Source: Candidatus Krumholzibacteriota bacterium (GTDB taxonomy: Bacteria > Krumholzibacteriota > Krumholzibacteriia > LZORAL124-64-63). Taken from it: DNA of 64,000 nucleotides. This document shows positions 1 through 64,000 of the stretch, piece by piece. How positions within the stretch are numbered: the first letter of the stretch is position 1; every line of letters begins with the position of its first letter. Both the position numbers and the translations under genes were made by a program. The notes below the pieces were generated by a model. It searched no databases. It was not told the DNA's origin and worked only from the letters and a program-made list of their open reading frames with translations. The stretch is taken from NCBI GenBank assembly GCA_024277025.1, contig JAJRWA010000082.1, positions 13,169 through 77,168 of the forward strand, read 5' to 3'.

Positions 1-2
1 TG

Positions 3-950
3 CCTTTCCTGGCCGGGGAAGAATACGGCGGCCATCCGGTCAACGAGATTCTCGAGTACTTGACGGAAATGAAGGTGCTGCACCACAGCGGCGATCGCTA
101 CCACTGGATGGCCGACACCTATCCGGCCGAGGATGTGAGCCTGCGCAGCGCCGCGCCGGACAACGTGGTGATCATCGACCGCACCGTGCCCGGTGGGCGC
201 ATCATTGGCGAGATGGACCTGTTCAGCGCCCAGGAAATGCTGCATGACGATGCGATCTACATCCACGGGGCCCAGCAGTATCACGTGGACAAGCTGGACT
301 GGGACCGCCGCGAGGCCCACGTGAAATCCGTGGCGGTGGACTACTACACGGATGCGCAGCGCAAGAGTGAGTTGAAGACTTTGACGGCGGACATCGAGCG
401 GCCGTTCGGCGTGGGGCAGTTGGCCGTGGGCGAGGTCGGCCTGATTGCCAAGGTCACCGTGTTCAAGAAGATCAAGCTGGGCACGCACGAGAACGTCGGG
501 GCCGGGCGCGTGCACCTGCCCGAGATGGAGATGCACACCACGAGCTTCTGGTGGGAACTGCCGGATGACTTGCTGTCGGTCATGGCTGCCGAGGGTCATG
601 ATTTGGGGGACGCCCTGAAGGGCCTGGCCCACCTGCTGGGCCGGGTGGCGCCGGTGTTCATCATGGCTGATATGTCCGACCTGCACAGCACCGCCATGGT
701 ACGCTCACCGTTTACCGGCCTGCCGACCCTGTATTTGTATGATGCCTTCCCCGGCGGCGTCGGATTTGCGCGCCGGATCTATGAGCAATTCGGCGAGATC
801 TGCGGCGCGGCCCGTGAGCACCTGCGGCGCTGCCCCTGCGGTCATGGCTGTCCGTCGTGTGTGGGCGCGGCGGCGGACTCGGGCAACACGGCCCGGGGCG
901 GCGCGTCCTGGCTGTTGGCTCGGGTCGGGCAGGCTGTCGGCGAGGCCTGA
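3..950 (+). CDS. C-terminal portion of a DEAD/DEAH-box helicase with a DUF1998-type four-cysteine zinc-finger domain (MrfA/YprA-like). The 5' end lies outside the window.
   Basis: The reading frame is open to the window edge, and the TTG at 60 is only the tracker's nominal start. The C-terminus carries a CPCGHGCPSCV four-Cys motif typical of DUF1998 domains fused to superfamily-2 helicases. It is immediately followed by a DnaQ-like exonuclease, as in Bacillus mrfAB. Confidence 0.6.
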   Translation, partial: PFLAGEEYGGHPVNEILEYLTEMKVLHHSGDRYHWMADTYPAEDVSLRSAAPDNVVIIDRTVPGGRIIGEMDLFSAQEMLHDDAIYIHGAQQYHVDKLDWDRREAHVKSVAVDYYTDAQRKSELKTLTADIERPFGVGQLAVGEVGLIAKVTVFKKIKLGTHENVGAGRVHLPEMEMHTTSFWWELPDDLLSVMAAEGHDLGDALKGLAHLLGRVAPVFIMADMSDLHSTAMVRSPFTGLPTLYLYDAFPGGVGFARRIYEQFGEICGAAREHLRRCPCGHGCPSCVGAAADSGNTARGGASWLLARVGQAVGEA

Positions 951-952
951 AC

Positions 953-2155
953 ATGGACCTGAAGAAACGTCTGGCCCAGTTGGACCGTCTGACCCGCCGG
1001 CCGGCCGAGGATTTGTCTCCACTTGCCGCCTCCCGGCCAGCGGACCCCGCCGGAGCTCTGGACGAGTTGGGACTGACCCGGCACGAGGGCGCAGCCGGCC
1101 CCGTCTGGTACCGGGAACAGCAGGATGACCTCGCGCCGCCGCCGGATCCGCTGCCTGACCTGACAGGGTTATTCAGCCAGTCGGCGGCCAGCGCACCGGC
1201 TGTGGCCGGGCTGCTGCTGCTGGACACCGAGACGACCGGCCTGGCCGGTGGTACCGGCACCCTCGTGTTTCAGCTCGGGCTGAGCTGGTGGCAACGCGGA
1301 CGGCTGCACACGCGCCAGTACTTTCTGCCCGGACCGGCCGACGAGGCGGCGATGCTGGCGGATCTGGCGGCTCTGGCCAACCGGTTCACCCATGTCGTGA
1401 CCTACAATGGGGCGTCGTTTGATTTGCCGCTGCTCCGGACCCGGGCCCTCCTGAACCGCACACCGGATCCCCTGGGGCATCTGGCCGGCTGGGACCTGCT
1501 TGTGCCGGCGCGTCGTCTGTGGCGCAATCGTCTGCCCGATTGCCGGCAGCAAACCATAGAGTCGGCGATTTGCGGGCGACACCGCTCGGCGGGGGATATC
1601 GACGGCGCCCGGATTCCCCAGACCTGGTTTGATTTCCTGCAGACCGGACGTCCGGGACTGCTGCCGCGCGTCCTGACCCACAACCAGCGGGACATGGTGG
1701 GGATGGCTGATATCCTTGGGCGGGTGGCGGCGGTCGGCGGGTGGCTGGCGTCAGCGCAAGGTTCCGCTGAATGGCCCCTCGCCGCTGTGGCTGACGACCG
1801 GGCGGGAGCCTGGGGGCTGGCTCGGATCTGCGAGCGCCGCCGGGAACAACCGGTCGCGGCAGCCTGCTGTCGGCGGGCCTGGGCGGGCGCGTGGGGCGGA
1901 GTGGCTTCTGGGCCGCTGCGCCGGCGATTTCGCCGGGACATGATCCGGATTCTGAAGCGGGAGCGGGAGTGGGAACTGGTTGAACAGGTGATCCATGATG
2001 GCTTAGACTCTGATCCGCAGGACGCCGGTCTGCAACGCGAGGCCGCGATTCTCTATGAACACCGGCTGGTGGATCTGCCGCGGGCGCACCACCACGCCGT
2101 GGCGGCCGGTGACGGGCATCGGACGGCACGGCTGGAACGGTTGCTGGCTCGCTGA
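953..2155 (+). CDS. DnaQ/DEDD-like 3'-5' exonuclease (RNase H-like fold), MrfB/YprB-like
   Basis: Exo I motif LLLDTETTGL, Exo II motif YNGASFDLPLL and a later H..D motif (HNQRDMVGMADIL). The ATG at 953 sits 3 nt after the upstream stop, so the long N-terminal extension in the ORF track (from 857) is probably not translated. Confidence 0.65.
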   Translation: MDLKKRLAQLDRLTRRPAEDLSPLAASRPADPAGALDELGLTRHEGAAGPVWYREQQDDLAPPPDPLPDLTGLFSQSAASAPAVAGLLLLDTETTGLAGGTGTLVFQLGLSWWQRGRLHTRQYFLPGPADEAAMLADLAALANRFTHVVTYNGASFDLPLLRTRALLNRTPDPLGHLAGWDLLVPARRLWRNRLPDCRQQTIESAICGRHRSAGDIDGARIPQTWFDFLQTGRPGLLPRVLTHNQRDMVGMADILGRVAAVGGWLASAQGSAEWPLAAVADDRAGAWGLARICERRREQPVAAACCRRAWAGAWGGVASGPLRRRFRRDMIRILKREREWELVEQVIHDGLDSDPQDAGLQREAAILYEHRLVDLPRAHHHAVAAGDGHRTARLERLLAR

Positions 2156-2163
2156 AGGAGGGT

Positions 2164-2601
2164 GTGCTTGTGAAGATGACCAGACAGGAAGCCCAGGTCC
2201 TGACAGCTGCGATCCGGGTTCAGGCCCACCTGCTGGAGCGTTCGCCGACTCCGGCGGAGGTGGCGGACCTGCTGCGGCTTTCGGAGACCGCGGTTCGCCT
2301 GCAACTGAACTTCCTGGCGGATCTCGGGGCGGTGATTTTGGTCGACAGCGCCTTTGCGACCCACGTGGAGGTCAAGGATCATCTGGCGGTGGAGACGCTT
2401 GCCGAGGCGGAGGGGCCGGCCTTGAGCGAGGACCTCAGGGAGTTCGACCGGCGCAAGCAGGCCGAGGCCGATCGCATGGCCCAGTTGTTCGATTCCGGCG
2501 AGACGGCGCGTGAGCAGCAGGAAAAGCTGGACCGGATGGGGGATGAGCTGAGGAAATTCAAACGGCAGAAGCCAGCCAACCCGTTTGGGGACGACGACTG
2601 A
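2164..2601 (+). CDS. Hypothetical protein with a predicted winged-helix/HTH segment and a charged coiled-coil tail
   Basis: Complete ORF tightly following the exonuclease gene. The segment PAEVADLLRLSETAVRLQLNFLADLGAV resembles a wHTH recognition helix. The C-terminus is acidic and lysine-rich. Confidence 0.45.
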   Translation: MLVKMTRQEAQVLTAAIRVQAHLLERSPTPAEVADLLRLSETAVRLQLNFLADLGAVILVDSAFATHVEVKDHLAVETLAEAEGPALSEDLREFDRRKQAEADRMAQLFDSGETAREQQEKLDRMGDELRKFKRQKPANPFGDDD

Positions 2602-2621
2602 TCGGCGTCACTTTCGGTCGG

Positions 2622-2660
2622 GAAAAGAGCCGGGGCCCGTGGGCACCCGGCTCTTATTCA
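2622..2660. terminator. GC-rich hairpin between convergent genes, acting as a rho-independent terminator for ppiD(-) and possibly bidirectional
   Basis: AAGAGCCGGG-gcccgtgggca-CCCGGCTCTT forms a 10-bp perfect stem. On the minus strand it is followed by a TTTTCCC tract. On the plus strand the following tract (attcattgtc) is weaker. Confidence 0.6.
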
Positions 2661-2686
2661 TTGTCTGGGCCGTCGGTGCCGCGGCC

Positions 2687-4498
2687 CTACCGGGTCCGAT
2701 AGCGGTTGTCGACAATTTCAGCCGCCGCGATCTGGTCATCGAACCATTTGTTGATGACTTCGCCCTGGGCGCGCTGCATCAGGACGGCACGCAGGCCCGC
2801 CTGGCGCTGATCGAAGTCGGCCTGGTCCACCGGGGCGATCCACAACGGCGTGGCGGCAAAGACGCCGCGCAGCGTGGGGATCTCGGGAATCAGCCTACCG
2901 ACGGTGCCGGTGATCACCTTGAGATTGAAGTCCGTACCATAGCCGACGCCATCGACGTTGCCGTTGGCCGTGAAGGTGTCGGTGACCGCATGGGCCAGGC
3001 CGTAGGCACTGGCAACCTCGGCCATCGTCTTGCCCAACTGAACTTCACCGACTGCCGGTGCCAGCTTGGCCTTGGCGGCGGCCAGATTGTGCTCTTTGCG
3101 CACCGCCAGGCTGACCTGCCCCTTGACCTCGTCGAGGGGGCGGGTGCCGCCGGGGATGGTGCCCTCAGCCAGCACGATGTAGTAGAAGTCGCGGTTCTCG
3201 AAGATGCGGCTGACCTCGCCGGCGTCGGCGCCGAAGGCCCACTGGCTGCCCCGCAGGGAAAGTGCAACCGAAGGAATATCGCGGCCGGCGGGGAAAGGTT
3301 CGGGCGAGACGAGGTCCAGCGCCTCAGCTTCGGCGGTGGTCGCGAAATTCTCCCCGGTGACCCGCAGGCGGAAGTTCTCGGCGGACTGGCGAATAAGGTC
3401 CAGGGTGTCGGGGCCAGGCTGAACCTTCAGCAGGATGTGCCGGGCTTCCACCTCGTACACCTCACCGGTTCCACTGTCCAGGGAACGGTCGGTCACTTCG
3501 ATCAGGTGGTAGCCGAACTTGGTCTTCACCGGCTCGCTGACTTCGCCGACCGGGAGCTCGAAAGCCACCGCGGTTAAGGGGGCGACCATCCGGTTGCGGT
3601 CGAAGCGGCCCAGGTCACCACCGCGCGCGGCGCTGCCCGGGTCTTCACTGTATTCCGAGGCGGCGACGGCGAAATCCTTGGCCCCGGAGAGGATCTCTTC
3701 GCGGATGGCCTGAATGTCGAGCAGAACGTCGGCGTAGTCGGCTTCGCTGGGGGTCTTGGCGAAGCGGACGACCTGGGCCTTGGCCAGGGTGTCGACCCGG
3801 TAGTCGTCCTGGTGATCGGAATACCAGGCGGCGATCTCATCGTCGGTGGGTTCGTAGCCGTCACCAAGGTCGGCGAAGGTGGCGCCCATATATTCGGCAA
3901 CCGCTCTACCGGTCTGACGGATATACTCCTCACGCAGCTCTTCGTCAGTGACCGAAGCAAGGCCGGCGATCTCGTCGTTGAGTTTCTGGCGCGGCAGGAT
4001 GGTGCGGATATAGTTCTCGGCGCTGGTCCAGTCGTTGGCGGGATCCTGCAAGGCCGAGTAGTAGGCATTCATGTCCACGTTGCCGCTTTCATCGCGGAAC
4101 TGGTTGAGAATCTCCATGGGTGGATTGTTCTGGAAGACAGCCAGAACTTCCTCGTCGTCGACCTTGATCTTGCGATCGGCGATGGCCTGCTCGATGATCA
4201 GGTTACGAATCAAGGCGTCCCAGGCCTGGGTTTCGGCGATGGCGTACTGGTTGGCGTTGAGCTCCTGGTTGCCGCCCTGCTGACGCATCTGGCTGACCTG
4301 CTGGCGCACGGCGAAATCATACTGCTGGGCGGTGATCTTATCGCCGTTGACCGAACCCACGATGCCGGGCTCGATGGAGTTGGACCCTGGTGCCTGGCAA
4401 CCCCGGCCGGTCATGCCGCCGAGGAACAGGAACAGGATAAACGAACCGGCGATCACCCAGTAAAAGACCTTGGCCTGCGAGCGCAGAAACTTGAACAT
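2687..4498 (-). CDS. ppiD: Periplasmic chaperone / peptidyl-prolyl cis-trans isomerase PpiD
   Basis: N-terminal membrane anchor ([18 protein letters not shown]), long SurA-like chaperone region and a parvulin PPIase signature ([14 protein letters not shown]...GYHLIEV). At 603 aa it has the length typical of PpiD. Confidence 0.8.
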
Positions 4499-4653
4499 TT
4501 GCTTCTTCCCCTCGGAAAGTTCTTAACGACCTGGAAACAGTCCCATAAAATGGTAGAAGATCCCCGTTTTCACAAGTTGGACGTTGCCTGAGATTGAATT
4601 TCTGCTAACGTTCGGTCCGATTCCGCGCTTCCTCAACCTGAAAAAGGGCTTCC

Positions 4654-5082
4654 ATGTTTCACCATCCCGGCCTGGCGGCATTGTTGAGCGGACTGGCGGC
4701 CCAACTGGCCAAGGTCCTCCTGGAGGGGGTGCGCAAGCGCCGCTGGCGGCCTGAACTCCTGTTTACCAACGGGGGGATGCCCAGTTCACACACGGCGACG
4801 GTGACGACGTTGGCCCTGATGGTCGGCCGGTCGGACGGGTATGGTTCGGCAATCTTCAGCCTGGTGCTGGTGTTCAGCGTATTTGTGGTATTTGAGGCCA
4901 CCGGATTGCGGCAGGAAATCGGGCATCAGGCGCGGCTGCTGAATGATCTGATGGACAGCGCGCTGCACGGGGAACGGGTCGACGGCCAGCGCCTGCGGGA
5001 ACTGGTTGGGCACACCTGGGGGGAAGTTGGCGGTGGCCTGGTCTTTGGTTTTCTCTTCTATCTGCTGTTTCTGCCAGGGTAG
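4654..5082 (+). CDS. Divergent PAP2-family membrane protein (DUF212/YuiD-like acid phosphatase-related)
   Basis: A small polytopic membrane protein with GGMPSSHTATV and a conserved histidine in an LxxxHxERVxGQ context, as in PF02681 members. Confidence 0.6.
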   Translation: MFHHPGLAALLSGLAAQLAKVLLEGVRKRRWRPELLFTNGGMPSSHTATVTTLALMVGRSDGYGSAIFSLVLVFSVFVVFEATGLRQEIGHQARLLNDLMDSALHGERVDGQRLRELVGHTWGEVGGGLVFGFLFYLLFLPG

Positions 5083-5120
5083 ACCGGTTCGGGAAATAAA
5101 GAAATCCTCAATTTTCTCTG

Positions 5121-5148
5121 TTGACACACCGTGTCCGCTTTGTATGAT
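5121..5148 (+). promoter_or_regulatory. Near-consensus sigma70-type promoter upstream of the ParA-CBM48 gene
   Basis: TTGACA (5121-5126), a 16-nt spacer, then an extended -10 TGTATGAT (5141-5148). Matches this close to consensus are rare in this GC-rich sequence. The predicted leader before the ATG at 5276 is about 120 nt. Confidence 0.5.
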
Positions 5149-5275
5149 CGGTCAAACAGGACGACGGAGCGAGGGAGCCGTCCACCCTTTGGCAATAGAT
5201 TCCGGGCGCCCGACCTGAAGGCGGTTCGGACTTTTTGCGGCTTCGCTTTGCGATTCATCATCGAAAGGATTCGAT

Positions 5276-6349
5276 ATGAGAGTCGTCGCTTTGGCCAATC
5301 AGAAGGGTGGTTGCGGCAAGACCACGACCGCGACCAATCTGGCGGCTGCCCTGGCCCAGATGGACAAGAAAGTTCTGCTGATCGATAACGACCCCCAGGG
5401 GCATTCCACCCTGGCCTTCGGCTTCCACGAGCGCGACTTCACCCTCGGCACCTACGATCTCTACCTCACGTCGGACATTCTGGTGGAGGACGCCTTTCTG
5501 GCGGTGTCGCCCAATCTGCACGTGGTGCCGGCCGGCATCGAGCTCAGCGCGGTGGAAATGACGCTGGCCCGCGAGGCCGAGCGGGAACTGCGGCTGCGCC
5601 GGAATCTGCGCCGCAGTGCCATGCCCTACGACTACGTTCTGATCGATTGCCCGCCCAGTGTCAGCCTCCTGACGTTCAATGCCCTGCTGGCCTGCGGCGA
5701 GGTGCTGATCCCCGTGGATCCGAGCAGTTACAGCCTGCAGGCCGTGCGTAAGATGCGTGAAACGTTGTCCGTGGTCAGGGAGAAGAAGGGCCACGACATC
5801 GTGCCCCGTATCCTGATGTCCGACTTCGACACACGGCCGCTCTTCGTCCGCAAAATCATGGAAGAGCTGATCGAGCTCTACGCCGACGAACTGCTCGACA
5901 CGGTCGTGCATCACACCGTGCGCTTCCGGGAGGCGGCCGGGGCCGGCGTACCGGTGATCCTCTACGACCCGGAGTCCCGCGGGGCCCTGGACTTCGCCAG
6001 TCTGGCCCGGGAATTGGCCGCCCAGGAAGTGTCGGTCAAGGTGGCGGCGCTGGACCACTGGTCGGCGTTGCTGCACGGGCCGCGGGTCTCGCCGGCCGGG
6101 GTGCTTTTCGAGGCCGATTTCCCCAGGGCCAAGACCGTACGCATCACCGGATCGTTCTGCGACTGGTCGGCCAAGGGCCTGCCCCTGAACCGGCGGGAGG
6201 ATGGGGCCTGGGAGTGTCGTCTGGAGCTTGAAAGCGGCCGGTATGAGTACCGTTTCATTGTGGACGGGGCGTGGTTGCCCGATCCCCACAACACCGAAAC
6301 GGTGGCCAACGAGTTCGGGGGAGCCAACAGTCAGGTGGTCGTGGGCTGA
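5276..6349 (+). CDS. ParA/MinD-family P-loop ATPase fused to a C-terminal CBM48 / AMPK-beta glycogen-binding domain
   Basis: N-terminal deviant Walker A KGGCGKTT and a Soj/ParA-like core (LLIDNDPQGHST, LIDCPPS). The last ~90 aa (AKTVRITGSFCDWSAKGLPLNRREDGAWECRLELESGRYEYRFIVDGAWLPDPHNTETVANEFGGANSQVVV) match the AMPK1_CBM/CBM48 consensus (GSFnnWs...L.r....w...l.LppGeYeYkFiVDGeW.hDP). Confidence 0.8.
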   Translation: MRVVALANQKGGCGKTTTATNLAAALAQMDKKVLLIDNDPQGHSTLAFGFHERDFTLGTYDLYLTSDILVEDAFLAVSPNLHVVPAGIELSAVEMTLAREAERELRLRRNLRRSAMPYDYVLIDCPPSVSLLTFNALLACGEVLIPVDPSSYSLQAVRKMRETLSVVREKKGHDIVPRILMSDFDTRPLFVRKIMEELIELYADELLDTVVHHTVRFREAAGAGVPVILYDPESRGALDFASLARELAAQEVSVKVAALDHWSALLHGPRVSPAGVLFEADFPRAKTVRITGSFCDWSAKGLPLNRREDGAWECRLELESGRYEYRFIVDGAWLPDPHNTETVANEFGGANSQVVVG

Positions 6350-6393
6350 AGGCCGGCGGCGGTGCCCAGGAGTCAACCGGGAGCAGACAGCCC

Positions 6394-7203
6394 ATGTCAC
6401 GACAACCGCCCGGTTCGCACCGGCACCAACGGCCGGATGGGCAGGTGCACCACATCTCGTCGATCGCCCACCTCTTTCTGGCCGAGGACGAACTGGCGGC
6501 TGAGAGCAGACGTTGCGGGGCCAGCCAGAGTTTTGCGGTGACCTGCTTCCACGATTCGCGGGTTTCCGCTTTCGTCTGCGGGGCGTTGGCGACGGCCGCC
6601 CGCCAGGTTGCCGGCCGCGGCGGGGGACGTCCAGTCCGGTTGCGGGAGGATGCTGGCCTGGCCTGGTCCGTGCGGTCTTTCCTGGCGGATGACAAACTGG
6701 CCGCTTCCCGGATGGCCCGGGGGCAGCCGGGTCATTGGACCTGGTCGCCCGAGGGTTCCGGTGCCGGGGCGGCGGGTCTTGTCCAGTGGAGCCACCTGGC
6801 GGACAACCGTGATTTCGAGGCCGACGAGATAGAGCCGGACGGCGCTATTATCTGCCTCCTGGCCTGCGAGGTGGGCCAGTTGCCCGCCGGCGTGCGTTTG
6901 GGGCGGCTGTTGGGACAGCTCCGGCCCCGCCGTCTGGAGATTCTGGTCTTTCCTGACGAGTGGGCAACGGAACGGCTGCCGGCCAGTGAAGGCCGAGGGT
7001 GGCGGGGCTTCGGTGGGGGCGGACAGGCGGCACTGCTGGCCCGTTGCCGGGACCTGACCCGGGCCATCGGCGGCTGCTGTCCGGTGACGATCACGACTCT
7101 GCCGGCCAACGGCGCCGGCGAGGCCGGCGCCGGCACAACCTCGATCCTGCACAAACTGGCCCAGCGCCTGCTGGGCGATTTTTCGGTGGACCCCGGCTCC
7201 TGA
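6394..7203 (+). CDS. Hypothetical protein downstream of the ParA-CBM48 gene, a candidate partner or adaptor
   Basis: An ORF in a different frame whose first ATG beyond the parA stop is at 6394. The long track ORF starting at 6271 overlaps parA and is rejected. No recognisable domain. Rich in Ala, Arg and Gly. Confidence 0.4.
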   Translation: MSRQPPGSHRHQRPDGQVHHISSIAHLFLAEDELAAESRRCGASQSFAVTCFHDSRVSAFVCGALATAARQVAGRGGGRPVRLREDAGLAWSVRSFLADDKLAASRMARGQPGHWTWSPEGSGAGAAGLVQWSHLADNRDFEADEIEPDGAIICLLACEVGQLPAGVRLGRLLGQLRPRRLEILVFPDEWATERLPASEGRGWRGFGGGGQAALLARCRDLTRAIGGCCPVTITTLPANGAGEAGAGTTSILHKLAQRLLGDFSVDPGS

Positions 7204-7260
7204 CTCCCCTTAGTCTGACCCGCGAGAGACCGCATCTGTTCCCGATTCGCGGAGGCCCCA

Positions 7261-7847
7261 TGAGATCTGCCACGAACAGCCCATTTCTTGGTCGCCTGTT
7301 CGCTTGCCGCCTGTTCGCTTGCCACCTGTTCGTTTGCTGCCTGCTGCTGGGTGGGCTGGTCGCCAGGGCGCCGTCTGCGGCGGCTGCGGAGCGTACGACC
7401 CTCGGCCGGCCCGGCTATCTGGTGATCGAGGGCGTCCGCGACTCCAGTGCGGTGTTCACCTGGCAGGAGGGCCCGGGGCCCGGTCGCCATTCACTGGTGT
7501 GGCCGGAGGGCACACTCAGCCTGCCGTCCGGGCAGAACCTGGACGACTACGGACGGTTGGATGCGGGAGTGGCCTGCGGAGCGGAATTGTCCGGGGTCGG
7601 CGGCAGTGGCCACCTGGTCTTTAACGACGGACTGTACGTCGTCTCGGAGCCGATTGTCCTGGCCGACGGCACCCTGGAACTTCATGTGTCGGCCGGTGAA
7701 CTGGAAATCCGCAGCAACCAGATTCGCTATCGACGGCCCGTGATCGAGGATCACAGCAGTCAAGCCAACTATATCTTTCTGGCCGGGCTGGTCGTGCTGA
7801 TTGTGGTCCTGATGCGCCGGGTGCGGAAGCGGCTGAGGAAGTCTTGA
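7261..7847 (+). CDS. Hypothetical exported protein with an N-terminal signal peptide and a C-terminal transmembrane anchor
   Basis: MRSATNSPFLGRLFACRLFACHLFVCCLLLGGLVARAPSAAAAE looks like a signal peptide. The C-terminus is hydrophobic (IFLAGLVVLIVVL) followed by basic residues RRVRKRLRK. The signal-peptide region is encoded by a 15-bp tandem repeat. Confidence 0.5.
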
Positions 7848-9232
7848 GCAAATTGGTGGACTTGTCTTCGGGCCGGGAGCAGACGGCCTGGTGGTTGCTG
7901 CAGGCCGCCTTGTTCACGCTGCCCTGGATCGGCGTCGGGACAGCGGCCGTCGTGACGGGACGCGACCTGGGCGCCGGGCTGCAGCCATCCTGGCTGGCGC
8001 TCGCGCTGGTGGTCATTCTGCGGGCGCGGGCTATCGTGGAATTTCTGGCCGAGACACGACGATCCTGGCTGGTGGCCGCCGGACCGCTCGCAATGGCGGT
8101 CCTGATTTCCGGGCTGGGAATCTGGGTGGCGCCGTCCGGTGAAGCGGACTCCACGACCGTTCTGCGCTTTGGCAAGCAGATTGTCCAGTTGGGTGTGATG
8201 CTCGCCTTTGTGGTCGTTCCAGCCTTCTACCTCTGGCGGGGCTGCCCCCTGGCGCGGCTGATGCGACCCCTGGCCTGGGGGGCGGTGTTTCAGGTGCTTT
8301 ACGGGGCCGTGCAAGGGGTCAATTACTTCCACCCGCTGCCGGTGATGCCAGCATTGGCAGGATTCTTCACCTCCAATCCCGCCATTTTGTCAGGTTCCGG
8401 TCAATTGTACCTCAGCAACGCCCTGCAGGACGTGCCACGACTGCGGGGGACTGCCTGTGAACCGCTGTATCTGGGCAACTACCTGTTGTTGGCCCTGCCG
8501 GCCGTGGCCCTGACCAAGTGGCCTCGGCGGCGACAGGTGACCGTGGCCGTGGCGTTGGCGGCCCTGCTCTTGCTGACCTGGTCCCGGGGAGCCTGGCTGG
8601 CCGCCATGGCCGCTGGCGCATTCTGGGGCCTGGGTTCGCTTCGCAACGGCCTGCCTGGGTGGCGGGCCGGGAGCGGGCGCCGGCTTGCCTGGGTCGGCGC
8701 GGCCGTCGTCGGGGCCGTCGCCCTGGCCGGTGCGCTGGGGCGACCGGAGGTCTGGCTGCCCTGGCAGCGACTGATCCAGTCCTTCAGTCTGGTGGATTGG
8801 TCGAACCTCACCAGGCTCTACAGCATGCAGGCGGCCTGGCGGGCGTTCCTGCTCAGCCCGCTGATTGGAATCGGCTGGGGCCAGTTCGGCTTCCATTTCG
8901 TGGCTTTGGTGGACCCGATGGGGCTGCAGGCCATGTTCACCTGGCCGGTGGTCAACAACTTCCCGCTGGAGATACTGTGCGAGACGGGAGGACTGGGGGG
9001 ATTGTCGCTGATCTGGCTGGTATGGGTTCTGGCCGGGAAAGTGCGCCAGCGTTTGCTGGCCGGCTCGCCCGGCGACCGTGCGGCCGTTTTGTTGCTGGCA
9101 GCGGCCTCGCTGGGGATCTGGGTGCAGTTGCTGACCTTCTCGCAGTACAATCTGCCGCACATCTGGGTGGCTTTGGGCTTGCTTTGCGGTACCCTGGGCC
9201 CGACCACAGCAACCGGGGAGGGACAGCCATGA
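7844..9232 (+). CDS. O-antigen ligase / Wzy_C-family polytopic membrane protein
   Basis: Many transmembrane segments and the Wzy_C-like motif TWSRGAWLAAMAAGAFWGL with a periplasmic loop. Start and stop overlap the neighbouring genes by 4 nt (operon-style coupling). Confidence 0.65.
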   Translation: MSKLVDLSSGREQTAWWLLQAALFTLPWIGVGTAAVVTGRDLGAGLQPSWLALALVVILRARAIVEFLAETRRSWLVAAGPLAMAVLISGLGIWVAPSGEADSTTVLRFGKQIVQLGVMLAFVVVPAFYLWRGCPLARLMRPLAWGAVFQVLYGAVQGVNYFHPLPVMPALAGFFTSNPAILSGSGQLYLSNALQDVPRLRGTACEPLYLGNYLLLALPAVALTKWPRRRQVTVAVALAALLLLTWSRGAWLAAMAAGAFWGLGSLRNGLPGWRAGSGRRLAWVGAAVVGAVALAGALGRPEVWLPWQRLIQSFSLVDWSNLTRLYSMQAAWRAFLLSPLIGIGWGQFGFHFVALVDPMGLQAMFTWPVVNNFPLEILCETGGLGGLSLIWLVWVLAGKVRQRLLAGSPGDRAAVLLLAAASLGIWVQLLTFSQYNLPHIWVALGLLCGTLGPTTATGEGQP

Positions 9233-10383
9233 CCACCCGATCGCACGTGGTGGTGGACGCCCTGCAGGTCACGGGCACTCCGGCCGGCGTGGGACAGGCG
9301 ATTCTGGAGTACCTGGCGGAACTGAGCCGCTCCGAGCACGGTTTGCGGTTGACGGTGCTGGCCAGCCAGCCCGAGGTTTTTGATTTCCTGGCGGGACAGG
9401 AGCACTGGACTGTCCTTCATTGCCCGGCCGCCGAGGGCAGTGTCATGCGCAAGGCGGCGTTCACCCAGTGGGGGTTGCCGCGGCTGCTGACCCGGTTGCG
9501 GGCCGACCTGCTGCACAGCATGCAGTTCATCACGCCGCTGCGCAGCCCGTGCCCGACGGTCGCTACGGTGCACGACATGGTTTGGCGGCTGCACCCCGAG
9601 ACAATCGAGCAGCCGCGGCGTGGCTATTACCGCCTGATGGTGCCGCGCTCCCTGAAGGCGGCCGCGGCCATCCTGACCAACAGCGAGTCGACAGCGCGTG
9701 ACGTGCGGCGCTGCCTGCCCGGCGTGGCCGGGCGAACCCGGGTCACGGCCTTTGGCACGCCAACTTGGCTGGATGCGCTGCGCGACGGGGCGTCCGGGCC
9801 GGCAGACACACCCTTTTTCCTCTTTGTCGGCACCCTTGAGCCCCGGAAGAATCTGCCCAATCTCTTGGCGGCTTTTGGCCTTTTCTTGGACGATCTGCGC
9901 CGGCAGGGGCTGCAGGCAGAGCGCTGGCCCCGGTTGGTTCTGGTGGGTGCCGAGGGGTGGAAGATGAAGGGATTGCGCCCCTTGCTCGGCGGATTTCCCT
10001 ATCCTGATCATCTGGAGTGGCGTCACTACGCCCCGGCGGCTGAACTGGCCTTGTTGTACCGCACGGCCCTCGCTCTGGTCTTTCCTTCGCTGTATGAGGG
10101 CTTCGGCTTCCCGGTTCTCGAGGCCATGTCGGTGGGATTGCCGGTGATGACCTCGAAGCGCGGTGCCATGGCCGAAGTGGCGGGGGATGCGGCGTTGTTG
10201 GTTGACCCGCTGGATCCGCCGCAGATGGCGCGAACATTGCATCGTCTGCATACTGATAGTGAATTGCGGTCCAGTCTGGGCCGGAAGGGGCCCTTGCGCA
10301 GTGCCCAGTGGAACTGGGCCCAGACCGTGAACGCGACCTTGCCGGTCTATCACCAATTGACTGGCGGGAAGCCTCACAAATAA
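9229..10383 (+). CDS. Glycosyltransferase family 4 (GT-B fold, retaining)
   Basis: C-terminal GT4 signature (FLFVGTLEPRKN ... FPSLYEGFGFPVLEAMSVGLPVMTS). Start taken at the ATG at 9229, which overlaps the ligase stop. The track ORF starting at 8518 is an upstream read-through in the same frame. Confidence 0.75.
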   Translation: MTTRSHVVVDALQVTGTPAGVGQAILEYLAELSRSEHGLRLTVLASQPEVFDFLAGQEHWTVLHCPAAEGSVMRKAAFTQWGLPRLLTRLRADLLHSMQFITPLRSPCPTVATVHDMVWRLHPETIEQPRRGYYRLMVPRSLKAAAAILTNSESTARDVRRCLPGVAGRTRVTAFGTPTWLDALRDGASGPADTPFFLFVGTLEPRKNLPNLLAAFGLFLDDLRRQGLQAERWPRLVLVGAEGWKMKGLRPLLGGFPYPDHLEWRHYAPAAELALLYRTALALVFPSLYEGFGFPVLEAMSVGLPVMTSKRGAMAEVAGDAALLVDPLDPPQMARTLHRLHTDSELRSSLGRKGPLRSAQWNWAQTVNATLPVYHQLTGGKPHK

Positions 10384-10486
10384 TGATTGCCCGCTCTTGT
10401 GTCTTGGCGTAACTTCTGTCGAGGTTTGGTGGAAAGCCGGTCGTGGACCGGAATAGGCCAGAAAGAATTCGGGCTATTTCAATTGG

Positions 10487-11797
10487 TTGTTTCGGCTTGG
10501 TGACCCGATTCAAGGAGGAATTGTGGATCTGGGGATTGTAGCAGTCTTGGGCTTTGTGGCCGCGTTCCTGATGTCGTGGCTCGTGCAGCCACATTTCAGG
10601 AACCTGGGATTCCTGACCAAGATTGTTGACCACCCCGGCTACCGCCGTCCCCATCGGGAACCCGTTCCGCGTACCGGCGGCATGGCGATCTTCATCAGTT
10701 TCTTCTGTGCCCTCTTTTTTCTGGAAAATGTCATTCTTGACGTGCCGTTGCCCTGGTCGTGGCTGGGCATCCTGATCGGGGCGGGTCTGGCCATCATCGC
10801 CCTGGGTGTGGGCGACGACCGTTTCGGGATACACGCCGAGAAAAAGCTCTACGGGCAGTTGGTGGTCATCGTGGCCCTGATGCTGCTCGGCCAGCGGCTC
10901 GATACGATCACCCTGCCGCTGATGGGCACGATCTCGCTGGGGGGCTGGGCGTGGCCGTTCACCCTGTTCTGGTACCTCGGCTTTATCAATTCCATGAATC
11001 TGATCGATGGTTTGGATGGCTTGGCCAGCGGGATCAGTATTTTGGGCAGTGTGGCCCTGGTTGTGATCTCGCTGGCTGTCGGCGAGATGTTCTCCACTCT
11101 TTTCGCCGCGACCCTGTGCGGCGCCACGGTGGCCTTTTTCTACTGGAATATCAGCAAGCGCAAGATCTTCCTGGGCGATTCGGGCAGCATGTGGATGGGA
11201 TTGGCCCTGGCCATCCTGTTCCTGAACCTGAACCGCCAGACGCCGATTGCCTTGCCGATCATACTGGCCCCGATGATCGTGCCCATTTGGGATACCGGGA
11301 CCACGATCCTGCGTCGTTACCGCCATCGGACGTCGATTTTTCAGGCCGATGATTATCATCTGCACCACCGCCTGCTGCGGCTGGGCTTCACCCCTGGCGG
11401 TGCGGTCCTGGCCCTGCTGCTGGTCACGGCGGGCACGACCCTGTTTGCCTTGAGTGACTTTCTGGGGTTGGCGTGGCTGGGTTTGCCGGCCATGGGCTTC
11501 TGGATGTGGGCGGCCCAACTCGGGGCGCTCCGCCACCTGCAGAACCGGCGACACGGCCTGGACCTGTTTACCGAGATGACCTATGCCCTGGGGTTCGACG
11601 ACCGCCTGGACCGCCTGGACGGCAAGACGGGTGGCAATGTGGCCGAGATCATCGATCTGCAGGCCGAACGGCAGCGCGTGGCCCGCGCGCAGAGAGTGCG
11701 CCTGGAGGGCACGACCGGTACGGAGAGCCCGGCGGACGACAAATTTGCAAAGGACGCGCCGGATGTCGTTCAGCCCCCTGCCAAAGAACTTCACTGA
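10487..11797 (+). CDS. Polyprenyl-phosphate sugar-1-phosphate transferase, MraY/WecA family (GT4 membrane family), with a C-terminal extension
   Basis: Motifs HPGYRRPHREPVPRTGGMAIF and NSMNLIDGLDGLASG within a polytopic membrane profile. An additional ~90-aa charged tail is present. The exact start is uncertain; an in-frame GTG exists about 36 nt downstream. Confidence 0.7.
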   Translation: MFRLGDPIQGGIVDLGIVAVLGFVAAFLMSWLVQPHFRNLGFLTKIVDHPGYRRPHREPVPRTGGMAIFISFFCALFFLENVILDVPLPWSWLGILIGAGLAIIALGVGDDRFGIHAEKKLYGQLVVIVALMLLGQRLDTITLPLMGTISLGGWAWPFTLFWYLGFINSMNLIDGLDGLASGISILGSVALVVISLAVGEMFSTLFAATLCGATVAFFYWNISKRKIFLGDSGSMWMGLALAILFLNLNRQTPIALPIILAPMIVPIWDTGTTILRRYRHRTSIFQADDYHLHHRLLRLGFTPGGAVLALLLVTAGTTLFALSDFLGLAWLGLPAMGFWMWAAQLGALRHLQNRRHGLDLFTEMTYALGFDDRLDRLDGKTGGNVAEIIDLQAERQRVARAQRVRLEGTTGTESPADDKFAKDAPDVVQPPAKELH

Positions 11798-12443
11798 CCA
11801 TCTATCTGCTCTGGATCCAGCCTCTGACGCGGTGCTCGAATTGGGTAGCGGCGAAGGGCGCCTGAGCGCCCGCATCGCCGAGCTGGCCGGCGGGTGCGTG
11901 CGTTTGGAGCGGCGGCGGCCACAAACCGGTGTGGTCTGCGATCTGGTCGGGGATGCGCGCTTTCCACCCGTCAGGCAGCGGTCATTGGCGGTTGTCGTGG
12001 CGGCGAACCTGGTCAGGCATCTGCGTCCGCGGCAACGGCTGGGAGAGTGGCTGGAGTCGTGGCGGCGCCTGCTGCGTCCGGACGGCGCCCTGTACATCCT
12101 GGAGGATGACCCCGATCCGACGGTACCGGCGCAGAGAAACTTCCGGGACCTGCAGCGATTCCTGGCCCGCTTGTTGCCCGAGTCACGGGGAACGCTTTTG
12201 GGATTGAACCGGTTTCGTGAGAGTGTGGCCTCTGGCGAGGCGGCCGCCGGCTGGACCTTCGGCTATCAACAGAACGGTGTGGGAGTGGATCCGACTGAAG
12301 TGCTGCGGCTGTTGAGTGCCGGACAGGGCCGGGTTACCGGGGCCGAGGCTGCGCTGAGCGAGGCGATCAGTCGGGATGGGATCGCGCCTGGCCGGTACTG
12401 GTGGGCCCGGGCGGAAGCCCCTGGCGATGAGGTGGAACGATGA
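11763..12443 (+). CDS. Class I SAM-dependent methyltransferase
   Basis: Glycine-rich SAM-binding motif VLELGSGEGRLS and an acidic motif ALYILEDDPD. Start taken at the ATG at 11763 (MSFSPLPKNF), which overlaps the upstream gene's 3' end. The long upstream extension in the track (from 11583) is rejected. Confidence 0.6.
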   Translation: MSFSPLPKNFTDHLSALDPASDAVLELGSGEGRLSARIAELAGGCVRLERRRPQTGVVCDLVGDARFPPVRQRSLAVVVAANLVRHLRPRQRLGEWLESWRRLLRPDGALYILEDDPDPTVPAQRNFRDLQRFLARLLPESRGTLLGLNRFRESVASGEAAAGWTFGYQQNGVGVDPTEVLRLLSAGQGRVTGAEAALSEAISRDGIAPGRYWWARAEAPGDEVER

Positions 12444-13762
12444 AGAGAACAGGTGTCTGGCTGGCCTTGGGTGCTCTGTGCGGCGGGCTGGTTCTGGCCA
12501 CGCTGGCACCGCGCTCGGTGGTGGACTGGCGGGCGGTGCGGGCCATCGGCCTGGAGAGCGATGATTGGGGCCTGGCCGGATTCGTGCCGCGGGCCGACAG
12601 CTGGCAGGGACTGGACCGCGAGGCCCTCAAGCCGGGGCGATTCCCGCCCGTCTACTGGGGGTCCACCCTGGAGGACGCGGCGGTGGTCGAGCGAATGACC
12701 AGTGTGCTGGCCGCTCACGTCGGGCGCGACGGAGTGCCCGCGGTGTTTCAGCCCAATTATGTGATGGGTTCGTTGGGATACGATGAGGCTGACGGACGTT
12801 GGCAGTCGTACGAATTGCCCCACTGGCCGCCCGAGTACCCGCGGCCCGGGTTGTGGCGGGCGGTCGTACAGGCGCAGGCCCGCGGGGTGTGGCATCCGGA
12901 GTTGCACGCGGCGCTGCACTATGATCCGGAACTGCGGCAGAGTCGGGGGCTGGAGTCTGAGCTGGCCCGCGCGGTCACCGGTCGTGGGATTACCCTGTTT
13001 CCTGGCAGCGAACAGGCCCGTGAACTTTCGCCGGGACGGTCTGCTGAAGCCATGACAGCTGAATTGGCTCACTCGCTGGCCGTATTCGCGCGCGTGTTCG
13101 GGCGACCGGCGGGATCAATCATTGCGCCGGACTACACGTGGTCCGGCTGGCATGAGAGATTGTGGCAGGAGCGCGGTCTGTCGGTCATTCAAGCCAAGCG
13201 GGAACAACTGAACCCTTTGTGGCTGTCCGGCATGCCGGGTCGGATTCAGAAGTACCTGGACCGGCAATGGGCCAAGCTGACCCAGTTTGGCCGCACCTAT
13301 CTGGAACGCAATTGCCTGCTGGAGCCGGTGCAGTCGGACGACGCGGCTGCCGTAGTGGACCGCTGCCTTGAAGACACGCGCCGGGCCTGGCGCCGGGGAC
13401 AGCCGGCAATCGTGGAAACCCATCGGGTGAACTTTGCCCATACGGACCCTCGCATTGTTGCGACGGGGCTCGAGGCGCTGGACGACTATCTGTCTGCGGC
13501 CTGCCTGCTCGATGGCGGGCCGGTCTTCCTGTGCGACACCGAGATTGCGCAGCTGACGAGGCGTGGCGTGAGTTGGCGGCGGTCCGGCGGCCAACTGGTA
13601 CTGCGCAACGCGACCCACTCCGCCCGGGTTCTGACCCTGTCGGTGGCCGAGTTGGCAACGTGCGGCCTGGTTGGTCGGCAGCCCGTTTTTATTCTGCTTG
13701 CGGCTGGTCAGGTTCTCCGGTTGGACCTGTCCGAGTTGAAGTTGCGCGGCAACTTATCCTGA
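12440..13762 (+). CDS. Hypothetical exported protein (signal peptide) of unknown function within the glycan cluster
   Basis: MKRTGVWLALGALCGGLVLATLA looks like a signal peptide. No domain could be assigned confidently by eye. The start overlaps the methyltransferase stop by 4 nt. Confidence 0.45.
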   Translation: MKRTGVWLALGALCGGLVLATLAPRSVVDWRAVRAIGLESDDWGLAGFVPRADSWQGLDREALKPGRFPPVYWGSTLEDAAVVERMTSVLAAHVGRDGVPAVFQPNYVMGSLGYDEADGRWQSYELPHWPPEYPRPGLWRAVVQAQARGVWHPELHAALHYDPELRQSRGLESELARAVTGRGITLFPGSEQARELSPGRSAEAMTAELAHSLAVFARVFGRPAGSIIAPDYTWSGWHERLWQERGLSVIQAKREQLNPLWLSGMPGRIQKYLDRQWAKLTQFGRTYLERNCLLEPVQSDDAAAVVDRCLEDTRRAWRRGQPAIVETHRVNFAHTDPRIVATGLEALDDYLSAACLLDGGPVFLCDTEIAQLTRRGVSWRRSGGQLVLRNATHSARVLTLSVAELATCGLVGRQPVFILLAAGQVLRLDLSELKLRGNLS

Positions 13763-14143
13763 CAGTGTGCCTTTTTTTGTGCTATTGATAACGCGTTTTA
13801 GTAATTTACTGTCATTAAGGGTATTTCTGCTTCTAAATATGATCCATTGACCGGAATTCCTCGGTGTGGTATAGTTTTGATTGCGCATAATAGCGCACCA
13901 GGGTCACACGTTCATCGTGCATTTGAGTACAAGTCATTGGGAGGTCTCTCAGACAGCCAAGGCTAACGCGCAACATATCCGGGGCGGGTCAATCAAGATC
14001 CGGACCGGATCGTATCGACACCGATGGAAATGGAATCGTTCTGACCCTGAGGTTCATTCCTCGCCAAATCATACCTCGTCCCGGAGCGGGCTCAAGGCGC
14101 TGGCGGTGCCTTTCCTGCCCGGACGAGTGTTCGGAGGCCATGC

Positions 14144-17100
14144 ATGCTCGCATACGGAGTTCGCCCGCTCAAAATTGCATCCCTGATTTTTATTCTGACC
14201 CTGCTGGCGGTTCCTGCCGGTACGGCCCTGGCGGCCGCAGGTTCTGGTCAAGTGATCCATGAAGGCACCTTTGGCCGGGACCAGTTCGGCTGGGCCACCG
14301 CGCCCGGTGGCAACGCCTATCCCGTGATCACCGGATCGCGCACCCTGGCGGAGCCCGGTCTGCCTATGCTGCCGGTGAGTGAGATGCTTTTTCTGGTGCC
14401 TCTGGGCAGTGATGTTGCGCGGGTTTGGATCGAGCCGCTGGCCACCCACCGGGAGCAGTTGAGCCAACCGTTGCCGTTGGCTGAGGGGCACGCCGCCGAT
14501 TCCGGCGAGCTGCTGATGACTCGTATTCTGGCCGACGATGGTCCGGCTTTTCCCGCTGCCTGGAGCCGCTCCGGCGGCACCCATGTTTGGCGTGGCTACC
14601 GCCTGCTGGCGGTGACGGTGTATCCGGTGCGGCGGGTCACGGAAGACGGTGTCACGGCTCTGGAATACCTCGACGAGTACGCGGTGCGGGTCGAATTCAA
14701 GGCGAATGATCGCCCGGAAGACGTGGTGCAGCGGCAGCGGTTGGTGGCCGGTGAGGCCCGCAGCAACCAGGCGATGCTGGCCAGGTTGGTGGCCAATCCG
14801 GAAGTGGTCGCCTCGTATAACCGTGAGACCGGTGTCGCGATCGCCGAACCCGCCGGTGGCTTTCAGCCCACGGTGGCGCCCAGTCTCGCGGGCAGTGGCG
14901 TCAACTACCTGATCATCACCAACGAGGACATGCGGGCGTCATTCCAGGTCCTGGCTGATTTCAAGACAGCCCAGGGTCTGCCGGCCGTGGTCGTGACGCG
15001 CGAAGAGATCGCCGCCACGAGCCGGAACGGTGCGGACATCCAGGAGACCATCCGGATGTACATCCAGGATGCCTACGCCATGTGGGGCGTGGAGTATGTC
15101 CTGCTCGGCGGCGATTCCGATATCCTGCCGCCCCGCTACATCAAGAACTCGTTCTACCCGACCAACGGCTACACCGCGATTCCGTGCGACCTGTATTTTG
15201 CCTGCCTGGACGGCAACTGGAATGCCGATGGGGACAGTGAATTCGGTGAGCCGGCGCAGCTTCCCGCCGTTGGGGATCTGGTCGATTTCGCGGAGGAAGT
15301 CTATGTGGGGCGGGCTGCGGTCAGCGACCCGGCCGCCGCGCTGGTTTTTGTGAACAAGGTCATCGGGTACGAGACGACGGCCGCCGGGGTGCAGTGGACC
15401 AATCGGGCGCTGTTCGCCGCGGAAGTGCTCTTCCCCTCGGACTTCGACGTGCAGGGCTATATCATTCTGGACGGTGCCAAGTTCGCCGACCAGCAGGTGA
15501 CCGAGTCCATCGTCCCGTGCACGACCATGGAATATACGCGGATGTACGAGACGGACATGGATCACCCGTGGGATGCGCCGCTGACCCGTGCCGCCTTGAT
15601 TGATACCCTCAACACGGGCCACTACGGAATTTTCAACCAGATTGGCCACGGCTACTACTTCAATATGTCCGTTGGCGACGCCAACTTCATGACCACCGAT
15701 GCGGACGCGCTGACCAACGGCGACAACCTGTTCATGATCTACGCCTTGAATTGCGCGTCCGCTGCCTTCGACAACTCGTGTCTGCTCGAGAGGTTCGTGC
15801 AGAACCCGAACGGGGGATCCGTATGTTCGATCGGCTCGGTGCGGGCGGCGTTCCCGAACAACTCCAACAACTACCAGCAGAACTTCTTCGGTGAGCTGTA
15901 TTGTCTGGATGAAGCCCGGGCGGGGAATCTGATCGCCATGAGTCGCCTGCCCTATATCGGCGCGACCGTCGACAACTATGTCGACCGCTGGACTTTTGAG
16001 AACTACACGCTGCTGGGCGATCCGGCCCTGCAGATTTGGACGGGTGTGCCGGCAGCCGTGGCGGTGGGCGGACCTGTCGCCCTGAATCCCGGCCCGCAGA
16101 CCCTGGTCTACACGATCACCGCCGGCGGCAGCCCCGTGGCCGGCGCCCGGGTCTGTCTGGCCAAGGACGGCGAGGACTATGCGTATGGTCTGACCGACGC
16201 CCTGGGGCAGGTCAGCTTGGACTTCCTGCCGGCCAGCACCGGCACGGCGACCCTGACGGTCTCGGGCAAGAACCTGGCCCAGACCAGTCTGGCCATACCG
16301 GTCACGGCGGGTGATTCCTACTTTGCTCTGGATTCGATGGCAATAGGCGATGACGGTTCGAACGGCAGCCTGGGCAACGCCAACAGCATCATGGACACCG
16401 GTGAAACGGTGGCTCTGTCGCCGGTTCTGCTGGAAACCGGCGGGGTGCCCGAGTTGGGCCTGAGTGCGGTACTGACCTGCGACAACGGTCTGGTGACGAT
16501 CGTCAACGGTACGGCCAACCTGGCCGCAGTCGGCGCGGGTGGCCTGACGAGCGTGGATACACCGTTCCTGGTGGCGGTGTCGCCGGACCTGGCAGACGGG
16601 ACCAGGCTGACCTTCCAACTGGATGTCACCGGCGCCAACGGCAGCTATGTCGTTCGCTGGGGGGTGAATGTGGCCGGCCCCGAAGTGGAGGTCACCGGCC
16701 TGGACTGGGACGACAGTGTTTTTGGCGACGGCAATGGAAGTTTCACCGACGGCGAGCGCCTGGCGATCACCGTTGACCTGAAGAACTACGGCAGTGGTCT
16801 GGCCGACCAGATCACGGGTGTGCTGAGGACGTCCTCGGCGAATTTCACGATTTACGACAGCACGGCAACCTGGACGGATCTCGGCCTGATGGAAGAGAGC
16901 CCGGGCAGCCTGATGTTCTCCGCGTCGGTGCCGTTGGCGAGCAAGGCCCACGCGGCGTGGATTCTGTTCACGGACAACCACGGGCGTACTTTCCGGCACG
17001 ACTTCAGTCTGCCGCGGCCGGCCGCGCCGCTGAATATCTACACCGATACCAGTCTCGGCGCCGACGTGATCGCCCTGAGCTGGGATCCGGCGGCCACCGC

Positions 17101-18991
17101 GTCGGTGTTCGGTTACAACGTCTATCGCAGCCTGGATCCGGGCGGTCCGTTTGTCCGGGTCAACGAGGATGTCATCGCCGGGACTTCCTACTATCGGGAC
17201 GAAGGCCTCGGGCAGTTGACACGGTACTACTATCAGGTGGCGAGCATCGATTCGACGCTGGTCCCGTCGGTGGCCTCGGCCGTGGTCGTGCAGTCGACCG
17301 CTCCGGCCGAGCAGCAGGGGTTCCCGGTCGAGTTCTCGGATGAGACCAGCAGCCACGCTGCCGTGGGCGATGTCGATGGTGACGGCGACGATGAAATCAT
17401 CCTGGCCAGCAGCCAGGTCTACGTGTGGCACCATGACGGGCTTGAGCTCTATGACGGTGACAACGATTCCCAGACCCTGGGCAATTTCACGGATTTCCCG
17501 GTGGGTGCCTTGCTCCAGCCAGCCGGGGTCACTCTGGCGGATCTGGATGGCGTGCCGGGTGCCGAGATCATCGTGACGGAACGCTCACCGGCCACGCAGA
17601 TCCATGTCTACCGGTTTGACGGCAGCGAGCTTCCGGGCTGGCCCCAGTCCACCGGTGGTGTGGCGGGATCGCGCTGGAACTGGGCGACGCCCGCCGTTGG
17701 CGATATCGATGGCGATGGCCAGGACGAGGTCGTGGTCAACACGCTGAACGGCCGCGTCTGGGCCTGGCATGGGGATGGGACCGAAGTGCGTGACGGGGAC
17801 GGCGATCCGACCACCAATGGTTTGTTCTACGTGCGGCCCGGCGCCGACTGGGAGTGGAGCCGCAGTGGTCCGGCCCTGTACGACCTGGACGGTGACGGTG
17901 CCAAGGAGATTATCTTCGGCACGAAGAACGATGACACGGGATTGCGCCGCTTGATGGCCTTGAAGTCCGACGGCACCGATGCGCCCGGCTTCCCCTATAT
18001 CGCCAACGGTCCCATCAGCTGTGATCCGGCCATTGGCGATCTGGACAACGACGGCGTCGTTGAGATCGTGTTCTTCGATCAGTACAAGTATGTGTACGCG
18101 GTGCGGCAGGACGGCACGGATTATCCCGGCTTCCCCAAGCTGACGCCCTACGCGGCAAGCTCGAGCTGGGTGACCAGCCCCGGCCTGGGCGACATGGATG
18201 GCGACGGGATGCTTGAGATCATCTACGCGCCCAACGACACCGGTTTGCTGAGCCGGATCATTGTCATGGACACGGATTACGCCGGTGGCACTTCCGGCGA
18301 TTTCCTGCCGGGCTTCCCGGTCGATCTGCCCGGCAGTTCGGAAGGCAGTCCGATCATCGCCGATATCGACGGGGACAGTTCGCCGGACATCGTGCACGGG
18401 ATCGGCGGCGGCGACGAGAGTGCCCCGTACAACCTGTATGCCTACCACGCGGACGGATCACCCATCGACGGCTTCCCCATCACTCTGACCGGACCGATCA
18501 TGCCGGCGGTCACGATCACCGATGTCGACAACGACTCGGATGTGGATATCGTCTACGGCGGCTGGGATTTCAAGATGCACGTCTGGGATATGCCGTTCGC
18601 CTACAGCGGCGTTAATTCACCGTGGCCGACGTTCGGGGCTTCGGCCAGGCGTGACGGCGTGATACGGTCGCTGTATGTCTCGGGCGTTGATGGGCGGGAC
18701 GATGTGCCGGCGGCGGGCTTTACGGTCAACAACCCGTATCCCAATCCGTTCAATCCTTCGACGTCGATCCAGCTCTATATCCCGGCCGGTGCCGAGCTTG
18801 AACTGGGCATCTACGATCTGGCCGGACGCCGGGTGCGGTTGCTGCACAACGGCGCGATCAGCGCTGGCTGGCACACCCTGGTCTGGGATGGGCAGGATGA
18901 CGACGGGCGCGGGCAGGCCAGCGGCTTGTATTTTGCGCGGGTCCGCAGCGCCGGCAAGAGCACGATCAAGAAGATGACCCTGGTCAAGTAA
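14144..18991 (+). CDS. Giant secreted multidomain protein: signal peptide, gingipain-like C25 cysteine peptidase domain, Ig-like/spacer region, FG-GAP/VCBS-type repeat block, and a T9SS-type C-terminal sorting domain
   Basis: 1615 aa, uninterrupted. An N-terminal signal peptide (IFILTLLAVPAGTALAAAG) and a C25-family propeptide/catalytic region (VNYLIITNEDM...YVLLGGDSDILPP...IGHGYYFNMSVGD...IYALNCASAAFD) with catalytic-His/Cys-like contexts. A run of DxDGDG...EI[IV] FG-GAP-type calcium-binding repeats (DVDGDGDDEIIL, DIDGDGQDEVVV, DLDGDGAKEIIF, DLDNDGVVEIVF, DMDGDGMLEIIY, DIDGDSSPDIVH, DVDNDSDVDIVY). A C-terminal ~90 aa matches the Por_Secre_tail/FlgD-Ig-like CTD (NNPYPNPFNPSTSIQLYIP...GIYDLAGRRVRLL...GLYFARV...KKMTLVK). 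Confidence 0.8.
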   Translation: MLAYGVRPLKIASLIFILTLLAVPAGTALAAAGSGQVIHEGTFGRDQFGWATAPGGNAYPVITGSRTLAEPGLPMLPVSEMLFLVPLGSDVARVWIEPLATHREQLSQPLPLAEGHAADSGELLMTRILADDGPAFPAAWSRSGGTHVWRGYRLLAVTVYPVRRVTEDGVTALEYLDEYAVRVEFKANDRPEDVVQRQRLVAGEARSNQAMLARLVANPEVVASYNRETGVAIAEPAGGFQPTVAPSLAGSGVNYLIITNEDMRASFQVLADFKTAQGLPAVVVTREEIAATSRNGADIQETIRMYIQDAYAMWGVEYVLLGGDSDILPPRYIKNSFYPTNGYTAIPCDLYFACLDGNWNADGDSEFGEPAQLPAVGDLVDFAEEVYVGRAAVSDPAAALVFVNKVIGYETTAAGVQWTNRALFAAEVLFPSDFDVQGYIILDGAKFADQQVTESIVPCTTMEYTRMYETDMDHPWDAPLTRAALIDTLNTGHYGIFNQIGHGYYFNMSVGDANFMTTDADALTNGDNLFMIYALNCASAAFDNSCLLERFVQNPNGGSVCSIGSVRAAFPNNSNNYQQNFFGELYCLDEARAGNLIAMSRLPYIGATVDNYVDRWTFENYTLLGDPALQIWTGVPAAVAVGGPVALNPGPQTLVYTITAGGSPVAGARVCLAKDGEDYAYGLTDALGQVSLDFLPASTGTATLTVSGKNLAQTSLAIPVTAGDSYFALDSMAIGDDGSNGSLGNANSIMDTGETVALSPVLLETGGVPELGLSAVLTCDNGLVTIVNGTANLAAVGAGGLTSVDTPFLVAVSPDLADGTRLTFQLDVTGANGSYVVRWGVNVAGPEVEVTGLDWDDSVFGDGNGSFTDGERLAITVDLKNYGSGLADQITGVLRTSSANFTIYDSTATWTDLGLMEESPGSLMFSASVPLASKAHAAWILFTDNHGRTFRHDFSLPRPAAPLNIYTDTSLGADVIALSWDPAATASVFGYNVYRSLDPGGPFVRVNEDVIAGTSYYRDEGLGQLTRYYYQVASIDSTLVPSVASAVVVQSTAPAEQQGFPVEFSDETSSHAAVGDVDGDGDDEIILASSQVYVWHHDGLELYDGDNDSQTLGNFTDFPVGALLQPAGVTLADLDGVPGAEIIVTERSPATQIHVYRFDGSELPGWPQSTGGVAGSRWNWATPAVGDIDGDGQDEVVVNTLNGRVWAWHGDGTEVRDGDGDPTTNGLFYVRPGADWEWSRSGPALYDLDGDGAKEIIFGTKNDDTGLRRLMALKSDGTDAPGFPYIANGPISCDPAIGDLDNDGVVEIVFFDQYKYVYAVRQDGTDYPGFPKLTPYAASSSWVTSPGLGDMDGDGMLEIIYAPNDTGLLSRIIVMDTDYAGGTSGDFLPGFPVDLPGSSEGSPIIADIDGDSSPDIVHGIGGGDESAPYNLYAYHADGSPIDGFPITLTGPIMPAVTITDVDNDSDVDIVYGGWDFKMHVWDMPFAYSGVNSPWPTFGASARRDGVIRSLYVSGVDGRDDVPAAGFTVNNPYPNPFNPSTSIQLYIPAGAELELGIYDLAGRRVRLLHNGAISAGWHTLVWDGQDDDGRGQASGLYFARVRSAGKSTIKKMTLVK

Positions 18992-19032
18992 TTGTCCGGA
19001 TTGACGACGACCGGCACAGCCTCTATTCTATT

Positions 19033-19075
19033 GGCGCGGCTCCTGAGGGGCCGCGCCGTGTCGTTCCCTTTCTCC
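19033..19075 (+). terminator. Candidate terminator hairpin after the giant peptidase gene
   Basis: GGCGCGGC-tcctgagg-GCCGCGCC stem about 40 nt after the TAA, followed by a weak T/C-rich tract (GTGTCGTTCCCTTTCTCC). It overlaps the 5' end of the long track ORF for the downstream SBP, which is why the SBP start is placed at the GTG at 19085. Confidence 0.4.
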
Positions 19076-19084
19076 AGCGACCAG

Positions 19085-20746
19085 GTGAAGCCAGTGCCTC
19101 CCCTCGGATTCCATGTCCAGCACGCCGGATCGCGGGCCGCGATCGTCGTGGCGCTGTGCCTGGCCGGGCTCGGGGGCTGTGGCGACCGCGGTGGATCGGG
19201 CACGGGGGACCTGGCGCAGGAGACGGCCGGATCGGTGCCGGGGGGGACGGCGGTGATCGCCTTGTCGTCGGAACCGGATGTCCTCAATCCCCTGATTTCC
19301 GCCTCGACGATTGCCGGCCGGGTGATGGCCGAAATACACGAGGGTCTGACCGAAATGGACGACTCGCTGGCGTATGTACCGCGCATCGCCAGCCGCTGGG
19401 AAATCGATCCGGACCGTCGGGCCATCACCTATTTCATGCGGCGGTGGCGCTGGTCGGATGGCCAGCCCCTGACGGCATTTGATGTGGCGGGCTCGTTCGA
19501 CATCTTTGTCGATCCCGTGGTCGCCAGCACGCGGCGCGGGCGGCTGCGCGAGGTCAGCAGCGCCGTGGCCCTGGATTCGTTAACCGTGCGCTACACCTTC
19601 ACGCGCCCCCAGGCCGAGCCTCTGCCGCGCTCATGGCACCACATCCTGCCGCTGCACGTGGTCGGCGACCTGGACCGGGCCGATGTCGCCTCGTGGCCGA
19701 TCAACGACCACCCGCTCTCTTCGGGCCCGTTCCAACTTGAATCCTGGGACCACAACCGCCAGCTGACAATGGTGCGGAATCCGCTGTACCCCGGCACGCC
19801 CGCCTTGCTCGAGCGGGTCGTTTTTCGGATCCTGCCGGAGGCAAGTACGCGGCTGGTGGCGCTTGAAACCGGCGAGGTCGATCTGGTCAATGGCCTGGAC
19901 CCCATCGCGGCCCGCCGCCTGGCTGACGGAGGGGCGGTCCGGATCGTCTCGAATGGCGGCCGCAGTTTCTACTTCGTCAGTTGGAATCTGCGCAACCCGA
20001 TCTTTGCCGATGCCGGGACCCGGCGTGCCCTCGGGCTGGCGTTCGACCGCCAGCGGATGGTGGACAACTTGTTGGAAGGCTATGGCCAACCTGCGATTGG
20101 CCCCATTCCGCCGGTCATGTGGAATCACCATGTCCTGTTGGCGCCGGTGCGGCAGGACCTGGCGCAGGCCGGGGCGCTGTTGGCGGCCGCAGGCTGGCGC
20201 GACGACGACGGTGACGGCGTGCTGGAGCGGGACGGGCTCAGGTTCGAGTTCGAGATGATCACCAAACAGGGCGATCCGGTCCGCGAGAATGGGGCGGTGA
20301 TCCTGCGCAGCAACCTGGCCGGGATCGGCGTGAAGGTCAATCTGCGGGTGATGGAGCTGTCGGCGGGCATCGCCCAGGTCAGGGCCGGGCGTTTTGACGC
20401 CTATTTCGGGCTGCAGAATGCCAACCTGTTCGGGAACCCGGCCGGCAATGTCCGCTCGGACGCGACGGACCAGTTCAACTTCGGTGCCTACGCCAACGCC
20501 GAGGTGGACTCATTGCTGGACGTGGCGACCGGACTGCTGAGCAGGGAGGACGCCCTGCCGGTGTGGCTGCGCCTGCAGGAAGTGTTGGCCGACGACCCGC
20601 CGGCCGCCTACCTGATGTACCCGGACAATCTGGTCGGGGTCAGCCGGCGTCTCCGGAATGTCAAACCGAGCCTTCTGTCCCCCTTCAACAACCTGGCGGA
20701 GTGGTGGGTCCCGGCAAGCGAGCGTATCTACCGTACCGGCAAGTAA
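19085..20746 (+). CDS. ABC transporter substrate-binding protein, family 5 (OppA/DppA/NikA-like), probable lipoprotein
   Basis: SBP_bac_5 features (AVIALSSEPDVLNP ... RIASRWEIDPD ... full-length ~550 aa) and a lipobox-like LAGLGGC. The start is uncertain. An in-frame GTG at 19085 gives a plausible signal peptide. Confidence 0.65.
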   Translation: MKPVPPLGFHVQHAGSRAAIVVALCLAGLGGCGDRGGSGTGDLAQETAGSVPGGTAVIALSSEPDVLNPLISASTIAGRVMAEIHEGLTEMDDSLAYVPRIASRWEIDPDRRAITYFMRRWRWSDGQPLTAFDVAGSFDIFVDPVVASTRRGRLREVSSAVALDSLTVRYTFTRPQAEPLPRSWHHILPLHVVGDLDRADVASWPINDHPLSSGPFQLESWDHNRQLTMVRNPLYPGTPALLERVVFRILPEASTRLVALETGEVDLVNGLDPIAARRLADGGAVRIVSNGGRSFYFVSWNLRNPIFADAGTRRALGLAFDRQRMVDNLLEGYGQPAIGPIPPVMWNHHVLLAPVRQDLAQAGALLAAAGWRDDDGDGVLERDGLRFEFEMITKQGDPVRENGAVILRSNLAGIGVKVNLRVMELSAGIAQVRAGRFDAYFGLQNANLFGNPAGNVRSDATDQFNFGAYANAEVDSLLDVATGLLSREDALPVWLRLQEVLADDPPAAYLMYPDNLVGVSRRLRNVKPSLLSPFNNLAEWWVPASERIYRTGK

Positions 20747-20815
20747 TACCCGACTGAGAATCAAGTCAGGCGCGGCCATTGTGCAATGGTCCGCGTATTC
20801 GTAAATTGGAGTATC

Positions 20816-22420
20816 ATGAAGAGCTTCAACGGCGGAAAAAAATGCCTTGTTTGGCCCATCTGGCTGGGGATTGCCGCGCTGTGCGCCGTCCTGGTCGGCG
20901 GTGGCTGCAGTGGTTCCACCGACCCCGGCGACGGGGGCGAGACGATTACGATCTCCTTCAATCCGGTGGCGCAGGGGCAAGAGGTGGATCTGGGCGCCAC
21001 GCTGGGTTTTTCAGTGACCGCGCCCAAGGCTGCGGTCCTGAACGTCAACTGGTGGCGCAATGGCATCGTTGACCGGCGGGGGACGGAGTACACCTACGTG
21101 CCGGCGGTGCCCGGCGTCGACACCCTGCGGGCCCAGGCGGAAGCCGACGGAGTGACGGATTCGTATTTTTGGGTGATCAACGTGAAATCGACGGGCAATT
21201 CTCTGCCGCCCGCGGTGCCTGCTGTCGCGGCCGGACCGGGACCGGCGCCGGGGGATGTTCTGGTTTCATGGATGCGGGCCGGACCGTCGGCCTATCCCGT
21301 CGTGGCCTATCAGGTGGCCATCAGCTACACCGGCGTGATCACCGAGGCGAACTGGGCTTCGGCCCGGATGGTCCGCGAGGTGCCGAACGAGGTCGGGCGG
21401 GTGGGCTACGAGGAAAACCTCACCGTTGCCGGCGAGCAGATGGTGCCGGGGGCCGATGCCTGGTTTGCCGTGCGGGCCCTGGATGAGATCGGGCAGATGT
21501 CACCGGTGGCGACCAACGGCTTCACGACCATCACCACCGGCTGGTGGTTGAACGGCGTGGTCCGGGATGACCGGGACGCGCTGCTGGTGGGCGCGACGGT
21601 GCGCAGTGCCGATCCGGACCTGAGCACCAACACGGACGTCAATGGCCTGTTCTCCCTGGGGCCGTTTCGCAGCATTGATCGGGCCGTCCTGACAACCGCG
21701 ACCAGCAACGCGGCGATCAGCGGCTGGTTCGATTTCCAGTCCGGCGAAATCGACAGCGTCAGCGGCCGCGACTACGAGATCGTGCTGATCCGACGGTACG
21801 TCCTGGACGCCGAGTGCGATTTGTACGGCGGCCAGTTCCTGAATTACCTGCGGGTTATGACCCGTACGGAATTTGATGTGACCGACCCGGCCAACACGGT
21901 ACTGCACCGGTGGGACACCTACCCGTTGCGCGCCTATGTGCCGGACCTGGTCAACAGTACCGGCGTGGATTTCGGCGAGGCGGCCCGGTTCGCCATGGCC
22001 TACTGGGATTCGGTGATGGGTGAAGCCTATTTTGCCGCTGCGACGGACGAAGCGGCGGCCGAGGTCGTGTTCGTGTTCGATGACTCGCGGCCGAATTTCA
22101 ACGGGCAGGTGAGTTTGCTGGAACCGTCCGGCCCGGACATCAATCTCGGGGACGTGGTGCCGGAAAAAGTCGAATCATACCTGAACACGACTATCGCCAC
22201 GCAGAAGTTCGCCCGCGAGGTCGCCCTGCACGAATTGGGGCACGTGCTGGGACTGCTGAGCCACTCCGCCTGCCGGCAGTCCGGCTACCTGATGGTCGCC
22301 GGGGCCAGTGGCAATCTGAGCAATCCCGACCCGATTCATCCGGACGAACAGAATGCCGCCCGGTGTGTGAGGCGGCTGCCCCGCGAAGTGGATATGGCCG
22401 GCTATTCGGTCAGCAGGTAG
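20816..22420 (+). CDS. Predicted lipoprotein with a C-terminal metzincin-type zinc-protease motif (HExxHxxGxxH)
   Basis: Signal peptide plus lipobox (AALCAVLVGGGCSG), an Ig/FN3-like N-terminal region, and a C-terminal HELGHVLGLLSH that exactly fits the metzincin HExxHxxGxxH signature. Confidence 0.55.
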   Translation: MKSFNGGKKCLVWPIWLGIAALCAVLVGGGCSGSTDPGDGGETITISFNPVAQGQEVDLGATLGFSVTAPKAAVLNVNWWRNGIVDRRGTEYTYVPAVPGVDTLRAQAEADGVTDSYFWVINVKSTGNSLPPAVPAVAAGPGPAPGDVLVSWMRAGPSAYPVVAYQVAISYTGVITEANWASARMVREVPNEVGRVGYEENLTVAGEQMVPGADAWFAVRALDEIGQMSPVATNGFTTITTGWWLNGVVRDDRDALLVGATVRSADPDLSTNTDVNGLFSLGPFRSIDRAVLTTATSNAAISGWFDFQSGEIDSVSGRDYEIVLIRRYVLDAECDLYGGQFLNYLRVMTRTEFDVTDPANTVLHRWDTYPLRAYVPDLVNSTGVDFGEAARFAMAYWDSVMGEAYFAAATDEAAAEVVFVFDDSRPNFNGQVSLLEPSGPDINLGDVVPEKVESYLNTTIATQKFAREVALHELGHVLGLLSHSACRQSGYLMVAGASGNLSNPDPIHPDEQNAARCVRRLPREVDMAGYSVSR

Positions 22421-22496
22421 GGCGAGGGAGTGCCCGTCGGGCGACAGGTCCGGCACCACCGTGTCGTTGGGGCTTGCCGGTGACCATTTCGGCAGC

Positions 22497-22841
22497 TCAG
22501 CCGGGCGGCCAACCCAGTGAGCGTCCCCCCAGAATGTGCAGATGCAGGTGCCCTACCGTCTGGCCGCCGTCGTTGCCGCAGTTGATGACGAAGCGGTAGC
22601 CCGCAGCTGCCAGACCCTCGTCCGCGGCGATCTCGGTGGCGCGCAGGATCATTTCTCCGGCCAGGGCCGCGTGGGCCTCCTTCAGTTCGGCCAGACTGCC
22701 GATATGAGCCCGTGGGATCAACAGGATATGGGTCGGTGCCTGGGGGGAGATGTCGCGAAAGGCCAGCAGGTTCTCGTCGCTGTACATCTCGTCACATGGT
22801 AGTTTCCCGTTGACGACGTCGCAGAATAGGCAGGAGCTCAT
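22497..22841 (-). CDS. HIT-family (histidine triad) nucleotide hydrolase
   Basis: Diagnostic HLHLHILGG histidine triad. Start taken at the MSSCLFCD methionine, because the longer track ORF adds a non-homologous extension. Confidence 0.75.
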   Translation of the reverse strand: MSSCLFCDVVNGKLPCDEMYSDENLLAFRDISPQAPTHILLIPRAHIGSLAELKEAHAALAGEMILRATEIAADEGLAAAGYRFVINCGNDGGQTVGHLHLHILGGRSLGWPPG

Positions 22842-22929
22842 GGCAGCCTCCGCAGGGGGCAGGATGGGTTGGGCCGGACGAAACCGGATCCTAGCATAGG
22901 GGCGGGACACGGACAAGAACGGGGAGCTG

Positions 22930-23877
22930 ATGGGGACACCGGTACGAGTGCTGGTCTTGGGCTACAACGCGTGGGACGTGAGCCTGCCCGTCGCACGGAT
23001 GCCCAGGCAGGACCAGAAGTGCGAAGTTGCGGCCATCAGGTTCGGCGGCGGCGGTCCCGGGGCGACAGCAGCGATCGCCCTGTCCCGACTCGGCGCCCGA
23101 GTCAAACTTGTCACTGTCATGGGCGATGACCTGCCCGCAGCCTGGCAGCGGCACGAACTGCTGGCGGCGGGAGTCGAGCTCGGGGACTGCCCGACGGTGC
23201 CCAACAGCGAGACACCCAAGGCCGTTATACTCGTGCAGCCGGTCAGCGGCGAGCGAACCATTTTCTGGTCGCGTGGAGCTCTGCCTCGGCTGGATCCCGC
23301 CACGGTGGATCGTGACTGGCTTGATGATCAGGACCTCTTCTACACCGATGGGCACGAAACAGCGGCGGCGGTGGTGCTGGCGCGGGAGGCCAGCCGCCGG
23401 AGCCTGCCTGTGGTCATGGATGCCGGGTCGGTGCGGCCGGGGTCTGCGGCGCTGGTCGCTGAAGTGACGGATGCGATTTCATCGGCGGGCTTCGCGCCGC
23501 AACTGACCAAGTGCCAGGACCTGCCGGGTGCGCTGCGGGCGCTGCGTCGGTTGGGGCCGCAGCGGGTCGGAATGACTTTCGGCGAGAAGGGCGCGCTCGC
23601 TCTGGTGAACGACCGGATTCGGCACGTGGCCGCGTTCGAGGTGGCGGCGGTCGACACCACCGGAGCCGGTGATGCTTTTCACGCCGGCTACGCGTGGGCC
23701 AGGGCCGACGGCCGGGGATTCCTGGATTGCCTGGAGTTCGGCAGCGCGGTCGCGGCTCTGAAGTGCACGGCCTGGGGCGGTCGGCAGGGGCTGCCTGATT
23801 TGGCGGCTGTGGAGACCATGCTACGGACGGGCTCGCGGCGGCCGGTGCCCCTTGATTTCGCAGGGCTGTTGGCTTGA
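22930..23877 (+). CDS. PfkB-family carbohydrate/nucleoside kinase (ribokinase-like)
   Basis: C-terminal PfkB signature DTTGAGDAFHAGYA and an N-terminal glycine-rich sugar-binding region (GGGGPGATAAIA). Confidence 0.7.
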   Translation: MGTPVRVLVLGYNAWDVSLPVARMPRQDQKCEVAAIRFGGGGPGATAAIALSRLGARVKLVTVMGDDLPAAWQRHELLAAGVELGDCPTVPNSETPKAVILVQPVSGERTIFWSRGALPRLDPATVDRDWLDDQDLFYTDGHETAAAVVLAREASRRSLPVVMDAGSVRPGSAALVAEVTDAISSAGFAPQLTKCQDLPGALRALRRLGPQRVGMTFGEKGALALVNDRIRHVAAFEVAAVDTTGAGDAFHAGYAWARADGRGFLDCLEFGSAVAALKCTAWGGRQGLPDLAAVETMLRTGSRRPVPLDFAGLLA

Positions 23878-23978
23878 GCCGCGGAAGTTCGTGGTATTTT
23901 CGTTGGACTTTCGCTGAAGTTTCGGGTACGGTGCGCCCATGTCGGCAACAGGGCCGGTATGCAGCGCAGGAGGCCGAA

Positions 23979-24590
23979 ATGGGACTGACCCCGCGACAGG
24001 CGGAAATCCTGAAGTACATCACCGAATACAATGAAGCGCAGGGTTATGCGCCGACTCTGCAGGAGATCGGCGACCGCTTCGGGCTATCCTCGGTGGCGAC
24101 CGTGCACAAGCATGTGGGCAATCTGGTGGAGAAGGGCTATCTCAAGCGGAATCGCCGCAACGCGAGCCGGGACATGGCCGTCGTTGGGCAAAGCGACGGC
24201 TTCGGGGCCATGGCGGCCATCCCGTTGCTGGGCACGGTGGCTGCGGGTATGCCCATCGAAGCGCTCGAGGACCGGGAAGAAATCAATCTGCCGGAAGAGT
24301 GGCTGGGCAAGGGGCGCACTTTTGCGTTGCGCGTCCGCGGCGACTCGATGATCGAAGAGCAGATCCGCGACGGGGACACAGTGGTGGTCGAGGCCCGGGA
24401 GACCGCGCGCAACGGCGAAACCGTCATCGCCCTGGTGGACGGCGACTCGGTTACGGTCAAACAGTATTACCGCGAGGGCGGGCAGATTCGCCTGCAGCCG
24501 GCCAATCCCGCAGTGCCGGTGCTGACTGTGGCCGAGGAGCGGGTCCGGGTGCAAGGCGTCGTGATCGGAGTTCTGCGCCGATTCAACTAG
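23979..24590 (+). CDS. lexA: LexA repressor (SOS regulator, S24 peptidase)
   Basis: N-terminal wHTH (LTPRQAEILKYITEYNEAQGYAPTLQEIGDRFGLSSVATVHKHV), an Ala-Gly cleavage site (VAAGMPIEA) and S24 catalytic Ser/Lys contexts (RGDSMIEE ... VKQYYRE). Confidence 0.85.
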   Translation: MGLTPRQAEILKYITEYNEAQGYAPTLQEIGDRFGLSSVATVHKHVGNLVEKGYLKRNRRNASRDMAVVGQSDGFGAMAAIPLLGTVAAGMPIEALEDREEINLPEEWLGKGRTFALRVRGDSMIEEQIRDGDTVVVEARETARNGETVIALVDGDSVTVKQYYREGGQIRLQPANPAVPVLTVAEERVRVQGVVIGVLRRFN

Positions 24591-24639
24591 TCACTGCAGC
24601 ATTCGTGAAGCGACGGCAGGCGACCCGGTGGGTCGTGTG

Positions 24640-24668
24640 TTGACGCTGGCAGGGCATCAGGGTAGCAT
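24640..24668 (+). promoter_or_regulatory. Candidate sigma70-type promoter for the hsp20 gene
   Basis: TTGACG (24640-24645), a 17-nt spacer, then TAGCAT (24663-24668), about 70 nt upstream of the hsp20 ATG. The inverted repeat CAGGGC...GCCCTG spans the spacer and -10. Confidence 0.35.
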
Positions 24669-24740
24669 GACGCCCTGTCGTGTATTAACCTTTCGAGACT
24701 GGCACGTCAATCCGGCCGCAACGCGAAAAAAGGGCTGACC

Positions 24741-25175
24741 ATGAGCAAACGGGACCGCACGGGAGAACTGGAAGAGATATTCGAGATCCTCGTGACATCC
24801 TATGCCCAGAAAGGCGGCGTCATCCCGGGCGAAAGCGATCTGAGCTGGAAGCCGGCCACCGACGCCTACGAGACCGAGGACGCGTTCATCGTGCAGATGG
24901 ATCTGGCCGGGATGGATCCTACCCGTATCGAAGTGCTGGCGGACGAGAAGACCCTGGTGGTGCGCGGTGTGCGCCAGGATTCGTCCGGCAAGGGCAAGAA
25001 GCATTTTCACAAGATGGAAATCAATGTGGGCCCCTTCGCCCGGCGGGTGCCGCTGGTGGTGGAGGTGGACCCGGCGACGGCCACGGCGCGGTACCGCAGC
25101 GGGTTCCTCTACGTGACGTTCCGCAAGGGGAACAGCCGGGACGAGAAGCAGCGGCAGATAACCATCACCCGCTGA
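24741..25175 (+). CDS. Hsp20/alpha-crystallin family small heat-shock protein
   Basis: Alpha-crystallin domain layout (WKPATDAYETEDAFIVQMDLAGMD...LVVRG...GFLYVTF). Confidence 0.75.
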   Translation: MSKRDRTGELEEIFEILVTSYAQKGGVIPGESDLSWKPATDAYETEDAFIVQMDLAGMDPTRIEVLADEKTLVVRGVRQDSSGKGKKHFHKMEINVGPFARRVPLVVEVDPATATARYRSGFLYVTFRKGNSRDEKQRQITITR

Positions 25176-25253
25176 GCAGATCATGATCGCCTCACGGACG
25201 GACCGCGGGATCGCTGATCCCGGCAATGGAAATTCTGGAAGGAGCTGGACCAC

Positions 25254-27635
25254 ATGGCGGACAACGAGCGGGAGCTTATGGATCTGGACCACGCGGGGGA
25301 GATCCACCTGCCCAGTGACATGCCCATTCTGCCCATCAGCGAGGCGGTGATTTTTCCGGCCATGATGGTGCCGCTGGTGTTGAGCGACACGAACCTCGTC
25401 CGCCTGGCCGACGACTGTCTGGCGGGAGACAAGATTCTCGGGGCCTTCTCGCAGCGGGAACTGCTCAGCGACGAGGAAGATGATATCGATGACCGCGACC
25501 TGATCTATCGGGTCGGTACGGCGGTGAAGATCCAGAAGATGCTGCGATTTCCCGACGGCAGCATGCGGTTGCTGGGCCAGGGAATCGCCCGTTGCCGGAT
25601 CGAGGATTTCCTGAGCGATGACCCGTATATGCGGGCCCGTATTTCCCTGATCGACGAGGATATCCAGGACGACAGCCGGACCCTGGCCTATATGCGGGGC
25701 GTGGCCAACAATTTCCTGAAGATCGTCGACGCCAGCGAGACCCTCTCGGACGAGTTGAAGGTCGTGGTGATGAATATCGACGATCCGGGCCGGCTGGCCG
25801 ATCTGATCGCCACCAACCTGGATGTGGATGTTGCCGAGAAACAGCAGATTCTGGAAGAGCGCGCCCCGCGCAAGCGCCTGCAACTGCTGTCGAAAATCGT
25901 CATGCGCGAACTGGACGTGCTCGAGCTGGGGCAGAAGCTTCAGACCCGGGTGCGCAAGTCCATCGACAAGGACCAGCGCGAGTATTACCTGCGTCAGCAG
26001 TTGAAAGCCATCCAGCGCGAGCTGGGGGACGTGGAAGAGGGCTCGGTCGAGCTGGATGATCTGCGCGAGCGGATCGATGAAGCCGAGCTGCCCGAAAAGG
26101 TCCTGGCCGCGGCCAACCGGGAATACGACCGGCTGCAGCGCATGTCCCCGGGCGCCAGCGAGTACACCGTCAGCAAGACCTACCTGGACTGGATCCTGGA
26201 CCTGCCCTGGAACGAGAGCAGCGAGGACAAGCTCAACCTGAAGAAGGCCCAGGAGATTCTTGAGCGCGACCACTACGGGCTGGAAGACGTCAAGGAACGC
26301 ATCATCGAGTATCTGGCCGTGCGCAAGCTGAAGGACAACCACCGGGGACCGATCCTGTGCCTGGTCGGACCGCCCGGCGTGGGCAAGACATCCCTGGGCC
26401 GCAGCATCGCCGAAGCGGTGGGGCGTGAGTTTTTCCGGTTCTCACTCGGTGGCATGCGTGACGAGGCGGAGATCCGCGGGCACCGGCGCACCTACGTCGG
26501 CTCCATGCCGGGCCGGATCATTGCCGGGCTGAAGGAGTGCGGCACCAATAATCCGGTCTTCATGCTGGATGAAATCGACCAGCTGGGCCAGGACTTCCGT
26601 GGTGATCCGGCCAGCGCGTTGCTCGAGGTGCTGGATCCGGAGCAGAATTCCAGCTTCACCGACCACTACCTGACCATGCCGTTCGACCTGTCGAAGGTGA
26701 TGTTCATCACGACGGCCAACATGCTGGACACGATACCGCGTCCGCTGCTGGACCGGATGGAGATCATCCAGCTTTCGGGGTACACCAACCTGGAGAAGCA
26801 GCAGATCGCCAAGCGCTACCTGGTGCCGCGGCAGATCGAGGCCAACGGACTGACCGGCAAGTATATCCGGATCACCGACGCGGGCCTGATGAAAATCATC
26901 GAAGACCACACGCGTGAGGCGGGCGTGCGCAACCTCGAACGGGAGATCGGGGGCGTGTGCCGCAAGGTCGCGACCGCAGTGGCCAAAGGGAAGAAGAAAC
27001 GCCACACGATCGGCGCCAACAACCTGGAGGACTACCTCGGGCCACCCAGCTATTCGGGCCAGAGACTGCGGCGCCACCTGAAGGTCGGCGTCTGTACCGG
27101 CCTGGCCTGGACCCAGGTGGGGGGCAAGATTCTCTACATCGAGGGGCTGAGCCTGCCCGGTGGCCGGGGCGCGCTGAAACTGACCGGACAGGTCGGCAGC
27201 GTGATGCAGGAGTCCGCGGCGGCGGCCTACAGCTACCTGCGCAACCGCTTCGGTGGGCACAAGGACTACGCCGAGTTCTTCAGCAAGCGGGACATCCACA
27301 TCCACCTGCCGGCCGGGGCGGTGCCCAAGGACGGGCCGAGCGCCGGTATCGCCATGGCCAGCGTGCTGCTTTCGCTGATGGTCAACAAGGCCATCGACCG
27401 GCGCACGGCCATGACCGGCGAGATCACTTTGACCGGTGCCGTGCTGCCGATCGGCGGCTTGACCGAGAAGGTCCTGGCGGCGCACCGGGTGGGTATCAAA
27501 CGGATCATCCTGCCGGCCACCAACGAGGTTGATCTGGACGAGATTCCGGACGAGGTGAGGGATGACATCGAGTTCATTCCGGTCAGCCACGTGGACGAGG
27601 TCTGGGACACCATCCTGCCCGGCGTACTGGCCTAG
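25254..27635 (+). CDS. lon: ATP-dependent protease Lon (La)
   Basis: 793 aa. Lon N-domain, AAA+ module (GPPGVGKTS, Walker B MLDEIDQLG) and a protease domain with the PKDGPSAGIAM catalytic Ser context. Confidence 0.9.
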   Translation: MADNERELMDLDHAGEIHLPSDMPILPISEAVIFPAMMVPLVLSDTNLVRLADDCLAGDKILGAFSQRELLSDEEDDIDDRDLIYRVGTAVKIQKMLRFPDGSMRLLGQGIARCRIEDFLSDDPYMRARISLIDEDIQDDSRTLAYMRGVANNFLKIVDASETLSDELKVVVMNIDDPGRLADLIATNLDVDVAEKQQILEERAPRKRLQLLSKIVMRELDVLELGQKLQTRVRKSIDKDQREYYLRQQLKAIQRELGDVEEGSVELDDLRERIDEAELPEKVLAAANREYDRLQRMSPGASEYTVSKTYLDWILDLPWNESSEDKLNLKKAQEILERDHYGLEDVKERIIEYLAVRKLKDNHRGPILCLVGPPGVGKTSLGRSIAEAVGREFFRFSLGGMRDEAEIRGHRRTYVGSMPGRIIAGLKECGTNNPVFMLDEIDQLGQDFRGDPASALLEVLDPEQNSSFTDHYLTMPFDLSKVMFITTANMLDTIPRPLLDRMEIIQLSGYTNLEKQQIAKRYLVPRQIEANGLTGKYIRITDAGLMKIIEDHTREAGVRNLEREIGGVCRKVATAVAKGKKKRHTIGANNLEDYLGPPSYSGQRLRRHLKVGVCTGLAWTQVGGKILYIEGLSLPGGRGALKLTGQVGSVMQESAAAAYSYLRNRFGGHKDYAEFFSKRDIHIHLPAGAVPKDGPSAGIAMASVLLSLMVNKAIDRRTAMTGEITLTGAVLPIGGLTEKVLAAHRVGIKRIILPATNEVDLDEIPDEVRDDIEFIPVSHVDEVWDTILPGVLA

Positions 27636-27644
27636 GAGAGCGTT

Positions 27645-28814
27645 TTGGCGGACCACAAGATCATCAGTTCGCTCATGCGGCCTTTCTTTCGCAAAGGAAC
27701 GGAAGCTTCGTTCATGGTGCCGGGTGTCCTGCGCGAGGACTCCCGCATTCTGTGCATCGATCCGGGCGATCTGAGTGACGTCCTGTTTCATATCCCGTTG
27801 CTGACGGCTATCCGGCGCCGGTACCCCGGTTCGAAAATGGATTTCCTCCTGCCGGAGAAACACGCGCCGCTGATTGTGCCGAGCGGGCTGGCGCGGCAGT
27901 GCATCATCTACAAGGACAGGCAACTGAACCCCTGGCGGCCGGATTTCAGTTCGCTGTTGCGCAAACTCGGTGCGGGCAACTACGACGTGGCCCTGGTCAT
28001 GTCGTACCAGCCGCAGCCGCGCCTGGAGTTGGCTGCCCTGGCCAGCGGCGCCGGTTTCCGCTACGGACCCAGCCACAAGGATGCCTGGCCGGCCATCAAC
28101 TTCGAGATGCGTGCTGGCGCCGAGACGCCGGGGTACCGGGGTGATCGTCTGCGGCGGGCCGCCCCGTTCCTGGGCTTCGCACCCGAGGAACTGAACGCGC
28201 GCTGGCCGCTGCCCATGGACAAGGTCCGGCAGATGGCCCAGCAGGTGCACTTCCACAAACCCAATCCCGATCAGATGCTCATCGGCGTGGATCCCGGGGT
28301 CGGCAAGACAGGGCATGCCTTTGCCCTGGAGAACCTGCAGTTCCTGGTGCGTCAGTTGGCCAGTCAGTTCGTCTGCAAGGTGCTGCCGCTGGGCGACCCC
28401 CATGACCGCGAACGTCTGGAGAAGTTCGAGACCAGGCTGTCGGAAGTACCGGTGGGCCTGGAGCGGGAGACGCTGCTGGAGATGATCCTGCTGCTTTCCC
28501 AGTGCGACCTTTTCGTCAGCGGCAATACCGATTTCTTCCATTTTGCGGTGGCCCTCGGCGTGCCCACGATCGGGCTTTTCAGCCAGCGGGACGGCTCGGA
28601 GTGGCTGCCGGGCGACCGGTCGCGCGTGAAGGTGCTGAAGGTGACCAAGGGCGAGAAGGTGGATATCGAGACCCTGATGGAAGCGGTCGAGGCGGTGACC
28701 GAGGGGCGCACCAGTACGGCGTCCACGGCGCTGGCCGTCGAGACGACGCCGGCCGTGACGGTTGACGACGGGCCGGCCGGCCCGGTGGACGATTCCGTCG
28801 CCGGGCGTGAGTAG
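27645..28814 (+). CDS. Glycosyltransferase family 9 (LPS heptosyltransferase-like) with a C-terminal low-complexity tail
   Basis: GT9 fold hallmarks (ILCIDPGDLSDVLFHIPLL ... GVDPGVGKTGHAF ... FVSGNTDFFHFAVALGVPTIGLF). Confidence 0.65.
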   Translation: MADHKIISSLMRPFFRKGTEASFMVPGVLREDSRILCIDPGDLSDVLFHIPLLTAIRRRYPGSKMDFLLPEKHAPLIVPSGLARQCIIYKDRQLNPWRPDFSSLLRKLGAGNYDVALVMSYQPQPRLELAALASGAGFRYGPSHKDAWPAINFEMRAGAETPGYRGDRLRRAAPFLGFAPEELNARWPLPMDKVRQMAQQVHFHKPNPDQMLIGVDPGVGKTGHAFALENLQFLVRQLASQFVCKVLPLGDPHDRERLEKFETRLSEVPVGLERETLLEMILLLSQCDLFVSGNTDFFHFAVALGVPTIGLFSQRDGSEWLPGDRSRVKVLKVTKGEKVDIETLMEAVEAVTEGRTSTASTALAVETTPAVTVDDGPAGPVDDSVAGRE

Positions 28815-28818
28815 CGCC

Positions 28819-29928
28819 GTGCCGACCACGCCGCCTGGCGCGCTGCGCATCCTGCTGCAACTGCCCAACTGGCTGGGCGACGTGATCATGACGACACCCC
28901 TGTTGGCATTTCTGAGCGACGCCTTGTCCACGGGTGAACCGGCCGGCCAGGCGGAGTTGCATCTGGCGGTGCGGCCGGCCTGGGCCCCCCTGTTTGCCGC
29001 CGATCCGCGCGTGACCTCGGTCTTGCCGGTCGAGCGGCGGGGACGTCACGCCGGGGCGGTCGGGATTTGGCGGCAGGGCCGGGATTGGCGGCGTGGCGGC
29101 TTTGATGCGGTGCTGCTGGGGCCGCCGAGTCTGCGGGCGGGTCTGGTCGCGGCGGTATCCGGGATTTCGTGCCGGGCCGGGCACGCCGGCGATGGCCGCG
29201 ACTGGTTGTTGCGGCCGGCCGTGCCCCGGGGGCCACGCGGCAGCCGCCATTTCGGATACGAGATGCTGGAACTGGGTCTGGCCCTGCTGGCCGAACTGTC
29301 GGTGCCGGCCCCGCCGTTGGCGCAGACCGGATTGCCGCATCCCTCCTTGCCGGGGTGTGACGGGATCCGTCCCGCCACGTCGGCCGGCGGCGGCGAACCC
29401 TTGTTGGTCGTGGCGCCCGGGACGACTTATGGCCAGGCCAAGACCTGGCCGCCGGCCCGGGTCGGGGAGTTCATCGAGATGGCCGGCGCCCGGATGAGGG
29501 CGCGGATTGTCCTGCTCGGCGACCGGCAGACGGCAGACTTCGTGGGCGCCCTGCGCCGGGAGTCGCCGCTGGTGTGGGGGGAATCGCTGGCCGAGCCGAG
29601 CCAGGTCGTGGATCTGACCGGCCGAACGGATCTGACGCAGGTCGTGGCCGTCCTGAAAGCCGCGGCGGCCTTTGTCGGCAACGACAGCGGCCTGATGCAT
29701 CTGGCCGGTGCGCTGGGTGTGCCGACCGTGGGTATTTTCGGCTCTTCAAACCCGGAGTGGACCCATCCGCTGGGGCCACGGACCGCGGCCGTGGTGGCCG
29801 CAGGCTTTGACTGCCGGCCGTGCTACCGCAAGACCTGCAATCAGCCCGAATTCTGCCTTGAGACAATTTCCGCCGGTGCGGTTCTGGACCGGGTGCAGTC
29901 GCTCCTGGGAATCGATGGGGGACACTGA
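28819..29928 (+). CDS. Glycosyltransferase family 9 (ADP-heptose:LPS heptosyltransferase, WaaF/WaaC-like)
   Basis: ILLQLPNWLGDVIMTTPLL ... GAVLLGPPSLRAG ... GNDSGLMHLAGALGVPTVGIFGSSNP. The start codon is uncertain, with in-frame GTGs at 28807 and 28819. Confidence 0.7.
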   Translation: MPTTPPGALRILLQLPNWLGDVIMTTPLLAFLSDALSTGEPAGQAELHLAVRPAWAPLFAADPRVTSVLPVERRGRHAGAVGIWRQGRDWRRGGFDAVLLGPPSLRAGLVAAVSGISCRAGHAGDGRDWLLRPAVPRGPRGSRHFGYEMLELGLALLAELSVPAPPLAQTGLPHPSLPGCDGIRPATSAGGGEPLLVVAPGTTYGQAKTWPPARVGEFIEMAGARMRARIVLLGDRQTADFVGALRRESPLVWGESLAEPSQVVDLTGRTDLTQVVAVLKAAAAFVGNDSGLMHLAGALGVPTVGIFGSSNPEWTHPLGPRTAAVVAAGFDCRPCYRKTCNQPEFCLETISAGAVLDRVQSLLGIDGGH

Positions 29929-30548
29929 TGGCCGTCTGGCTGGCAGGCACGGGGCAGGCGGAGGGACCCGCAGGGCCCGTCCTTTTCCTGGACCGCGACG
30001 GTGTGGTGATCCGGGACTGCGACTATCTGGCCGATCCGGCGGCCGTCGAGATTATCGCCGGGGTGGGGGCGGCAATGGTCCGGGCCCGCGCGGCGGGTTT
30101 TCGGATCGTCGGCGTTTCGAACCAGTCGGGGATCGGCCGCGGCTATTTCACGGAAGATGATTTTGGCGCCGTCATGGCTCGCCTGGCGGCTGACCTCGAC
30201 CGGTTCGGTGCCCGCTTCGACGGCTTCTACTACTGTCCGCACGCCCCTGACGCCGGCTGCGCGTGCCGCAAGCCGCTGGCCGGGTTGTTGACCGAAGCGG
30301 CCGCCGATTTCCGGTGGGACCCCAGTCTGTCCTGGCTGGTCGGTGACAAGATGAGCGATCTGGAACTGGGCCGGGCGGCCGGTCTGGGCCTAGCCCTGGT
30401 GCGCACCGGCTACGGCGTCGCAGCCGAGTCCGCGGTGCGAAAGCGCTGGCCGGCTGACCGGCGTCTGCTGGTGGCGGATGATCTGCCGGCGGCGGTGGAC
30501 GCCATCCTGGCCCGCCCGGAGTTCGCCGCGGACGGGAAGTCGTCATGA
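29928..30548 (+). CDS. gmhB: D-glycero-D-manno-heptose-1,7-bisphosphate 7-phosphatase (HAD family)
   Basis: HAD motif I LFLDRDGVV, a GmhB-type zinc-binding CPHAPDAGCACRKP motif and HAD motif III/IV (LVGDKMSDLELG). It is embedded among GT9 genes with 4-nt start/stop overlaps. Confidence 0.8.
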   Translation: MAVWLAGTGQAEGPAGPVLFLDRDGVVIRDCDYLADPAAVEIIAGVGAAMVRARAAGFRIVGVSNQSGIGRGYFTEDDFGAVMARLAADLDRFGARFDGFYYCPHAPDAGCACRKPLAGLLTEAAADFRWDPSLSWLVGDKMSDLELGRAAGLGLALVRTGYGVAAESAVRKRWPADRRLLVADDLPAAVDAILARPEFAADGKSS

Positions 30549-31690
30549 CCTGGCTGCTGGACAAGCGTCCTCTCCGCCGGATACTGCTGACGCGGCTGCG
30601 GTACCTGGGCGATGTTGTGATGACCACGCCGATGCTGACGGTCTTGCGCGCGGGAGATCCTGAAGTCCAACTGGGGTACTTGTGCGAAGCGGCCCACGGC
30701 GCGGCGTTGCAGGGGCATCCGTGGCTGAAAAATCTGCATCTGCTCGGGGCAGGGCGTACGGGCGCGGACGCGCGGGCGCGAGTGCAGGCGGTCCCGACTG
30801 GTTCGGGCCGGGCCCGGGGCACCTGGGGCCTGATCCGGGAATTGCGGGCAGCCCACTACGACCTGGTGGTCGATCTCTTCTTCAATCCGCGCAGCGCCTG
30901 GCTGCTGCGGCTGAGTGGCATCGGGCAGCGCATCGGCGGCGCGACAAGTCTTCGCCGGCACCTCTATACCCACACGGCACTGGCGGCGGACGGCCGGGCC
31001 CGGGCGCCCCGGCTGGCCCAGGTGGCACCCGGTGGCCTGGGCGATCACCTGGCGCGTCTGGCCCCCTTGACCCACGCCGAGACCGGGCTGGATTTCTTGT
31101 CCTGGCTGGTGGAGAACTTCAGTCCCGGCCAGTTGAAGCCCGAACTGGGCAAGGACGACCAGGCGGGCGGCACGCCATACCTGCTGCTGGCCCCGGGCGC
31201 GACGTGGCCGGCCAAGGAGTGGCCGCGCAGTCATTGGCAGGAACTGGTGGGCCGGCTGGTCGCCGAATCCGGTCTGCCCGTGCGCGTTCTGGTGCCGCCT
31301 GGGCGCGAGGAGACGTGGGGGGCGCTTGGCGCCGGGTATGAGCGCGCCGAGGTGGAGGTGTTGCCCCGGTTGCCACTGGTCGCGGTGAAACGGGTCCTGT
31401 CCGCGGCCCGGACCGTAGTGAGCGTCGATGGCGGCGTGATGCACATGGCGGTGGGGCTGGGTGTGCCGACGGTGGGGCTGTTCGGACCGACGGACCCCGC
31501 CACCTGGTTTCCCTACGAAGAGATGGGACCGTACCGGGTACTGGCCCAGGCGCCGCCGTGCTTTCCCTGCGACCGGCACGAGTGCGATGAGTTCATCTGT
31601 TTGCCTGAACTGCCGGCGGACCGGGTGGCGGCCGTGGTGCTGCAATTGTCCCGCGCGGCTGGTCCGGTGGCCGATCGGCAGGGGGAGTGA
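30545..31690 (+). CDS. Glycosyltransferase family 9 (heptosyltransferase)
   Basis: RRILLTRLRYLGDVVMTTPML ... APGATWPAKEWP ... VDGGVMHMAVGLGVPTVGLFGPTDP. Start and stop overlap the neighbouring genes by 4 nt. Confidence 0.7.
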   Translation: MTWLLDKRPLRRILLTRLRYLGDVVMTTPMLTVLRAGDPEVQLGYLCEAAHGAALQGHPWLKNLHLLGAGRTGADARARVQAVPTGSGRARGTWGLIRELRAAHYDLVVDLFFNPRSAWLLRLSGIGQRIGGATSLRRHLYTHTALAADGRARAPRLAQVAPGGLGDHLARLAPLTHAETGLDFLSWLVENFSPGQLKPELGKDDQAGGTPYLLLAPGATWPAKEWPRSHWQELVGRLVAESGLPVRVLVPPGREETWGALGAGYERAEVEVLPRLPLVAVKRVLSAARTVVSVDGGVMHMAVGLGVPTVGLFGPTDPATWFPYEEMGPYRVLAQAPPCFPCDRHECDEFICLPELPADRVAAVVLQLSRAAGPVADRQGE

Positions 31691-32736
31691 TGGCTGTCCG
31701 CGAGTTTCGGCGCATCCTGTTGATCAGGCGCAAGGCCCTGGGCGATGCCCTGGTGACCATGCCGGCGGTGCTGGAAGTCGCCCGCGCGTGGCCCCGCGCC
31801 CGGATTGATCTGGTGATCGATCGTCCCTTTGCCGGGTTGCTGACGGCCTTGGCGCCCGAAGTGCGGGTGCTGTCCTGGCCGCCGCCGCCGGGCCAGTCCT
31901 GGTGGCGGCAACTGCGGCAGGGACAGTACGATCTGGTGGTGGACTGGCTGGGCAATCCGCGCACGGCATTGTGGACAGCAGCCACCGGCGCGGCTGTCCG
32001 GGTGGGCTACGATCTGCCGCGCCGGCGCTGGGCGTACAACGTGAAAGTGCCGCGCAACCGGACCCGTGGACACGATCTGCGGGGATTTGCCGGCGAAGCT
32101 TTCCTGGACCCTCTGCGTGCCCTGGGGGTTGAGCCGGCGCCCTGGCGTGATGGTTTCGCCGCAACCGCCGTCGCCGCGGCCGTGCGGCCGGAGGTCAGTG
32201 CCTGGCTCGAGGGCTGGCTGCACCGGGCCGGGCCACCGCTGGTGGTCATCATGAGCGCGACCTGGCCCGCCAAGAAGTGGCCGGCTGCCCAGGTGCGGGA
32301 TTTACTGGCCGGGTTGCGGGAGAGGGGAATCAATCCGGCCCTGGTGCCAGGTCCTGGTGATCAGTGGCTGCTGGACGAGTTGGCCGGTACCGGGGAAGAG
32401 ATTCAGGTGGCGCCCCAGACCAACCTGCCCGAGCTGGCGCATATCCTGTCTTTCGCGAAGTTGTTCGTGGGTACCGATTGCGGGCCGCGGCACCTGGCGG
32501 CGGCTCTGGGCGTGCCGACGGTGACGGTTTTCGGGCCGACGGATCCCGCCGGATGGAACCCGCCGACTCCCGATCATGTTGCAGTGGGACATCCGGTCTC
32601 GTGCGCGCCCTGCAACCTGACGGAATGTCCGGTGGCTGGTCACCCCTGTCTGGCCGAACTGGAGAGCGGCACGGTCATTGCAAGTGTGCAGCGGATGCTG
32701 GCGAGACTACGAAAGGGAACACCGCGTGCGCAGTAG
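31687..32736 (+). CDS. Glycosyltransferase family 9 (heptosyltransferase)
   Basis: RRILLIRRKALGDALVTMP ... MSATWPAKKWP ... GTDCGPRHLAAALGVPTVTVFGPTDP. Confidence 0.7.
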   Translation: MMAVREFRRILLIRRKALGDALVTMPAVLEVARAWPRARIDLVIDRPFAGLLTALAPEVRVLSWPPPPGQSWWRQLRQGQYDLVVDWLGNPRTALWTAATGAAVRVGYDLPRRRWAYNVKVPRNRTRGHDLRGFAGEAFLDPLRALGVEPAPWRDGFAATAVAAAVRPEVSAWLEGWLHRAGPPLVVIMSATWPAKKWPAAQVRDLLAGLRERGINPALVPGPGDQWLLDELAGTGEEIQVAPQTNLPELAHILSFAKLFVGTDCGPRHLAAALGVPTVTVFGPTDPAGWNPPTPDHVAVGHPVSCAPCNLTECPVAGHPCLAELESGTVIASVQRMLARLRKGTPRAQ

Positions 32737-33556
32737 ACGGACAGCCGGGGTTTGGCCCGGGCGTGCATTTTTTGCCGCCTGGGGCTTCCTTTGCCTGGGG
32801 CTGGGCCTGGGCACCGAGGGTGCTTCGGCGGGCGAGCTGCCGGCGGGCGTGCAGCCGGCGGCGACCGTCTTCGGGCCTGGTGAAAAAATGCTGTTCTCCA
32901 TCGGCTACGGCCCGGTCACCGCGGGCGAAGCGAGCATCGAGGTGGTCGGCTTGACCACCTATCAGGGGTACACCTGCTACGTACTCGAGAGCAAGGCCAA
33001 CAGCAATCGTTTCTTCTCGTCCTTCTACAAGGTTCGGGACAAGATCACCAGCTACCTCGACGTGGAAAAGCTCTATAGCCGCTACTTTCACAAGCGGTTG
33101 CGTGAAGGCGACTACAAGAAAACGGTCGAGATATCCTTAGATCACGAGGGTGAGGTCGCCAAGTACGCCGACGGACAGCAATACGACATCATGTCGGGGA
33201 TACAGGACGTGCTGTCGGCGTTCTATTTTGTGCGCAATCTGGACCTCGGTTCCGGCGACACCTATTCGCTGCTCGCGCACAGCAGCCGCAAGACCTATGA
33301 TTTGCGGGTGCTCGTGCATGGTCGCGAAACGGTGACGGTGGCGGCGGGCACTTTCGAATGCTTCGTGGTGGAGCCGGTTCTGCAAGGCGAAGGTCTGTTC
33401 AAGCACGAAGGCAAGATCACCATTTATGTGACCGACGACGAGTACCGGGTGCCGGTCCTGATCAAGACCAGGGTGCCGGTGGGATCGATCGACGTCGAAT
33501 TGAAGGAATACCACCCGGGACGCCCCCTGGGGGACCGCCCCGTATTCACCCATTGA
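32726..33556 (+). CDS. DUF3108-family exported protein
   Basis: Signal peptide followed by the characteristic DUF3108 pattern (GEKMLFSIGYGPVTAGEASIEV ... YTCYVLESKANSN ... GTFECFVVEP). Start placed at the in-frame GTG at 32726, overlapping the upstream stop. Confidence 0.55.
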   Translation: MRSRRTAGVWPGRAFFAAWGFLCLGLGLGTEGASAGELPAGVQPAATVFGPGEKMLFSIGYGPVTAGEASIEVVGLTTYQGYTCYVLESKANSNRFFSSFYKVRDKITSYLDVEKLYSRYFHKRLREGDYKKTVEISLDHEGEVAKYADGQQYDIMSGIQDVLSAFYFVRNLDLGSGDTYSLLAHSSRKTYDLRVLVHGRETVTVAAGTFECFVVEPVLQGEGLFKHEGKITIYVTDDEYRVPVLIKTRVPVGSIDVELKEYHPGRPLGDRPVFTH

Positions 33557-33577
33557 TCGCCCGGGAGTAAGCGCGAC

Positions 33578-35176
33578 ATGCCCACCTCCGCCAAGGCTTC
33601 GCTGGTGCCGCACTCGCGGTGGTTGCATTCGGTGCGGACCGCTGAAACCGACTTCAGTCTGCCTTTCCTGTTGAGCATGACCGTCGTTGGCGGTGTGCTG
33701 CGCTTGCTGTCATTGACGGGCCAATCGCTGTGGGTGGATGAGATTCTGACCTGGAACGCCATCCGGCCGGGCGGAGATCTGGGCTTCTGGGAGCAGGTGC
33801 GGGACACCATTCAGGGCCCGCTCTATCTGGCGGTCGTCTGGCCGCTGCTGCATATGCAGGACACGGCCCTGATGCTGCGTTTGCCGGCGGCCGTGGCCGG
33901 TGTGCTCGCCGTGCCTTTGTTTGGCTGGCTGGCCTTTCGCCTGCTGGACGGCCGGGCGGCGCGGCTGGCGCTGCTGCTCTTTGCGGTGAATCCGTTTCAT
34001 GTCTGGTACAGCCAGGAAGGCCGGGGATATGCCTTCGTGGTGCTCTTTGCCCTGGTGACGGCCCTGGTCTATGTGGCGATGGTCAGGCGTGGTCCGAGCC
34101 TGGGACTGGCGCTGGGGTTCTCGGTGGCCGGGGCCGCCATGGTCCTCAGTAATTTGTCCGGCGTTTTCGTGCTGCTGGCCATGGGCTTGACCCTGGTGAC
34201 CCTGCATCGGCCCCAGGGACGCCGCGACTGGGCGCTCTGGTTGCTGGCTTTTGGGCTGGCGAGCGCCCTGGTGGCGCCGTGGCTGTTGCGGGCCGCAGGG
34301 ATCTGGGCTGTGGATCGTATCGTACCGGGTGCGGGGACCGGGGTGGCCTTGCGGGGAACCACGACGTTCTCACCGTTGGCCTTGCCCTACGCCTTCTTCA
34401 CTTATTTTTTCGGGTACAGCCTGGGACCCTCCCTGCGTGAACTGCACCGGCCGGATCGTCTGGCGGTTCTGATGAACTACCTGCCTGTGCTGGCGGCCGG
34501 GGCAGCCTTGGTGGGTACGGCACTGCTGGCGGGAGTGATCCGGCCGGACCGCCGGCGCTTGACCTTGATCACCTGGATTGCGGTGCCGCTGCTGCTGGCG
34601 GTTCTGTTGGCGGTGCGCAACGTCAAGCCGTGGAACGCCCGGTACGCGATCGTGGTCTTGCCGTGGCTGCTGGCTTTGGCCGGCACCGGGCTGGCGCGAC
34701 TGGATCGGCGCTGGGGAGCGTTGGTGGCGGTGGCTCTGATCGGTCTGACCCTGTGGTCATTGTGGGGCTATCAGCAGCGGGACAAGTACGCCAAGGCGGA
34801 TATCAGGGGCGCGGCAGCCTGGATTGCCCAGGCCGGGACCAACGATGATACGATCCTGGTGCCGGTGGTTCGCGGGGTCTACCGCTACTATGACGGCGGC
34901 GCGCATCGTTTGGTCGGCGACCCGGGGGCGGCGCCTTTGCCGAACCCGGCGGCGGCCGAGGGCTATCTGCGGGAGAAACTGGCGGGCCTGGATTCGTGCT
35001 GGGTGGTCCTTGCCCGGGAGTGGTATTTTGATCCGCAGGGGTTGCTCATGCCGGCTCTGGCCGCGAGCGGAGAACTGGAACTGGCGGCTCAGTTGCCGGG
35101 AGTGGACATTCTGCTTTGGCGAGCCCAGGCTGAAGAGGCGCCTGCACCACCCTGGGGGACCCGACATGGCTCGTGA
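33578..35176 (+). CDS. ArnT/PMT-like (GT39/GT83-type) polytopic membrane glycosyltransferase
   Basis: About 10 transmembrane segments and an N-terminal loop motif (SLWVDEILTWNAIRPG ... NPFHVWYSQEGRGYAF) typical of the PMT_2/ArnT superfamily. Confidence 0.6.
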   Translation: MPTSAKASLVPHSRWLHSVRTAETDFSLPFLLSMTVVGGVLRLLSLTGQSLWVDEILTWNAIRPGGDLGFWEQVRDTIQGPLYLAVVWPLLHMQDTALMLRLPAAVAGVLAVPLFGWLAFRLLDGRAARLALLLFAVNPFHVWYSQEGRGYAFVVLFALVTALVYVAMVRRGPSLGLALGFSVAGAAMVLSNLSGVFVLLAMGLTLVTLHRPQGRRDWALWLLAFGLASALVAPWLLRAAGIWAVDRIVPGAGTGVALRGTTTFSPLALPYAFFTYFFGYSLGPSLRELHRPDRLAVLMNYLPVLAAGAALVGTALLAGVIRPDRRRLTLITWIAVPLLLAVLLAVRNVKPWNARYAIVVLPWLLALAGTGLARLDRRWGALVAVALIGLTLWSLWGYQQRDKYAKADIRGAAAWIAQAGTNDDTILVPVVRGVYRYYDGGAHRLVGDPGAAPLPNPAAAEGYLREKLAGLDSCWVVLAREWYFDPQGLLMPALAASGELELAAQLPGVDILLWRAQAEEAPAPPWGTRHGS

Positions 35177-35855
35177 GAACTACTATGGATCAGAGAGTGA
35201 ATTTGCCGCCTTTGTCGCCGGCAGCACCGCGTCCGGCCTGTTGCCCTGCGGACCGGGCTATCGCCTGGTCAAGCGCCTGTTCGACGTGGTGGCTTCGGGT
35301 TGCGGTCTCCTGCTGATCCTGCCCTTGTTCCCGTTCATTGTGCTGTTGATCAAACTGGAAACCCGGGGTCCGATCTTTTTCCGGCAGACCCGCGTGGGTT
35401 TGCGGGGACGGCTGTTCCGCTGCTACAAGTTCCGTTCGATGGCCGTGGATGCCGAGGCACGCAAGGAAGAACTGACGTAACTGAATGAAGCCACCGGCGC
35501 CGCCTTCAAGATCAAGGATGATCCGCGCATTACGGGGGTCGGTCGCTTTCTGCGGCGCAGCAGCCTGGACGAGTTCCCGCAACTGTACAACGTGTTGCGG
35601 GGCGAGATGAGCATCGTCGGACCGCGACCGCAGATTCCCAGTGAGGTGGCCGACTACACGGCGGAGCAGGCCACGCGGCTCCTGGTCAAACCCGGTCTGA
35701 CCTGTTTGTGGCAGGTTTCGGGGCGCAGCCATCTGGAATTCGAAGAGTGGATGCGGCTGGACCAGGACTACGTGCGGCAGGCGGGTCTGATGTTCGACGC
35801 CGGCATCCTGGCCCGTACCCTGCCGGCCGTGATTGAACGGAAGGGCGCCTATTGA
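35166..35855 (+). pseudogene. PglC/WbaP-C-type bacterial sugar (phosphoglycosyl) transferase interrupted by an in-frame TAA at 35478-35480
   Basis: The reading frame is continuous from ATG 35166 to TGA 35855 except for the single TAA. Both flanks are homologous to PF02397: upstream [59 protein letters not shown], and downstream [49 protein letters not shown]. This is either a genuine nonsense mutation or a sequence error. Confidence 0.7.
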
Positions 35856-36235
35856 GTATCGTGGGACTGGGTACGGATATCGTTGCGGTGGGCCGGATGG
35901 CCGACCTGCTGTCCCGGCATGGGGACCGGTTCCTGAATCGCTGCTTTGCGCCGGCGGAGAAGCTCGATCTCTCCGGGCGGCACGCCACGGCCCGGGCCAT
36001 GGCCGTGGCGGGACGCTGGGCGGCCAAGGAAGCCTTCCTCAAAGCGCTGGGTGGTGAAATCAGCCACATCCCCTATCACGAGATCCGGGTCCGCAACGTG
36101 GCTGGCGGCGCTCCCCTGCTGACCGTCACGGGGGTGGCGGCCCAGGGCCTGGCGGCCTGCGGCGGCCACCGGGTGCATCTGTCGCTGAGCCACGAGCGGG
36201 ACTACGCGGTGGCCACGGTCCTGATCGAAGACTGA
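35852..36235 (+). CDS. acpS: Holo-[acyl-carrier-protein] synthase (4'-phosphopantetheinyl transferase)
   Basis: About 125 aa with an AcpS signature (GLGTDIVAVGRM ... FAPAE ... RWAAKEAFLKALGG). Probable TTG start overlapping the upstream stop. Confidence 0.8.
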   Translation: MSIVGLGTDIVAVGRMADLLSRHGDRFLNRCFAPAEKLDLSGRHATARAMAVAGRWAAKEAFLKALGGEISHIPYHEIRVRNVAGGAPLLTVTGVAAQGLAACGGHRVHLSLSHERDYAVATVLIED

Positions 36236-36424
36236 ATCTTCCCCTGCCAAGTCCGGCCACCGGCCCGAAAAAGAGCCCGGGGGCGGTCCAAAGCCCTTGG
36301 CCGCCGGGCCTGCTTGTGCTAAGTTTCCGAATCCGAAAAGGGTTGCGGCTCCGACCGGATGTTTGGTGCCGTTTGGGCCGGTTCGTCGGCGCGTGTTGGT
36401 TTTTCCGAGGGTCGTTCAGCGGAT

Positions 36425-37342
36425 ATGGAATTGGAATTCCTGCTCATTGATGTCTTTACCGATCGACCCTTCGGCGGCAGCCGTCTGTATCTGTTCCCGG
36501 ACGGCGAGCGGGTCCCGACGCGCGCGATGCAGAACCTGGCGATGGAACTGGGTTCGGGTGAGACGGCCTTCATCGTCCCGGACCCGGAGGGGGCGTCCAG
36601 CCGCTCGGGCCTGCGCGTTTTTACACCGGCCGCGGAGATCCCGTTCGGCGGACACTCCGTTCTGGGGGCCACCTTTGCCCTGGATCATCTGGGGCGGCGG
36701 GGTACCGTCACGGGCGAACCGGATGTCCCGTTCACCTGGGAGCTTGAAGCCGGGCGATACCAGGTGACGACCCGCAACGAACCCGACGGCGTCACTTACA
36801 GTCTCCAGCAGGATGACCCCGTGTTCATGGGGCAGTATTTTCACCGCAGCAAGGTGGCGCGGACGCTGGGAATCTCCGAAGACGAGATCGCCATCACCGG
36901 CCTGCCCTGCGAGATCATTTCGACCGGCCTGCCGATTCACATCGTGCCCCTGGGCTCGTTGGAGGCCATGGCCGCGATCAACCTGCGCCGCCGCGACGCC
37001 GACACGATCGCCCGTGACCTGGGCTTCGGCGATCTCTTTGTTTTCACCTGCGAGACCGTTGGTGAAGACGCGACCGTCCACTGCCGGATGTTCGCGCCGC
37101 ATTTCGGGATTCCCGAGGATGCGGCGAGCGGGGCGGCGACCGGGGCCCTGGTGGCCTATCTGGTCAAACACCGGCTGGTCAAGCACGGCTCGTCGGTGCG
37201 CGTGATCAGCGAGCAGGGACTGGAACTGGGGCGTCCCAGCCGGATCGTGGCTGACGCCGAAATCCGGGGCGGCCAGGCCCGCAACATCCAGGTTGGCGGC
37301 CAGTGTGTCATGGTTGGCAGCGGCTGCATCAACATTCCCTGA
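36425..37342 (+). CDS. PhzF-family (phenazine biosynthesis-like) isomerase/epimerase
   Basis: MELEFLLIDVFTDRPFGGSRLYLFPDG...GSGETAFI. The PhzF fold signature runs throughout. Start taken at MELEF, with the upstream track extension rejected. Confidence 0.7.
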   Translation: MELEFLLIDVFTDRPFGGSRLYLFPDGERVPTRAMQNLAMELGSGETAFIVPDPEGASSRSGLRVFTPAAEIPFGGHSVLGATFALDHLGRRGTVTGEPDVPFTWELEAGRYQVTTRNEPDGVTYSLQQDDPVFMGQYFHRSKVARTLGISEDEIAITGLPCEIISTGLPIHIVPLGSLEAMAAINLRRRDADTIARDLGFGDLFVFTCETVGEDATVHCRMFAPHFGIPEDAASGAATGALVAYLVKHRLVKHGSSVRVISEQGLELGRPSRIVADAEIRGGQARNIQVGGQCVMVGSGCINIP

Positions 37343-37419
37343 CGGAAACCAATCACGGCCGGACGAGTCCCGTGGATTCTCCGGTCCCATCGCAAGAACA
37401 GTAACGAGAGGTTGGGTAA

Positions 37420-39078
37420 ATGAGCGTCGCTGCTGGACTGTCTCCTGAAATGTGCGACATGGTGATCCAAACCCTGCGCCAGGTCGTCGGCCGGGAACTG
37501 CCGGACCAGAAGATCCTCGAGCTCGACGAGAAGGATCATTTTCCCGATGACGTGATTCGCAAGCTGTTGAGCCCGGACGTGGGGCTGCACCTGATCTTCC
37601 TGCCCGAGGAGAATTGCGGTCTGGGCGGGGGCGCGCGCGATATCTGCCGAGTCAGTGAAGAAATGGCGTCCTGGGATCTGGGCGTGGCGACGGCTTTCCT
37701 GGCCATCTGCCTGGGGACCGACCCCATTCTGGTCGGTGGCACGACGGAGCAGAAGAGCAAGTGGTTGAACCGGATCGCCACCGAGGGCCTGATCGTGGCC
37801 TACGGCGTGACCGAGCCCGAGGCCGGCAGCAATGTCGCCAACCTGAAGACGACGGCGGATCAGATTCTGGACGCCGACGGCAACATCACCGGTTATCGCC
37901 TCAATGGCGCCAAGCAGTTCATCACCAACGGCGGCGTAGCGGAGATCTACACGATCCTGGCCAGGACGCCCGGTGGCCCGAGTTTCTTCGTGGTCGAGAA
38001 GGGCACACCCGGCTTGTCGGTCGGCAAGCACGAGGACAAGCACGGTATCCGGGCCAGCAATACGACCGGCGTGCTGATGGAAGACGTCGAGGTGCCGGCG
38101 GAGAACCTGATCGGGCTTGCCGAAGGCATGGGCCTGAAGCAGGCCAACGCGGTCTTCGGCTACACGCGGCTGATGGTCGGTGCGTTCGGGATTGGCGGCG
38201 GCCAGGCGCCGCTGCGGCGGGCATTGGCCTATGCCAAACAGCGCGAGCAGTTCGGTTCGCCGCTGGTGGAGAAGCAGGGCTACCTGTTCAAGCTGCTGGT
38301 CGACAACTGGATCGATCTGGCGGCCGGCCGCGCGCACATGGAACACGTGGCGCTGCTGATCGACCAGGGCCATACCGACATGGGCACCGAAGGCAGCATT
38401 GCCAAGTTGTGGGGCACCGAAGCCGGGAACCGGGCGGCCGACGCTTCGATCCAGGCCCTGGGCGGCTACGGCTACGCCCGTGAGTACCTGGTCGAGAAAA
38501 TGCGGCGCGACGTGCGGATCACCTCCATCTACGAAGGCACGAGCGAGATCCAGCAGAGCATCATCGCCATGTACCGCTGGAAGGAGACCGTGCGCTCCAA
38601 GGGCGAATTCTACAACAAGCTGGCCGCCGGGATGGACACCCTGCACGACCAGGACGACGCCGTGGGCGCGGCGATGGTGGCGGCGGCGATCCGTGGGCTC
38701 AATGACATTGTGCAGCACATGCACAAGGCGCGCGAGACCCGCAACCAGATCGTCATGTTCACTTTTGCCGACATGATGACCGTCTGCGAAGTGGGGGCGG
38801 CCTTCGCGGGCAAGGCGGCTGCGTTGCGGGCTGCCGGCGCCGCGGACGCTGAATTCATGAGTGCCATGAGCCGGGCTTTCGGCCGCAAGGTGGTGCGCAC
38901 GGTGCGTGACGGCGTGCGGCGCTGCGCGAGCGGACTGGTGGACGCCGGGAATGACGAGGCCATGGCCGGCGCGGAGGCTCTGGTCGAGGCGGTGGAGGAG
39001 CGTTTCCCCCTGGCCCTGACCGCCGGCTTGTGGACCGACATGGCCATCGTTGGCGAAGCTCTGAAGGATATGGACTGA
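37420..39078 (+). CDS. Acyl-CoA dehydrogenase family protein (long form, ~550 aa)
   Basis: ACAD N/M/C domain motifs (YGVTEPEAGSNVANL ... GAKQFITNGGVAEIYT ... IYEGTSEIQQ). Confidence 0.75.
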   Translation: MSVAAGLSPEMCDMVIQTLRQVVGRELPDQKILELDEKDHFPDDVIRKLLSPDVGLHLIFLPEENCGLGGGARDICRVSEEMASWDLGVATAFLAICLGTDPILVGGTTEQKSKWLNRIATEGLIVAYGVTEPEAGSNVANLKTTADQILDADGNITGYRLNGAKQFITNGGVAEIYTILARTPGGPSFFVVEKGTPGLSVGKHEDKHGIRASNTTGVLMEDVEVPAENLIGLAEGMGLKQANAVFGYTRLMVGAFGIGGGQAPLRRALAYAKQREQFGSPLVEKQGYLFKLLVDNWIDLAAGRAHMEHVALLIDQGHTDMGTEGSIAKLWGTEAGNRAADASIQALGGYGYAREYLVEKMRRDVRITSIYEGTSEIQQSIIAMYRWKETVRSKGEFYNKLAAGMDTLHDQDDAVGAAMVAAAIRGLNDIVQHMHKARETRNQIVMFTFADMMTVCEVGAAFAGKAAALRAAGAADAEFMSAMSRAFGRKVVRTVRDGVRRCASGLVDAGNDEAMAGAEALVEAVEERFPLALTAGLWTDMAIVGEALKDMD

Positions 39079-39081
39079 GAA

Positions 39082-39831
39082 ATGACCGGGGCAGCCCAAC
39101 AGCACAGGATCGACGTCTGGCGGCAGCGCCATGAGGCGGCTCCGGCGAGCCGTGCGTTCGCGCCCCTGGCTGACGTGCTGCGGCAAGCCGGTCGTTTCGA
39201 GGAGGCTTTGAGTCTGTTGGAAGAGGGCCTCGTGCGGCATCCGCGGTTCACGGCGGCGCTGGTGATTCTGGGGCATACCCTGCTGGATGCCGGCCGTGCG
39301 GACCACGCCCGCAAGGTGCTGCTGGAAGTCAGGGCGCGGGACCCCGAGAATGTGGTCGCGCTGCGGCTGCTGACCGAGGATGCCCGCAGCCGGCAGGCCT
39401 GGGCCGAGGCCGTGACCCTGCTCGCGGATCTGGTCAGGCTGGATCCCGACGACGAGCGCTGGCCCCAGGCCCTGTCCGAGGCCCGGGCCAACCGGAACCT
39501 GCCCGACCCGGCCGATGTCCCCGAGACTTCGTTTGCGACCATGACGCTGGTGGAGATCTATCTGGCCCAGGGCTATCGGGCCAAGGCCATGACGGCCCTG
39601 CGCCAGATGCAGGTCCGTGAACCGCAACGCGAGGACATCCGGGAGAAGATAGCTGAAATCGGTATTGTCGAAGACAGCGATGAAGCCCGGTCCGCGCCAG
39701 GGATCGGGGTGCCGTCGCCGCTGGCCTATGCACAGCGGCGCGAGTTGATGGCCGCCAAGCGGGCCGAGGAGAAGAAGAGCTTCGAGGAGTGTATCAACCG
39801 GATCCGCACGGACGAAAGCGCGACCTCATGA
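39082..39831 (+). CDS. TPR-repeat protein
   Basis: Several TPR-like helical pairs (FEEALSLLEEGLVRHPRFTAALVILGHTLLDAGRADHARKVL...). No other domain. Confidence 0.55.
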   Translation: MTGAAQQHRIDVWRQRHEAAPASRAFAPLADVLRQAGRFEEALSLLEEGLVRHPRFTAALVILGHTLLDAGRADHARKVLLEVRARDPENVVALRLLTEDARSRQAWAEAVTLLADLVRLDPDDERWPQALSEARANRNLPDPADVPETSFATMTLVEIYLAQGYRAKAMTALRQMQVREPQREDIREKIAEIGIVEDSDEARSAPGIGVPSPLAYAQRRELMAAKRAEEKKSFEECINRIRTDESATS

Positions 39832-40292
39832 GCCGGCCGCTGGTGCATGTACTGGGTGGTCCCAATCTGGGCCGCCTCGGGACACGCCAGCCCGAGATCT
39901 ACGGTCGCACCTCCTGGGCGGAACTGGCCGAGTTGTGCGCACGCTGGGCGGCAGCCGTGGGGCTTGAGTTGGTGTTTGAGCAGACAGATGGGGAAGGCGA
40001 CCTGGTTCAACTGATTCATCGGGCTGCAGACCGGCAGGCCGCCGGCCTGATTCTCAATGCCGCCGGCTACACCCACACCTCGGTGGCGGTGCGCGATGCG
40101 GTGGCCGCGCTGGCGATCCCGGTTATCGAACTGCATTTGAGCAACCCGGACGCTCGCGAGCCGTTTCGTCGGCAGAACCTGCTGGCCGACGTCGTAACAG
40201 CGGGAATTCGGGGGCTGGGAGTGAGCGGGTATCGCCTGGCCCTGGAGGGAATGGCGGACCTGCTGGGCGTCAGGGGCGATGCCCGGGCGTGA
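39828..40292 (+). CDS. aroQ: 3-dehydroquinate dehydratase, type II
   Basis: VLGGPNLGRLGTRQPEIYG ... ILNAAGYTHTSVAVRDA match type II DHQase signatures. Start at MSRPLVHV, giving an ATGA overlap with the TPR gene. Confidence 0.8.
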   Translation: MSRPLVHVLGGPNLGRLGTRQPEIYGRTSWAELAELCARWAAAVGLELVFEQTDGEGDLVQLIHRAADRQAAGLILNAAGYTHTSVAVRDAVAALAIPVIELHLSNPDAREPFRRQNLLADVVTAGIRGLGVSGYRLALEGMADLLGVRGDARA

Positions 40293-40393
40293 ATTCATTG
40301 CCATCGACGGGGACGCGTGTTATCAATAGGCAAATTTTTGGTGGCAATTCGCCCGGAATGGCGGGACCATGAGCAGACGCTGCCAGCAACAGT

Positions 40394-40969
40394 TTGAAAT
40401 GGAGGACGGTTTTGGCCGACACAAGTGATTTCCGCACCGGGTTCACCATGCGCCACAAGGGCGGACTGTGGTCGATTTCCGAATTCCAGCACGTCAAGCC
40501 CGGCAAAGGGCCTGCTTTCGTGCGCACCAAGTTGAAGAACGTCGAGACCGGCAAGGTCGTCGAGAACACGTTCCGAGCCGGTGAAAAGGTTGAAGAAGTC
40601 CGCCTGGAGCGCCGGGAATTCCAGTACCTGTACCCCGACGGCGAGTACTACGTCTTCATGAACACCGAGACCTACGAACAGATCCAACTGCACCAGGATA
40701 CGCTCGGCGATGTGCCCAAGTACATCAAGGAGAGCGACATGTGCAGCGTACTGATGCTGGACGAGAAGCCCCTGACGGTCGAGCCGCCGATGACGGTGGA
40801 GTTGGCCGTGAAGGAAACGGATCCCGGCCTGCGCGGCGATACGGCTCAGGGCGGATCCAAGCCGGCCACGATGGAAACGGGTCTGGTGGTCCAGGTGCCC
40901 CTGTTCATTGAAGAGGGGCAGGTCATCAAGATTGATTCCCGGACCGGAAAATATCTGGGACGGGTCTAG
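40394..40969 (+). CDS. efp: Elongation factor P
   Basis: The [15 protein letters not shown] loop has the lysine-type modification site. Three OB-like domains. The start may be the in-frame TTG at 40412. Confidence 0.85.
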
Positions 40970-41002
40970 CCGTCCCGGGTTTACCGGACGCTTCAAAGAG
41001 GT

Positions 41003-41521
41003 TTGAAAATGGCCAAGGCAGAACGCAGCGGAGGACAGGACATGGATATCGGCAAAGTCCGCGAACTGGTCAAACTGGTCGAGGAAAGCGGGATCGAGGA
41101 ACTGGAGATCAGTCACCTCGACACCACGATCCGGATTCAGAAATCAGCAGGCCACGTGGCGGCCGGCCCGGCGATGATGCCCGCGCCCATGCCCATGATG
41201 CCGGCGGCGCCGGCGGCTGCAGCCGGGGCTCCGTCTCCCGAGGCGGCACCGGCGGCCTCGGCCGACGCAACCCGGGGCAAGTGGAAGGACGTGCGGTCGC
41301 CCATTGTCGGCACGTTCTATCGCGCCCCCTCGCCGACCAGTCCCAATTTTGTCAACGTGGGGGACCATGTGGCGGCGGGACAGCCCCTGTGCATCGTCGA
41401 AGCCATGAAGGTCATGAACGAGATCGAGGCCGAGTTCGGGGGAACCGTGAAGGAAATCCTGTTGGAAGATGGCTCGCCGGTCGAGGCCGAAGCGGCCATG
41501 TTCCTGATCGACCCGGATTGA
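41003..41521 (+). CDS. accB: Acetyl-CoA carboxylase biotin carboxyl carrier protein
   Basis: A Pro/Ala-rich linker and a C-terminal biotinyl domain with CIVEAMKVMNEIEAE (biotinyl-Lys in AMKVM). Confidence 0.85.
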   Translation: MKMAKAERSGGQDMDIGKVRELVKLVEESGIEELEISHLDTTIRIQKSAGHVAAGPAMMPAPMPMMPAAPAAAAGAPSPEAAPAASADATRGKWKDVRSPIVGTFYRAPSPTSPNFVNVGDHVAAGQPLCIVEAMKVMNEIEAEFGGTVKEILLEDGSPVEAEAAMFLIDPD

Positions 41522-41563
41522 GGCTGACGGTCCGGGACGGCTTTCCCGGGCCCGGCTGAGTCT

Positions 41564-41607
41564 GGAAACCGGCCTGTACCCCTGGTGCAGGCCGGTTTCC
41601 TGCGTTT
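41564..41607 (+). terminator. Rho-independent terminator after accB
   Basis: A 13-bp perfect stem, GGAAACCGGCCTG-tacccctggtg-CAGGCCGGTTTCC, followed by TGCGTTTGGG. Confidence 0.6.
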
Positions 41608-41715
41608 GGGACCGGACTCAAGTTCCCGGGGCCCCGGTCGATGAAACGAGGGAGACGTGGTGGCCCGCTGCCGCCGCGCCACTGCAAGTCTTATCGCTAC
41701 AGGAGAGCCCTGCGC

Positions 41716-42855
41716 ATGGATATCAAGAAGATCCTCAAGGAAATGATCGCCCGCGGCGCCAGTGATCTGCACCTGAAAGTCGCCACCCCGCCCTGTTTCC
41801 GCATCAACGGGACGCTGGTCTATGCGGACTATGAGCCCCCCACCATCCAGGATATGGCGGCGGTGACCCAGCAGATCCTGGCCCCGAGCCAGCGGGAGAG
41901 CTTCGAGGCCACCAAGGAAATCGATTTCGCCTTTGGCGTACCGGGCGTGGCCAGATTCCGGGCCAATTTCTACCTGCAGCGCGGCAGCGTGGCCATGGTT
42001 TTTCGGCACGTGCCGGTGGATATCCAGACCCCGGATGAGCTGGGCCTGCCGCCGGTGGTCAAGGAACTGGCTCTGCGGCCCCGCGGCCTGATGCTGATCA
42101 CCGGGACGGTCGGCAGCGGCAAGTCCACGACCCTGGCCTCGATCGTGGACATCATCAACCGGGAGTCATCCCGCCATGTGATCACCATCGAAGACCCGAT
42201 CGAATTCCTGCATCGGGACCGCAAGAGCATTATTAGCCAGCGTGAAATCGGTTGTGACACTGGAGATTATGGAACCGCCTTGAAGCATGTCCTTAGGCAG
42301 GATCCCGATGTGATCCTGATTGGTGAGATCCGTGACGCCGAGTCGATGAAGATCGCGCTGACGGCAGCCGACACGGGCCACCTGGTCCTCAGTACGATGC
42401 ACACGACGGACGCGACCCAGACGATCAGTCGTATCGTCAGCTTCTTCCCGCCGCACCAGCAGCAGGAGATCCGTTACCTGGTGGCTTCGACCATGCAGGC
42501 GGTGATCAGTCAGCGCCTGGTGGCCGATGCGGACGGCCTGCGTCGTTATCCGGCCTGCGAGATCATGATCGCCACCAGCACGATTCGCGACTATATCCGC
42601 GAATCCGAGAAAACCGTCATGATCCAGCAGGCGATCCAGGAAGGCTTCGTGCAGTACCAGATGCAGACCTTCGACCAGTCCCTGATGCAGCTCTACAAGG
42701 AGCAGAAGATCACCCTGGAAGCCGCGACCCGGGCCAGCAGCAACCCCCACGAGTTCCAGTTGCGGATCAAGGGGATCCAGGCCAGTTCGGACACGACCTG
42801 GGACCGTTTCGAGGATTCGACCAAGGACGATGGCAAGGAAGTCCAGAAGATCTAG
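41716..42855 (+). CDS. pilT: Type IV pilus retraction ATPase PilT (twitching motility)
   Basis: PilT/PilU family motifs (GLMLITGTVGSGKSTT, Walker B VILIGEIRD, LVLSTMHTTDA, and the PilT-specific C-terminal QQAIQEGFVQYQMQTFDQSL). Confidence 0.85.
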   Translation: MDIKKILKEMIARGASDLHLKVATPPCFRINGTLVYADYEPPTIQDMAAVTQQILAPSQRESFEATKEIDFAFGVPGVARFRANFYLQRGSVAMVFRHVPVDIQTPDELGLPPVVKELALRPRGLMLITGTVGSGKSTTLASIVDIINRESSRHVITIEDPIEFLHRDRKSIISQREIGCDTGDYGTALKHVLRQDPDVILIGEIRDAESMKIALTAADTGHLVLSTMHTTDATQTISRIVSFFPPHQQQEIRYLVASTMQAVISQRLVADADGLRRYPACEIMIATSTIRDYIRESEKTVMIQQAIQEGFVQYQMQTFDQSLMQLYKEQKITLEAATRASSNPHEFQLRIKGIQASSDTTWDRFEDSTKDDGKEVQKI

Positions 42856-43079
42856 ATTACGCCGCCGAGATGGCCGCCGGGACCGCTCCCGGCGGCGCCT
42901 TCCCCCTGAGTACGTTCCGCCACAGCTTGTCCGCCGGTCCCGGTGCAGGCCAGAATCTGTCATAATGTCTTGCAACTGGGCAGTGGGGAGGCCAAAATAG
43001 GGGCCGAACTTCAGGGCCCGGACCGGTTGTCCGGCGGGCTTTGCGCTGGTCTATTGTCTCCACCTTCAGGAAGTCGCGC

Positions 43080-44462
43080 ATGTTCAAGAAAATACTCATC
43101 GCCAATCGGGGCGAGATCGCCCTGCGCATCATGCGCGCCTGCCGGGAGTTGGGCGTCCAAAGCGTCGCGATCCATTCGGTGGCAGATGCCCACTCGTTGC
43201 ATGTCAAGTATGCCGACGAGTCGGTGTGCGTGGGCAAGAAGACGAGTGCCGAGAGCTATCTGCGCATTCCCAACATCATCGCCGCCGCTGAAATCACCGG
43301 GGCCGAGGCCATTCATCCGGGCTACGGCTTCCTGGCCGAGAACGCCGAGTTTGCGGAAATCTGCACCGAGAACGACTTCGGCTGGATCGGACCCGATGCC
43401 GCTGTCATCCGCCAGATGGGGGACAAGGCGACGGCCCGCACCATGGCCGTGGAGGCCAAGGTGCCGGTGGTGCCGGGCACCGGCCTGGTTGATTCGGTGG
43501 AAGAGGCGGTGCTCGCGGCCGCGCAGTTCGGCTTTCCGGTGATCGTCAAGGCCACCGCCGGCGGCGGCGGCAAGGGCATGCGGGTGGCCTGGGACGAGCC
43601 CGAACTGCGAAAGAACTACGTGGCGGCCCGGACCGAGGCGGGGGCCGCTTTCGGCAACGACGCGGTCTACATCGAGAAATACCTGGTGAATCCGCGGCAC
43701 GTGGAGGTCCAGCTCATGGGCGACAGCCACGGCAATGTGATCCATTTCGGTGAGCGGGACTGCTCGGTGCAGCGGCGCCACCAGAAGCTGATCGAGGAAG
43801 CCCCTTCACCTGCGGTGACCCCGGAATTGCGGCAAAAGATGGGCGAGGCCGCCGTGCGTCTGGCCAAGCGCGTGGGCTACACGAGCGCCGGTACGGTCGA
43901 GTTCCTGCTGGATGTGGACGGCAGCTTCTATTTCATGGAGATGAACACCCGGATCCAGGTGGAACACCCGGTGACCGAAATGGTCACCGGAGTGGATCTG
44001 ATGAAGTGGATGTTGCGGGTCGCCGCCGGCGAGGCGTTCGACTTTTCGCAGGATGATATCAAGGTCACCGGCCATGCCCTGGAGTGCCGGATCAACGCCG
44101 AGAACCCGGAACGGGACTTCATGCCCTGTCCCGGCCGCGTTTTCTACTACCACGCCCCGGGCGGACCGGGCGTCAGGGTCGATACCCACATCTATTCGGA
44201 CTACATGGTGCCGCCCCACTACGATAGTCTGCTGGCCAAGATCATCACCCACGGCAAGGATCGCGAGGAAGCTGTCGCAAGGATGCGCCGGGCTTTGACC
44301 GAATGTGTATTCGAAGGTCTGCCCACCAGCACGCCGTTCCACCTGGAAGTGCTGAACAATCCGGTTTTCCTGGAGGGGAAGGCCACGACACGTTTCCTGG
44401 AAGAGGAATTGTCCCATCTGCAGGAGGGGTTGCGTGTCAGGGCGAAATCGGAAGAAGGCTAG
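43080..44462 (+). CDS. accC: Acetyl-CoA carboxylase biotin carboxylase subunit
   Basis: [26 protein letters not shown], an ATP-grasp and a biotin carboxylase C-domain ([14 protein letters not shown]). Confidence 0.9.
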
Positions 44463-46827
44463 AAAGAACAGCAAACCCTGGTACGAGTCGGCCTGGCTGA
44501 GTGGATTGCTGCTGCTGGCGGTGGCCCTGTACATGGGGCTGTCCCTGAGCGGGCCGGTCGGGCCGTGGTGGACCGTGTTGTCCCGTGGCGGCAACGGTGA
44601 TCTGATCCCCAGTGTGAATCCCGGTGGGCCCGTCGGTTCAATCATCAACGTGGCCCTGCATGTGGTCTTCGGCGGTATCTGGTGCTGGGCCTTCCCGCTG
44701 GTGTTGGCGGTGCTGGCGCTGGGATTGCTGACAGGCAGGCAGGCCGTGCTGCGGCCCTGGCTGCTGCGCGCCCTGCCGGTGTGGTTGGTGACCGCGGCCT
44801 GGATCGCCCAGCCGGGCGGCCCCTTGACAGCTGATGCGGGCGTGCGCTGGGGCGGCGCTGTGGGCTACTATCTGGCCAGCGGCTTCCACAGCCTGTTCGG
44901 CATGTGGGGCGGCCGGATCTTCCTGACTCTTTTCCTGCTGGTTACGGTGATTCTGGTCGGCAAGCCCTGGCTGGGCTGGTTGCCGGGGTTCCTGGCCCGC
45001 CTGGGCGGTGGCTTGGCTTGGCTGGGCGCGGGCATCCGTGATGTCATTGTCTGGCCCCTGCAAGCGGTAGCCGCGCTGGCGGTCTCGCTGCGGGAGCAAC
45101 TGCAGGCCAGGAAAGCGACCAGAGCCGAGCGGCGTGAGCAGGCCGCCGCCGCTCCGGAAAACAACGCTCCTCCGTCCGGGGAGCCGGCGACCACTGTGCA
45201 GCCCGTGCGTGAGCGTGTGGTCCACACCGAACCGGTCAAGGAACCCGAAGTGCCGGCGCCCGCCGTCGAAACCCAGGAGGCCCTGGATCTGCCGGGCGCA
45301 GCGGGTGAGTTCAGCGGGGATGAGGCCGCCGTTCCGCCGGTGAACCGGCCCAAACCGAAGCTGAAGCCGAAAAGGAAGAAGGGCCCGATGGCCATGCCCG
45401 GTCTGGATCTGCTGACGCCGGCCGGCCCCGAGACCCGTCAGATAACGACCACGGAACTGGACGCGGCGGCCGACACCCTGGAAGCGACTTTGCGGAGCTT
45501 CGGGGTGGAGGGTGAAGTGAAGGACGTGCGCCCCGGCCCGGTCGTCACCACCTATGAGTACCAACCGGGCCCCGGGATCCGCGTCAACCAGATCGTCCAG
45601 CGCTCCGATGATCTGGCCTTGGCCATGCGCGCCCGCTCGATCCGCATGGAAGCGCCCATCCCCGGCAAGGCGGCCGTTGGTATCGAGATCCCGAATCCGA
45701 CGGCCCGGATGGTCCGGCTGCGGGAAGTCATCGAAGCGACGGGCAGCCGGCAGCGCGAGCCGCTGTCAGTGGTGCTGGGCAAGGACGTCGTGGGGCGGTC
45801 GGTGACCGTGGATCTGGCTTCGTTGCCGCATCTGCTGGTGGCCGGTTCGACCGGCAGTGGCAAATCGGTCTGCCTGAATGCGCTGATCTGCAACCTGATC
45901 ATGCGCAATGATCCGTCGACTCTGCGCCTGATGCTGATCGATCCGAAGATGCTGGAGATGAACGTCTACAATGGCATCCCGCACCTGCTGCTGCCGGTGG
46001 TCACCGATCCGCGCGAGGCCCTGAAGGCCATGCAGTGGCTGGTGGCCCAGATGGAACACCGCTACCGCAGCCTGGCCAAATGGTCCGTACGGAACATCAA
46101 GCAGTACAACGACAAGGTTGCGGCCGGTGAGATCACCGACAAGGAAGGCGACAAAGTCAGCGAACCGATGCCCTACTATCTGTGCATCGTCGACGAGCTG
46201 GCGGATCTCATGCTCCAGCTCGGCAACGATTTCGAGGGGCCGATCGCCCGCATCGCCCAGAAAGCGCGCGCGGTGGGCATCCACCTGATCCTGGCCACCC
46301 AGCGGCCGAGCGTCGATGTGCTGACCGGCGTGATCAAGGCCAATATTCCCTGCCGGATCGCCTTCCGGGTGATCCAGCGCAACGACTCGCGCACGATCCT
46401 GGACATGAACGGGGCCGAACAGCTGCTCGGACACGGCGATATGCTCTACCTGCAGCCGGGCCGGGCGTTGCCCGTGCGTGTGCACGGCTCGTTAATCGAC
46501 GTGGACGAGTGCGAGGCCATCGCGGCCCATTGGCAACAGTACAAGGACCACACCGAGGAGATCTGTCTCAACGATAACCCGTCCGGGGGCGGCATGGTCA
46601 CCGGCGAGGACGATTTATACGAGCAGGCCCGCTCGGTGATCGTGATGCATCAGAGCGGATCGACGAGTCTGTTGCAGCGGCGCTTGCGGATCGGTTACAC
46701 CCGGGCCGGCCGCTTGATGGACATGCTCGAGGAAGCCGGCGTGGTCGGGCCGTTCACCGGCAGCAAGGCGCGCGATGTGCTGATCAAACCCGAGGACCTG
46801 CCGGAGATGAACGAGGGGCAGGCCTGA
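44434..46827 (+). CDS. ftsK: DNA translocase FtsK/SpoIIIE
   Basis: N-terminal transmembrane segments, a Pro/Ala-rich linker, a motor domain ([20 protein letters not shown], Walker [11 protein letters not shown]) and a C-terminal gamma wHTH ([44 protein letters not shown]). Confidence 0.85.
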
Positions 46828-48311
46828 TGAAGAAAGTCTTCTGCGCCACCCTGGGCTGTGACAAGAACCTGGTGGATTCCGAAGCCCTGCTGGGGCGCTT
46901 TGCCCTGCGCGGGGTGCAGGTGGTCGCGGATCCGGACGCGGCCGATATCTGGGTCCTGAACAGTTGCGGGTTCATTGATGCGGCGCGCAGCGACAGTGAA
47001 GAGACCCTGCGCGAATTGTGCGCGGCCAAGGACGAACGCACGCTCGTGGTGTGCGGGTGCTGGTCCCAGGAGCATGGTGACCGGATCCGGGAACAATTTC
47101 CTGAGGTGGACGTGGTCGCGGGAGTGGGGCAATTCGACCAGGTCGTCAGCGCGTGCTTGGGTGAGGAGGCGCAGGCGTCCCCGCCGGCTCCGGCCAATCC
47201 CTTTGAAATGGCCGGGGCCGCCAAGCCCGTGCCGCTGATTGACGACCCCATGGCCGTGCACTACACCGGCATGCTGGACCGCCCGTTGCTGACCCCGTCC
47301 CACGTGGCGTTCGTCAAGATCGGCGAAGGCTGCAACTGTGCCTGCACCTTCTGTCGGATTCCGCTGATCCGGGGGAAGCAGCGCAGCCGGTCCCGGTCCG
47401 AGCTGGTGCAGGAGGTCCGGGGACTGGTGGCCCGTGGCGTGACCGAGATCCAGCTCGTCTCACAGAATACCAGCGATTTCGGCCGGGACACCGGTGAGAA
47501 GCTCTACGATCTGGTCCACGACCTCAACGATATCGCGGGCCTGCGGAGCATCCGGCTGCTCTACCTCTATTCGGGCATGGTCTCGGTTGATGATCTGCGG
47601 CGTCTGCTGGACCTGGAGAAGGTGGCGCCGTACCTCGATCTGCCGATCCAGCACGCTTCGCCCCGCCTGCTGAAGGCCATGAAGCGGCCGGGAGGCAGCA
47701 AGGCCTCACCGCAGTTCTTCCAGGCGTTGCGCGCCCACCGTCCCGATCTGGTCCTGCGCACGACTGCCTTGCTGGGCTTCCCGGGCGAGGAAGAAGAAGA
47801 TGTCGCCCTGCTGGCGGATTTTCTGGCCGCGGTCGAGTTCGACCACCTGGGGACCTACCATTTCTCACCGGAGCGCGGCACCCCGGCGGCCGAACTGCCG
47901 GACCGGGTGCCGGCCGAAGTGATCCTGGACCGCGAAGCCCTGATCATGGACCTGCAGTCGGAGATCAGTCTGCGGCGGCAGGAGGCGCGCCTGGGCCGGA
48001 CCTTCGACCTGGTGATCGACAGCATCGTGGCTCCGGGCAGCGAGGATTCGGTCGGATTGACCGAAGTTGCGGCCTCGCTGGCGGACGGTGTGTGGCGGAG
48101 CGAGCGGGAACGCGAGGCGTTTGCCGGTGTAGTGCAATCTGGAGTTTCGTTTGCGGTCGGTCGGAGCTATCATTTCGGCTATGATCTGGACGGAATCGTG
48201 ATCATGCCGCTGGCTGTTGACGGTGCCTGCCGGCCGGGGCAATGGCTGAAGGTTTCGTTCGCCGGCGTAACGGCTTACGACACCTGGGCGACCCTGGCAG
48301 GATCTGACTGA
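46827..48311 (+). CDS. rimO: Ribosomal protein S12 methylthiotransferase RimO (MiaB-like radical SAM, with TRAM)
   Basis: MTTase N-domain cysteines (LGCDKN...LNSCGF...VVCGC), a radical SAM CxxxCxxC (EGCNCACTFC) and a C-terminal TRAM domain. About 490 aa. Confidence 0.7.
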   Translation: MKKVFCATLGCDKNLVDSEALLGRFALRGVQVVADPDAADIWVLNSCGFIDAARSDSEETLRELCAAKDERTLVVCGCWSQEHGDRIREQFPEVDVVAGVGQFDQVVSACLGEEAQASPPAPANPFEMAGAAKPVPLIDDPMAVHYTGMLDRPLLTPSHVAFVKIGEGCNCACTFCRIPLIRGKQRSRSRSELVQEVRGLVARGVTEIQLVSQNTSDFGRDTGEKLYDLVHDLNDIAGLRSIRLLYLYSGMVSVDDLRRLLDLEKVAPYLDLPIQHASPRLLKAMKRPGGSKASPQFFQALRAHRPDLVLRTTALLGFPGEEEEDVALLADFLAAVEFDHLGTYHFSPERGTPAAELPDRVPAEVILDREALIMDLQSEISLRRQEARLGRTFDLVIDSIVAPGSEDSVGLTEVAASLADGVWRSEREREAFAGVVQSGVSFAVGRSYHFGYDLDGIVIMPLAVDGACRPGQWLKVSFAGVTAYDTWATLAGSD

Positions 48312-48397
48312 GCGGTTGGAAGCCGTGGCGTTGCCGCCTCGGGCTTGTGGCCCAAGACTTGGAAGACGGGGACATGACGAAATCAGGAAGGGCAAGC

Positions 48398-49063
48398 ATG
48401 CCGCCAGCGAAGACCGGTTATCTGCTGATCTTGGTGCTGTTGGTGACAGGTGTATCCACGGCGTCGGCGGCGGGCCTGCCCGGCGTGGCCGCGGCCGACA
48501 CGGTACGGACGAATCTGTGGCTGATCGAGGCCTTGATGGGCGAAATCGTCAACACCGCTGCGGCCGTCATGCCGCCCGCCCCGGGAGCCGTGCGGCTCGA
48601 GGCCACCCGCGACGATCCGCGCAATGACATTTTCCAGGCGGTGGCTGCCGAGATCCTCGGTGCCGCGGGGTACGACCTCTACGTGGCCGAGGAGGATCCG
48701 GCGCGGCAGGGCGCGGTCGACTATGTGTTCGGTTTCAGTGTCCAGGATATCGCCCTCAGCTATCCCGACGTGGGCCGCACGCTGGGGATCTGGCGGCGCT
48801 GGGTGGAGCGCGAACTGAGCGTGGCGGTGCTGGTCGAGGTTTCCGAAGAAGCCTCGGGGCGGCTCTTGTTCAACGAACGGCTGGAACGGCGCTATGGGGA
48901 TCGCCTGGACAGCGGCGACTTCGACGATGTTGATGCAGATGTGTATGAGTTCACGACGGCGGAAACCACCGAGACAGGGTGGAAGAGCCGGATCGAGGAG
49001 ATCGTGGTCCTGGGTACGCTCGCCGGACTGGTGGCTATTTACTTTGCCAATACGGGCAACTAG
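48398..49063 (+). CDS. Hypothetical exported protein
   Basis: Signal peptide MPPAKTGYLLILVLLVTGVSTASAAG preceded by AGGAAGGG 7 nt upstream. An acidic C-terminal region and a hydrophobic tail. The track start at 48347 is an alternative. Confidence 0.4.
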   Translation: MPPAKTGYLLILVLLVTGVSTASAAGLPGVAAADTVRTNLWLIEALMGEIVNTAAAVMPPAPGAVRLEATRDDPRNDIFQAVAAEILGAAGYDLYVAEEDPARQGAVDYVFGFSVQDIALSYPDVGRTLGIWRRWVERELSVAVLVEVSEEASGRLLFNERLERRYGDRLDSGDFDDVDADVYEFTTAETTETGWKSRIEEIVVLGTLAGLVAIYFANTGN

Positions 49064-49100
49064 GAATCGGCGCCCGCTCGGGTTGCCGTGGGATGATTCT

Positions 49101-49910
49101 GTGAGCATTCCCACCGTCGGATCGGGGTCTTCGCCCGTCCGCCCGCGTCAAGCGGTTCTCCTGTTGTTTGGCGTTTTGCTGGCGGCAGCGCTGCTCAGCG
49201 GCGGCTGTGCGGGCAAGAATCCGTATCCGACCGGCTCGTTCGAACGGGCCGTGTTCTTCGCCGAACAGGGCAAGGATCTGGAAGCCGTCGGCGCCTTTGA
49301 GAGTTTTGTGCGGCACAATCCGACGGATAGCCTGGCGGCTGAAGCCCAGTACCGCAAGGCCATGGTGTACATGGAAACCCACGAGTACCCGTTGGCTGCC
49401 GTGGAGTTTCAGATTCTGCGCAAGGATTATCCGACCAGCCCGCTGGTCGAGGACGCGCTTTTCGAAGAGGGCAAGGCCTACCTGTTCCAGGTCGGGCGCG
49501 TCGAACGTGACCTGACCGGAGCCTACGAGGCGCGGCTGCATTTCCTGAACTTCAGTCAGGAGTATCCGGGCAGCGAACACATGGACGAGGTCGTGGGCTA
49601 TATGCAGGACATCAGCGATCTGATGGTTCGCAAGCGCCTGGAGCAGGTGAAGGTCTACGGCCAGTTGAAACGCTACAGCGCGGTCGCCCTGGTCCTGGAT
49701 GATGTCCTGCGCGAGGAAGCGGGCAGTTCACTGATTCCGCGGGTCATGTGGGAGCGGGCCCTTGCGGCCGAGCGCCTGGATGATCCCGACACCGCGGCGG
49801 ACATGTATGAGAAGCTGATTCAGCAGTACCCCGACAGCGAGTATCGCCAATGGGCGGCCGAGGCCCTGCGGAAGCTGGACGAGCAGGACAGCGACGACTC
49901 GGATACGTGA
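49101..49910 (+). CDS. bamD: Outer-membrane protein assembly factor BamD-like lipoprotein (TPR-like)
   Basis: Signal peptide plus lipobox (LLAAALLSGGCAG), followed by BamD/YfiO-like TPR helices (AVFFAEQGKDLEAVGAFESFVRHNPTDSLAAEAQYRKAMVYME...). The longer track ORF starting at 48894 is rejected. Confidence 0.6.
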   Translation: MSIPTVGSGSSPVRPRQAVLLLFGVLLAAALLSGGCAGKNPYPTGSFERAVFFAEQGKDLEAVGAFESFVRHNPTDSLAAEAQYRKAMVYMETHEYPLAAVEFQILRKDYPTSPLVEDALFEEGKAYLFQVGRVERDLTGAYEARLHFLNFSQEYPGSEHMDEVVGYMQDISDLMVRKRLEQVKVYGQLKRYSAVALVLDDVLREEAGSSLIPRVMWERALAAERLDDPDTAADMYEKLIQQYPDSEYRQWAAEALRKLDEQDSDDSDT

Positions 49911-49945
49911 CCGCGGTTGTCCGCGGCGAGCCGGGGAGGGCAGTG

Positions 49946-50584
49946 ATGGTCCGGGCATTCCTTGGTGGGTCATTCGATCCGGTGCATACCGGGCATGTGG
50001 CCATGGTGGACCATGTCCTGGACAAGGGGCTGGCCGACTTCGTCCACGTCGTGCCCGCCTGGCTGTCTCCCCACAAGCTCAACACCACCGCGGAACCGGC
50101 CCAGCGCCTGGCCATGGCTCGCCTGGCCTTCGGCGAGCGGGCACAGGTGACCGTGGAACCGGTGGAGGTGCAGAGCGGCCGGTCCTGCTTCACCGTCGAT
50201 ACTCTGGCGGCTCTGCAGGCAGCCTATCCGGGCGCGAGTTGGCTGCTCGTGATTGGCGGCGACAATGTGGCGGGTTTTGCCGGCTGGCACGAGGCCCGGC
50301 GCCTGCAGACGCTGGCCCGGGTTGTGGTGTTGGGTCGGGCCGGCGCTGACCTGGAGCAGCCGGCGCTCAGTGCCGCCGGTCTGGATCCCGCACGCTGCCG
50401 GGTCGAGGCCGATTTTCACGCACCGGTGTCATCCACGGCGATCCGTAGTATGCTGGCCAGCGGTCCGGACGCCGCGGCGCTCAGCGCCGCCGGGGTGCCG
50501 GTTGCCGTCGCCCAGTACATAGTCGCCCAGCGGCTCTATCTCCCCGAGCGGAATGGTGAATCCCGTGTCCCTGATCCTGATTGA
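49946..50584 (+). CDS. nadD: Nicotinate-nucleotide adenylyltransferase
   Basis: FLGGSFDPVHTGHV (the (H/T)xGH motif) and a C-terminal SSTAIR motif. Confidence 0.8.
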   Translation: MVRAFLGGSFDPVHTGHVAMVDHVLDKGLADFVHVVPAWLSPHKLNTTAEPAQRLAMARLAFGERAQVTVEPVEVQSGRSCFTVDTLAALQAAYPGASWLLVIGGDNVAGFAGWHEARRLQTLARVVVLGRAGADLEQPALSAAGLDPARCRVEADFHAPVSSTAIRSMLASGPDAAALSAAGVPVAVAQYIVAQRLYLPERNGESRVPDPD

Positions 50585-53387
50585 CGGCGCCGCCCTCTTC
50601 TATCGAGCCCACTATGCTTTCGCCAACCGTCCGCTGACCGCACCCGGCGGTGAAGTGACCAGCGTTGCCTTCGGCTTCTTCAATTCGATCCTGCGGCTGA
50701 TCGAAAAATACGATCCGGAAAAGCTGGCGGTTGTCTTTGACAAGAAGGGCAAGGTTTTTCGCCACGACCTCTATCCGGCCTACAAGGCCAACCGCAAGCC
50801 GATGCCCGAGGAGCTGGCCGCGCAGTTGCCGCGCCTGCGTGAGCTGCTGACGGCCTGGGGCCTGCCGGTCTATGAGCAGGACTACTACGAGGCGGACGAC
50901 CTGATGGCAACGATGGCAAGACGTTCGGCGGGTGTCGTGGACCGGGTGTGGTTCTACACGGGCGACAAGGATTTCATGCAACTGCTGGACGGGCGTGTCG
51001 GCATGCTCAAGCCGGGGCGCAAGGGCGAGGACGTCACGCCGTTTACCGACCAGGACGTCAGGCAGACCTACCAACTGGAGCCGGTCGATCTGATCCAGGT
51101 CTTTGCCCTGGCAGGGGACAAGGCGGACAATATCCCGGGCGCCCCCGGGGTGGGGGACAAGACGGCCCAGAAGCTGGTGCGCGAGTTCGGCAGCCTCGAA
51201 GCCCTCTATGAGGGGCTGGCCGCCAGCAAGCTGACTCCCCGGCTCAAGCGCGTGCTCGGCGAAAGCCGCGAGCAGGTCTTTCTTTCGCGCGACCTGTTCG
51301 TGATCAAGGATGACGTGGAAATGGACCTGGACTGGGAGGGCATGGCGACGGTGCTGCCCAGCGGGCAGCAGGTCAAGGGACTGCTGGCCGAACTCGGCTT
51401 GCGGCGGGTGCTGAGCCTGGCGGAAAAGCTGGAGGCCAGGGGGGGCGCGACTGTCGTGACTCCGGCCGCGGCTGCCGAAGCGGAGCCGGAACCGGCGACC
51501 GAAGCGGATTCCTGGGCTGCCCGCCGGGAAGAGCGGGGATATCGAATTCTGGCCGGCGACGAGGACCTGCGGGCGTGGCTGGCGGCGCTGGATCCGGAGT
51601 CGCCCCTGGCTGTCGACACGGAGACTGATGGCCTGCGGGCGGACCGCTGCCGGCTGGTCGGCGTCTGCCTGGCCGGCTATGACCGACAGGGTGAGCGGTT
51701 GGCGCCGGCCTACGTGCCGGTCCTGTGGCGGGACCCCGATCCCGAGGGTGCCGCCGGGGGCACCCTCTTCCCGCTGGGCCAGGAGCACTCGCGGCTCGCC
51801 GGCGTACAGGCGGTGTTGGCCCCGGCGCTGCAAGGCGGGAACCTGAAGGTGGGCCAGAACCTGAAGTTTGACGAATGGATCCTGGGGCGGCACGAACTGC
51901 CTCTCGGCGGGCCGCGTTTCGCCACGATGCTGGCTTCGTACGTGCTGGATCCGGGCCGCCCGAGCCACGGGCTTGACCAGTTGGTGGCCGAGTTCCTGGA
52001 TCACCGGATGATGCCGTTCAGCGAGCTGTTCGCGGCGGGCGATCGGCAGCAGGATATTCTGGGCGTGGACCCGGACCGCCTGGGCCTGTATGCCGCCGAG
52101 GACGCGGACTACACCCTGCGGCTGTATGAAGTTCTGGCGCCGCAGCTGCAGGAGTCGGGTCTCGAGTCATTGTTCCAGGAAGTGGAAATGCCGGTGGCGG
52201 CGGTGCTGCTGGAGATGGAGCGCAACGGCATCGGGCTGGACCGGGACTTTCTGGCGGAGCTGCGGGCGCGCTTCGAGCTGGAATTGACGCGTCTGCGGGA
52301 GGCCATCATCGAGGCCGCCGGCGAGGACTTCAACATCAACAGTCCCAAGCAGCTGCAGGTCATCCTGTTCGAGAAACTCGGGCTCAGGCCGACCAAGAAG
52401 ACCAGCACGGGCTGGAGCACCGATGTCTCGGTGCTGACGGCCCTGGCGGACGAGCACGAACTGCCGGCACTCATCCTGGAATACCGGCAGATCGCCAAGC
52501 TGCAGAACACGTACGTCGAAACCCTGCCGGAGTTGGTGCATCCGCAGACCGGGCTGATCCACACCTCGTACAACCAGGCGGTGGCCGCCACGGGACGGCT
52601 GTCCAGTTCGTATCCCAACCTGCAGAACATACCAATCCGGACGGAGCTCGGGCGTGAGATCCGGCGGGCCTTTGTGCCGCGGGAGCCCGGCAACGTTTTT
52701 CTGTCGGCGGACTACTCGCAGGTCGAGCTGCGCCTGATGGCTCATCTGGCCGACGACCCCGGCCTGTTGGCGGCTTTTCGGGAGGGGGCCGACGTGCACC
52801 GGCGCACGGCGGCGCTGATCAACGGCGTGGACGAGGCGGCGGTCGATGCCGAGATGCGGTAGCGGGCCAAGGCGATCAACTTCGGCGTGATCTACGGCAT
52901 GGGCGCGCGGGCCCTCGCGCGGCAGATCGGCGTCACGGTGAAGGAGGCGGCGGCCTTCATCGCGAGCTATTTCGAGACCTATCCCGGGGTCAAGACCTTC
53001 ATCGAGGAGACCCGGGAACGGGCCCACCGGGATCACTACGTGGAGACGCTGCTCGGGCGCCGGCGCCTGTTGCCGGAGATCGATTCGGCCAACAACCGTG
53101 TGCGCAGTTTCCAGGAGCGGGTGGCGGTCAACACGCCGATCCAGGGCACGGCCGCCGACCTGATCAAGTTGGCGATGATCGCGATCAGCCGGGAGTTGGC
53201 CGCGAGCAAAGCCAAGGCGCTGCTGCTGCTGCAGGTGCACGATGAACTGGTGCTGGAAGTGCCGAAGGACGAACTGGACGCGACCCGTGAACTGGTGCGC
53301 GCGGGCATGGAAGGGGCCATGGAACTGAAAGTGCCGCTGGTGGTGGATCTGCACGCGGGCGCGAACTGGGCGGAGGCGCACGGATGA
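50553..53387 (+). CDS. polA: DNA polymerase I with a single in-frame TAG (52860-52862) inside polymerase motif B
   Basis: All three Pol I domains are present: 5'-3' exonuclease, 3'-5' exonuclease-like (LAVDTETDGL) and polymerase (motif A LSADYSQVELRLMAHL, motif C LQVHDELVLE). The frame is the same before and after the TAG. The sequence reads ...AAVDAEMR-TAG-RAKAINFGVIYGMGA..., which aligns with the conserved RRxxKxxNFGxxYG motif. Confidence 0.8.
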
Positions 53388-53413
53388 CCAGTGGGGGGCA
53401 GCCGGGTCATGGG

Positions 53414-54028
53414 ATGACGGTCTGGGCCCTGACCGGGCCCATCGGCGCGGGCAAGTCGGCGGTCAGCGGCATCCTGGCCCGGCAGGGGGCGGCGATCGTC
53501 GATGGTGACCGGCTGGGTCACGAGTTGTTGTCGCGACCCGACATACAGCGAGGCATTGCGGCCGGTATCGGGCCCGAATATGTCGCTGGCGGCGTCGTGG
53601 ACCGGCGCAAACTGGGCGCCCGGGTCTTTGCCGACCCGGCCGCGCTGAACGAATTGAATCGCCTGACCCACGGGCCGCTTGGTACGCTGGCGGCCCAGCG
53701 GCTGGCGGCGTTGGCCGCCGCCGGCGAGCATGAGCTTGCCGTGTTCGAGGCCGCCGTGTATTTTCTGTTGCCGTCACCGCCGCCGGTGGATTTGGTGGTG
53801 ACGGTGACGGCACCAAGGCCGTTACGCATCCAGCGCCTGGTGGACCGCGCCGCCGGGGGCCTGAGCCCGGCCCAGGCCGGAGCCCGGATCGCGGCCCAGG
53901 ACGACCTGGTCGCGCTCTGGTCCCGGGCGGACCAGATCATCGAAAATGACGGAACCCTGGACGAGCTCGAGACCCGCGTCCTGCGCCTGTTGTCTCAACC
54001 CAGACCCGGAAGTGAGAACTCCCCGTGA
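53414..54028 (+). CDS. coaE: Dephospho-CoA kinase
   Basis: P-loop ALTGPIGAGKSAV near the N-terminus, with the usual polA-coaE adjacency. Its stop overlaps the prfB GTG by 4 nt. Confidence 0.75.
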   Translation: MTVWALTGPIGAGKSAVSGILARQGAAIVDGDRLGHELLSRPDIQRGIAAGIGPEYVAGGVVDRRKLGARVFADPAALNELNRLTHGPLGTLAAQRLAALAAAGEHELAVFEAAVYFLLPSPPPVDLVVTVTAPRPLRIQRLVDRAAGGLSPAQAGARIAAQDDLVALWSRADQIIENDGTLDELETRVLRLLSQPRPGSENSP

Positions 54029-55135
54029 AAGAATCGCTTGATCGCATTGCCGCCTGCCTGACTCGACTCGAAGCCCTGAAGGAGGGTCTTTGACTACCCC
54101 GCCCTGCAGGAAGAGCAGAAGCAGTTGGAGGCCTTGCAGGCGGCGCCGGAATTCTGGAACAACCAGGAGGAGGCGACGCGGGTTCTGCGCAAGGTGCAGT
54201 CACTGAAGCAGTGGTTGGTGCCGCTGGCGGCGGCGACCGAGAAGGCCGAAGAACTGCAGTTGATGGTGGAAATGATGCAGGAGGAAGGGGAGGCGGACGA
54301 CAGCGGTGAAATCGCCACGGCGGTGTCCGAGCTCGAGCGGTCCGTCGAGAAGCTCGATTCCCAGTTCCTGCTCAGCGGCGAGGACGACGAGCGCGGTGCC
54401 GTACTGGAGATCCATCCGGGTGCCGGTGGTACCGAGAGCCAGGACTGGGCCCAGATGCTGCTGCGCATGTATACCCGTTTTCTCGAACGCAACGACTGGA
54501 AGAGCAAGACCCTGGACCTGCAGGCCGGCGATGAGGCCGGCATCAAGAGCGCGGTCCTGGAAATCGACGCGCCCTTCGCCTACGGTTACCTGAAGAGCGA
54601 GTCGGGCGTGCACCGTCTGGTGCGCATTTCGCCGTTTGATTCCCAGAGCCGGCGGCACACGTCGTTCGCCTCGGTTTTCGTCTACCCGCTGGTCAACGAC
54701 GACGTCGAAGTCGAGATCGACACCTCGGACCTGCGGATCGACACCTATCGGGCCCAGGGTGCGGGGGGGCAGCACGTCAACAAGACCGACAGCGCCATCC
54801 GGATCACCCACGAGCCGTCCGGGATCGTGGTGCAGTGCCAGAGCGAGCGCAGCCAGCACCGCAACCGGGAAAGCGCCATGACCATGCTGCGGGCCAAGCT
54901 GTACCTGAAGGTGATGGAGGAACGCCAGAAGGAACGCGACGCCATCGAGGCCGAGAAGATGGAGATCGCCTGGGGCAGCCAGATCCGCAGCTATGTCCTG
55001 CAGCCCTACACCAAGGTCAAGGATCACCGGACCGACCACGAGACGGGCAACGCCACGGCGGTGCTTGACGGCGACCTCGACCAGTTCACCGAAGCCTATC
55101 TGCGCTGGATGGGCGCCCGCCGCAAGAACAATTGA
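54025..55135 (+). CDS. prfB: Peptide chain release factor 2, produced by a programmed +1 ribosomal frameshift
   Basis: ORF0 runs from GTG 54025 to an in-frame TGA at 54091. An internal SD-like AAGGAGGG (54079-54086) is followed by the slippery CTT TGA C (54088-54094). The +1 frame continues DYPALQEEQKQLEALQ... into the long RF2 ORF. The junction EGL|DY mirrors E. coli RGYL|DY. RF2 signatures SPF and GGQHVNKTDSAIRITH are present. Confidence 0.9.
54079..54094 (+). promoter_or_regulatory. RF2 autoregulatory +1 frameshift site (internal SD plus CUU UGA C)
   Basis: Directly visible: AAGGAGGGTCTTTGAC. Confidence 0.85.
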
Positions 55136-55168
55136 CCGGACAGCCGGCACAGCAAAGGAAGACGAGCC

Positions 55169-56671
55169 TTGGCCAAGAACGAGAAGAACGAAGCGGCGGT
55201 GACGCCTGAAGCCGAAAGCCCGCACCGCCTGGTTGAAATGCGGCTGGCGAAGATGGAAGAGCTGGGGGAGGCGGTTGAACTCTATCCCTACCGCTACGAC
55301 CGCACCCACAACAGCGCCGAGGCCCGCGCCGGTGAAGCCGGGCTGGTGGCAGCGGAAACCGTCGTGCGCTATCCGGGCCGGATCATGGCCAAGCGCGGCA
55401 CCGGCAAGACGATGTTCGTGCCGATCCAGGACGAGTGGGGCACCCTGCAGGCCTACTTCCGCAAGGACGAGCTGGGCGCGGAACGCTTCCACCTGGTGCA
55501 GAAGCTGATCGACATCGGCGACTGGATCGGCGTCGAGGGCACGTTGTTCCGCACGCGCACCGACGAACTGACGATCAAGGTCAGCGATTTCACTTTTCTG
55601 GCCAAGGCGATTCAGCCCCTGCCCGAGAAATTCCACGAGATGAGCCTGGAGAACAAGAGCCGCCGCCGGCACCTGGATCTGGCCATGAATCTGGCCAGCC
55701 GGGAGCGCTTCAAGCGGCGCAGCGCGATCATCAGTGACATCCGCGCTTTCTTCGCCGAAGAGGAATTCCTGGAGGTGGAGACACCGGTGCTGCAGCCCCT
55801 GTACGGCGGCGCCACCGCACGTCCGTTCACCACGCACCATAACGCCCTGGATATGACGCTGTACCTGCGTATCGCCGATGAGCTGTACCTCAAGCGCCTG
55901 ATCGTCGGGGGCCTGGAGCGCGTCTACGAGATCGCCAAGGACTTCCGCAACGAGGGCATGGACCGCACCCACAACCCCGAGTTCACCATGCTCGAGTGCT
56001 ACGCGGCCTACTGGGACTACCATGACATGATGGACCTGACCGAGAACATGCTGCGGCGGCTGGCCGTCCGGTTTGGCGACGAGGGCAAGCTGACCTACGG
56101 CGAGCATGAGATGGACTTCAACCAGCCGTTCCGGCGGGTGCGCTTCATGGATGCTCTGGCCGGGAAGGTGGGGCAGGACCTGATGCAGACCGACACGGCG
56201 GCGCTCAAGGAACTGGCCAGGAAGCACCACATCGAAGTGAAGCCGGGCATGGGGCGCGACAAGATCCTGGACGAATTCTTCAGCGTGCTGGTCGAGCCGG
56301 AGCTGATCCAGCACACGTTCGTCATGGACCACCCCAAGGAGTTGTCGCCGCTGGCCAAGGCCCATCGCAAGACGGAGGGTCTGGTGGAGCGCTTCGAACT
56401 GTTTGTGGCCGGCTTCGAGGTGGCCAACAGTTTCAGCGAGCTCAACGACCCGCGCGAGCAGCGCCGGCGATTTGTCGCTCAGAAAGCGCTGATGGACGCG
56501 GGCGACGACGAGGCCCAGCCCATCGACGAGGATTTCCTGGCCGCCATGGAGCAGGGGATGCCCCCGACCGGCGGCATGGGCCTGGGCATCGACCGCCTGG
56601 TGATGCTGCTGGTCGACACGGCGAATATCCGCGACGTGCTGCTGTTCACCCACATGCGGCCGGAGCAATAG
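55169..56671 (+). CDS. lysS: Lysine--tRNA ligase (class II)
   Basis: Class II motifs and the LysRS-specific layout (N-terminal OB anticodon-binding domain, FLEVETPVLQP, ERVYEIAKDFRNEG, GMGLGIDRLVMLL). The prfB-lysS adjacency is conserved. Confidence 0.9.
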   Translation: MAKNEKNEAAVTPEAESPHRLVEMRLAKMEELGEAVELYPYRYDRTHNSAEARAGEAGLVAAETVVRYPGRIMAKRGTGKTMFVPIQDEWGTLQAYFRKDELGAERFHLVQKLIDIGDWIGVEGTLFRTRTDELTIKVSDFTFLAKAIQPLPEKFHEMSLENKSRRRHLDLAMNLASRERFKRRSAIISDIRAFFAEEEFLEVETPVLQPLYGGATARPFTTHHNALDMTLYLRIADELYLKRLIVGGLERVYEIAKDFRNEGMDRTHNPEFTMLECYAAYWDYHDMMDLTENMLRRLAVRFGDEGKLTYGEHEMDFNQPFRRVRFMDALAGKVGQDLMQTDTAALKELARKHHIEVKPGMGRDKILDEFFSVLVEPELIQHTFVMDHPKELSPLAKAHRKTEGLVERFELFVAGFEVANSFSELNDPREQRRRFVAQKALMDAGDDEAQPIDEDFLAAMEQGMPPTGGMGLGIDRLVMLLVDTANIRDVLLFTHMRPEQ

Positions 56672-56672
56672 C

Positions 56673-57917
56673 GTGGACTTCTCGGGTTTCATTGCCCAGC
56701 GGTATCTGCGCAGCCGCCGGCACAGCCGCTTCCTGAGCCGGGGCAGTGTGACGGCCATTGTCGGCATCGCCCTGGGCGTGATGGTTTTGAACATCACCCT
56801 GGCGGTGATGAACGGATTTCACGGCGAGATGCGCCGGACGTTCGTCGAGAACCTGCCCATGATCTCGGTGATCACGACCACGCCGGAGGGCTTCCTGCAC
56901 GTCGGGGCGGTCATGGACACGATCGGGACCGATCCCGAGGTGGTGGGGGTGGCGCCGTACATTCGGCAGGAGGTTCTGGTGTCTTCGACGCGCCGGATCG
57001 GGCCCCCGCGGCCCCAGGCCGGTGTGGTGTGGGGGATCGAGCCTGACCTGGTGGACTCGGTGCAGCCCATCAGCCGGTTCGTGCGGCCGCACCCCGAGGT
57101 GCTGGCCAGCCTGGACCTGCCGGGCACGCCGCGGGTGATTCTGGGCGCGGATCTGGCCAACTCGCTGTACACGGCGATCGGGGACACGGTGGTCCTGACC
57201 TCGGTCAATGGCGAGGTGGATCTGGACAACATCGCGGCGGTCAGCCGTCGCTTCGTGGTCACGGGCTTTTTCGATTCCGGCATGCCTGAATTCGACGGTC
57301 GGTTTGTCTATACCGGTATCCGGGCGGCCGGCGAGATGCTCGGCTACACCGATGGCGGCGCTTCGCTGATCGGGATCAAGGTGCGGGACATGATGCGGGC
57401 CGGCCTGGTCTCCGACCGGGTCGAATTCAGTCTGGGGCGGGACTTCTACGCCACGGACTGGATGACCATGAACGCCAGCCTGTTCAAGTGGATCAAGCTC
57501 GAGAAGATCATCATGATCCTGCTGCTGGGCATGATCATCCTCATCGCGGGCTTCAACATCATCGGCATCCTGACCATGATGGTCGGCGAGCGGCGGCGTG
57601 AGATCGGCATCCTGCTGGCCATGGGCGCCAGGCGCGGGCAGATCATGGGCATTTTTCTGATCAATGGTGTCTGGTTGGGCCTGGTCGGCGTGTTCTGGGG
57701 CAGTCTGGTGGGCCTGGCCGGAATCTTCTACCTGGATCACTTCGGCGTGGCGCTGCCCGGCGAGGTCTACTTTGTCGACCGGGTGCCGGTGCTGCTGCAG
57801 TGGGGCGACTTCGGCCTGATCGCGGGTGTGACCCTGCTGATGTGCCTGGGCGCGGGCCTCTGGCCGAGCTGGGAAGCGTCGAATCTCAAACCCATGGATA
57901 TCATACGCTACACCTAG
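56673..57917 (+). CDS. Lipoprotein-release ABC transporter permease (LolC/LolE, FtsX-like)
   Basis: FtsX/MacB-type topology: TM1, a large periplasmic domain and three C-terminal TMs (LLGMIILIAGFNIIGILTMMV ... GARRGQIMGIF), about 414 aa. GTG start. Confidence 0.75.
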   Translation: MDFSGFIAQRYLRSRRHSRFLSRGSVTAIVGIALGVMVLNITLAVMNGFHGEMRRTFVENLPMISVITTTPEGFLHVGAVMDTIGTDPEVVGVAPYIRQEVLVSSTRRIGPPRPQAGVVWGIEPDLVDSVQPISRFVRPHPEVLASLDLPGTPRVILGADLANSLYTAIGDTVVLTSVNGEVDLDNIAAVSRRFVVTGFFDSGMPEFDGRFVYTGIRAAGEMLGYTDGGASLIGIKVRDMMRAGLVSDRVEFSLGRDFYATDWMTMNASLFKWIKLEKIIMILLLGMIILIAGFNIIGILTMMVGERRREIGILLAMGARRGQIMGIFLINGVWLGLVGVFWGSLVGLAGIFYLDHFGVALPGEVYFVDRVPVLLQWGDFGLIAGVTLLMCLGAGLWPSWEASNLKPMDIIRYT

Positions 57918-57939
57918 CGATGGTGGAAGGTTGCGGTGC

Positions 57940-58632
57940 ATGCATTCGTTGTTGGCAGCCAGGAATCTGGACAAGGGTTTTCCGCGGGCCGGCGGTGAGG
58001 TCGCCGTCCTGCAGGGGTGCGACTTCCGGCTCGCAGAGGGTGAAGCCGTCGCGGTCATGGGCGCCAGCGGGGCCGGCAAGAGTACACTGCTGAACATCCT
58101 TGGCGGCTTGGACACGCCGACGGCGGGGCAGGTTCTGTCCAACGGGGCGGAACTGGCATTCGACGACCACAAGGCCATGGCCGAATGGCGCTCCCGCGGT
58201 GTGGGCTTCATCTTCCAGTTTCATTTTCTGCTGCCGGATTTCACGGCGCTGGAGAACCTGTTGTTGCCGGTGCGCACACGTGGCAAGGTTACGGACGCTG
58301 ACCGCCAGCGGGCGCTGGATTTTCTGACGACCATGGAATTGGCGGACCGCAGGGACCATCTGCCCGGCGAACTGAGCGGCGGCGAGCAGCAGCGGGTGGC
58401 GATTGCCCGGGCCTTCATGAATCGACCCCGTATTGTGCTGGCGGATGAGCCCTTTGGCAATCTGGACCACGAAATCGGCCGGCGTCTGGGGGACATGCTG
58501 TTCCAGTTGCGGGCGACCGAACGCACCAGCCTGGTCATTGTGACCCATGATCCGCAGTTGGCGGCGCGGGCTGACCGGACGCTTGTCCTGCAGGACAAGC
58601 GCTTGCTGCCGGCGGAAGGAAGTCTCCGATGA
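57940..58632 (+). CDS. lolD: Lipoprotein-release ABC transporter ATP-binding protein
   Basis: Walker A GASGAGKST, an ABC signature LSGGEQQRVAIARA and Walker B IVLADEP. It immediately follows the LolC/E-like permease. Confidence 0.75.
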   Translation: MHSLLAARNLDKGFPRAGGEVAVLQGCDFRLAEGEAVAVMGASGAGKSTLLNILGGLDTPTAGQVLSNGAELAFDDHKAMAEWRSRGVGFIFQFHFLLPDFTALENLLLPVRTRGKVTDADRQRALDFLTTMELADRRDHLPGELSGGEQQRVAIARAFMNRPRIVLADEPFGNLDHEIGRRLGDMLFQLRATERTSLVIVTHDPQLAARADRTLVLQDKRLLPAEGSLR

Positions 58633-59177
58633 TTTGTCACATGTGCGGCCAGCGGGAAGGCACGATCCACCTGCTGGAGGTCAACGACGGTCTGCAAAAG
58701 AGCGTCTGGCTTTGCAGTACCTGTGCCTCGGGGCGCGCCGATATGTCGCTGGCCGATGTGCTCGGTGGTGGGCACACTCGCGAAACCGCCGGGGAGTCGG
58801 CGTCACTGGCGTCTTTCCTGGGCCAGGTGCAGGACAGCGAGGGCCAGATCAGGCAGGTGGCGGCCTGTCCGGGCTGCGGCTACGAGATCAAGACGTTCCA
58901 GGACACCAACCGGCTCGGCTGTTCAGCCTGCTACGTTCACTTCCGGGCCCAGATTCTGCCCATTCTGGCGCACTATCATCGGCACGCCTCCCATCTGGGC
59001 AAGGTGCCGCAGCAGGCGGGCGGAGCGGCCAGCCAGCAGGGTGAGATCACCCGGCTGCGGGTGGCGCTGGAGAAGGCCATCCAGAGCGAGAACTACGAGG
59101 AGGCCGCTCGCTTGCGGGACGTGATGCACGGACTGCTGGACCGGGGTGAAGGCGGCGAGGGACCGGTGGCCACATGA
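58629..59177 (+). CDS. mcsA: McsA-like protein (Zn-finger plus UVR-motif activator of protein arginine kinase)
   Basis: CxxC pairs (ICHMCGQ...CSTCAS; CPGCGYE...CSACY) and a C-terminal UvrB/UvrC-type motif (ENYEEAARLRDVM). It is followed directly by mcsB and clpC. Confidence 0.65.
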   Translation: MICHMCGQREGTIHLLEVNDGLQKSVWLCSTCASGRADMSLADVLGGGHTRETAGESASLASFLGQVQDSEGQIRQVAACPGCGYEIKTFQDTNRLGCSACYVHFRAQILPILAHYHRHASHLGKVPQQAGGAASQQGEITRLRVALEKAIQSENYEEAARLRDVMHGLLDRGEGGEGPVAT

Positions 59178-60232
59178 GTGATTTTTTCAGCGATTGCGCC
59201 AGTCGGGACCCCCACTGGCTGGACGAGGCCGGGCCCAGTTCGGACATTGCCCTGTCCACGCGGGCGCGTCTGGCCCGCAACCTGCCGGAGGTGCCATTTC
59301 CTCACCACGGATCGGAACTGGAACTGCAGACCGTGTCGGCTGACCTGTCGCGAAGGGTCGGGCGCCTGGCGGCGTTTGCCGGCGGCTGGCAGGTCGACGG
59401 CCAGGGGCTGGCGGCAGTCCGGCGGCGGGTACTGCAGGAGAAGCTCCTGGTTTCAGCGCGTTTTGGCAGTCAGCCGCGGCATCAGGCCCTGGTGGTTGCC
59501 GCCGATCTGGCGCGGGTGGCCTTGATCAACGAAGAAGACCATTTGCGGCTGCAGGCGTTTCGGGCCGGCTTCGATCCGGAAGGTACCCTGGCCGATGTGA
59601 TGGCCGTCGATGAGCAAATGGAAGCCGAAATGGAGGCGGCGTTCAGTCCGGAGTGGGGGTATCTGACGGCCAGCCCGACCAACCTGGGAACCGGTCTGCG
59701 GGTCAGCGCCCTGCTGCATCTGCCCGGGCTGGTCCTGGTTGGCGAGATCGAGCGCGTGCTGAATGCCCTGCGGCAGTTGCAGTTTTCGGTACGCGGGCTG
59801 TTTGGCGAAGGCAGTGCGGTACGCGGCGGCTTGTTCCAGATCAGCAACCTGATCACGCTGGGGCGGGACGAGCAGGAAATCACGGCCGACTTCCGCGTGC
59901 ACGTGGGGAAGATCATCACCTACGAGCGATCGGCCCGCAACCAGCTCTACGGCCGCGATCACCTGGGGGTTGAGGACATGGTCCAGCGCAGCCGCGCGAT
60001 CCTGGCCCACGCGCAGGTGATCACGGCGCAGGAGGCCTTTGACTGTCTGTCCAACGTTCGTCTCGGCGAGGCGCTGGGCCTGTTGCCTGTTTCAGGCCCC
60101 GGGGGCCTGAATCATCTGACTGTGCACCAGCAGGGAGCCCATCTGGAACTGGCGGCCGGTCGCCAGCTGTCAGGAAGGGAAAAGGGGGCCGCCCGGGCCG
60201 CCTTGCTGCGGGAATTTTTTGCCGCCGGCTAG
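59174..60232 (+). CDS. mcsB: Protein arginine kinase McsB (ATP:guanido phosphotransferase family)
   Basis: Phosphagen-kinase catalytic-domain signature (GYLTASPTNLGTGLRVSALLHLPGL), at the length of McsB. Confidence 0.75.
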   Translation: MSDFFSDCASRDPHWLDEAGPSSDIALSTRARLARNLPEVPFPHHGSELELQTVSADLSRRVGRLAAFAGGWQVDGQGLAAVRRRVLQEKLLVSARFGSQPRHQALVVAADLARVALINEEDHLRLQAFRAGFDPEGTLADVMAVDEQMEAEMEAAFSPEWGYLTASPTNLGTGLRVSALLHLPGLVLVGEIERVLNALRQLQFSVRGLFGEGSAVRGGLFQISNLITLGRDEQEITADFRVHVGKIITYERSARNQLYGRDHLGVEDMVQRSRAILAHAQVITAQEAFDCLSNVRLGEALGLLPVSGPGGLNHLTVHQQGAHLELAAGRQLSGREKGAARAALLREFFAAG

Positions 60233-60483
60233 GGCCGAACCGGCAATCGGCGGTAAAGTATTCACCAGTCTGCCCGATTAGCGGTGGTACGGAGCAATTG
60301 GCTCCGGCCCGGTTTTTGCGTTCAATTCCCGTCAGCTCAAGGCATGAGTAGCGTTTGCGCGCTGGCTCCAGTATATTTTTGCCAGACACCTGGTCATGGA
60401 AATGGAGACTCCAGACCACAAGACCGTGTCGGGATTCCGTCCGGATCCGCGACCGGGATCACTGCGAATGGAGGCGCGTCGGC

Positions 60484-62955
<2,472 letters not shown>

Positions 62956-62981
62956 ACGGCATCTGAGCGTCAATGAACCCC

Positions 62982-63018
62982 GGACCGACCGCAGCCACGG
63001 CAGCGGTCGGTTTGTTTC
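62982..63018 (+). terminator. Rho-independent terminator after clpC
   Basis: Stem GACCGACCGC-agccacggca-GCGGTCGG followed by TTTGTTT. Confidence 0.65.
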
Positions 63019-63297
63019 GGGGGGCCCGTTGCCGGTCCCGCCCGGCAAAAACCCCGAATTGGACTAGCCAACCGGCCCCCGGTTACCTATTTTTCACGCT
63101 CACGAGCTGTCCGGCCGTCTGCGGGAACTTCCCGCAGCAAGGCGGGTTGGATTTCCTCGTTGGCACCCCTGTCCGGCTCGCGGATCGAGAATTAGCATTG
63201 ATGGAGCAATGGGCCGTTGTTACGATGCCGCGGCTGAATCTCAAGGACCATTCCAGAGCGCTGGAATCCACTTACGGGGGAGCCCGTTTCTGCCTAT

Positions 63298-64000
63298 GAA
63301 ACGCCTTGTGCTGATCCACACCCTTGTCATGTTGTTGGCGTTTGCCGTCCAGGCGGCCGCCCAGTCGACCCCCCCGACGATTGCGGAGGTCGAGGTGGTC
63401 GGGGCCCTGACCGTCGGTTCGCGGCAGGTGCTGGCCTGGTCGGGTATCGAGGCCGGCAAGCCGCTGTCGCCGGATCTGGTTTCCGCCGGCATCCGCAGCC
63501 TGTTTGCGACGCAGAAGTTCTCCGATGTCTATATCTACCGGCAGGACACGCTCGCGGGCGTGAAGCTGATCATCAATCTGCAGGAATTCCCCCGCATCCG
63601 GAAAATCTCGTTCAGCGGCAACAAGAAGATCAAGGAAGGGGATCTGCGCGCGGCGTTCGCTGTGCACGTCGGGCAGTTCGCCAATCCGGCCGTGGTCCAG
63701 CGCGAGTTGCAGCCCCTGCTGGAATTGTACTACGAAAAGGGCTACTACAACGTGACTGTCCATCAGGACAGTTCGGTGATCGACGCGAACAACATGGAGG
63801 ACCTGGTGGTCACGGTGGTCGAGGGCCGCAAGGTCAAGGTCCAGACCATAACCTTCCGTGGCAACGAGCATCTGTCCGACGGCGATCTGCGCGGTGCCAT
63901 GAAGCAGGGGACCCGCGGTTTTCTGCGCAGCGGTACTTTCAAGAAGACCCAGTTCGAGGAGGACAAGGAGCGGATCGTGACCCGGGCGCGCAACGAGGGC
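63298..64000 (+). CDS. bamA: Outer-membrane protein assembly factor BamA, N-terminal POTRA region (3' end outside window)
   Basis: Signal peptide (MKRLVLIHTLVMLLAFAVQAAAQ), then POTRA-like repeats (IAEVEVVGALTVGSRQVLAWSGIEAGKPLSPDLVSAGIRSLFATQKFSDV..., ISFSGNKKIKEGDLRAA...). The frame is open to the window end. It is not in the ORF track because it is truncated. Confidence 0.7.

Follow-up and report, generated by a model that had tools for sequence, protein, structure and literature searches.

At the start of the window, the 64,000-nucleotide stretch of DNA analysed here, three open reading frames (ORFs) follow one another on the plus strand, where the preliminary description had placed them (Table 1). 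Although spurious long ORFs are common at 65% G+C, all three are regarded as real genes because their E-values and conservation lie far beyond chance. Their G+C content (0.65-0.67) falls inside the range of the window (0.60-0.70), and the composition of the region is not atypical. A promoter and terminator scan of window positions 1-3000 returned nothing convincing: no sigma-70-like sites were detected, and the two weak terminator-like matches fall within coding sequence and do not exceed what shuffled sequence yields.

Table 1. Features at the start of the window.
Feature	Position	Strand	Remarks
mrfA 3' part (yprA-family SF2 DNA helicase), ORF1	3..950	+	last 315 aa; stop 948-950
Four-cysteine zinc site CPCGHGCPSC, MZB/DUF1998 domain	831..860	+	ORF1 aa 277-286
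mrfB (yprB-family DEDDh 3'-5' exonuclease), ORF2	953..2155	+	400 aa; PF13482, 8UN9 matches
Winged-helix protein, ORF3	2164..2601	+	145 aa from GTG 2164, or 143 aa from GTG 2170

ORF1 spans the end of a winged-helix domain and the OB-connector-MZB 'canopy' of a helicase whose RecA1/RecA2 core, comprising the N-terminal ~480 aa, lies upstream of the window. The visible part had been given as 316 aa containing the cysteine motif; the motif is there, and the length is corrected by one codon. ORF1 aligns with residues 446-735 of Bacillus subtilis YprA/MrfA (PDB 6ZNP) at E 2.5e-87 and 45% identity. Within this alignment the zinc motif lies, position by position, opposite CPCHDGCPSC in the B. subtilis protein, all four zinc-binding cysteines being present. 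The Pfam MZB/DUF1998 profile (PF09369) matches aa 208-287 above its curated cut-off (E 2.3e-20). The C-terminal part of the TIGR03817 equivalog ('helicase/secretion neighbourhood') also matches, at profile positions 439-716 of 742; this assignment was rejected, as the match is partial and reaches 171 bits against a cut-off of 874.

The architecture upstream of the window was inferred from orthologous loci, which are at most 86% identical to ORF1. At the closest of these (L001:8558-10948, 86% identical) a protein of 796 aa carries, in order, DEAD, Helicase_C, WHD_HRQ1 and MZB domains, with E-values of 7.5e-35 for PF00270 DEAD and 1.4e-14 for PF00271 Helicase_C. The profile searches proposed in the preliminary description thus found DUF1998 in the window and Helicase_C in this orthologue. 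Against MrfA residues 9-735 the L001 helicase scores 911 bits (E 3.3e-273, 52% identity). A full-length helicase is encoded at all 80 related loci where the contig reaches far enough. Inserted or fused domains mark the defence-branch YprA helicases, and in the YprA phylogeny the helicases associated with MrfB fall in the repair branch (PMC12458937). No inserted domain of the defence-branch kind was found when the L001 helicase was aligned to MrfA, and such insertions are considered absent because the two proteins are collinear, with 5 gap positions in 732 columns.

The second gene follows the helicase stop after 2 nt, and the same pairing is seen at all related loci that are long enough. Mechanically, ORF2 opens at GTG 857; the real start is placed at ATG 953, since a database protein of 400 aa (P0043) is 100% identical from that codon onwards. 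ORF2 matches PF13482 RNase_H_2 in Pfam (E 1.9e-29) and, by sequence, the MrfB crystal structure 8UN9 (E 4.9e-26). Residues D91, E93, D157, H243 and D247 align with the DEDDh set D107, E109, D172, H258 and D262 of MrfB, and L97 with its wedge leucine L113 (MrfB numbering as in the 33-279 construct of PMC11194089). Across 34 homologues neither the wedge leucine nor any of the five catalytic residues varies. The collinear helicase orthologue, the DEDDh residues and the short intergenic gap together bear out the earlier proposal that a DUF1998 helicase followed by a DEDD exonuclease reproduces the Bacillus mrfA-mrfB arrangement.

An AlphaFold2 model of ORF2 (pLDDT 88.8) starts with a helix at aa 3-15, which is followed by a disordered linker (pLDDT under 50 for aa 16-25), a core at about aa 40-266 and seven helices at aa 283-399. 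MrfB itself is described with the same series of elements, the seven C-terminal helices included (PMC11194089). Near the N-terminus, conservation among homologues is 90% or higher at D2, L3, R6, L7, A8, L10 and D11, and the predicted helix and linker correspond to the MrfB element proposed to dock on MrfA. The C-terminal helices, of 11-17 residues each, have in the predicted topology the number and size expected for three TPR repeats plus a cap. A Pfam search gave no TPR profile match in ORF2, and weak sub-threshold TPR matches occurred in the orthologue at L080 only; the JGI label on ORF2 homologues is 'YprB with RNaseH-like and TPR domain'. Searched with Foldseek against the PDB, the model retrieves 8UN9 first (E 5.9e-8, 23% identity over the core), followed by chains of Pol alpha, Pol epsilon and T7 polymerase (PolB-proofreading type) and by TREX1. 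PDB matches of ORF2 to designed 'SAKe' proteins were set aside on inspection as probably spurious and driven by composition, namely an Ala/Trp/Gly-rich linker and C-terminal region.

The surroundings of the pair are conserved. The conserved order reads dNK-panB-panC-NTP transferase-HIT-LytR_C-(small membrane ORF)-tatA-mrfA-mrfB-ORF3, facing ppiD-DUF212-parA, and HPPK and Wzy_C are also included among the genes in the upstream 10 kb of orthologous loci and the downstream genes of the window. Practically every Krumholzibacteriia locus of sufficient length keeps this order around mrfAB, which persists to helicase identities as low as about 57%, and the whole 17-kb neighbourhood is syntenic within this clade. 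In 60 or more related genomes the genes flanking mrfAB are conserved housekeeping genes.

These surroundings bear directly on the suggestion, made in the preliminary description, that the genes are a candidate defence locus. Such a locus would be a piece of an anti-phage system with a YprA/DUF1998 helicase at its centre (DISARM, Druantia, Dpd, ARMADA or similar), cut by the window edge. DUF1998/MZB helicases are indeed central to such systems (PMC12458937). PADLOC, run on the window proteins and on the L001 locus, matched its DruE models to the zinc-finger stretch of ORF1 (E 5e-8, about 46 aa) and its BrxHI, SngC, DruE and DrmA models to the helicase core of the full-length orthologue. However, the helicase matches are partial, confined to the generic SF2 core or the zinc finger, and reach at most 161 bits (the best being to positions 6-349 of 698 of the BrxHI profile, in the full-length orthologue), compared with the full-length score to MrfA given above. 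Among the other proteins of the window's own trio, MrfB gave one weak sub-threshold DEDDh match and ORF3 none; the L001 orthologues of MrfB and ORF3, together with five downstream window proteins, gave no match to a defence model save one trivial P-loop match. No methyltransferase, which the preliminary description had suggested looking for along with PLD genes, was found in the 10 kb upstream of the orthologue or among the downstream window genes, nor were PLD or Vsr nucleases, DrmB, DruA-D or Dpd partners, the kinds of gene that accompany the helicase in YprA-based defence systems (DISARM, Druantia, Dpd, ARMADA, BRIGADE, TALON). The flanking genes have biosynthetic and envelope housekeeping roles in an order conserved across the phylum, the opposite of a variable defence island, the G+C comparison within the window reveals no compositional anomaly at mrfAB, and helicases associated with MrfB sit in the repair branch as noted above. 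A truncated anti-phage system is therefore highly improbable here. Judged by its sequence, the locus holds an ordinary repair module rather than an anti-phage system, and the plain MrfAB repair reading stands because the trio lies among housekeeping genes in its relatives, the outcome that the preliminary description had itself tied to that reading.

The third gene is of a different kind. Its database entry (P0001) begins at the second of the two possible starts, 2170, and is 143 aa long. The protein consists of a winged helix-turn-helix (wHTH) at aa 7-70, two long charged helices at aa 87-135 and a conserved KPxNPFGDD tail, in which P137, N139, P140 and F141 are invariant or nearly so. In its AlphaFold2 model (pLDDT 80.8, above 90 in the wHTH) the wHTH has the topology H-H-H-beta-beta, and Foldseek against the PDB relates it weakly to SmtB, CzrA and MarR (E ~3e-3, TM ~0.5 on target). 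No Pfam or NCBIfam profile matches ORF3 above its curated threshold, all NCBIfam E-values being at least 0.025; the sub-threshold Pfam matches are to Sigma70_r3, HTH_Crp_2 and MarR_2, and weak matches recur across family members. At the 50% identity level the family counts about 200 representatives, and it is without a curated Pfam or NCBIfam model. ORF3 is probably a DNA-binding protein.

Within the clade the position of ORF3 is fixed. Orthologues with 42-73% identity lie directly after mrfB on the same strand in 59 related loci, which are all those long enough to tell, and ORF3 is the last gene ahead of the convergent ppiD. The mrfB stop and the ORF3 start overlap by 4 nt in about 16 of these loci, and elsewhere the gap reaches up to 169 nt. 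Outside the clade the linkage dissolves. In the more distant Krumholzibacteriota loci L069-L078, mrfAB is kept and a cation-efflux gene occupies the ORF3 slot; in L079 and L080 the slot holds a gene for an RluA-type pseudouridine synthase and another unrelated ORF. Among distant members of the ORF3 family, neither mrfA nor mrfB was found within 6 kb at any of 81 loci, and of the 43 such loci that have 2 kb or more of upstream sequence, 41 have enolase as the divergent neighbour. One family member, P0181, adjoins a DtxR-like gene and an mrp antiporter operon and retains an NPF tail. The idea that the acidic tail is specific to ORF3 members linked to mrfB is weakened by this protein, which has no mrfAB neighbour.

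ORF3 is thus a lineage-specific neighbour of mrfAB, placed downstream of mrfB in Krumholzibacteriia, and it is not a general component of MrfAB. The preliminary description was right about a wHTH plus coiled-coil protein foreign to the Bacillus operon; the tight linkage that it reported holds for this lineage and is not a property of the ORF3 family. In this lineage mrfB and ORF3 probably share a transcript. A lineage-specific three-component module could be imagined, in which ORF3 is a working partner of MrfAB in Krumholzibacteriia and acts either as a transcriptional autoregulator of the operon or as an adaptor that recruits or regulates MrfB through its wHTH or its KPxNPFGDD tail, for example by way of the TPR domain. 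The invariable place of ORF3 after mrfB (59 of 59 loci), the generally short gaps, its position as the final gene before ppiD and the strong conservation of the tail are all in keeping with such a module, and in about a quarter of the loci the overlap could couple the translation of mrfB and ORF3 and so give ORF3 some functional link to MrfAB. On the other hand, adjacency to mrfB carries little information because the whole neighbourhood is syntenic in the clade. The exonuclease-ORF3 gap can be as large as the maximum given above, mrfAB is retained with an unrelated gene in the slot, in other lineages family members lie away from mrfAB and usually beside enolase, and an NPF tail is also present in a family member next to an mrp operon. 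A three-component module is accordingly unlikely. Recruitment of ORF3 within Krumholzibacteriia, whether as a damage-responsive autoregulator or as an adaptor whose KPxNPFGDD tail would bind the orphan TPR domain of MrfB, is likewise unlikely; were the tail to bind that domain, it would offer a first handle on the partner of the MrfB TPR domain. Most likely, ORF3 is a small regulator or DNA-associated protein in its own right, linked to mrfAB by no more than a common transcript.

Window positions 3-2155 are thus very probably the 3' part of mrfA and the whole of mrfB from a chromosomal mrfA-mrfB (yprA-yprB) housekeeping repair operon, with ORF3 as an independent winged-helix neighbour. The homology and domain architecture, the residues for catalysis and zinc binding, the adjacency of the two genes and their housekeeping context all point the same way, and the MrfAB-like repair module of the preliminary description finds support in each feature that could be tested (helicase, exonuclease, juxtaposition and context). 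From the B. subtilis proteins we infer the activities, complex and lesion type of the Krumholzibacteriota MrfAB. By that analogy, MrfA would be a 3'-5' SF2 DNA helicase whose OB-connector-zinc-domain canopy may clamp single-stranded DNA during translocation. MrfB would be a Mg2+/Mn2+-dependent DEDDh 3'-5' DNA exonuclease, presumably docking on MrfA by its N-terminal helix. Where a bulky adduct sits, the two could together unwind the surrounding damaged strand and digest it, with no need of UvrABC. In Bacillus the lesions are monoadducts of the mitomycin-C type or intrastrand crosslinks, and similar lesions may be the substrates here. MrfAB function seems to be specific to the species, in that complementation needs closely related alleles (PMC12458937).

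In the uncultured phylum Krumholzibacteriota the MrfAB pair belongs to the conserved core genome and keeps to a single housekeeping neighbourhood. The locus may also serve as a worked example of how YprA helicases of the repair branch can be told from those of the defence branch, by collinearity with MrfA, an MrfB partner and conserved synteny. Beyond annotation its significance is small, and nothing at ORF3 suggests a new mechanism.

Compared with B. subtilis MrfA (PDB 6ZNP, 6ZNQ and 6ZNS; PMC7797055), the helicase, as seen in the orthologue, has the same order of DEAD, Helicase_C, winged helix and OB-connector-MZB, and a gene for an MrfB-type exonuclease directly follows the helicase gene. 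It differs in belonging to the phylum Krumholzibacteriota, represented by MAGs; the orthologous ORF is also about 45 aa longer at the N-terminus than B. subtilis MrfA, with an uncertain start that overlaps a tatA-like gene. ORF2 shares with B. subtilis MrfB (8UN9; PMC11194089) the PF13482 domain, the five catalytic residues and wedge leucine, the N-terminal helix and flexible linker, a long insertion ahead of beta-1 and, as predicted, helical repeats at the C-terminus. The two are also similar in size, ORF2 having 400 aa and B. subtilis MrfB at least 413 residues (longest construct 33-413; PMC11194089). They differ in their low sequence identity (the Foldseek value over the core given above), and the C-terminal repeats of ORF2 match no TPR profile. 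With the defence-branch YprA helicases (DrmA/DrmB, DruE, DpdJ/DpdF and ARMADA; PMC12458937) the SF2 core and the DUF1998/MZB zinc domain are held in common. Unlike them, the orthologue is without BrxA-like or zinc-module insertions and without a fused nuclease, and, in contrast to their systems, the locus is without a split OB-CON-DUF1998 gene and without partner genes, and occupies a fixed housekeeping context. ORF3, finally, resembles the ArsR/SmtB and MarR regulators in that its predicted three-helix and beta-hairpin wHTH superposes on SmtB, CzrA and MarR. It departs from them in lacking metal-site residues and MarR-type dimerisation helices, and in carrying instead a pair of long charged helices and a conserved acidic tail that includes NPF.

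The window edge holds three ORFs, all on the same strand, and both the reading frames and their domain matches bear out the three-gene arrangement given in the preliminary description. The mechanical ORF2 opens at GTG 857. Its real start is the ATG at 953, 2 nt past the ORF1 stop, because P0043, a 400-aa database protein, is 100% identical to ORF2 read from there.

Genes at the window edge and two further genes downstream
Feature	Coordinates	Strand	Remarks
ORF1 (mrfA 3' part)	3-950	+	315 residues; TGA at 948-950; open at 5' window end
ORF2 (mrfB)	953-2155	+	400 aa; ATG start
ORF3	2164-2601	+	matching database protein P0001 begins at 2170, two codons later
603-aa gene	2687-4498		convergent to ORF3; next gene downstream
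ParA/MinD-like ATPase	5276-6349	+	AAA_31, E 5e-48; C-terminal AMPK1_CBM/CBM48 glycogen-binding module, aa 275-355
282-aa ORF	6999-7847	+	between parA-like and Wzy_C genes

Residues 208-287 of ORF1 match the Pfam model MZB/DUF1998 (PF09369, E 2.3e-20), and ORF1 also aligns with the DEAH-helicase model TIGR03817 over that model's C-terminal 40%. Among solved structures the sole match is B. subtilis YprA/MrfA (6ZNP, residues 446-735, E 2.5e-87, 45% identity), whose zinc site CPCHDGCPSC aligns exactly with CPCGHGCPSC of ORF1. The helicase core lies upstream of the window, and full-length architecture was read from orthologous loci, chiefly L001, the closest related locus (86% identical). The L001 helicase (796 aa; DEAD, Helicase_C, WHD_HRQ1 and MZB) is collinear with MrfA residues 9-735 (E 3.3e-273), with 52% identity and five gap positions only in 732 columns. 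According to a 2025 survey of the YprA family, BrxA-like, zinc-module and nuclease insertions or fusions mark the defence-branch helicases, and MrfB-associated helicases form the DNA-repair branch (PMC12458937). With so few gaps against MrfA, the L001 helicase therefore lacks these defence-branch insertions and fusions. In L001, the roughly 600-bp 'gap' between the LytR_C gene and mrfA (8042-8661) is occupied by an ORF for an 87-aa membrane protein and by a TatA-like gene; because the longest reading frame of the helicase runs into the end of tatA, translation of the helicase probably starts downstream of 8558.

ORF2 matches PF13482 (RNase_H_2, E 1.9e-29) and the MrfB crystal structure 8UN9 (E 4.9e-26), for which the crystallised construct, residues 33-279 (PMC11194089), set the MrfB numbering used here. 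In the alignment, D91, E93, D157, H243 and D247 fall at the positions of the catalytic residues D107, E109, D172, H258 and D262 of MrfB, and L97 at that of the wedge Leu113; all six are invariant across 34 aligned homologues. In the AlphaFold2 model of ORF2 (pLDDT 88.8), a helix at aa 3-15 forms the N-terminus; after a disordered linker comes the exonuclease core, and aa 283-399 at the C-terminal end fold into seven helices. MrfB has been described with the same layout: an unstructured N-terminus bearing a docking helix, a core, and three TPR repeats plus cap (PMC11194089). Foldseek ranks 8UN9 top, ahead of chains from Pol alpha, Pol epsilon and T7 polymerase and of TREX1, much as B-family polymerase proofreading domains are reported to be the nearest structural relatives of MrfB (PMC11194089). 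Because a TPR profile search of the window protein gave no match, its C-terminal helices are taken as putative TPR repeats on structural grounds. The MrfAB-like repair module proposed earlier is thus supported by the MrfA and MrfB matches, the catalytic and zinc residues and the collinear L001 helicase.

Relatives were scanned using one genome per GTDB species; 274 were found and 80 loci kept, nearly all from Krumholzibacteriota MAGs at 49-86% identity. Upstream of the L001 helicase are genes for a TPR protein, aminotransferase, HPPK, deoxynucleoside kinase, PanB, PanC, nucleotidyltransferase, HIT and LytR_C; downstream in the window are those for a PpiD/SurA-like isomerase, DUF212 protein, ParA-like ATPase, an unknown ORF and a Wzy_C protein. 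By tblastn, virtually all related loci of sufficient length show this gene order (helicase 80/80, NTP transferase and HIT 66/80, PanC 63/80). G+C of positions 1-4000 is 0.65-0.67, within the whole-window range of 0.60-0.70. The mrfAB surroundings are a fixed core-genome neighbourhood, not a defence island. PADLOC matches are limited to the generic SF2 core (<=161 bits) or a 46-residue zinc finger; window MrfB gave one weak sub-threshold DEDDh match only, and the L001 MrfB and ORF3 orthologues and downstream window proteins gave none except one trivial P-loop match. An anti-phage locus, the other candidate raised from the sequence, was rejected on these partial, generic matches, the typical G+C and the conserved housekeeping neighbours; with the locus set among such genes in its relatives, the plain MrfAB reading stands.

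One MAG (bin.63, JAZBOO01) carries an mrfA region on each of two contigs (81% and 80% identity to the window), which points to a mixed bin or duplication. The ParA/MinD-like ATPase gene is kept in related Krumholzibacteriia loci (57-86% identity); its CBM48 fusion is unusual and might denote a positioning ATPase tied to glycogen granules. The 282-aa ORF matched no Pfam or PADLOC model; at its C-terminal end, basic residues come after a hydrophobic segment.

ORF3 is a real gene, with orthologues 3' of mrfB in 59 loci (42-73% identity). In its AlphaFold2 model (pLDDT 80.8 overall), the winged helix at aa 7-70 is predicted with confidence (pLDDT above 90); aa 87-135 form two long charged helices, and the disordered tail after them bears the conserved motif KPxNPFGDD. 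This agrees with its earlier description as wHTH plus coiled-coil. By fold, it matches generic winged helices of the ArsR/SmtB/MarR type (E about 3e-3), and no curated profile matched above its threshold. Short mrfB-ORF3 gaps, with 4-nt overlaps in about 16 loci (heuristic start choice), suggest co-transcription in Krumholzibacteriia, and a lineage-specific functional tie to MrfAB is conceivable, to which adjacency is the sole pointer. In Krumholzibacteriota farther from the window (L069-L078), mrfA-mrfB and ppiD are retained, but the ORF3 slot holds a cation-efflux (CDF) gene; this slot is taken by an RluA-type pseudouridine synthase gene in L079 and by another unrelated ORF in L080. The CDF gene (PF01545 and ZT_dimer) lies at about 12150-13350, between mrfB and ppiD. 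At the 50% identity level, an exhaustive profile search counts 204 representatives of the ORF3 family, which has no curated model. Neither mrfA nor mrfB was found within 6 kb of distant members (0/81 loci; L081-L161, e.g. L083:6001-6402 and L111:3410-3781). Where at least 2 kb of upstream sequence is available (43 loci), a divergent enolase gene, assigned by inspection of sequences, adjoins these members in 41, and in many of those loci a CTP-synthase-like gene lies on its far side. An intermediate member (L162:6001-6531), which keeps an NPF tail and also has a long acidic extension, is flanked by a DtxR-like iron repressor gene on one side and a complete mrp/mnh Na+/H+ antiporter operon on the other. 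Given the replaced slot, the 0/81 count and the L162 context, ORF3 is part of an independent family of small wHTH proteins; its placement after mrfB is specific to Krumholzibacteriia, and it is not a general MrfAB component.

The analysis shows the homology and architecture of the pair, its catalytic residues and zinc ligands, the coupling of the genes and their context; the mechanism may be proposed by analogy with Bacillus. MrfA would translocate 3'-5' on single-stranded DNA, its canopy gripping the strand; the MrfB N-terminus would dock on MrfA, and the freed 3' end would be degraded by MrfB, the two jointly clearing bulky adducts independently of UvrABC. This mechanism is drawn from Bacillus studies (PMC7797055, PMC11194089 and a preprint by Burby and Simmons, 10.1101/426304). 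Published MrfAB complementation data point to species specificity (PMC12458937). The locus adds a representative from an uncultured phylum to the already well-described MrfAB family.

Follow-up and report, generated by a model that had tools for sequence, protein, structure and literature searches.

A predicted exported gingipain-type C25 protease with an FG-GAP propeller and a type IX-like sorting tail, conserved across Krumholzibacteriota

The 64-kb window (the whole stretch of environmental Krumholzibacteriota DNA that was analysed) encodes a protein of 1615 residues, which sequence and fold comparisons identify as a predicted exported gingipain-type cysteine protease with a calcium-binding-type propeller and a surface-sorting tail. 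From the N- to the C-terminus, it consists of a signal peptide, a prodomain, the C25 domain, an Ig-like domain, two β-sandwich domains, a fibronectin type III (Fn3) domain, eight FG-GAP repeats, a linker and a sorting domain. We consider it probable that the protein is an exported zymogen endopeptidase of family C25 (MEROPS C25, clan CD), which breaks down extracellular protein into peptides that are captured by the cell. It is an ordinary member of a known family and is already auto-annotated.

The gene is an ATG-to-TAA open reading frame at 14144..18991 of the forward strand, with a GGAGG motif 6 nt upstream of the start codon and a GC3 of 0.80, close to that of the neighboring genes. The original prediction had placed a C25 peptidase with FG-GAP repeats and a type IX secretion system (T9SS)-type tail at this position, and both the reading frame and every testable domain were confirmed. 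It had also called the gene the largest in the window, and indeed the next longest frame encodes 866 residues. By contrast, its description of the protein as unusually large and repeat-rich does not hold, as ~1600 residues are the norm of the family. The signal peptide that it proposed is likewise visible in the translation, as a putative assignment made by eye (Table 1).

Table 1. Predicted features of the C25 gene, its promoter and the two downstream genes. Positions are those of the window.
Feature	Residues	Position	Strand	Evidence or remark
Sigma-70-type promoter, TTGACC-17 nt-TATAGT, extended -10 TG		13847..13875	+	10/12 positions matched, TG present
Putative signal peptide	1-30	14144..14233	+	Basic n-region, hydrophobic core, ALA then AAG; by eye from translation
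Gingipain-type N-terminal prodomain	~31-250	14234..14893	+	Fold matches; Propeptide_C25 in relatives
Peptidase C25 catalytic domain	255-630	14906..16033	+	PF01364
Catalytic His502 (IGHGYY)	502	codon 15647-15649	+	Aligns to RgpB His211
Catalytic Cys537 (ALNCAS)	537	codon 15752-15754	+	Aligns to RgpB Cys244
Ig-like (IgSF) domain	~640-731	16061..16336	+	Aligns to RgpB IgSF up to chain residue 432
Two β-sandwich domains	~735-954	16346..17005	+	AF2 secondary structure, pLDDT ~90
Fibronectin type III domain	~956-1050	17009..17293	+	PDB sequence matches
FG-GAP β-propeller	~1060-1500	17321..18643	+	FG-GAP profiles, motifs, fold
Linker	~1501-1531	18644..18736	+	pLDDT < 50 at model residues 784-797, 808-810
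C-terminal sorting domain	1532-1615 + stop codon	18737..18991	+	TIGR04183, FlgD_ig
SBP_bac_5 (peptide/nickel-type) solute-binding lipoprotein		19085..20746	+	Start codon uncertain; lipobox LAGLGGC
Zincin-type metallopeptidase lipoprotein		20786..22420	+	Lipobox GGGC; HELGHVLGLLSH at 22229-22264

Further analysis of the family revealed orthologs of the gene in conserved synteny throughout Krumholzibacteriota. Over 120 full-length relatives share 48-73% identity, a length of 1600-1625 residues and the same set of Pfam domains, and the full architecture of ~1600 residues is kept even in relatives at 23-36% identity. One NCBI entry (P0001) is 100% identical, and proteins from metagenome-assembled genomes of the phylum carry the labels “C25 family cysteine peptidase”, “VCBS repeat-containing” and “T9SS type A sorting domain-containing protein”. 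These auto-annotated proteins belong to the same family and share the conserved synteny; our protein differs from them by sequence divergence only. The wider family comprises 1,610 clusters at 50% identity (E ≤ 1e-30), and the literature search found no experimental study of any member. The family belongs to the fixed core genome of this uncultured phylum.

The match of the catalytic domain to Peptidase_C25 (PF01364) spans model positions 1-373 of 374 and scores 198.4 bits (cutoff 23), in agreement with the C25 domain of the original prediction. The His and Cys residues that it had picked from the contexts IGHGYY and ALNCAS align with the catalytic pair of RgpB and are invariant in 113 full-length close relatives as well as in 30 distant ones (23-36% identity); many residues around the dyad are likewise invariant over this range. 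Glu427 is also invariant, although it lies two residues off the column of RgpB Glu152, which makes the correspondence tentative. In the AlphaFold (AF2) model, the part of which that contains the prodomain and the C25 domain has a pLDDT of 91.3 and a pTM of 0.92, a caspase-like α/β fold is followed by an IgSF domain. Foldseek search showed that the catalytic and IgSF domains together resemble RgpB (PDB 1cvr), with an E-value of 2.4e-25 and a TMt of 0.84, and Kgp (PDB 6i9a/4rbm), with a TMt of 0.79. As the S1 residue Asp163 of RgpB aligns to a non-acidic residue here, specificity for arginine is not to be assumed.

The N-terminal region folds similarly to the RgpB prodomain (chains 4ief_A/C/E/G; Foldseek E-values of 4e-6 to 1e-5, TMt ~0.6) and also matches the Kgp prodomain (PDB 5mun), the E-values for the two gingipain prodomains being about 1e-5 to 1e-6. 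In the Pfam profile search, this region of our protein had no match, Propeptide_C25 (PF08126) included; however, PF08126 matches 10 of the 30 distant family members, and the C25 propeptide of the original prediction is thus upheld by fold and by relatives. The presence of a gingipain-type prodomain in the model suggests that the protease is synthesized as a zymogen.

The domain directly following the C25 domain aligns to the RgpB IgSF domain, consistent with the Ig-like spacer proposed earlier. At residues 660-725 it also gave a CarboxypepD_reg match of 26.5 bits, under the cutoff of that model, and Peptidase_C25_C (PF03785) matches 5 of the 30 distant relatives. It is followed by parts that were missing from the earlier domain list, namely the two β-sandwich domains and the Fn3 domain located between the Ig-like domain and the propeller. 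Each β-sandwich contains a GNG(D/N)G...GE motif. The two of them have no family match in our protein, but CARDB, DUF11 and Big_1 match a few distant relatives, and the modelled domains resemble CARDB or DUF11 domains. The Fn3 domain matches the Fn3-like structure 3mpc_A (E-value of 3.5e-5 with the single sequence and 4.4e-7 with the profile) and titin Fn3 domains, and Pfam fn3 matches 5 of the 30 distant relatives.

The propeller is matched by FG-GAP_3 (PF13517) in five stretches, with 78.9 bits against a cutoff of 26.9, and by FG-GAP (PF01839), with 36 bits against 22.1. Eight loops of the Dx[DN]xD type, which are putative calcium loops, start at residues 1076, 1133, 1187, 1247, 1301, 1354, 1407 and 1460 with a spacing of 53-60 residues, where at least seven calcium-binding repeats had been predicted; the blade number of eight is taken from these loop motifs rather than counted in the model coordinates. 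The propeller was modelled with a pLDDT of ~90. Foldseek search with the 888-residue C-terminal model yielded chiefly generic matches to Ig/Fn3 arrays, the only informative ones being the FG-GAP propellers of CRTAC1 (PDB 9etn) and of ITFG2 in KICSTOR.

In overall architecture, the protein is similar to the gingipains RgpB, RgpA and Kgp, which also combine a signal peptide, a prodomain, a caspase-like domain with a His/Cys dyad, an IgSF domain, additional non-catalytic domains and a T9SS C-terminal domain (CTD). Nevertheless, the identity to RgpB and Kgp is merely 18-20%, the CTD is of a FlgD_ig-like flavor, and the host is an environmental member of Krumholzibacteriota rather than the Bacteroidota pathogen Porphyromonas gingivalis. 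Moreover, the β-sandwiches, the Fn3 domain and the eight-repeat propeller stand where RgpA and Kgp have their haemagglutinin/adhesin domains.

RgpA and Kgp join a protease with adhesin domains. Following this precedent, our protein might be chiefly a surface adhesin that interacts with other cells or with a matrix, its C25 domain serving only self-maturation or some narrow processing. Over half of the protein (residues 640-1500) is made of modules of the kinds typically found in adhesins (Ig, β-sandwich, Fn3 and propeller), and the propeller is conserved much like the protease domain: in blocks of 50 residues, the mean identity among the 113 close relatives is 0.55-0.72 for the former and 0.63-0.81 for the latter. 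However, the dyad and its surroundings stay invariant down to 23-36% identity, the retained prodomain argues that the activity is regulated and important, and the conserved partner genes encode a peptide-type binding protein and a metallopeptidase. We therefore regard a mainly adhesive role as unlikely. For an exported endopeptidase, the stalk of Ig, β-sandwich and Fn3 domains together with the propeller would most likely bind the substrate or a surface.

The C-terminal sorting domain has the motifs YPNPFNP...WDG...SGLYF...KKMTLVK of a type-A or FlgD-Ig-like β-sandwich. It matches TIGR04183 of NCBIfam with 30.3 bits (cutoff 23) and FlgD_ig (PF13860) with 39.4 bits (cutoff 27), the profile-matched part being residues 1532-1611 of 1615, at the extreme C-terminus of a protein with a putative N-terminal Sec signal. 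The ending KKMTLVK and the TIGR04183 match agree with the original prediction of a Por_Secre_tail domain, whereas the Pfam model Por_Secre_tail (PF18962) itself scores 17.7 bits against a cutoff of 27; the profiles that it had proposed to search, Peptidase_C25, FG-GAP and TIGR04183, all exceed their cutoffs.

This pattern of matches raises the question of whether the tail has a purely structural role as a FlgD-like Ig fold, with the protein being periplasmic or exported by another route in a lineage that lacks a T9SS. FlgD_ig is the best Pfam match of the tail, and its PDB sequence matches are FlgD proteins. In addition, neither the 64-kb window nor ~1.4 Mb of flanks from related loci showed a core T9SS gene (SprA/Sov, PorK/L/M/N and PorU), the window also having no PorV gene, and the literature search found no report of a T9SS in Krumholzibacteriota or Delphibacteria. 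In reviews, the T9SS is mostly confined to Bacteroidota and its wider occurrence treated as uncertain; on the other hand, it is possibly present in other phyla of the FCB group (PMC11285876).

Against a purely structural fold stand the TIGR04183 score and the modular reuse of the tail. Matches to the CTD profile are found, always at the C-terminus, in unrelated secreted proteins of related loci, including a cupredoxin, a P-domain protein, a GDSL-like hydrolase, an M30-like peptidase, an SBBP propeller protein and an adhesin of ~2200 residues. Two of the 30 distant family members end instead in a type-B T9SS CTD of the CHU_C family. Furthermore, the family profile aligns our tail to the CTD of P. 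gingivalis PorU (PDB 6za2). A screen of the flanks for T9SS genes, in which 156 non-redundant gene clusters were sorted by N-terminal hydrophobicity and seven candidates were scanned, gave one match to the PorV/PorQ family of barrel proteins; the gene (NF033709, 107.9 bits, cutoff 90) lies in the related locus L056, where its neighbors encode a CTD protein and a paralog of the C25 protein. Used as a query, its product found 18 relatives, none of them labelled Krumholzibacteriota, which sit within an adhesin/PorV-like/TPR cassette and not beside core T9SS genes. Altogether, we think it quite improbable that the tail is only a structural fold. The modular CTD of these genomes adds to the evidence for CTD-dependent sorting beyond Bacteroidota.

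A C-terminal region of similar composition is known from the T9SS-dependent family of M6-like inactivated metalloproteases (NF052323), in which a type-A CTD likewise comes after FG-GAP repeats. The match of our protein to this model, 86 bits compared to a cutoff of 600, pairs residues 1342-1607 with model positions 785-1030. The two differ in the N-terminal enzyme module, which is C25 here and M6-like there.

PorU offers another comparison, since it also combines a C25 fold with a C-terminal CTD, and PorU itself is a C25 enzyme that retains its own CTD. The NCBIfam model of PorU (NF033707) is the top NCBIfam match of our protein (residues 251-631), and in 6za2 two parts of PorU are aligned by the family profile, namely the N-terminal subdomain of the catalytic domain (residues 398-588) and the CTD (residues 1060-1137). 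The match of 90.7 bits is nevertheless far below the cutoff of 420, and RgpB and Kgp fit far better in both sequence and fold; we thus rejected an identity with PorU. Unlike PorU, the gene varies in copy number, with two unlinked or two to three tandem copies in many genomes. PorU has no FG-GAP propeller.

A looser relation has also to be weighed, in which the C25 domain acts as a PorU-like sortase that cuts the CTDs of cargo proteins and attaches the cargo to a surface glycan made by the upstream genes, with no role in nutrition. The gene lies directly 3' of conserved envelope-glycan genes (Wzy_C, GT4, WecA-like and methyltransferase), and the many proteins of the lineage with a matching CTD would require a processing enzyme. 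Moreover, the protein is conserved phylum-wide and nearly without gaps over all 1615 residues (113 full-length relatives), and such conservation in an envelope-glycan neighborhood is unusual for a purely nutritional protease. However, 90.7 bits fall short of an equivalog cutoff, and the N-terminal model of PorU2 (NF052324) gives 32.5 bits against a cutoff of 450. The sequence is nearer to RgpB and Kgp (65 bits) than to PorU (42 bits), as is the fold (Foldseek E-value of 1e-25 and TMt of 0.8, compared to 8e-10 and 0.19). Also against a sortase are the gingipain-type prodomain, the IgSF domain of RgpB/Kgp type, the multiple copies per genome and a promoter of its own, apart from the glycan genes. 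A PorU-like sortase is accordingly very unlikely. There is equally little chance that the protein, rather than serving nutrition, is an envelope-biogenesis factor of Krumholzibacteriota and related lineages of the FCB group, that is, a PorU-like peptidase or transpeptidase that processes the many proteins with FlgD_ig-type CTDs and couples them to a surface glycan made by the adjacent genes; if true, type IX-like secretion outside Bacteroidota would include a variant module for attachment.

The downstream genes fit with an exported protease that feeds the cell. Of 59 informative loci, 45 have a solute-binding lipoprotein gene of the SBP_bac_5 family directly 3' of the C25 gene, an arrangement that extends to ~45% identity. 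The product of this lipoprotein gene scores 253 bits with Pfam SBP_bac_5, and its top NCBIfam match is Opp4A with 156 bits, under the equivalog cutoff. No terminator-like site was found between the two genes, and no permease or ATPase genes were found adjoining the binding-protein gene at the locus. The next gene encodes a zincin-type metallopeptidase lipoprotein, which scores 23.3 bits with Matrixin against a cutoff of 24. Its orthologs follow the binding-protein gene in most type-A loci (29-57% identity), and the motif HE[LF]GHxxGxxxH occurs in 23 plus-strand frames of 380-750 residues in related loci. Adjacency to these two genes is a weaker sign of shared function than it might appear, because collinearity across Krumholzibacteriota extends over all 25 kb of the region. 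Still, this context is consistent with the exported scavenging or surface protease inferred in the original prediction.

The C25 gene itself has a predicted promoter that is conserved: in 27 related loci, the pattern TTGAC-N17-TGnTATAGT precedes the ortholog by ~110-310 nt (mostly 210-280). Its own promoter, together with the trio formed with the two lipoprotein genes, makes the conversion of extracellular protein into peptides for feeding the most likely role. C25 peptidases of candidate phyla of the FCB group have likewise been read as nutritional proteases (PMC4454575; PMC8542988).

We propose that the protein would be exported by the Sec pathway via its putative N-terminal signal peptide, and that the prodomain of ~220 residues, by homology to the folds of the RgpB and Kgp prodomains, would hold the His502/Cys537 site latent until it is removed. 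The C-terminal β-sandwich would then serve as a T9SS type-A signal for sorting and for export across the outer membrane, as suggested by its profile match, its position and its modular reuse. The tail is probably cut off at the disordered linker, by which the protein would be either released or held at the surface; by analogy with T9SS cargo, any removal of the CTD would likely take place within residues 1501-1531. The protein adds nothing new in terms of mechanism, and standard pipelines already arrive at its annotation. Nevertheless, zymogen proteases of the gingipain type that bear a propeller and a T9SS-type tail make up a large and uncharacterized family, and they are candidate proteins for protein degradation, and thereby carbon and nitrogen turnover, in sediments, sludge and soils.

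The region upstream of the gene is distinct in composition. At positions 13750-13900 the GC content is 34-39%, compared to ~65% elsewhere, so that the low GC noted in the original prediction is real; the AT-rich island that it described is, however, the intergenic region of the conserved promoter. A horizontally acquired island was rejected, as ~45 related loci are collinear over this region and the AT-rich stretch carries this promoter. A riboswitch or other known RNA was also rejected, since Rfam had no match across the whole window. The leader between the promoter and the start codon is ~268 nt long and is not conserved in sequence beyond the promoter, and it is predicted to fold more stably than shuffled sequences (z = -3.4).

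The C25 gene is an exact ATG-to-TAA open reading frame with GGAGG located 6 nt 5' of the ATG and a GC3 of 0.80 that matches the adjacent genes. It is the longest ORF of the window (the runner-up encodes 866 residues), and its product has a typical signal peptide at the N-terminus (MLAYGVRPLKIASLIFILTLLAVPAGTALA/AAG) and ...KKMTLVK as its last residues. Profile searches agreed with the original prediction of a C25 peptidase carrying an FG-GAP block (see table), which is correct and well described for this gene; the gene itself belongs to a known kind, of which it is a new and uncharacterised representative, and standard pipelines already name it.

Positions of the C25 protein domains and of the genes and sites discussed (nucleotides of the whole stretch, unless residues of the C25 protein or a related locus are indicated)
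Feature	Position	Strand	Evidence or detail
ParA-CBM48 gene	5276-6349	+	AAA_31, CbiA; CBM48/AMPK1_CBM
440-aa gene	12440-13762	+	
AT-rich stretch	13750-13900		GC 34-39%
Extended -10 promoter	13847-13875	+	TTGACC-17-TGGTATAGT
Leader (~268 nt)	to 14143		
C25 gene	14144-18991	+	1615 residues
Peptidase_C25	residues 255-630		Pfam, 198.4 bits, entire model spanned
CarboxypepD_reg, Ig-like	residues 660-725		Pfam, below threshold
Two beta-sandwich domains	residues ~735-954		AlphaFold2 secondary structure
Fn3 domain	residues 956-1050		PDB 3mpc and titin Fn3 matches
Large all-beta region	residues ~1060-1500		AlphaFold2 secondary structure
FG-GAP_3, five stretches			Pfam, 78.9 bits, above cutoff
FG-GAP			Pfam, 36 bits, above cutoff
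Eight Dx[DN]xD loops	residues 1076, 1133, 1187, 1247, 1301, 1354, 1407, 1460		spacing 53-60 residues
Disordered linker	residues ~1511-1537		pLDDT < 50
Beta-sandwich CTD, ~six strands	residues 1540-1613		AlphaFold2 secondary structure
FlgD_ig	residues 1540-1603		Pfam, 39.4 bits, cutoff 27
Family-9 glycosyltransferase row	27645-32736	+	
DNA polymerase I gene	50553-53387	+	
In-frame TAG of DNA polymerase I	52860-52862		
prfB	54026-55135	+	
CTT TGA C of prfB	54088-54094		
McsA-like, McsB and Clp genes	58629-62955	+	
Surface protein and barrel, locus L056	1-8372	-	
C25 tandem triplet, locus L085	4586-20027	+	
Surface protein and barrel, locus L086	2503-11976	+	

A phmmer search against the PDB matched RgpB (1cvr, 4ief_B), aligning the two residues proposed as catalytic, the His of IGHGYY (His502, in GHG) and the Cys of ALNCAS (Cys537, in NC), with RgpB His211 and Cys244, respectively; the numbering was cross-checked against the printed RgpB residues and the codons of the C25 gene. 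Alignment of 113 full-length relatives by MAFFT is nearly gap-free across all 1615 columns, with both residues and 201 further positions invariant. The invariant Glu427 lies two residues off RgpB Glu152 in the alignment and is tentatively its equivalent. RgpB Asp163 of the S1 site is aligned with a non-acidic residue, so the specificity of the C25 protein is not inferable.

The AlphaFold2 model of residues 31-735, computed from 62 homologs, has a pLDDT of 91.3 and a pTM of 0.92. Structural similarity search of this model against the PDB using Foldseek revealed RgpB (E 2.4e-25, TMt 0.84) and the catalytic and IgSF domains of Kgp (TMt 0.79), in addition to separate matches to the prodomain chains of RgpB (4ief_A/C/E/G, E 4e-6 to 1e-5, TMt ~0.6) and to the Kgp prodomain (5mun). 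These fold matches identify the N-terminal 220 residues as a gingipain-type prodomain, in line with the predicted C25 propeptide, and from the model the enzyme would be expected to be synthesized as a zymogen. The prodomain also bears on whether the C25 protein is instead a PorU-like sortase, a reading to which its strict conservation, the adjoining glycan genes and partial PorU matches might point. The protein falls far under the cutoff of the PorU model, however, and lies much nearer to RgpB and Kgp: the profile built from its close family gives 65 bits for RgpB versus 42 bits for PorU (6za2), and the Foldseek match to PorU is weak (E 7.7e-10, TMt 0.19). With a gingipain prodomain present and a copy number that varies, we regard a sortase as very improbable.

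The domain order of the C-terminal 880 residues was derived from secondary structure and sequence matches, using an AlphaFold2 model of residues 728-1615 with a pLDDT of 88.4. The informative fold matches of the large all-beta region are the FG-GAP propellers of CRTAC1 (9etn) and ITFG2, and we infer a predicted calcium-binding propeller of eight repeats, the repeat number being taken from the Dx[DN]xD motifs; the original prediction had counted at least seven. Such a propeller raises the alternative that the C25 protein is mainly adhesive. A working, regulated protease is favoured, however, by the invariance of the active site and by the presence of the prodomain, which leaves that role unlikely, with a small but real chance.

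The C-terminal tail passes the NCBIfam model TIGR04183 of the T9SS type-A sorting domain (30.3, cutoff 23) as well as FlgD_ig, so that one curated model makes it a T9SS-type CTD and the other a FlgD-like Ig domain. The T9SS-type domain claimed for it holds for TIGR04183 and fails for Por_Secre_tail of Pfam (17.7, under the cutoff of 27). The profile of the close family aligns the tail to the CTD of Porphyromonas gingivalis PorU. An HMM built from the last 88 residues of the family recognized this domain as the C-terminal end of unrelated proteins whose genes lie in the flanks of related loci, namely a plastocyanin-like copper protein, a proprotein-convertase P-domain protein, a GDSL-like hydrolase, an M30-like peptidase, an SBBP propeller protein and a ~2200-aa adhesin. 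This modular reuse, the terminal position and the use of a type-B signal instead in some relatives argue for the tail being a sorting tag, as judged from sequence. In view of the modular reuse, a purely structural, FlgD-like tail is quite unlikely. The plastocyanin/azurin-type proteins with this CTD are encoded by minus-strand ORFs of ~217-247 aa at three loci (L048, L033 and L066), which implies that these bacteria export a cupredoxin or attach one to their surface.

No T9SS core genes were found within the 64-kb window, and the literature searched gave no link between T9SS and Krumholzibacteriota; a possible occurrence of T9SS in further phyla of the FCB group is noted in one paper (PMC11285876). 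Screening of 156 non-redundant gene clusters from the flanks of related loci yielded one positive, a 328-aa protein of L056 that matches NF033709 of the PorV/PorQ family (107.9 bits, cutoff 90). Its gene immediately follows that of the giant CTD adhesin, with a C25 paralog ~9 kb away; the protein has few relatives, and these are encoded in an adhesin/PorV-like/TPR cassette. The screen supports PorV/PorQ-type partners for CTD proteins but does not reveal a core secretion apparatus. At L056, the ~2200-aa surface protein with the same CTD is followed by the PorV/PorQ-family outer-membrane barrel. A 2013-aa DUF11/CLIPPER-repeat surface protein of L086 likewise precedes a PorV/PorQ-family barrel, and together with a 505-aa protein and a TPR protein they look like a cassette. 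For CTD-dependent sorting outside Bacteroidota, the C25 gene is a further piece of indirect evidence.

We propose that the C25 protein would be exported by Sec and kept latent by its prodomain, and would then cross the outer membrane in a CTD-dependent manner, with the tail removed at the disordered linker. The propeller may bind substrate or surface, and the enzyme would convert external protein to peptides for uptake. The SBP gene, encoding an SBP_bac_5 protein with a lipobox and best matches to peptide/nickel binding proteins, lies immediately 3' of the C25 gene in 45 of the 59 non-redundant loci with enough downstream sequence; the lack of adjacent permease genes calls for caution about such a feeding role. 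The second downstream gene encodes a lipoprotein with HELGHVLGLLSH, which may be read as a zincin metallopeptidase; the motif HE[LF]GHxxGxxxH occurs in 23 ORFs of related loci, and the Matrixin profile scores slightly below its cutoff. As the whole 25-kb region is collinear across the phylum, the C25-SBP-zincin adjacency alone is weak evidence.

Gene order around the C25 gene is kept down to ~45% identity: ParA-CBM48, two small genes, Wzy_C, GT4, a family-4 (WecA-like) transferase and a methyltransferase upstream; the secreted 440-aa protein, an intergenic gap of ~300-400 nt and the C25 gene in the middle; and SBP_bac_5, the ~540-aa protein, HIT, PfkB, LexA, HSP20 and Lon downstream. The 440-aa gene precedes the C25 gene in 40 of the 45 SBP-flanked loci. 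Its product has a signal peptide, is conserved at 35-64% identity over related loci, is always encoded between the genes for glycan synthesis and that of the C25 protein, and has no Pfam or NCBIfam match. The ParA-CBM48 gene, a ParA/MinD-type P-loop ATPase fused to a C-terminal glycogen-binding module, heads the syntenic block in related genomes (57-85% identity) and may encode a positioning ATPase for glycogen granules.

The GC dip ahead of the C25 gene, originally noted as an atypically AT-rich island, is real and contains an extended -10 promoter. In 27 related loci, the element TTGAC-N17-TGnTATAGT recurs ahead of the ortholog at a distance of ~110-310 nt, in most cases 210-280 nt. The leader is more structured than its shuffles (z = -3.4); Rfam gave no match for it, and its sequence is little conserved among related loci. 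The stretch thus represents a conserved promoter with its leader rather than foreign DNA.

The window is core chromosome, carrying SurA, Lon, LexA, EF-P, FtsK, PolA, RF2, LysRS, LolCDE, ClpB/C-like and LPS heptosyltransferase genes. Among 5.8 billion proteins searched were an NCBI entry 100% identical to the C25 protein and more than 120 full-length relatives at 48-73% identity, nearly all of 1600-1625 aa; the named ones, from Candidatus Krumholzibacteriota/-ia, are annotated as C25 family cysteine peptidase, as VCBS repeat-containing protein or as T9SS type A sorting domain-containing protein. Scanning one genome per GTDB species gave 94 relatives, with informative labels mostly of Krumholzibacteriota. 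Many genomes have a second, unlinked copy, such as JADJQR01 (L017 and L041), JAIFKS01, JAJRZA01 and CAIOLW01, and in more distant lineages the gene is present two or three times in tandem, flanked by the 440-aa and SBP genes. L085 has a tandem triplet of the 1600-aa C25-propeller-CTD gene, and duplicated or triplicated tandem genes also occur at L051, L058, L063, L064, L068, L070, L074-L076, L078 and L079.

An exhaustive phmmer search of residues 31-735 against 1.84 billion representatives at 50% identity gave 1,610 matches with E <= 1e-30, a number that rises to 6,008 with E <= 1e-10; many of the matches are 1550-1750 aa long. Thirty representatives with mutual identities of 23-36% align over the full length with His and Cys invariant, and contain C25 (30/30), FG-GAP_3 and FlgD_ig (29/30 each), Propeptide_C25 (10/30), Peptidase_C25_C and Por_Secre_tail (5/30 each) and CHU_C, the type-B T9SS signal (2/30). 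The architecture is thus old, common and normal in size, rather than unusually large and repeat-rich as first supposed, and the C25 gene marks an abundant, unstudied gingipain-like family.

Several other genes of the window deserve mention. Directly 3' of lon begins a consecutive row of four family-9 (heptosyltransferase-type) glycosyltransferase genes and one HAD-like hydrolase gene, which suggests an elaborate LPS core. A single TAG interrupts the frame of the DNA polymerase I gene within its conserved R-R-x-A-K-x-x-N-F-G motif (...DAEMR*RAKAINFGVIYGM...), beyond which the frame runs on to the normal end; an error of assembly or sequencing, a pseudogene and recoding are possible explanations. 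The prfB gene for release factor 2 appears to require a classic programmed +1 frameshift: its short upstream ORF terminates in CTT TGA C, behind an internal Shine-Dalgarno sequence AGGAGGG, and the main PCRF/RF-1 ORF runs on in the +1 frame. Genes for an McsA-like protein and the protein arginine kinase McsB precede one for a ClpB/ClpC-type AAA+ chaperone. The McsA/McsB arginine-phosphorylation quality-control module is best known from Firmicutes, and here it is encoded with Clp in a diderm of the FCB group.

Follow-up and report, generated by a model that had tools for sequence, protein, structure and literature searches.

The polA gene of an uncultured Krumholzibacteriota bacterium raises a simple question. 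Its reading frame is continuous from start to end apart from one TAG codon, and this codon may be a property of the organism or a property of the sequence that was deposited for it. We address the question within the window (the whole stretch of DNA that was analysed, 64,000 nucleotides of contig JAJRWA010000082.1) and by comparison with related loci, homologous proteins, and known cases of in-frame stops.

The polA reading frame and its amber codon

The gene and the landmarks around its stop are as follows.

50553..53387, plus strand: polA (DNA polymerase I), a conceptual frame of 944 codons with one internal TAG, from translation and Pfam
52710..52733, plus strand: motif A (DYSQVELR), residue 720; 5' of the stop and intact
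52857..52898, plus strand: motif B (O-helix), R-stop-RAKAINFGVIYG; invariant Arg769 and Lys773 intact
52860..52862, plus strand: in-frame TAG, polA codon 770; TCG (Ser) in L001, L002, and L014, the closest relatives
53232..53246, plus strand: motif C (QVHDE), residue 894; 3' of the stop and intact

Translation places the TAG (52860-52862) in frame with both the ATG at 50553 and the terminal TGA at 53385-53387. The conceptual 944-codon product, with the stop masked, was searched against Pfam. The 5' nuclease domains are complete (5_3_exonuc_N, residues 7-173, E 4e-49; 5_3_exonuc, residues 176-265), as is the 3'-5' exonuclease domain (DNA_pol_A_exo1, residues 330-533, profile 1-173/173), and a single unbroken DNA_pol_A match spans codon 770 (residues 565-941, profile 2-381/381, E 3e-160). 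The frame holds what is expected of the PolA family, namely both exonuclease domains and a polymerase domain in which motifs A, B, and C are all present, and departs from it only in being interrupted by the TAG at codon 770. The preliminary description of this gene as otherwise intact is thus borne out, one polymerase match running straight over the stop.

The same interruption is present in public data. A protein of 769 aa (P0001), a singleton cluster from a 95,102-bp NCBI contig, is 100% identical to the window product; the deposited assembly therefore has the same polA truncation, and the TAG is not peculiar to the supplied window. The nearest Krumholzibacteriota PolA proteins are 79-80% identical to that of the window.

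The site of the stop in relatives

The TAG was at first thought to replace a conserved arginine of motif B. Alignment places it one codon later: the invariant arginine is the preceding codon and is retained. The residue 4 before the motif-B lysine is Arg in 239/239 homologous proteins, and the window keeps both residues, as Arg769 (52857-52859) and Lys773 (52869-52871). From alignment to the textbook motif, we take this arginine to be the equivalent of E. coli R754. The position occupied by the stop is itself variable among the 239 homologues (Ser 136, Arg 43, Gly 18, Ala 14, Tyr 12, Asn 9, Asp 6, His 1). At the nucleotide level, the equivalents of codon 770 in 51 related loci are AGC in 18, TCG in 14, GGC in 4, CGG in 3, and a few others.

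A stop codon occurs at this site in none of the 51 related loci and in none of the 239 homologous proteins. The comparison of polA across sister genomes, proposed earlier as a check, accordingly finds the site open in every locus, and this shows that selection to keep polA intact is strong. The closest relatives (L001, L002, and L014) have ATGCG[C/T] TCG CG[G/A]GCC, against ATGCGG TAG CGGGCC in the window. Most parsimoniously, the TAG would have arisen from TCG (Ser) through one C>A change at 52861.

Other sequences of the same species were sought. A scan of JGI metagenomes in which the codon was treated as a wildcard returned 0 matches. In protein searches, the next-best full-length PolA after P0001 is 80% identical, and the best other match to a 269-aa segment centred on the stop is 87% identical and a fragment. 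There is no second sequence of the species in the collections searched.

Absence of decay downstream of the stop

The window polA has the profile of an intact gene on both sides of its stop. Its ratio of downstream to upstream amino-acid divergence is 0.82, against 0.81±0.12 in 160 pairs of intact relatives. At invariant columns, defined as those identical in all 42 other sequences, it has 0 private changes at 40 columns downstream and 0 at 49 columns upstream. GC3 in the part of polA that lies 3' of the stop is 0.89, matching the highest in the window. By these measures of its sequence, the window polA is not decaying and is otherwise fully under purifying selection.

A second interrupted gene in the window

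A second in-frame stop had been reported at 35478, in a PglC-like gene, and it is present.

35166..35855, plus strand: PglC-like gene of 229 codons for a polyprenyl-phosphate sugar transferase (Bac_transf), interrupted by a TAA
35478..35480, plus strand: in-frame TAA at codon 105 of this gene; the residue is His in 114 relatives, Asp in 3, Ala in 2, and Ser in 1

The TAA lies inside a single Bac_transf domain (residues 36-223, profile 1-178/179; Pfam). Nearly all of the 120 nearest relatives are exactly 229 aa long, and the window gene has 0 private changes at 62 invariant columns 3' of the TAA. The codon at this site in the two nearest relatives is CAT (His) in L058 and TCG (Ser) in L057, and TAA is at least two nucleotide steps from either. 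In polA, the stop is an isolated one-step substitution (TCG>TAG) with no other sign of decay, as expected of an assembly error; for the PglC-like TAA, the codons of the two nearest relatives are both two steps away. The suggestion that the two stops form one pattern is therefore only weakly upheld: a common mutational route is not demonstrable, because the second is a different codon whose counterparts in L058 and L057 are CAT and TCG.

Pfam and NCBIfam scans of the remaining genes found no further split or frameshifted gene in the window. An unannotated interval (6350-7699) was considered as a third lesion and set aside; frame-specific GC3 and translations give two separate hypothetical genes there, with no frameshift.

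Lone stops in other genomes of the clade

Lone stops are found in other MAGs of the clade as well. In the lon gene of L058 (GCA_030590035.1, JAUUZH010000003.1), an in-frame TGA at 2243-2245 stands where the window and L057 have TGC (Cys), and the gene caller gives two same-frame genes of 428 and 357 aa. Although this TGA does fall on a Cys codon, the position is a non-redox one and TGC>TGA is a one-step change, and selenocysteine was set aside. In the polA gene of L017 (DAOPJF010000204.1, NODE_16632), a TAG at 3521-3523 falls on the conserved Trp of 'DLDWEG', which is TGG in the window; the contig name gives a coverage of 4.25x. Two Nanopore-derived MAGs from MFD (L050 and L011) have multiple frame disruptions in their polA, lysS, and lolD alignments; these look like the indel errors typical of long-read assemblies, unlike the clean substitution-type stops of the window.

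We scanned for nonsense codons by aligning window proteins to all fetched relative loci, which amounts to about 213,000 aligned residues. Clean nonsense codons number about 2 in the ~213,000 aligned residues of the relatives and 2 in the window itself, a suggestive hint of poorer assembly in a comparison that is post hoc, the window having been flagged for its stops. A shared mutational signature was also considered: the changes in the window polA (TCG>TAG) and in L058 lon (TGC>TGA) are both C>A, and that in L017 polA is G>A. It was not retained, given the few cases and the large share of one-step nonsense routes in GC-rich genes that C>A represents. Going by these alignments, lone stops in housekeeping genes are a sporadic property of the MAGs of this clade, conserved at no site; their occurrence at unrelated sites fits a technical or sporadic origin.

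Artefact or real allele

The choice had earlier been narrowed to two options, an error or a genuine nonsense allele of the E. coli polA1 type, and we consider these the right two. Under either, the phenomenon is of a known kind: a spurious internal-stop pseudogene or a natural counterpart of polA1.

By a slender balance of probability, we favour the view that the polA TAG is an artefact (a sequencing, assembly, or consensus error) or an unfixed variant in the MAG consensus. Our inference is that the base at 52861 is either an error or a variant that has not gone to fixation. An error, or a rare variant picked up by the assembler, would have put the TAG into the consensus, and the codon would not be a fixed property of the organism. 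The cell's Pol I would then be normal and full-length, position 770 being occupied by Ser or a comparable small residue.

Several observations lead us to this preference. The TCG of the relatives is one C>A step from TAG; polA has no downstream relaxation, and its motifs A, B, and C are intact; the PglC-like TAA is equally isolated, with no other gene of the window split or frameshifted; and lone nonsense codons also occur in L058 lon and L017 polA. Other considerations count against it. Short-read consensus errors are uncommon at good coverage. Since the PglC-like TAA is at least two steps from CAT or TCG, a single-base error at that site would presuppose an intermediate codon, so far unseen, in this species. 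And a real allele is biologically possible, given that E. coli survives with nonsense alleles of polA.

Published work also favours the artefact reading: many pseudogenes with internal stops in public assemblies are assembly artefacts, tied to coverage, platform, and assembler (Cooley & Wright 2024, PMC11017572). The likeness to our case is close. Such spurious pseudogenes are isolated stops in intact conserved genes, with more than one in a short stretch, and comparable lone stops occur here in other MAGs of the clade, one of them on a contig of 4.25x coverage. The difference lies in the proof: the published artefacts were proven by reassembly from reads (PMC11017572), whereas the assignment in the window is by inference only.

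That the TAG is a genuine nonsense allele of very recent origin, comparable to E. coli polA1 but arisen in nature, is a serious possibility, although we consider it unlikely. The predicted product would have 769 residues; it would contain the 5' nuclease, the 3'-5' exonuclease domain, and motif A, and would be without the O-helix and motif C. Polymerase activity would be lost and the essential flap- and primer-removing nuclease kept, with other polymerases filling the gaps. The stop is, after all, present in the deposited assembly, and by Pfam the 5' nuclease domain is complete and translatable ahead of the amber codon. That E. coli tolerates a truncation which keeps this domain, as the preliminary description held, is well founded: polA1 (W342amber) is viable, and growth needs no more of the protein than the 5' nuclease domain (PMC6379578). 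A second nonsense codon in a conserved gene of the same 64 kb could reflect a clonal lineage under relaxed selection or a mutator lineage. What tells against a real allele is that neither polA nor the PglC-like gene has decayed downstream of its stop, so that the allele would have to be extremely young, and that the site is open in the 51 related loci and 239 homologous proteins. Moreover, two conserved single-copy genes would have to be knocked out at the same time, both at majority frequency, within a single wild population, which is unlikely a priori.

The comparison with polA1 itself is instructive. In the De Lucia & Cairns mutant, as in the window, an amber codon interrupts polA and leaves the N-terminal 5'-3' nuclease intact; the mutant is viable, the nuclease rather than the polymerase being the critical activity (PMC6379578). 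The two differ in extent: polA1 stops at codon 342, ahead of the 3'-5' exonuclease and polymerase domains, whereas the window polA stops at codon 770, in motif B, and its product would extend through the exonuclease domain to about the middle of the polymerase domain. They differ also in standing, polA1 being an experimentally verified laboratory allele and the window TAG an unverified MAG consensus sequence.

Read-through, recoding, and reassignment

Any account in which the TAG is translated has to contend with the use of this codon elsewhere in the window. The 46 plus-strand genes terminate in TGA (29), TAG (14), or TAA (3). Full-length NCBIfam profiles end at the TAG or within a few residues of it in lexA (202/203), lon (794/795), efp (184/184), lysS (488/488), lolC/E (410/411), and mcsB (347/347), and the TAG stops of pilT and accC lie near the ends of their profiles. 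The earlier statement that TAG is a normal stop here is therefore sound: it ends 14 of the 46 genes, and full-length profiles end with it. Within the window, only one internal TAG is found among about 49 genes.

The machinery of termination also appears standard. The prfB gene, which encodes RF2, has an in-frame stop of its own.

54025-55135: prfB (RF2), a short way downstream of polA, matched to the last residue by TIGR00020; frameshift site at 54080-54094

Its ORF0 begins at GTG 54025 and runs for 22 codons to AGGAGG, a 3-nt spacer (ggt), and CTT TGA C; the TGA occupies 54091-54093, and the main frame resumes at GAC 54092. Judged by these signals, this is a canonical autoregulatory programmed +1 frameshift, a legitimate in-frame stop unrelated to the polA TAG, and it indicates standard release-factor biology. 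The two cases are alike in that an in-frame stop lies inside an essential conserved gene. They differ in that the prfB site (54088-54094) has its defining signals, AGGAGG, the 3-nt spacer, and CTT TGA C, and is conserved across the family, whereas the polA TAG lacks signals of this kind as well as structure, and is conserved in no relative.

A real TAG that is nevertheless translated is improbable. In this reading, a suppressor tRNA (for example a supD-like tRNA-Ser carrying the anticodon CUA) would decode it, or termination at TAG-C would leak, and the cell would make a nuclease-only product and some full-length Pol I. The site is a Ser position that tolerates S/R/G/A/Y/N/D/H, so nearly any inserted residue would leave an active enzyme, and the intact downstream sequence is what continued translation predicts. 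The base after the polA TAG is C, and TAG-C is a weaker termination context in E. coli. Against this stand the 14 window genes that naturally end in TAG, four of them also with C after the stop; the lack of any tRNA gene in the 64-kb window and in 58 related loci; and the fact that the site is a stop in no relative. There is also no stimulatory RNA structure around the TAG (fold z = -0.87 against shuffled sequence) and no match to an Rfam family in the window. Finally, the PglC-like lesion is a TAA, unreadable by an amber suppressor. An extended form of this idea is very doubtful: a genuine TAG, partly suppressed by a tRNA-Ser(CUA)-type suppressor or through leaky TAG-C, would yield a 769-residue nuclease/exonuclease protein alongside full-length Pol I, and the scattered lone stops in polA, lon, and the PglC-like gene would mark a nonsense-tolerant, efficiently suppressing lineage.

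Three related candidates were rejected on specific grounds. Programmed recoding at the polA TAG lacks a conserved stop in relatives, a structure, and an Rfam match. Selenocysteine is rejected in that the codon is TAG rather than TGA and the site is Ser rather than Cys. A two-piece polymerase restarting at GTG 52887 would begin inside motif B, beyond its essential Arg and Lys residues, and the gene is split at this point in no relative.

Reassignment or dual coding of TAG as a sense codon, through pyrrolysine or another change of code, is scarcely credible: its sole support is the in-frame TAG within an otherwise intact essential-type gene, and TAG ends lexA, lon, efp, lysS, lolC/E, and mcsB at their natural C-termini, occurs internally only once, and falls on an ordinary variable Ser site that has no link to Pyl-containing enzyme families and carries TCG, AGC, and other sense codons in relatives. 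We thus agree with the earlier view that codon reassignment is unlikely.

Other features of the window

Several further loci were noted. At 14144-18991 lies a gene for a secreted protein of 1,615 aa that combines a Peptidase_C25 (gingipain-like) domain with FG-GAP repeats and has a FlgD_ig-like domain at its C terminus; the next genes, in the same frame, encode an SBP_bac_5 solute-binding protein and a matrixin-like metalloprotease. Read-through at these same-frame junctions (TAA 18989-18991 and 20744-20746) was considered and rejected, both being ordinary gene ends.

At 27645-32736, four genes for family-9 (heptosyltransferase-like) glycosyltransferases are interleaved with a HAD-like hydrolase; this cluster is probably an LPS-core or envelope glycan locus. 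On its 3' side are DUF3108, a PMT_2-like membrane protein, and the PglC-like gene, in an order that is syntenic in L057 and L058. At 58629-62955, an mcsA-mcsB-clpC operon (protein arginine kinase and Clp ATPase) is present in this FCB-group lineage; the operon is best known from Firmicutes.

Implications

If the polA TAG is an artefact, it is a flag on MAG quality: a pair of internal stops within 64 kb suggests that consensus errors are more frequent than usual, and polA and the PglC-like gene will be miscalled as pseudogenes by annotation pipelines. The biological weight of the finding is small, and there is no evidence for an altered genetic code. If the TAG is real, it would be a natural polA1-like allele in an uncultured phylum, a modest curiosity, and it would mean that a Pol I without polymerase activity can rise to high frequency in the wild.
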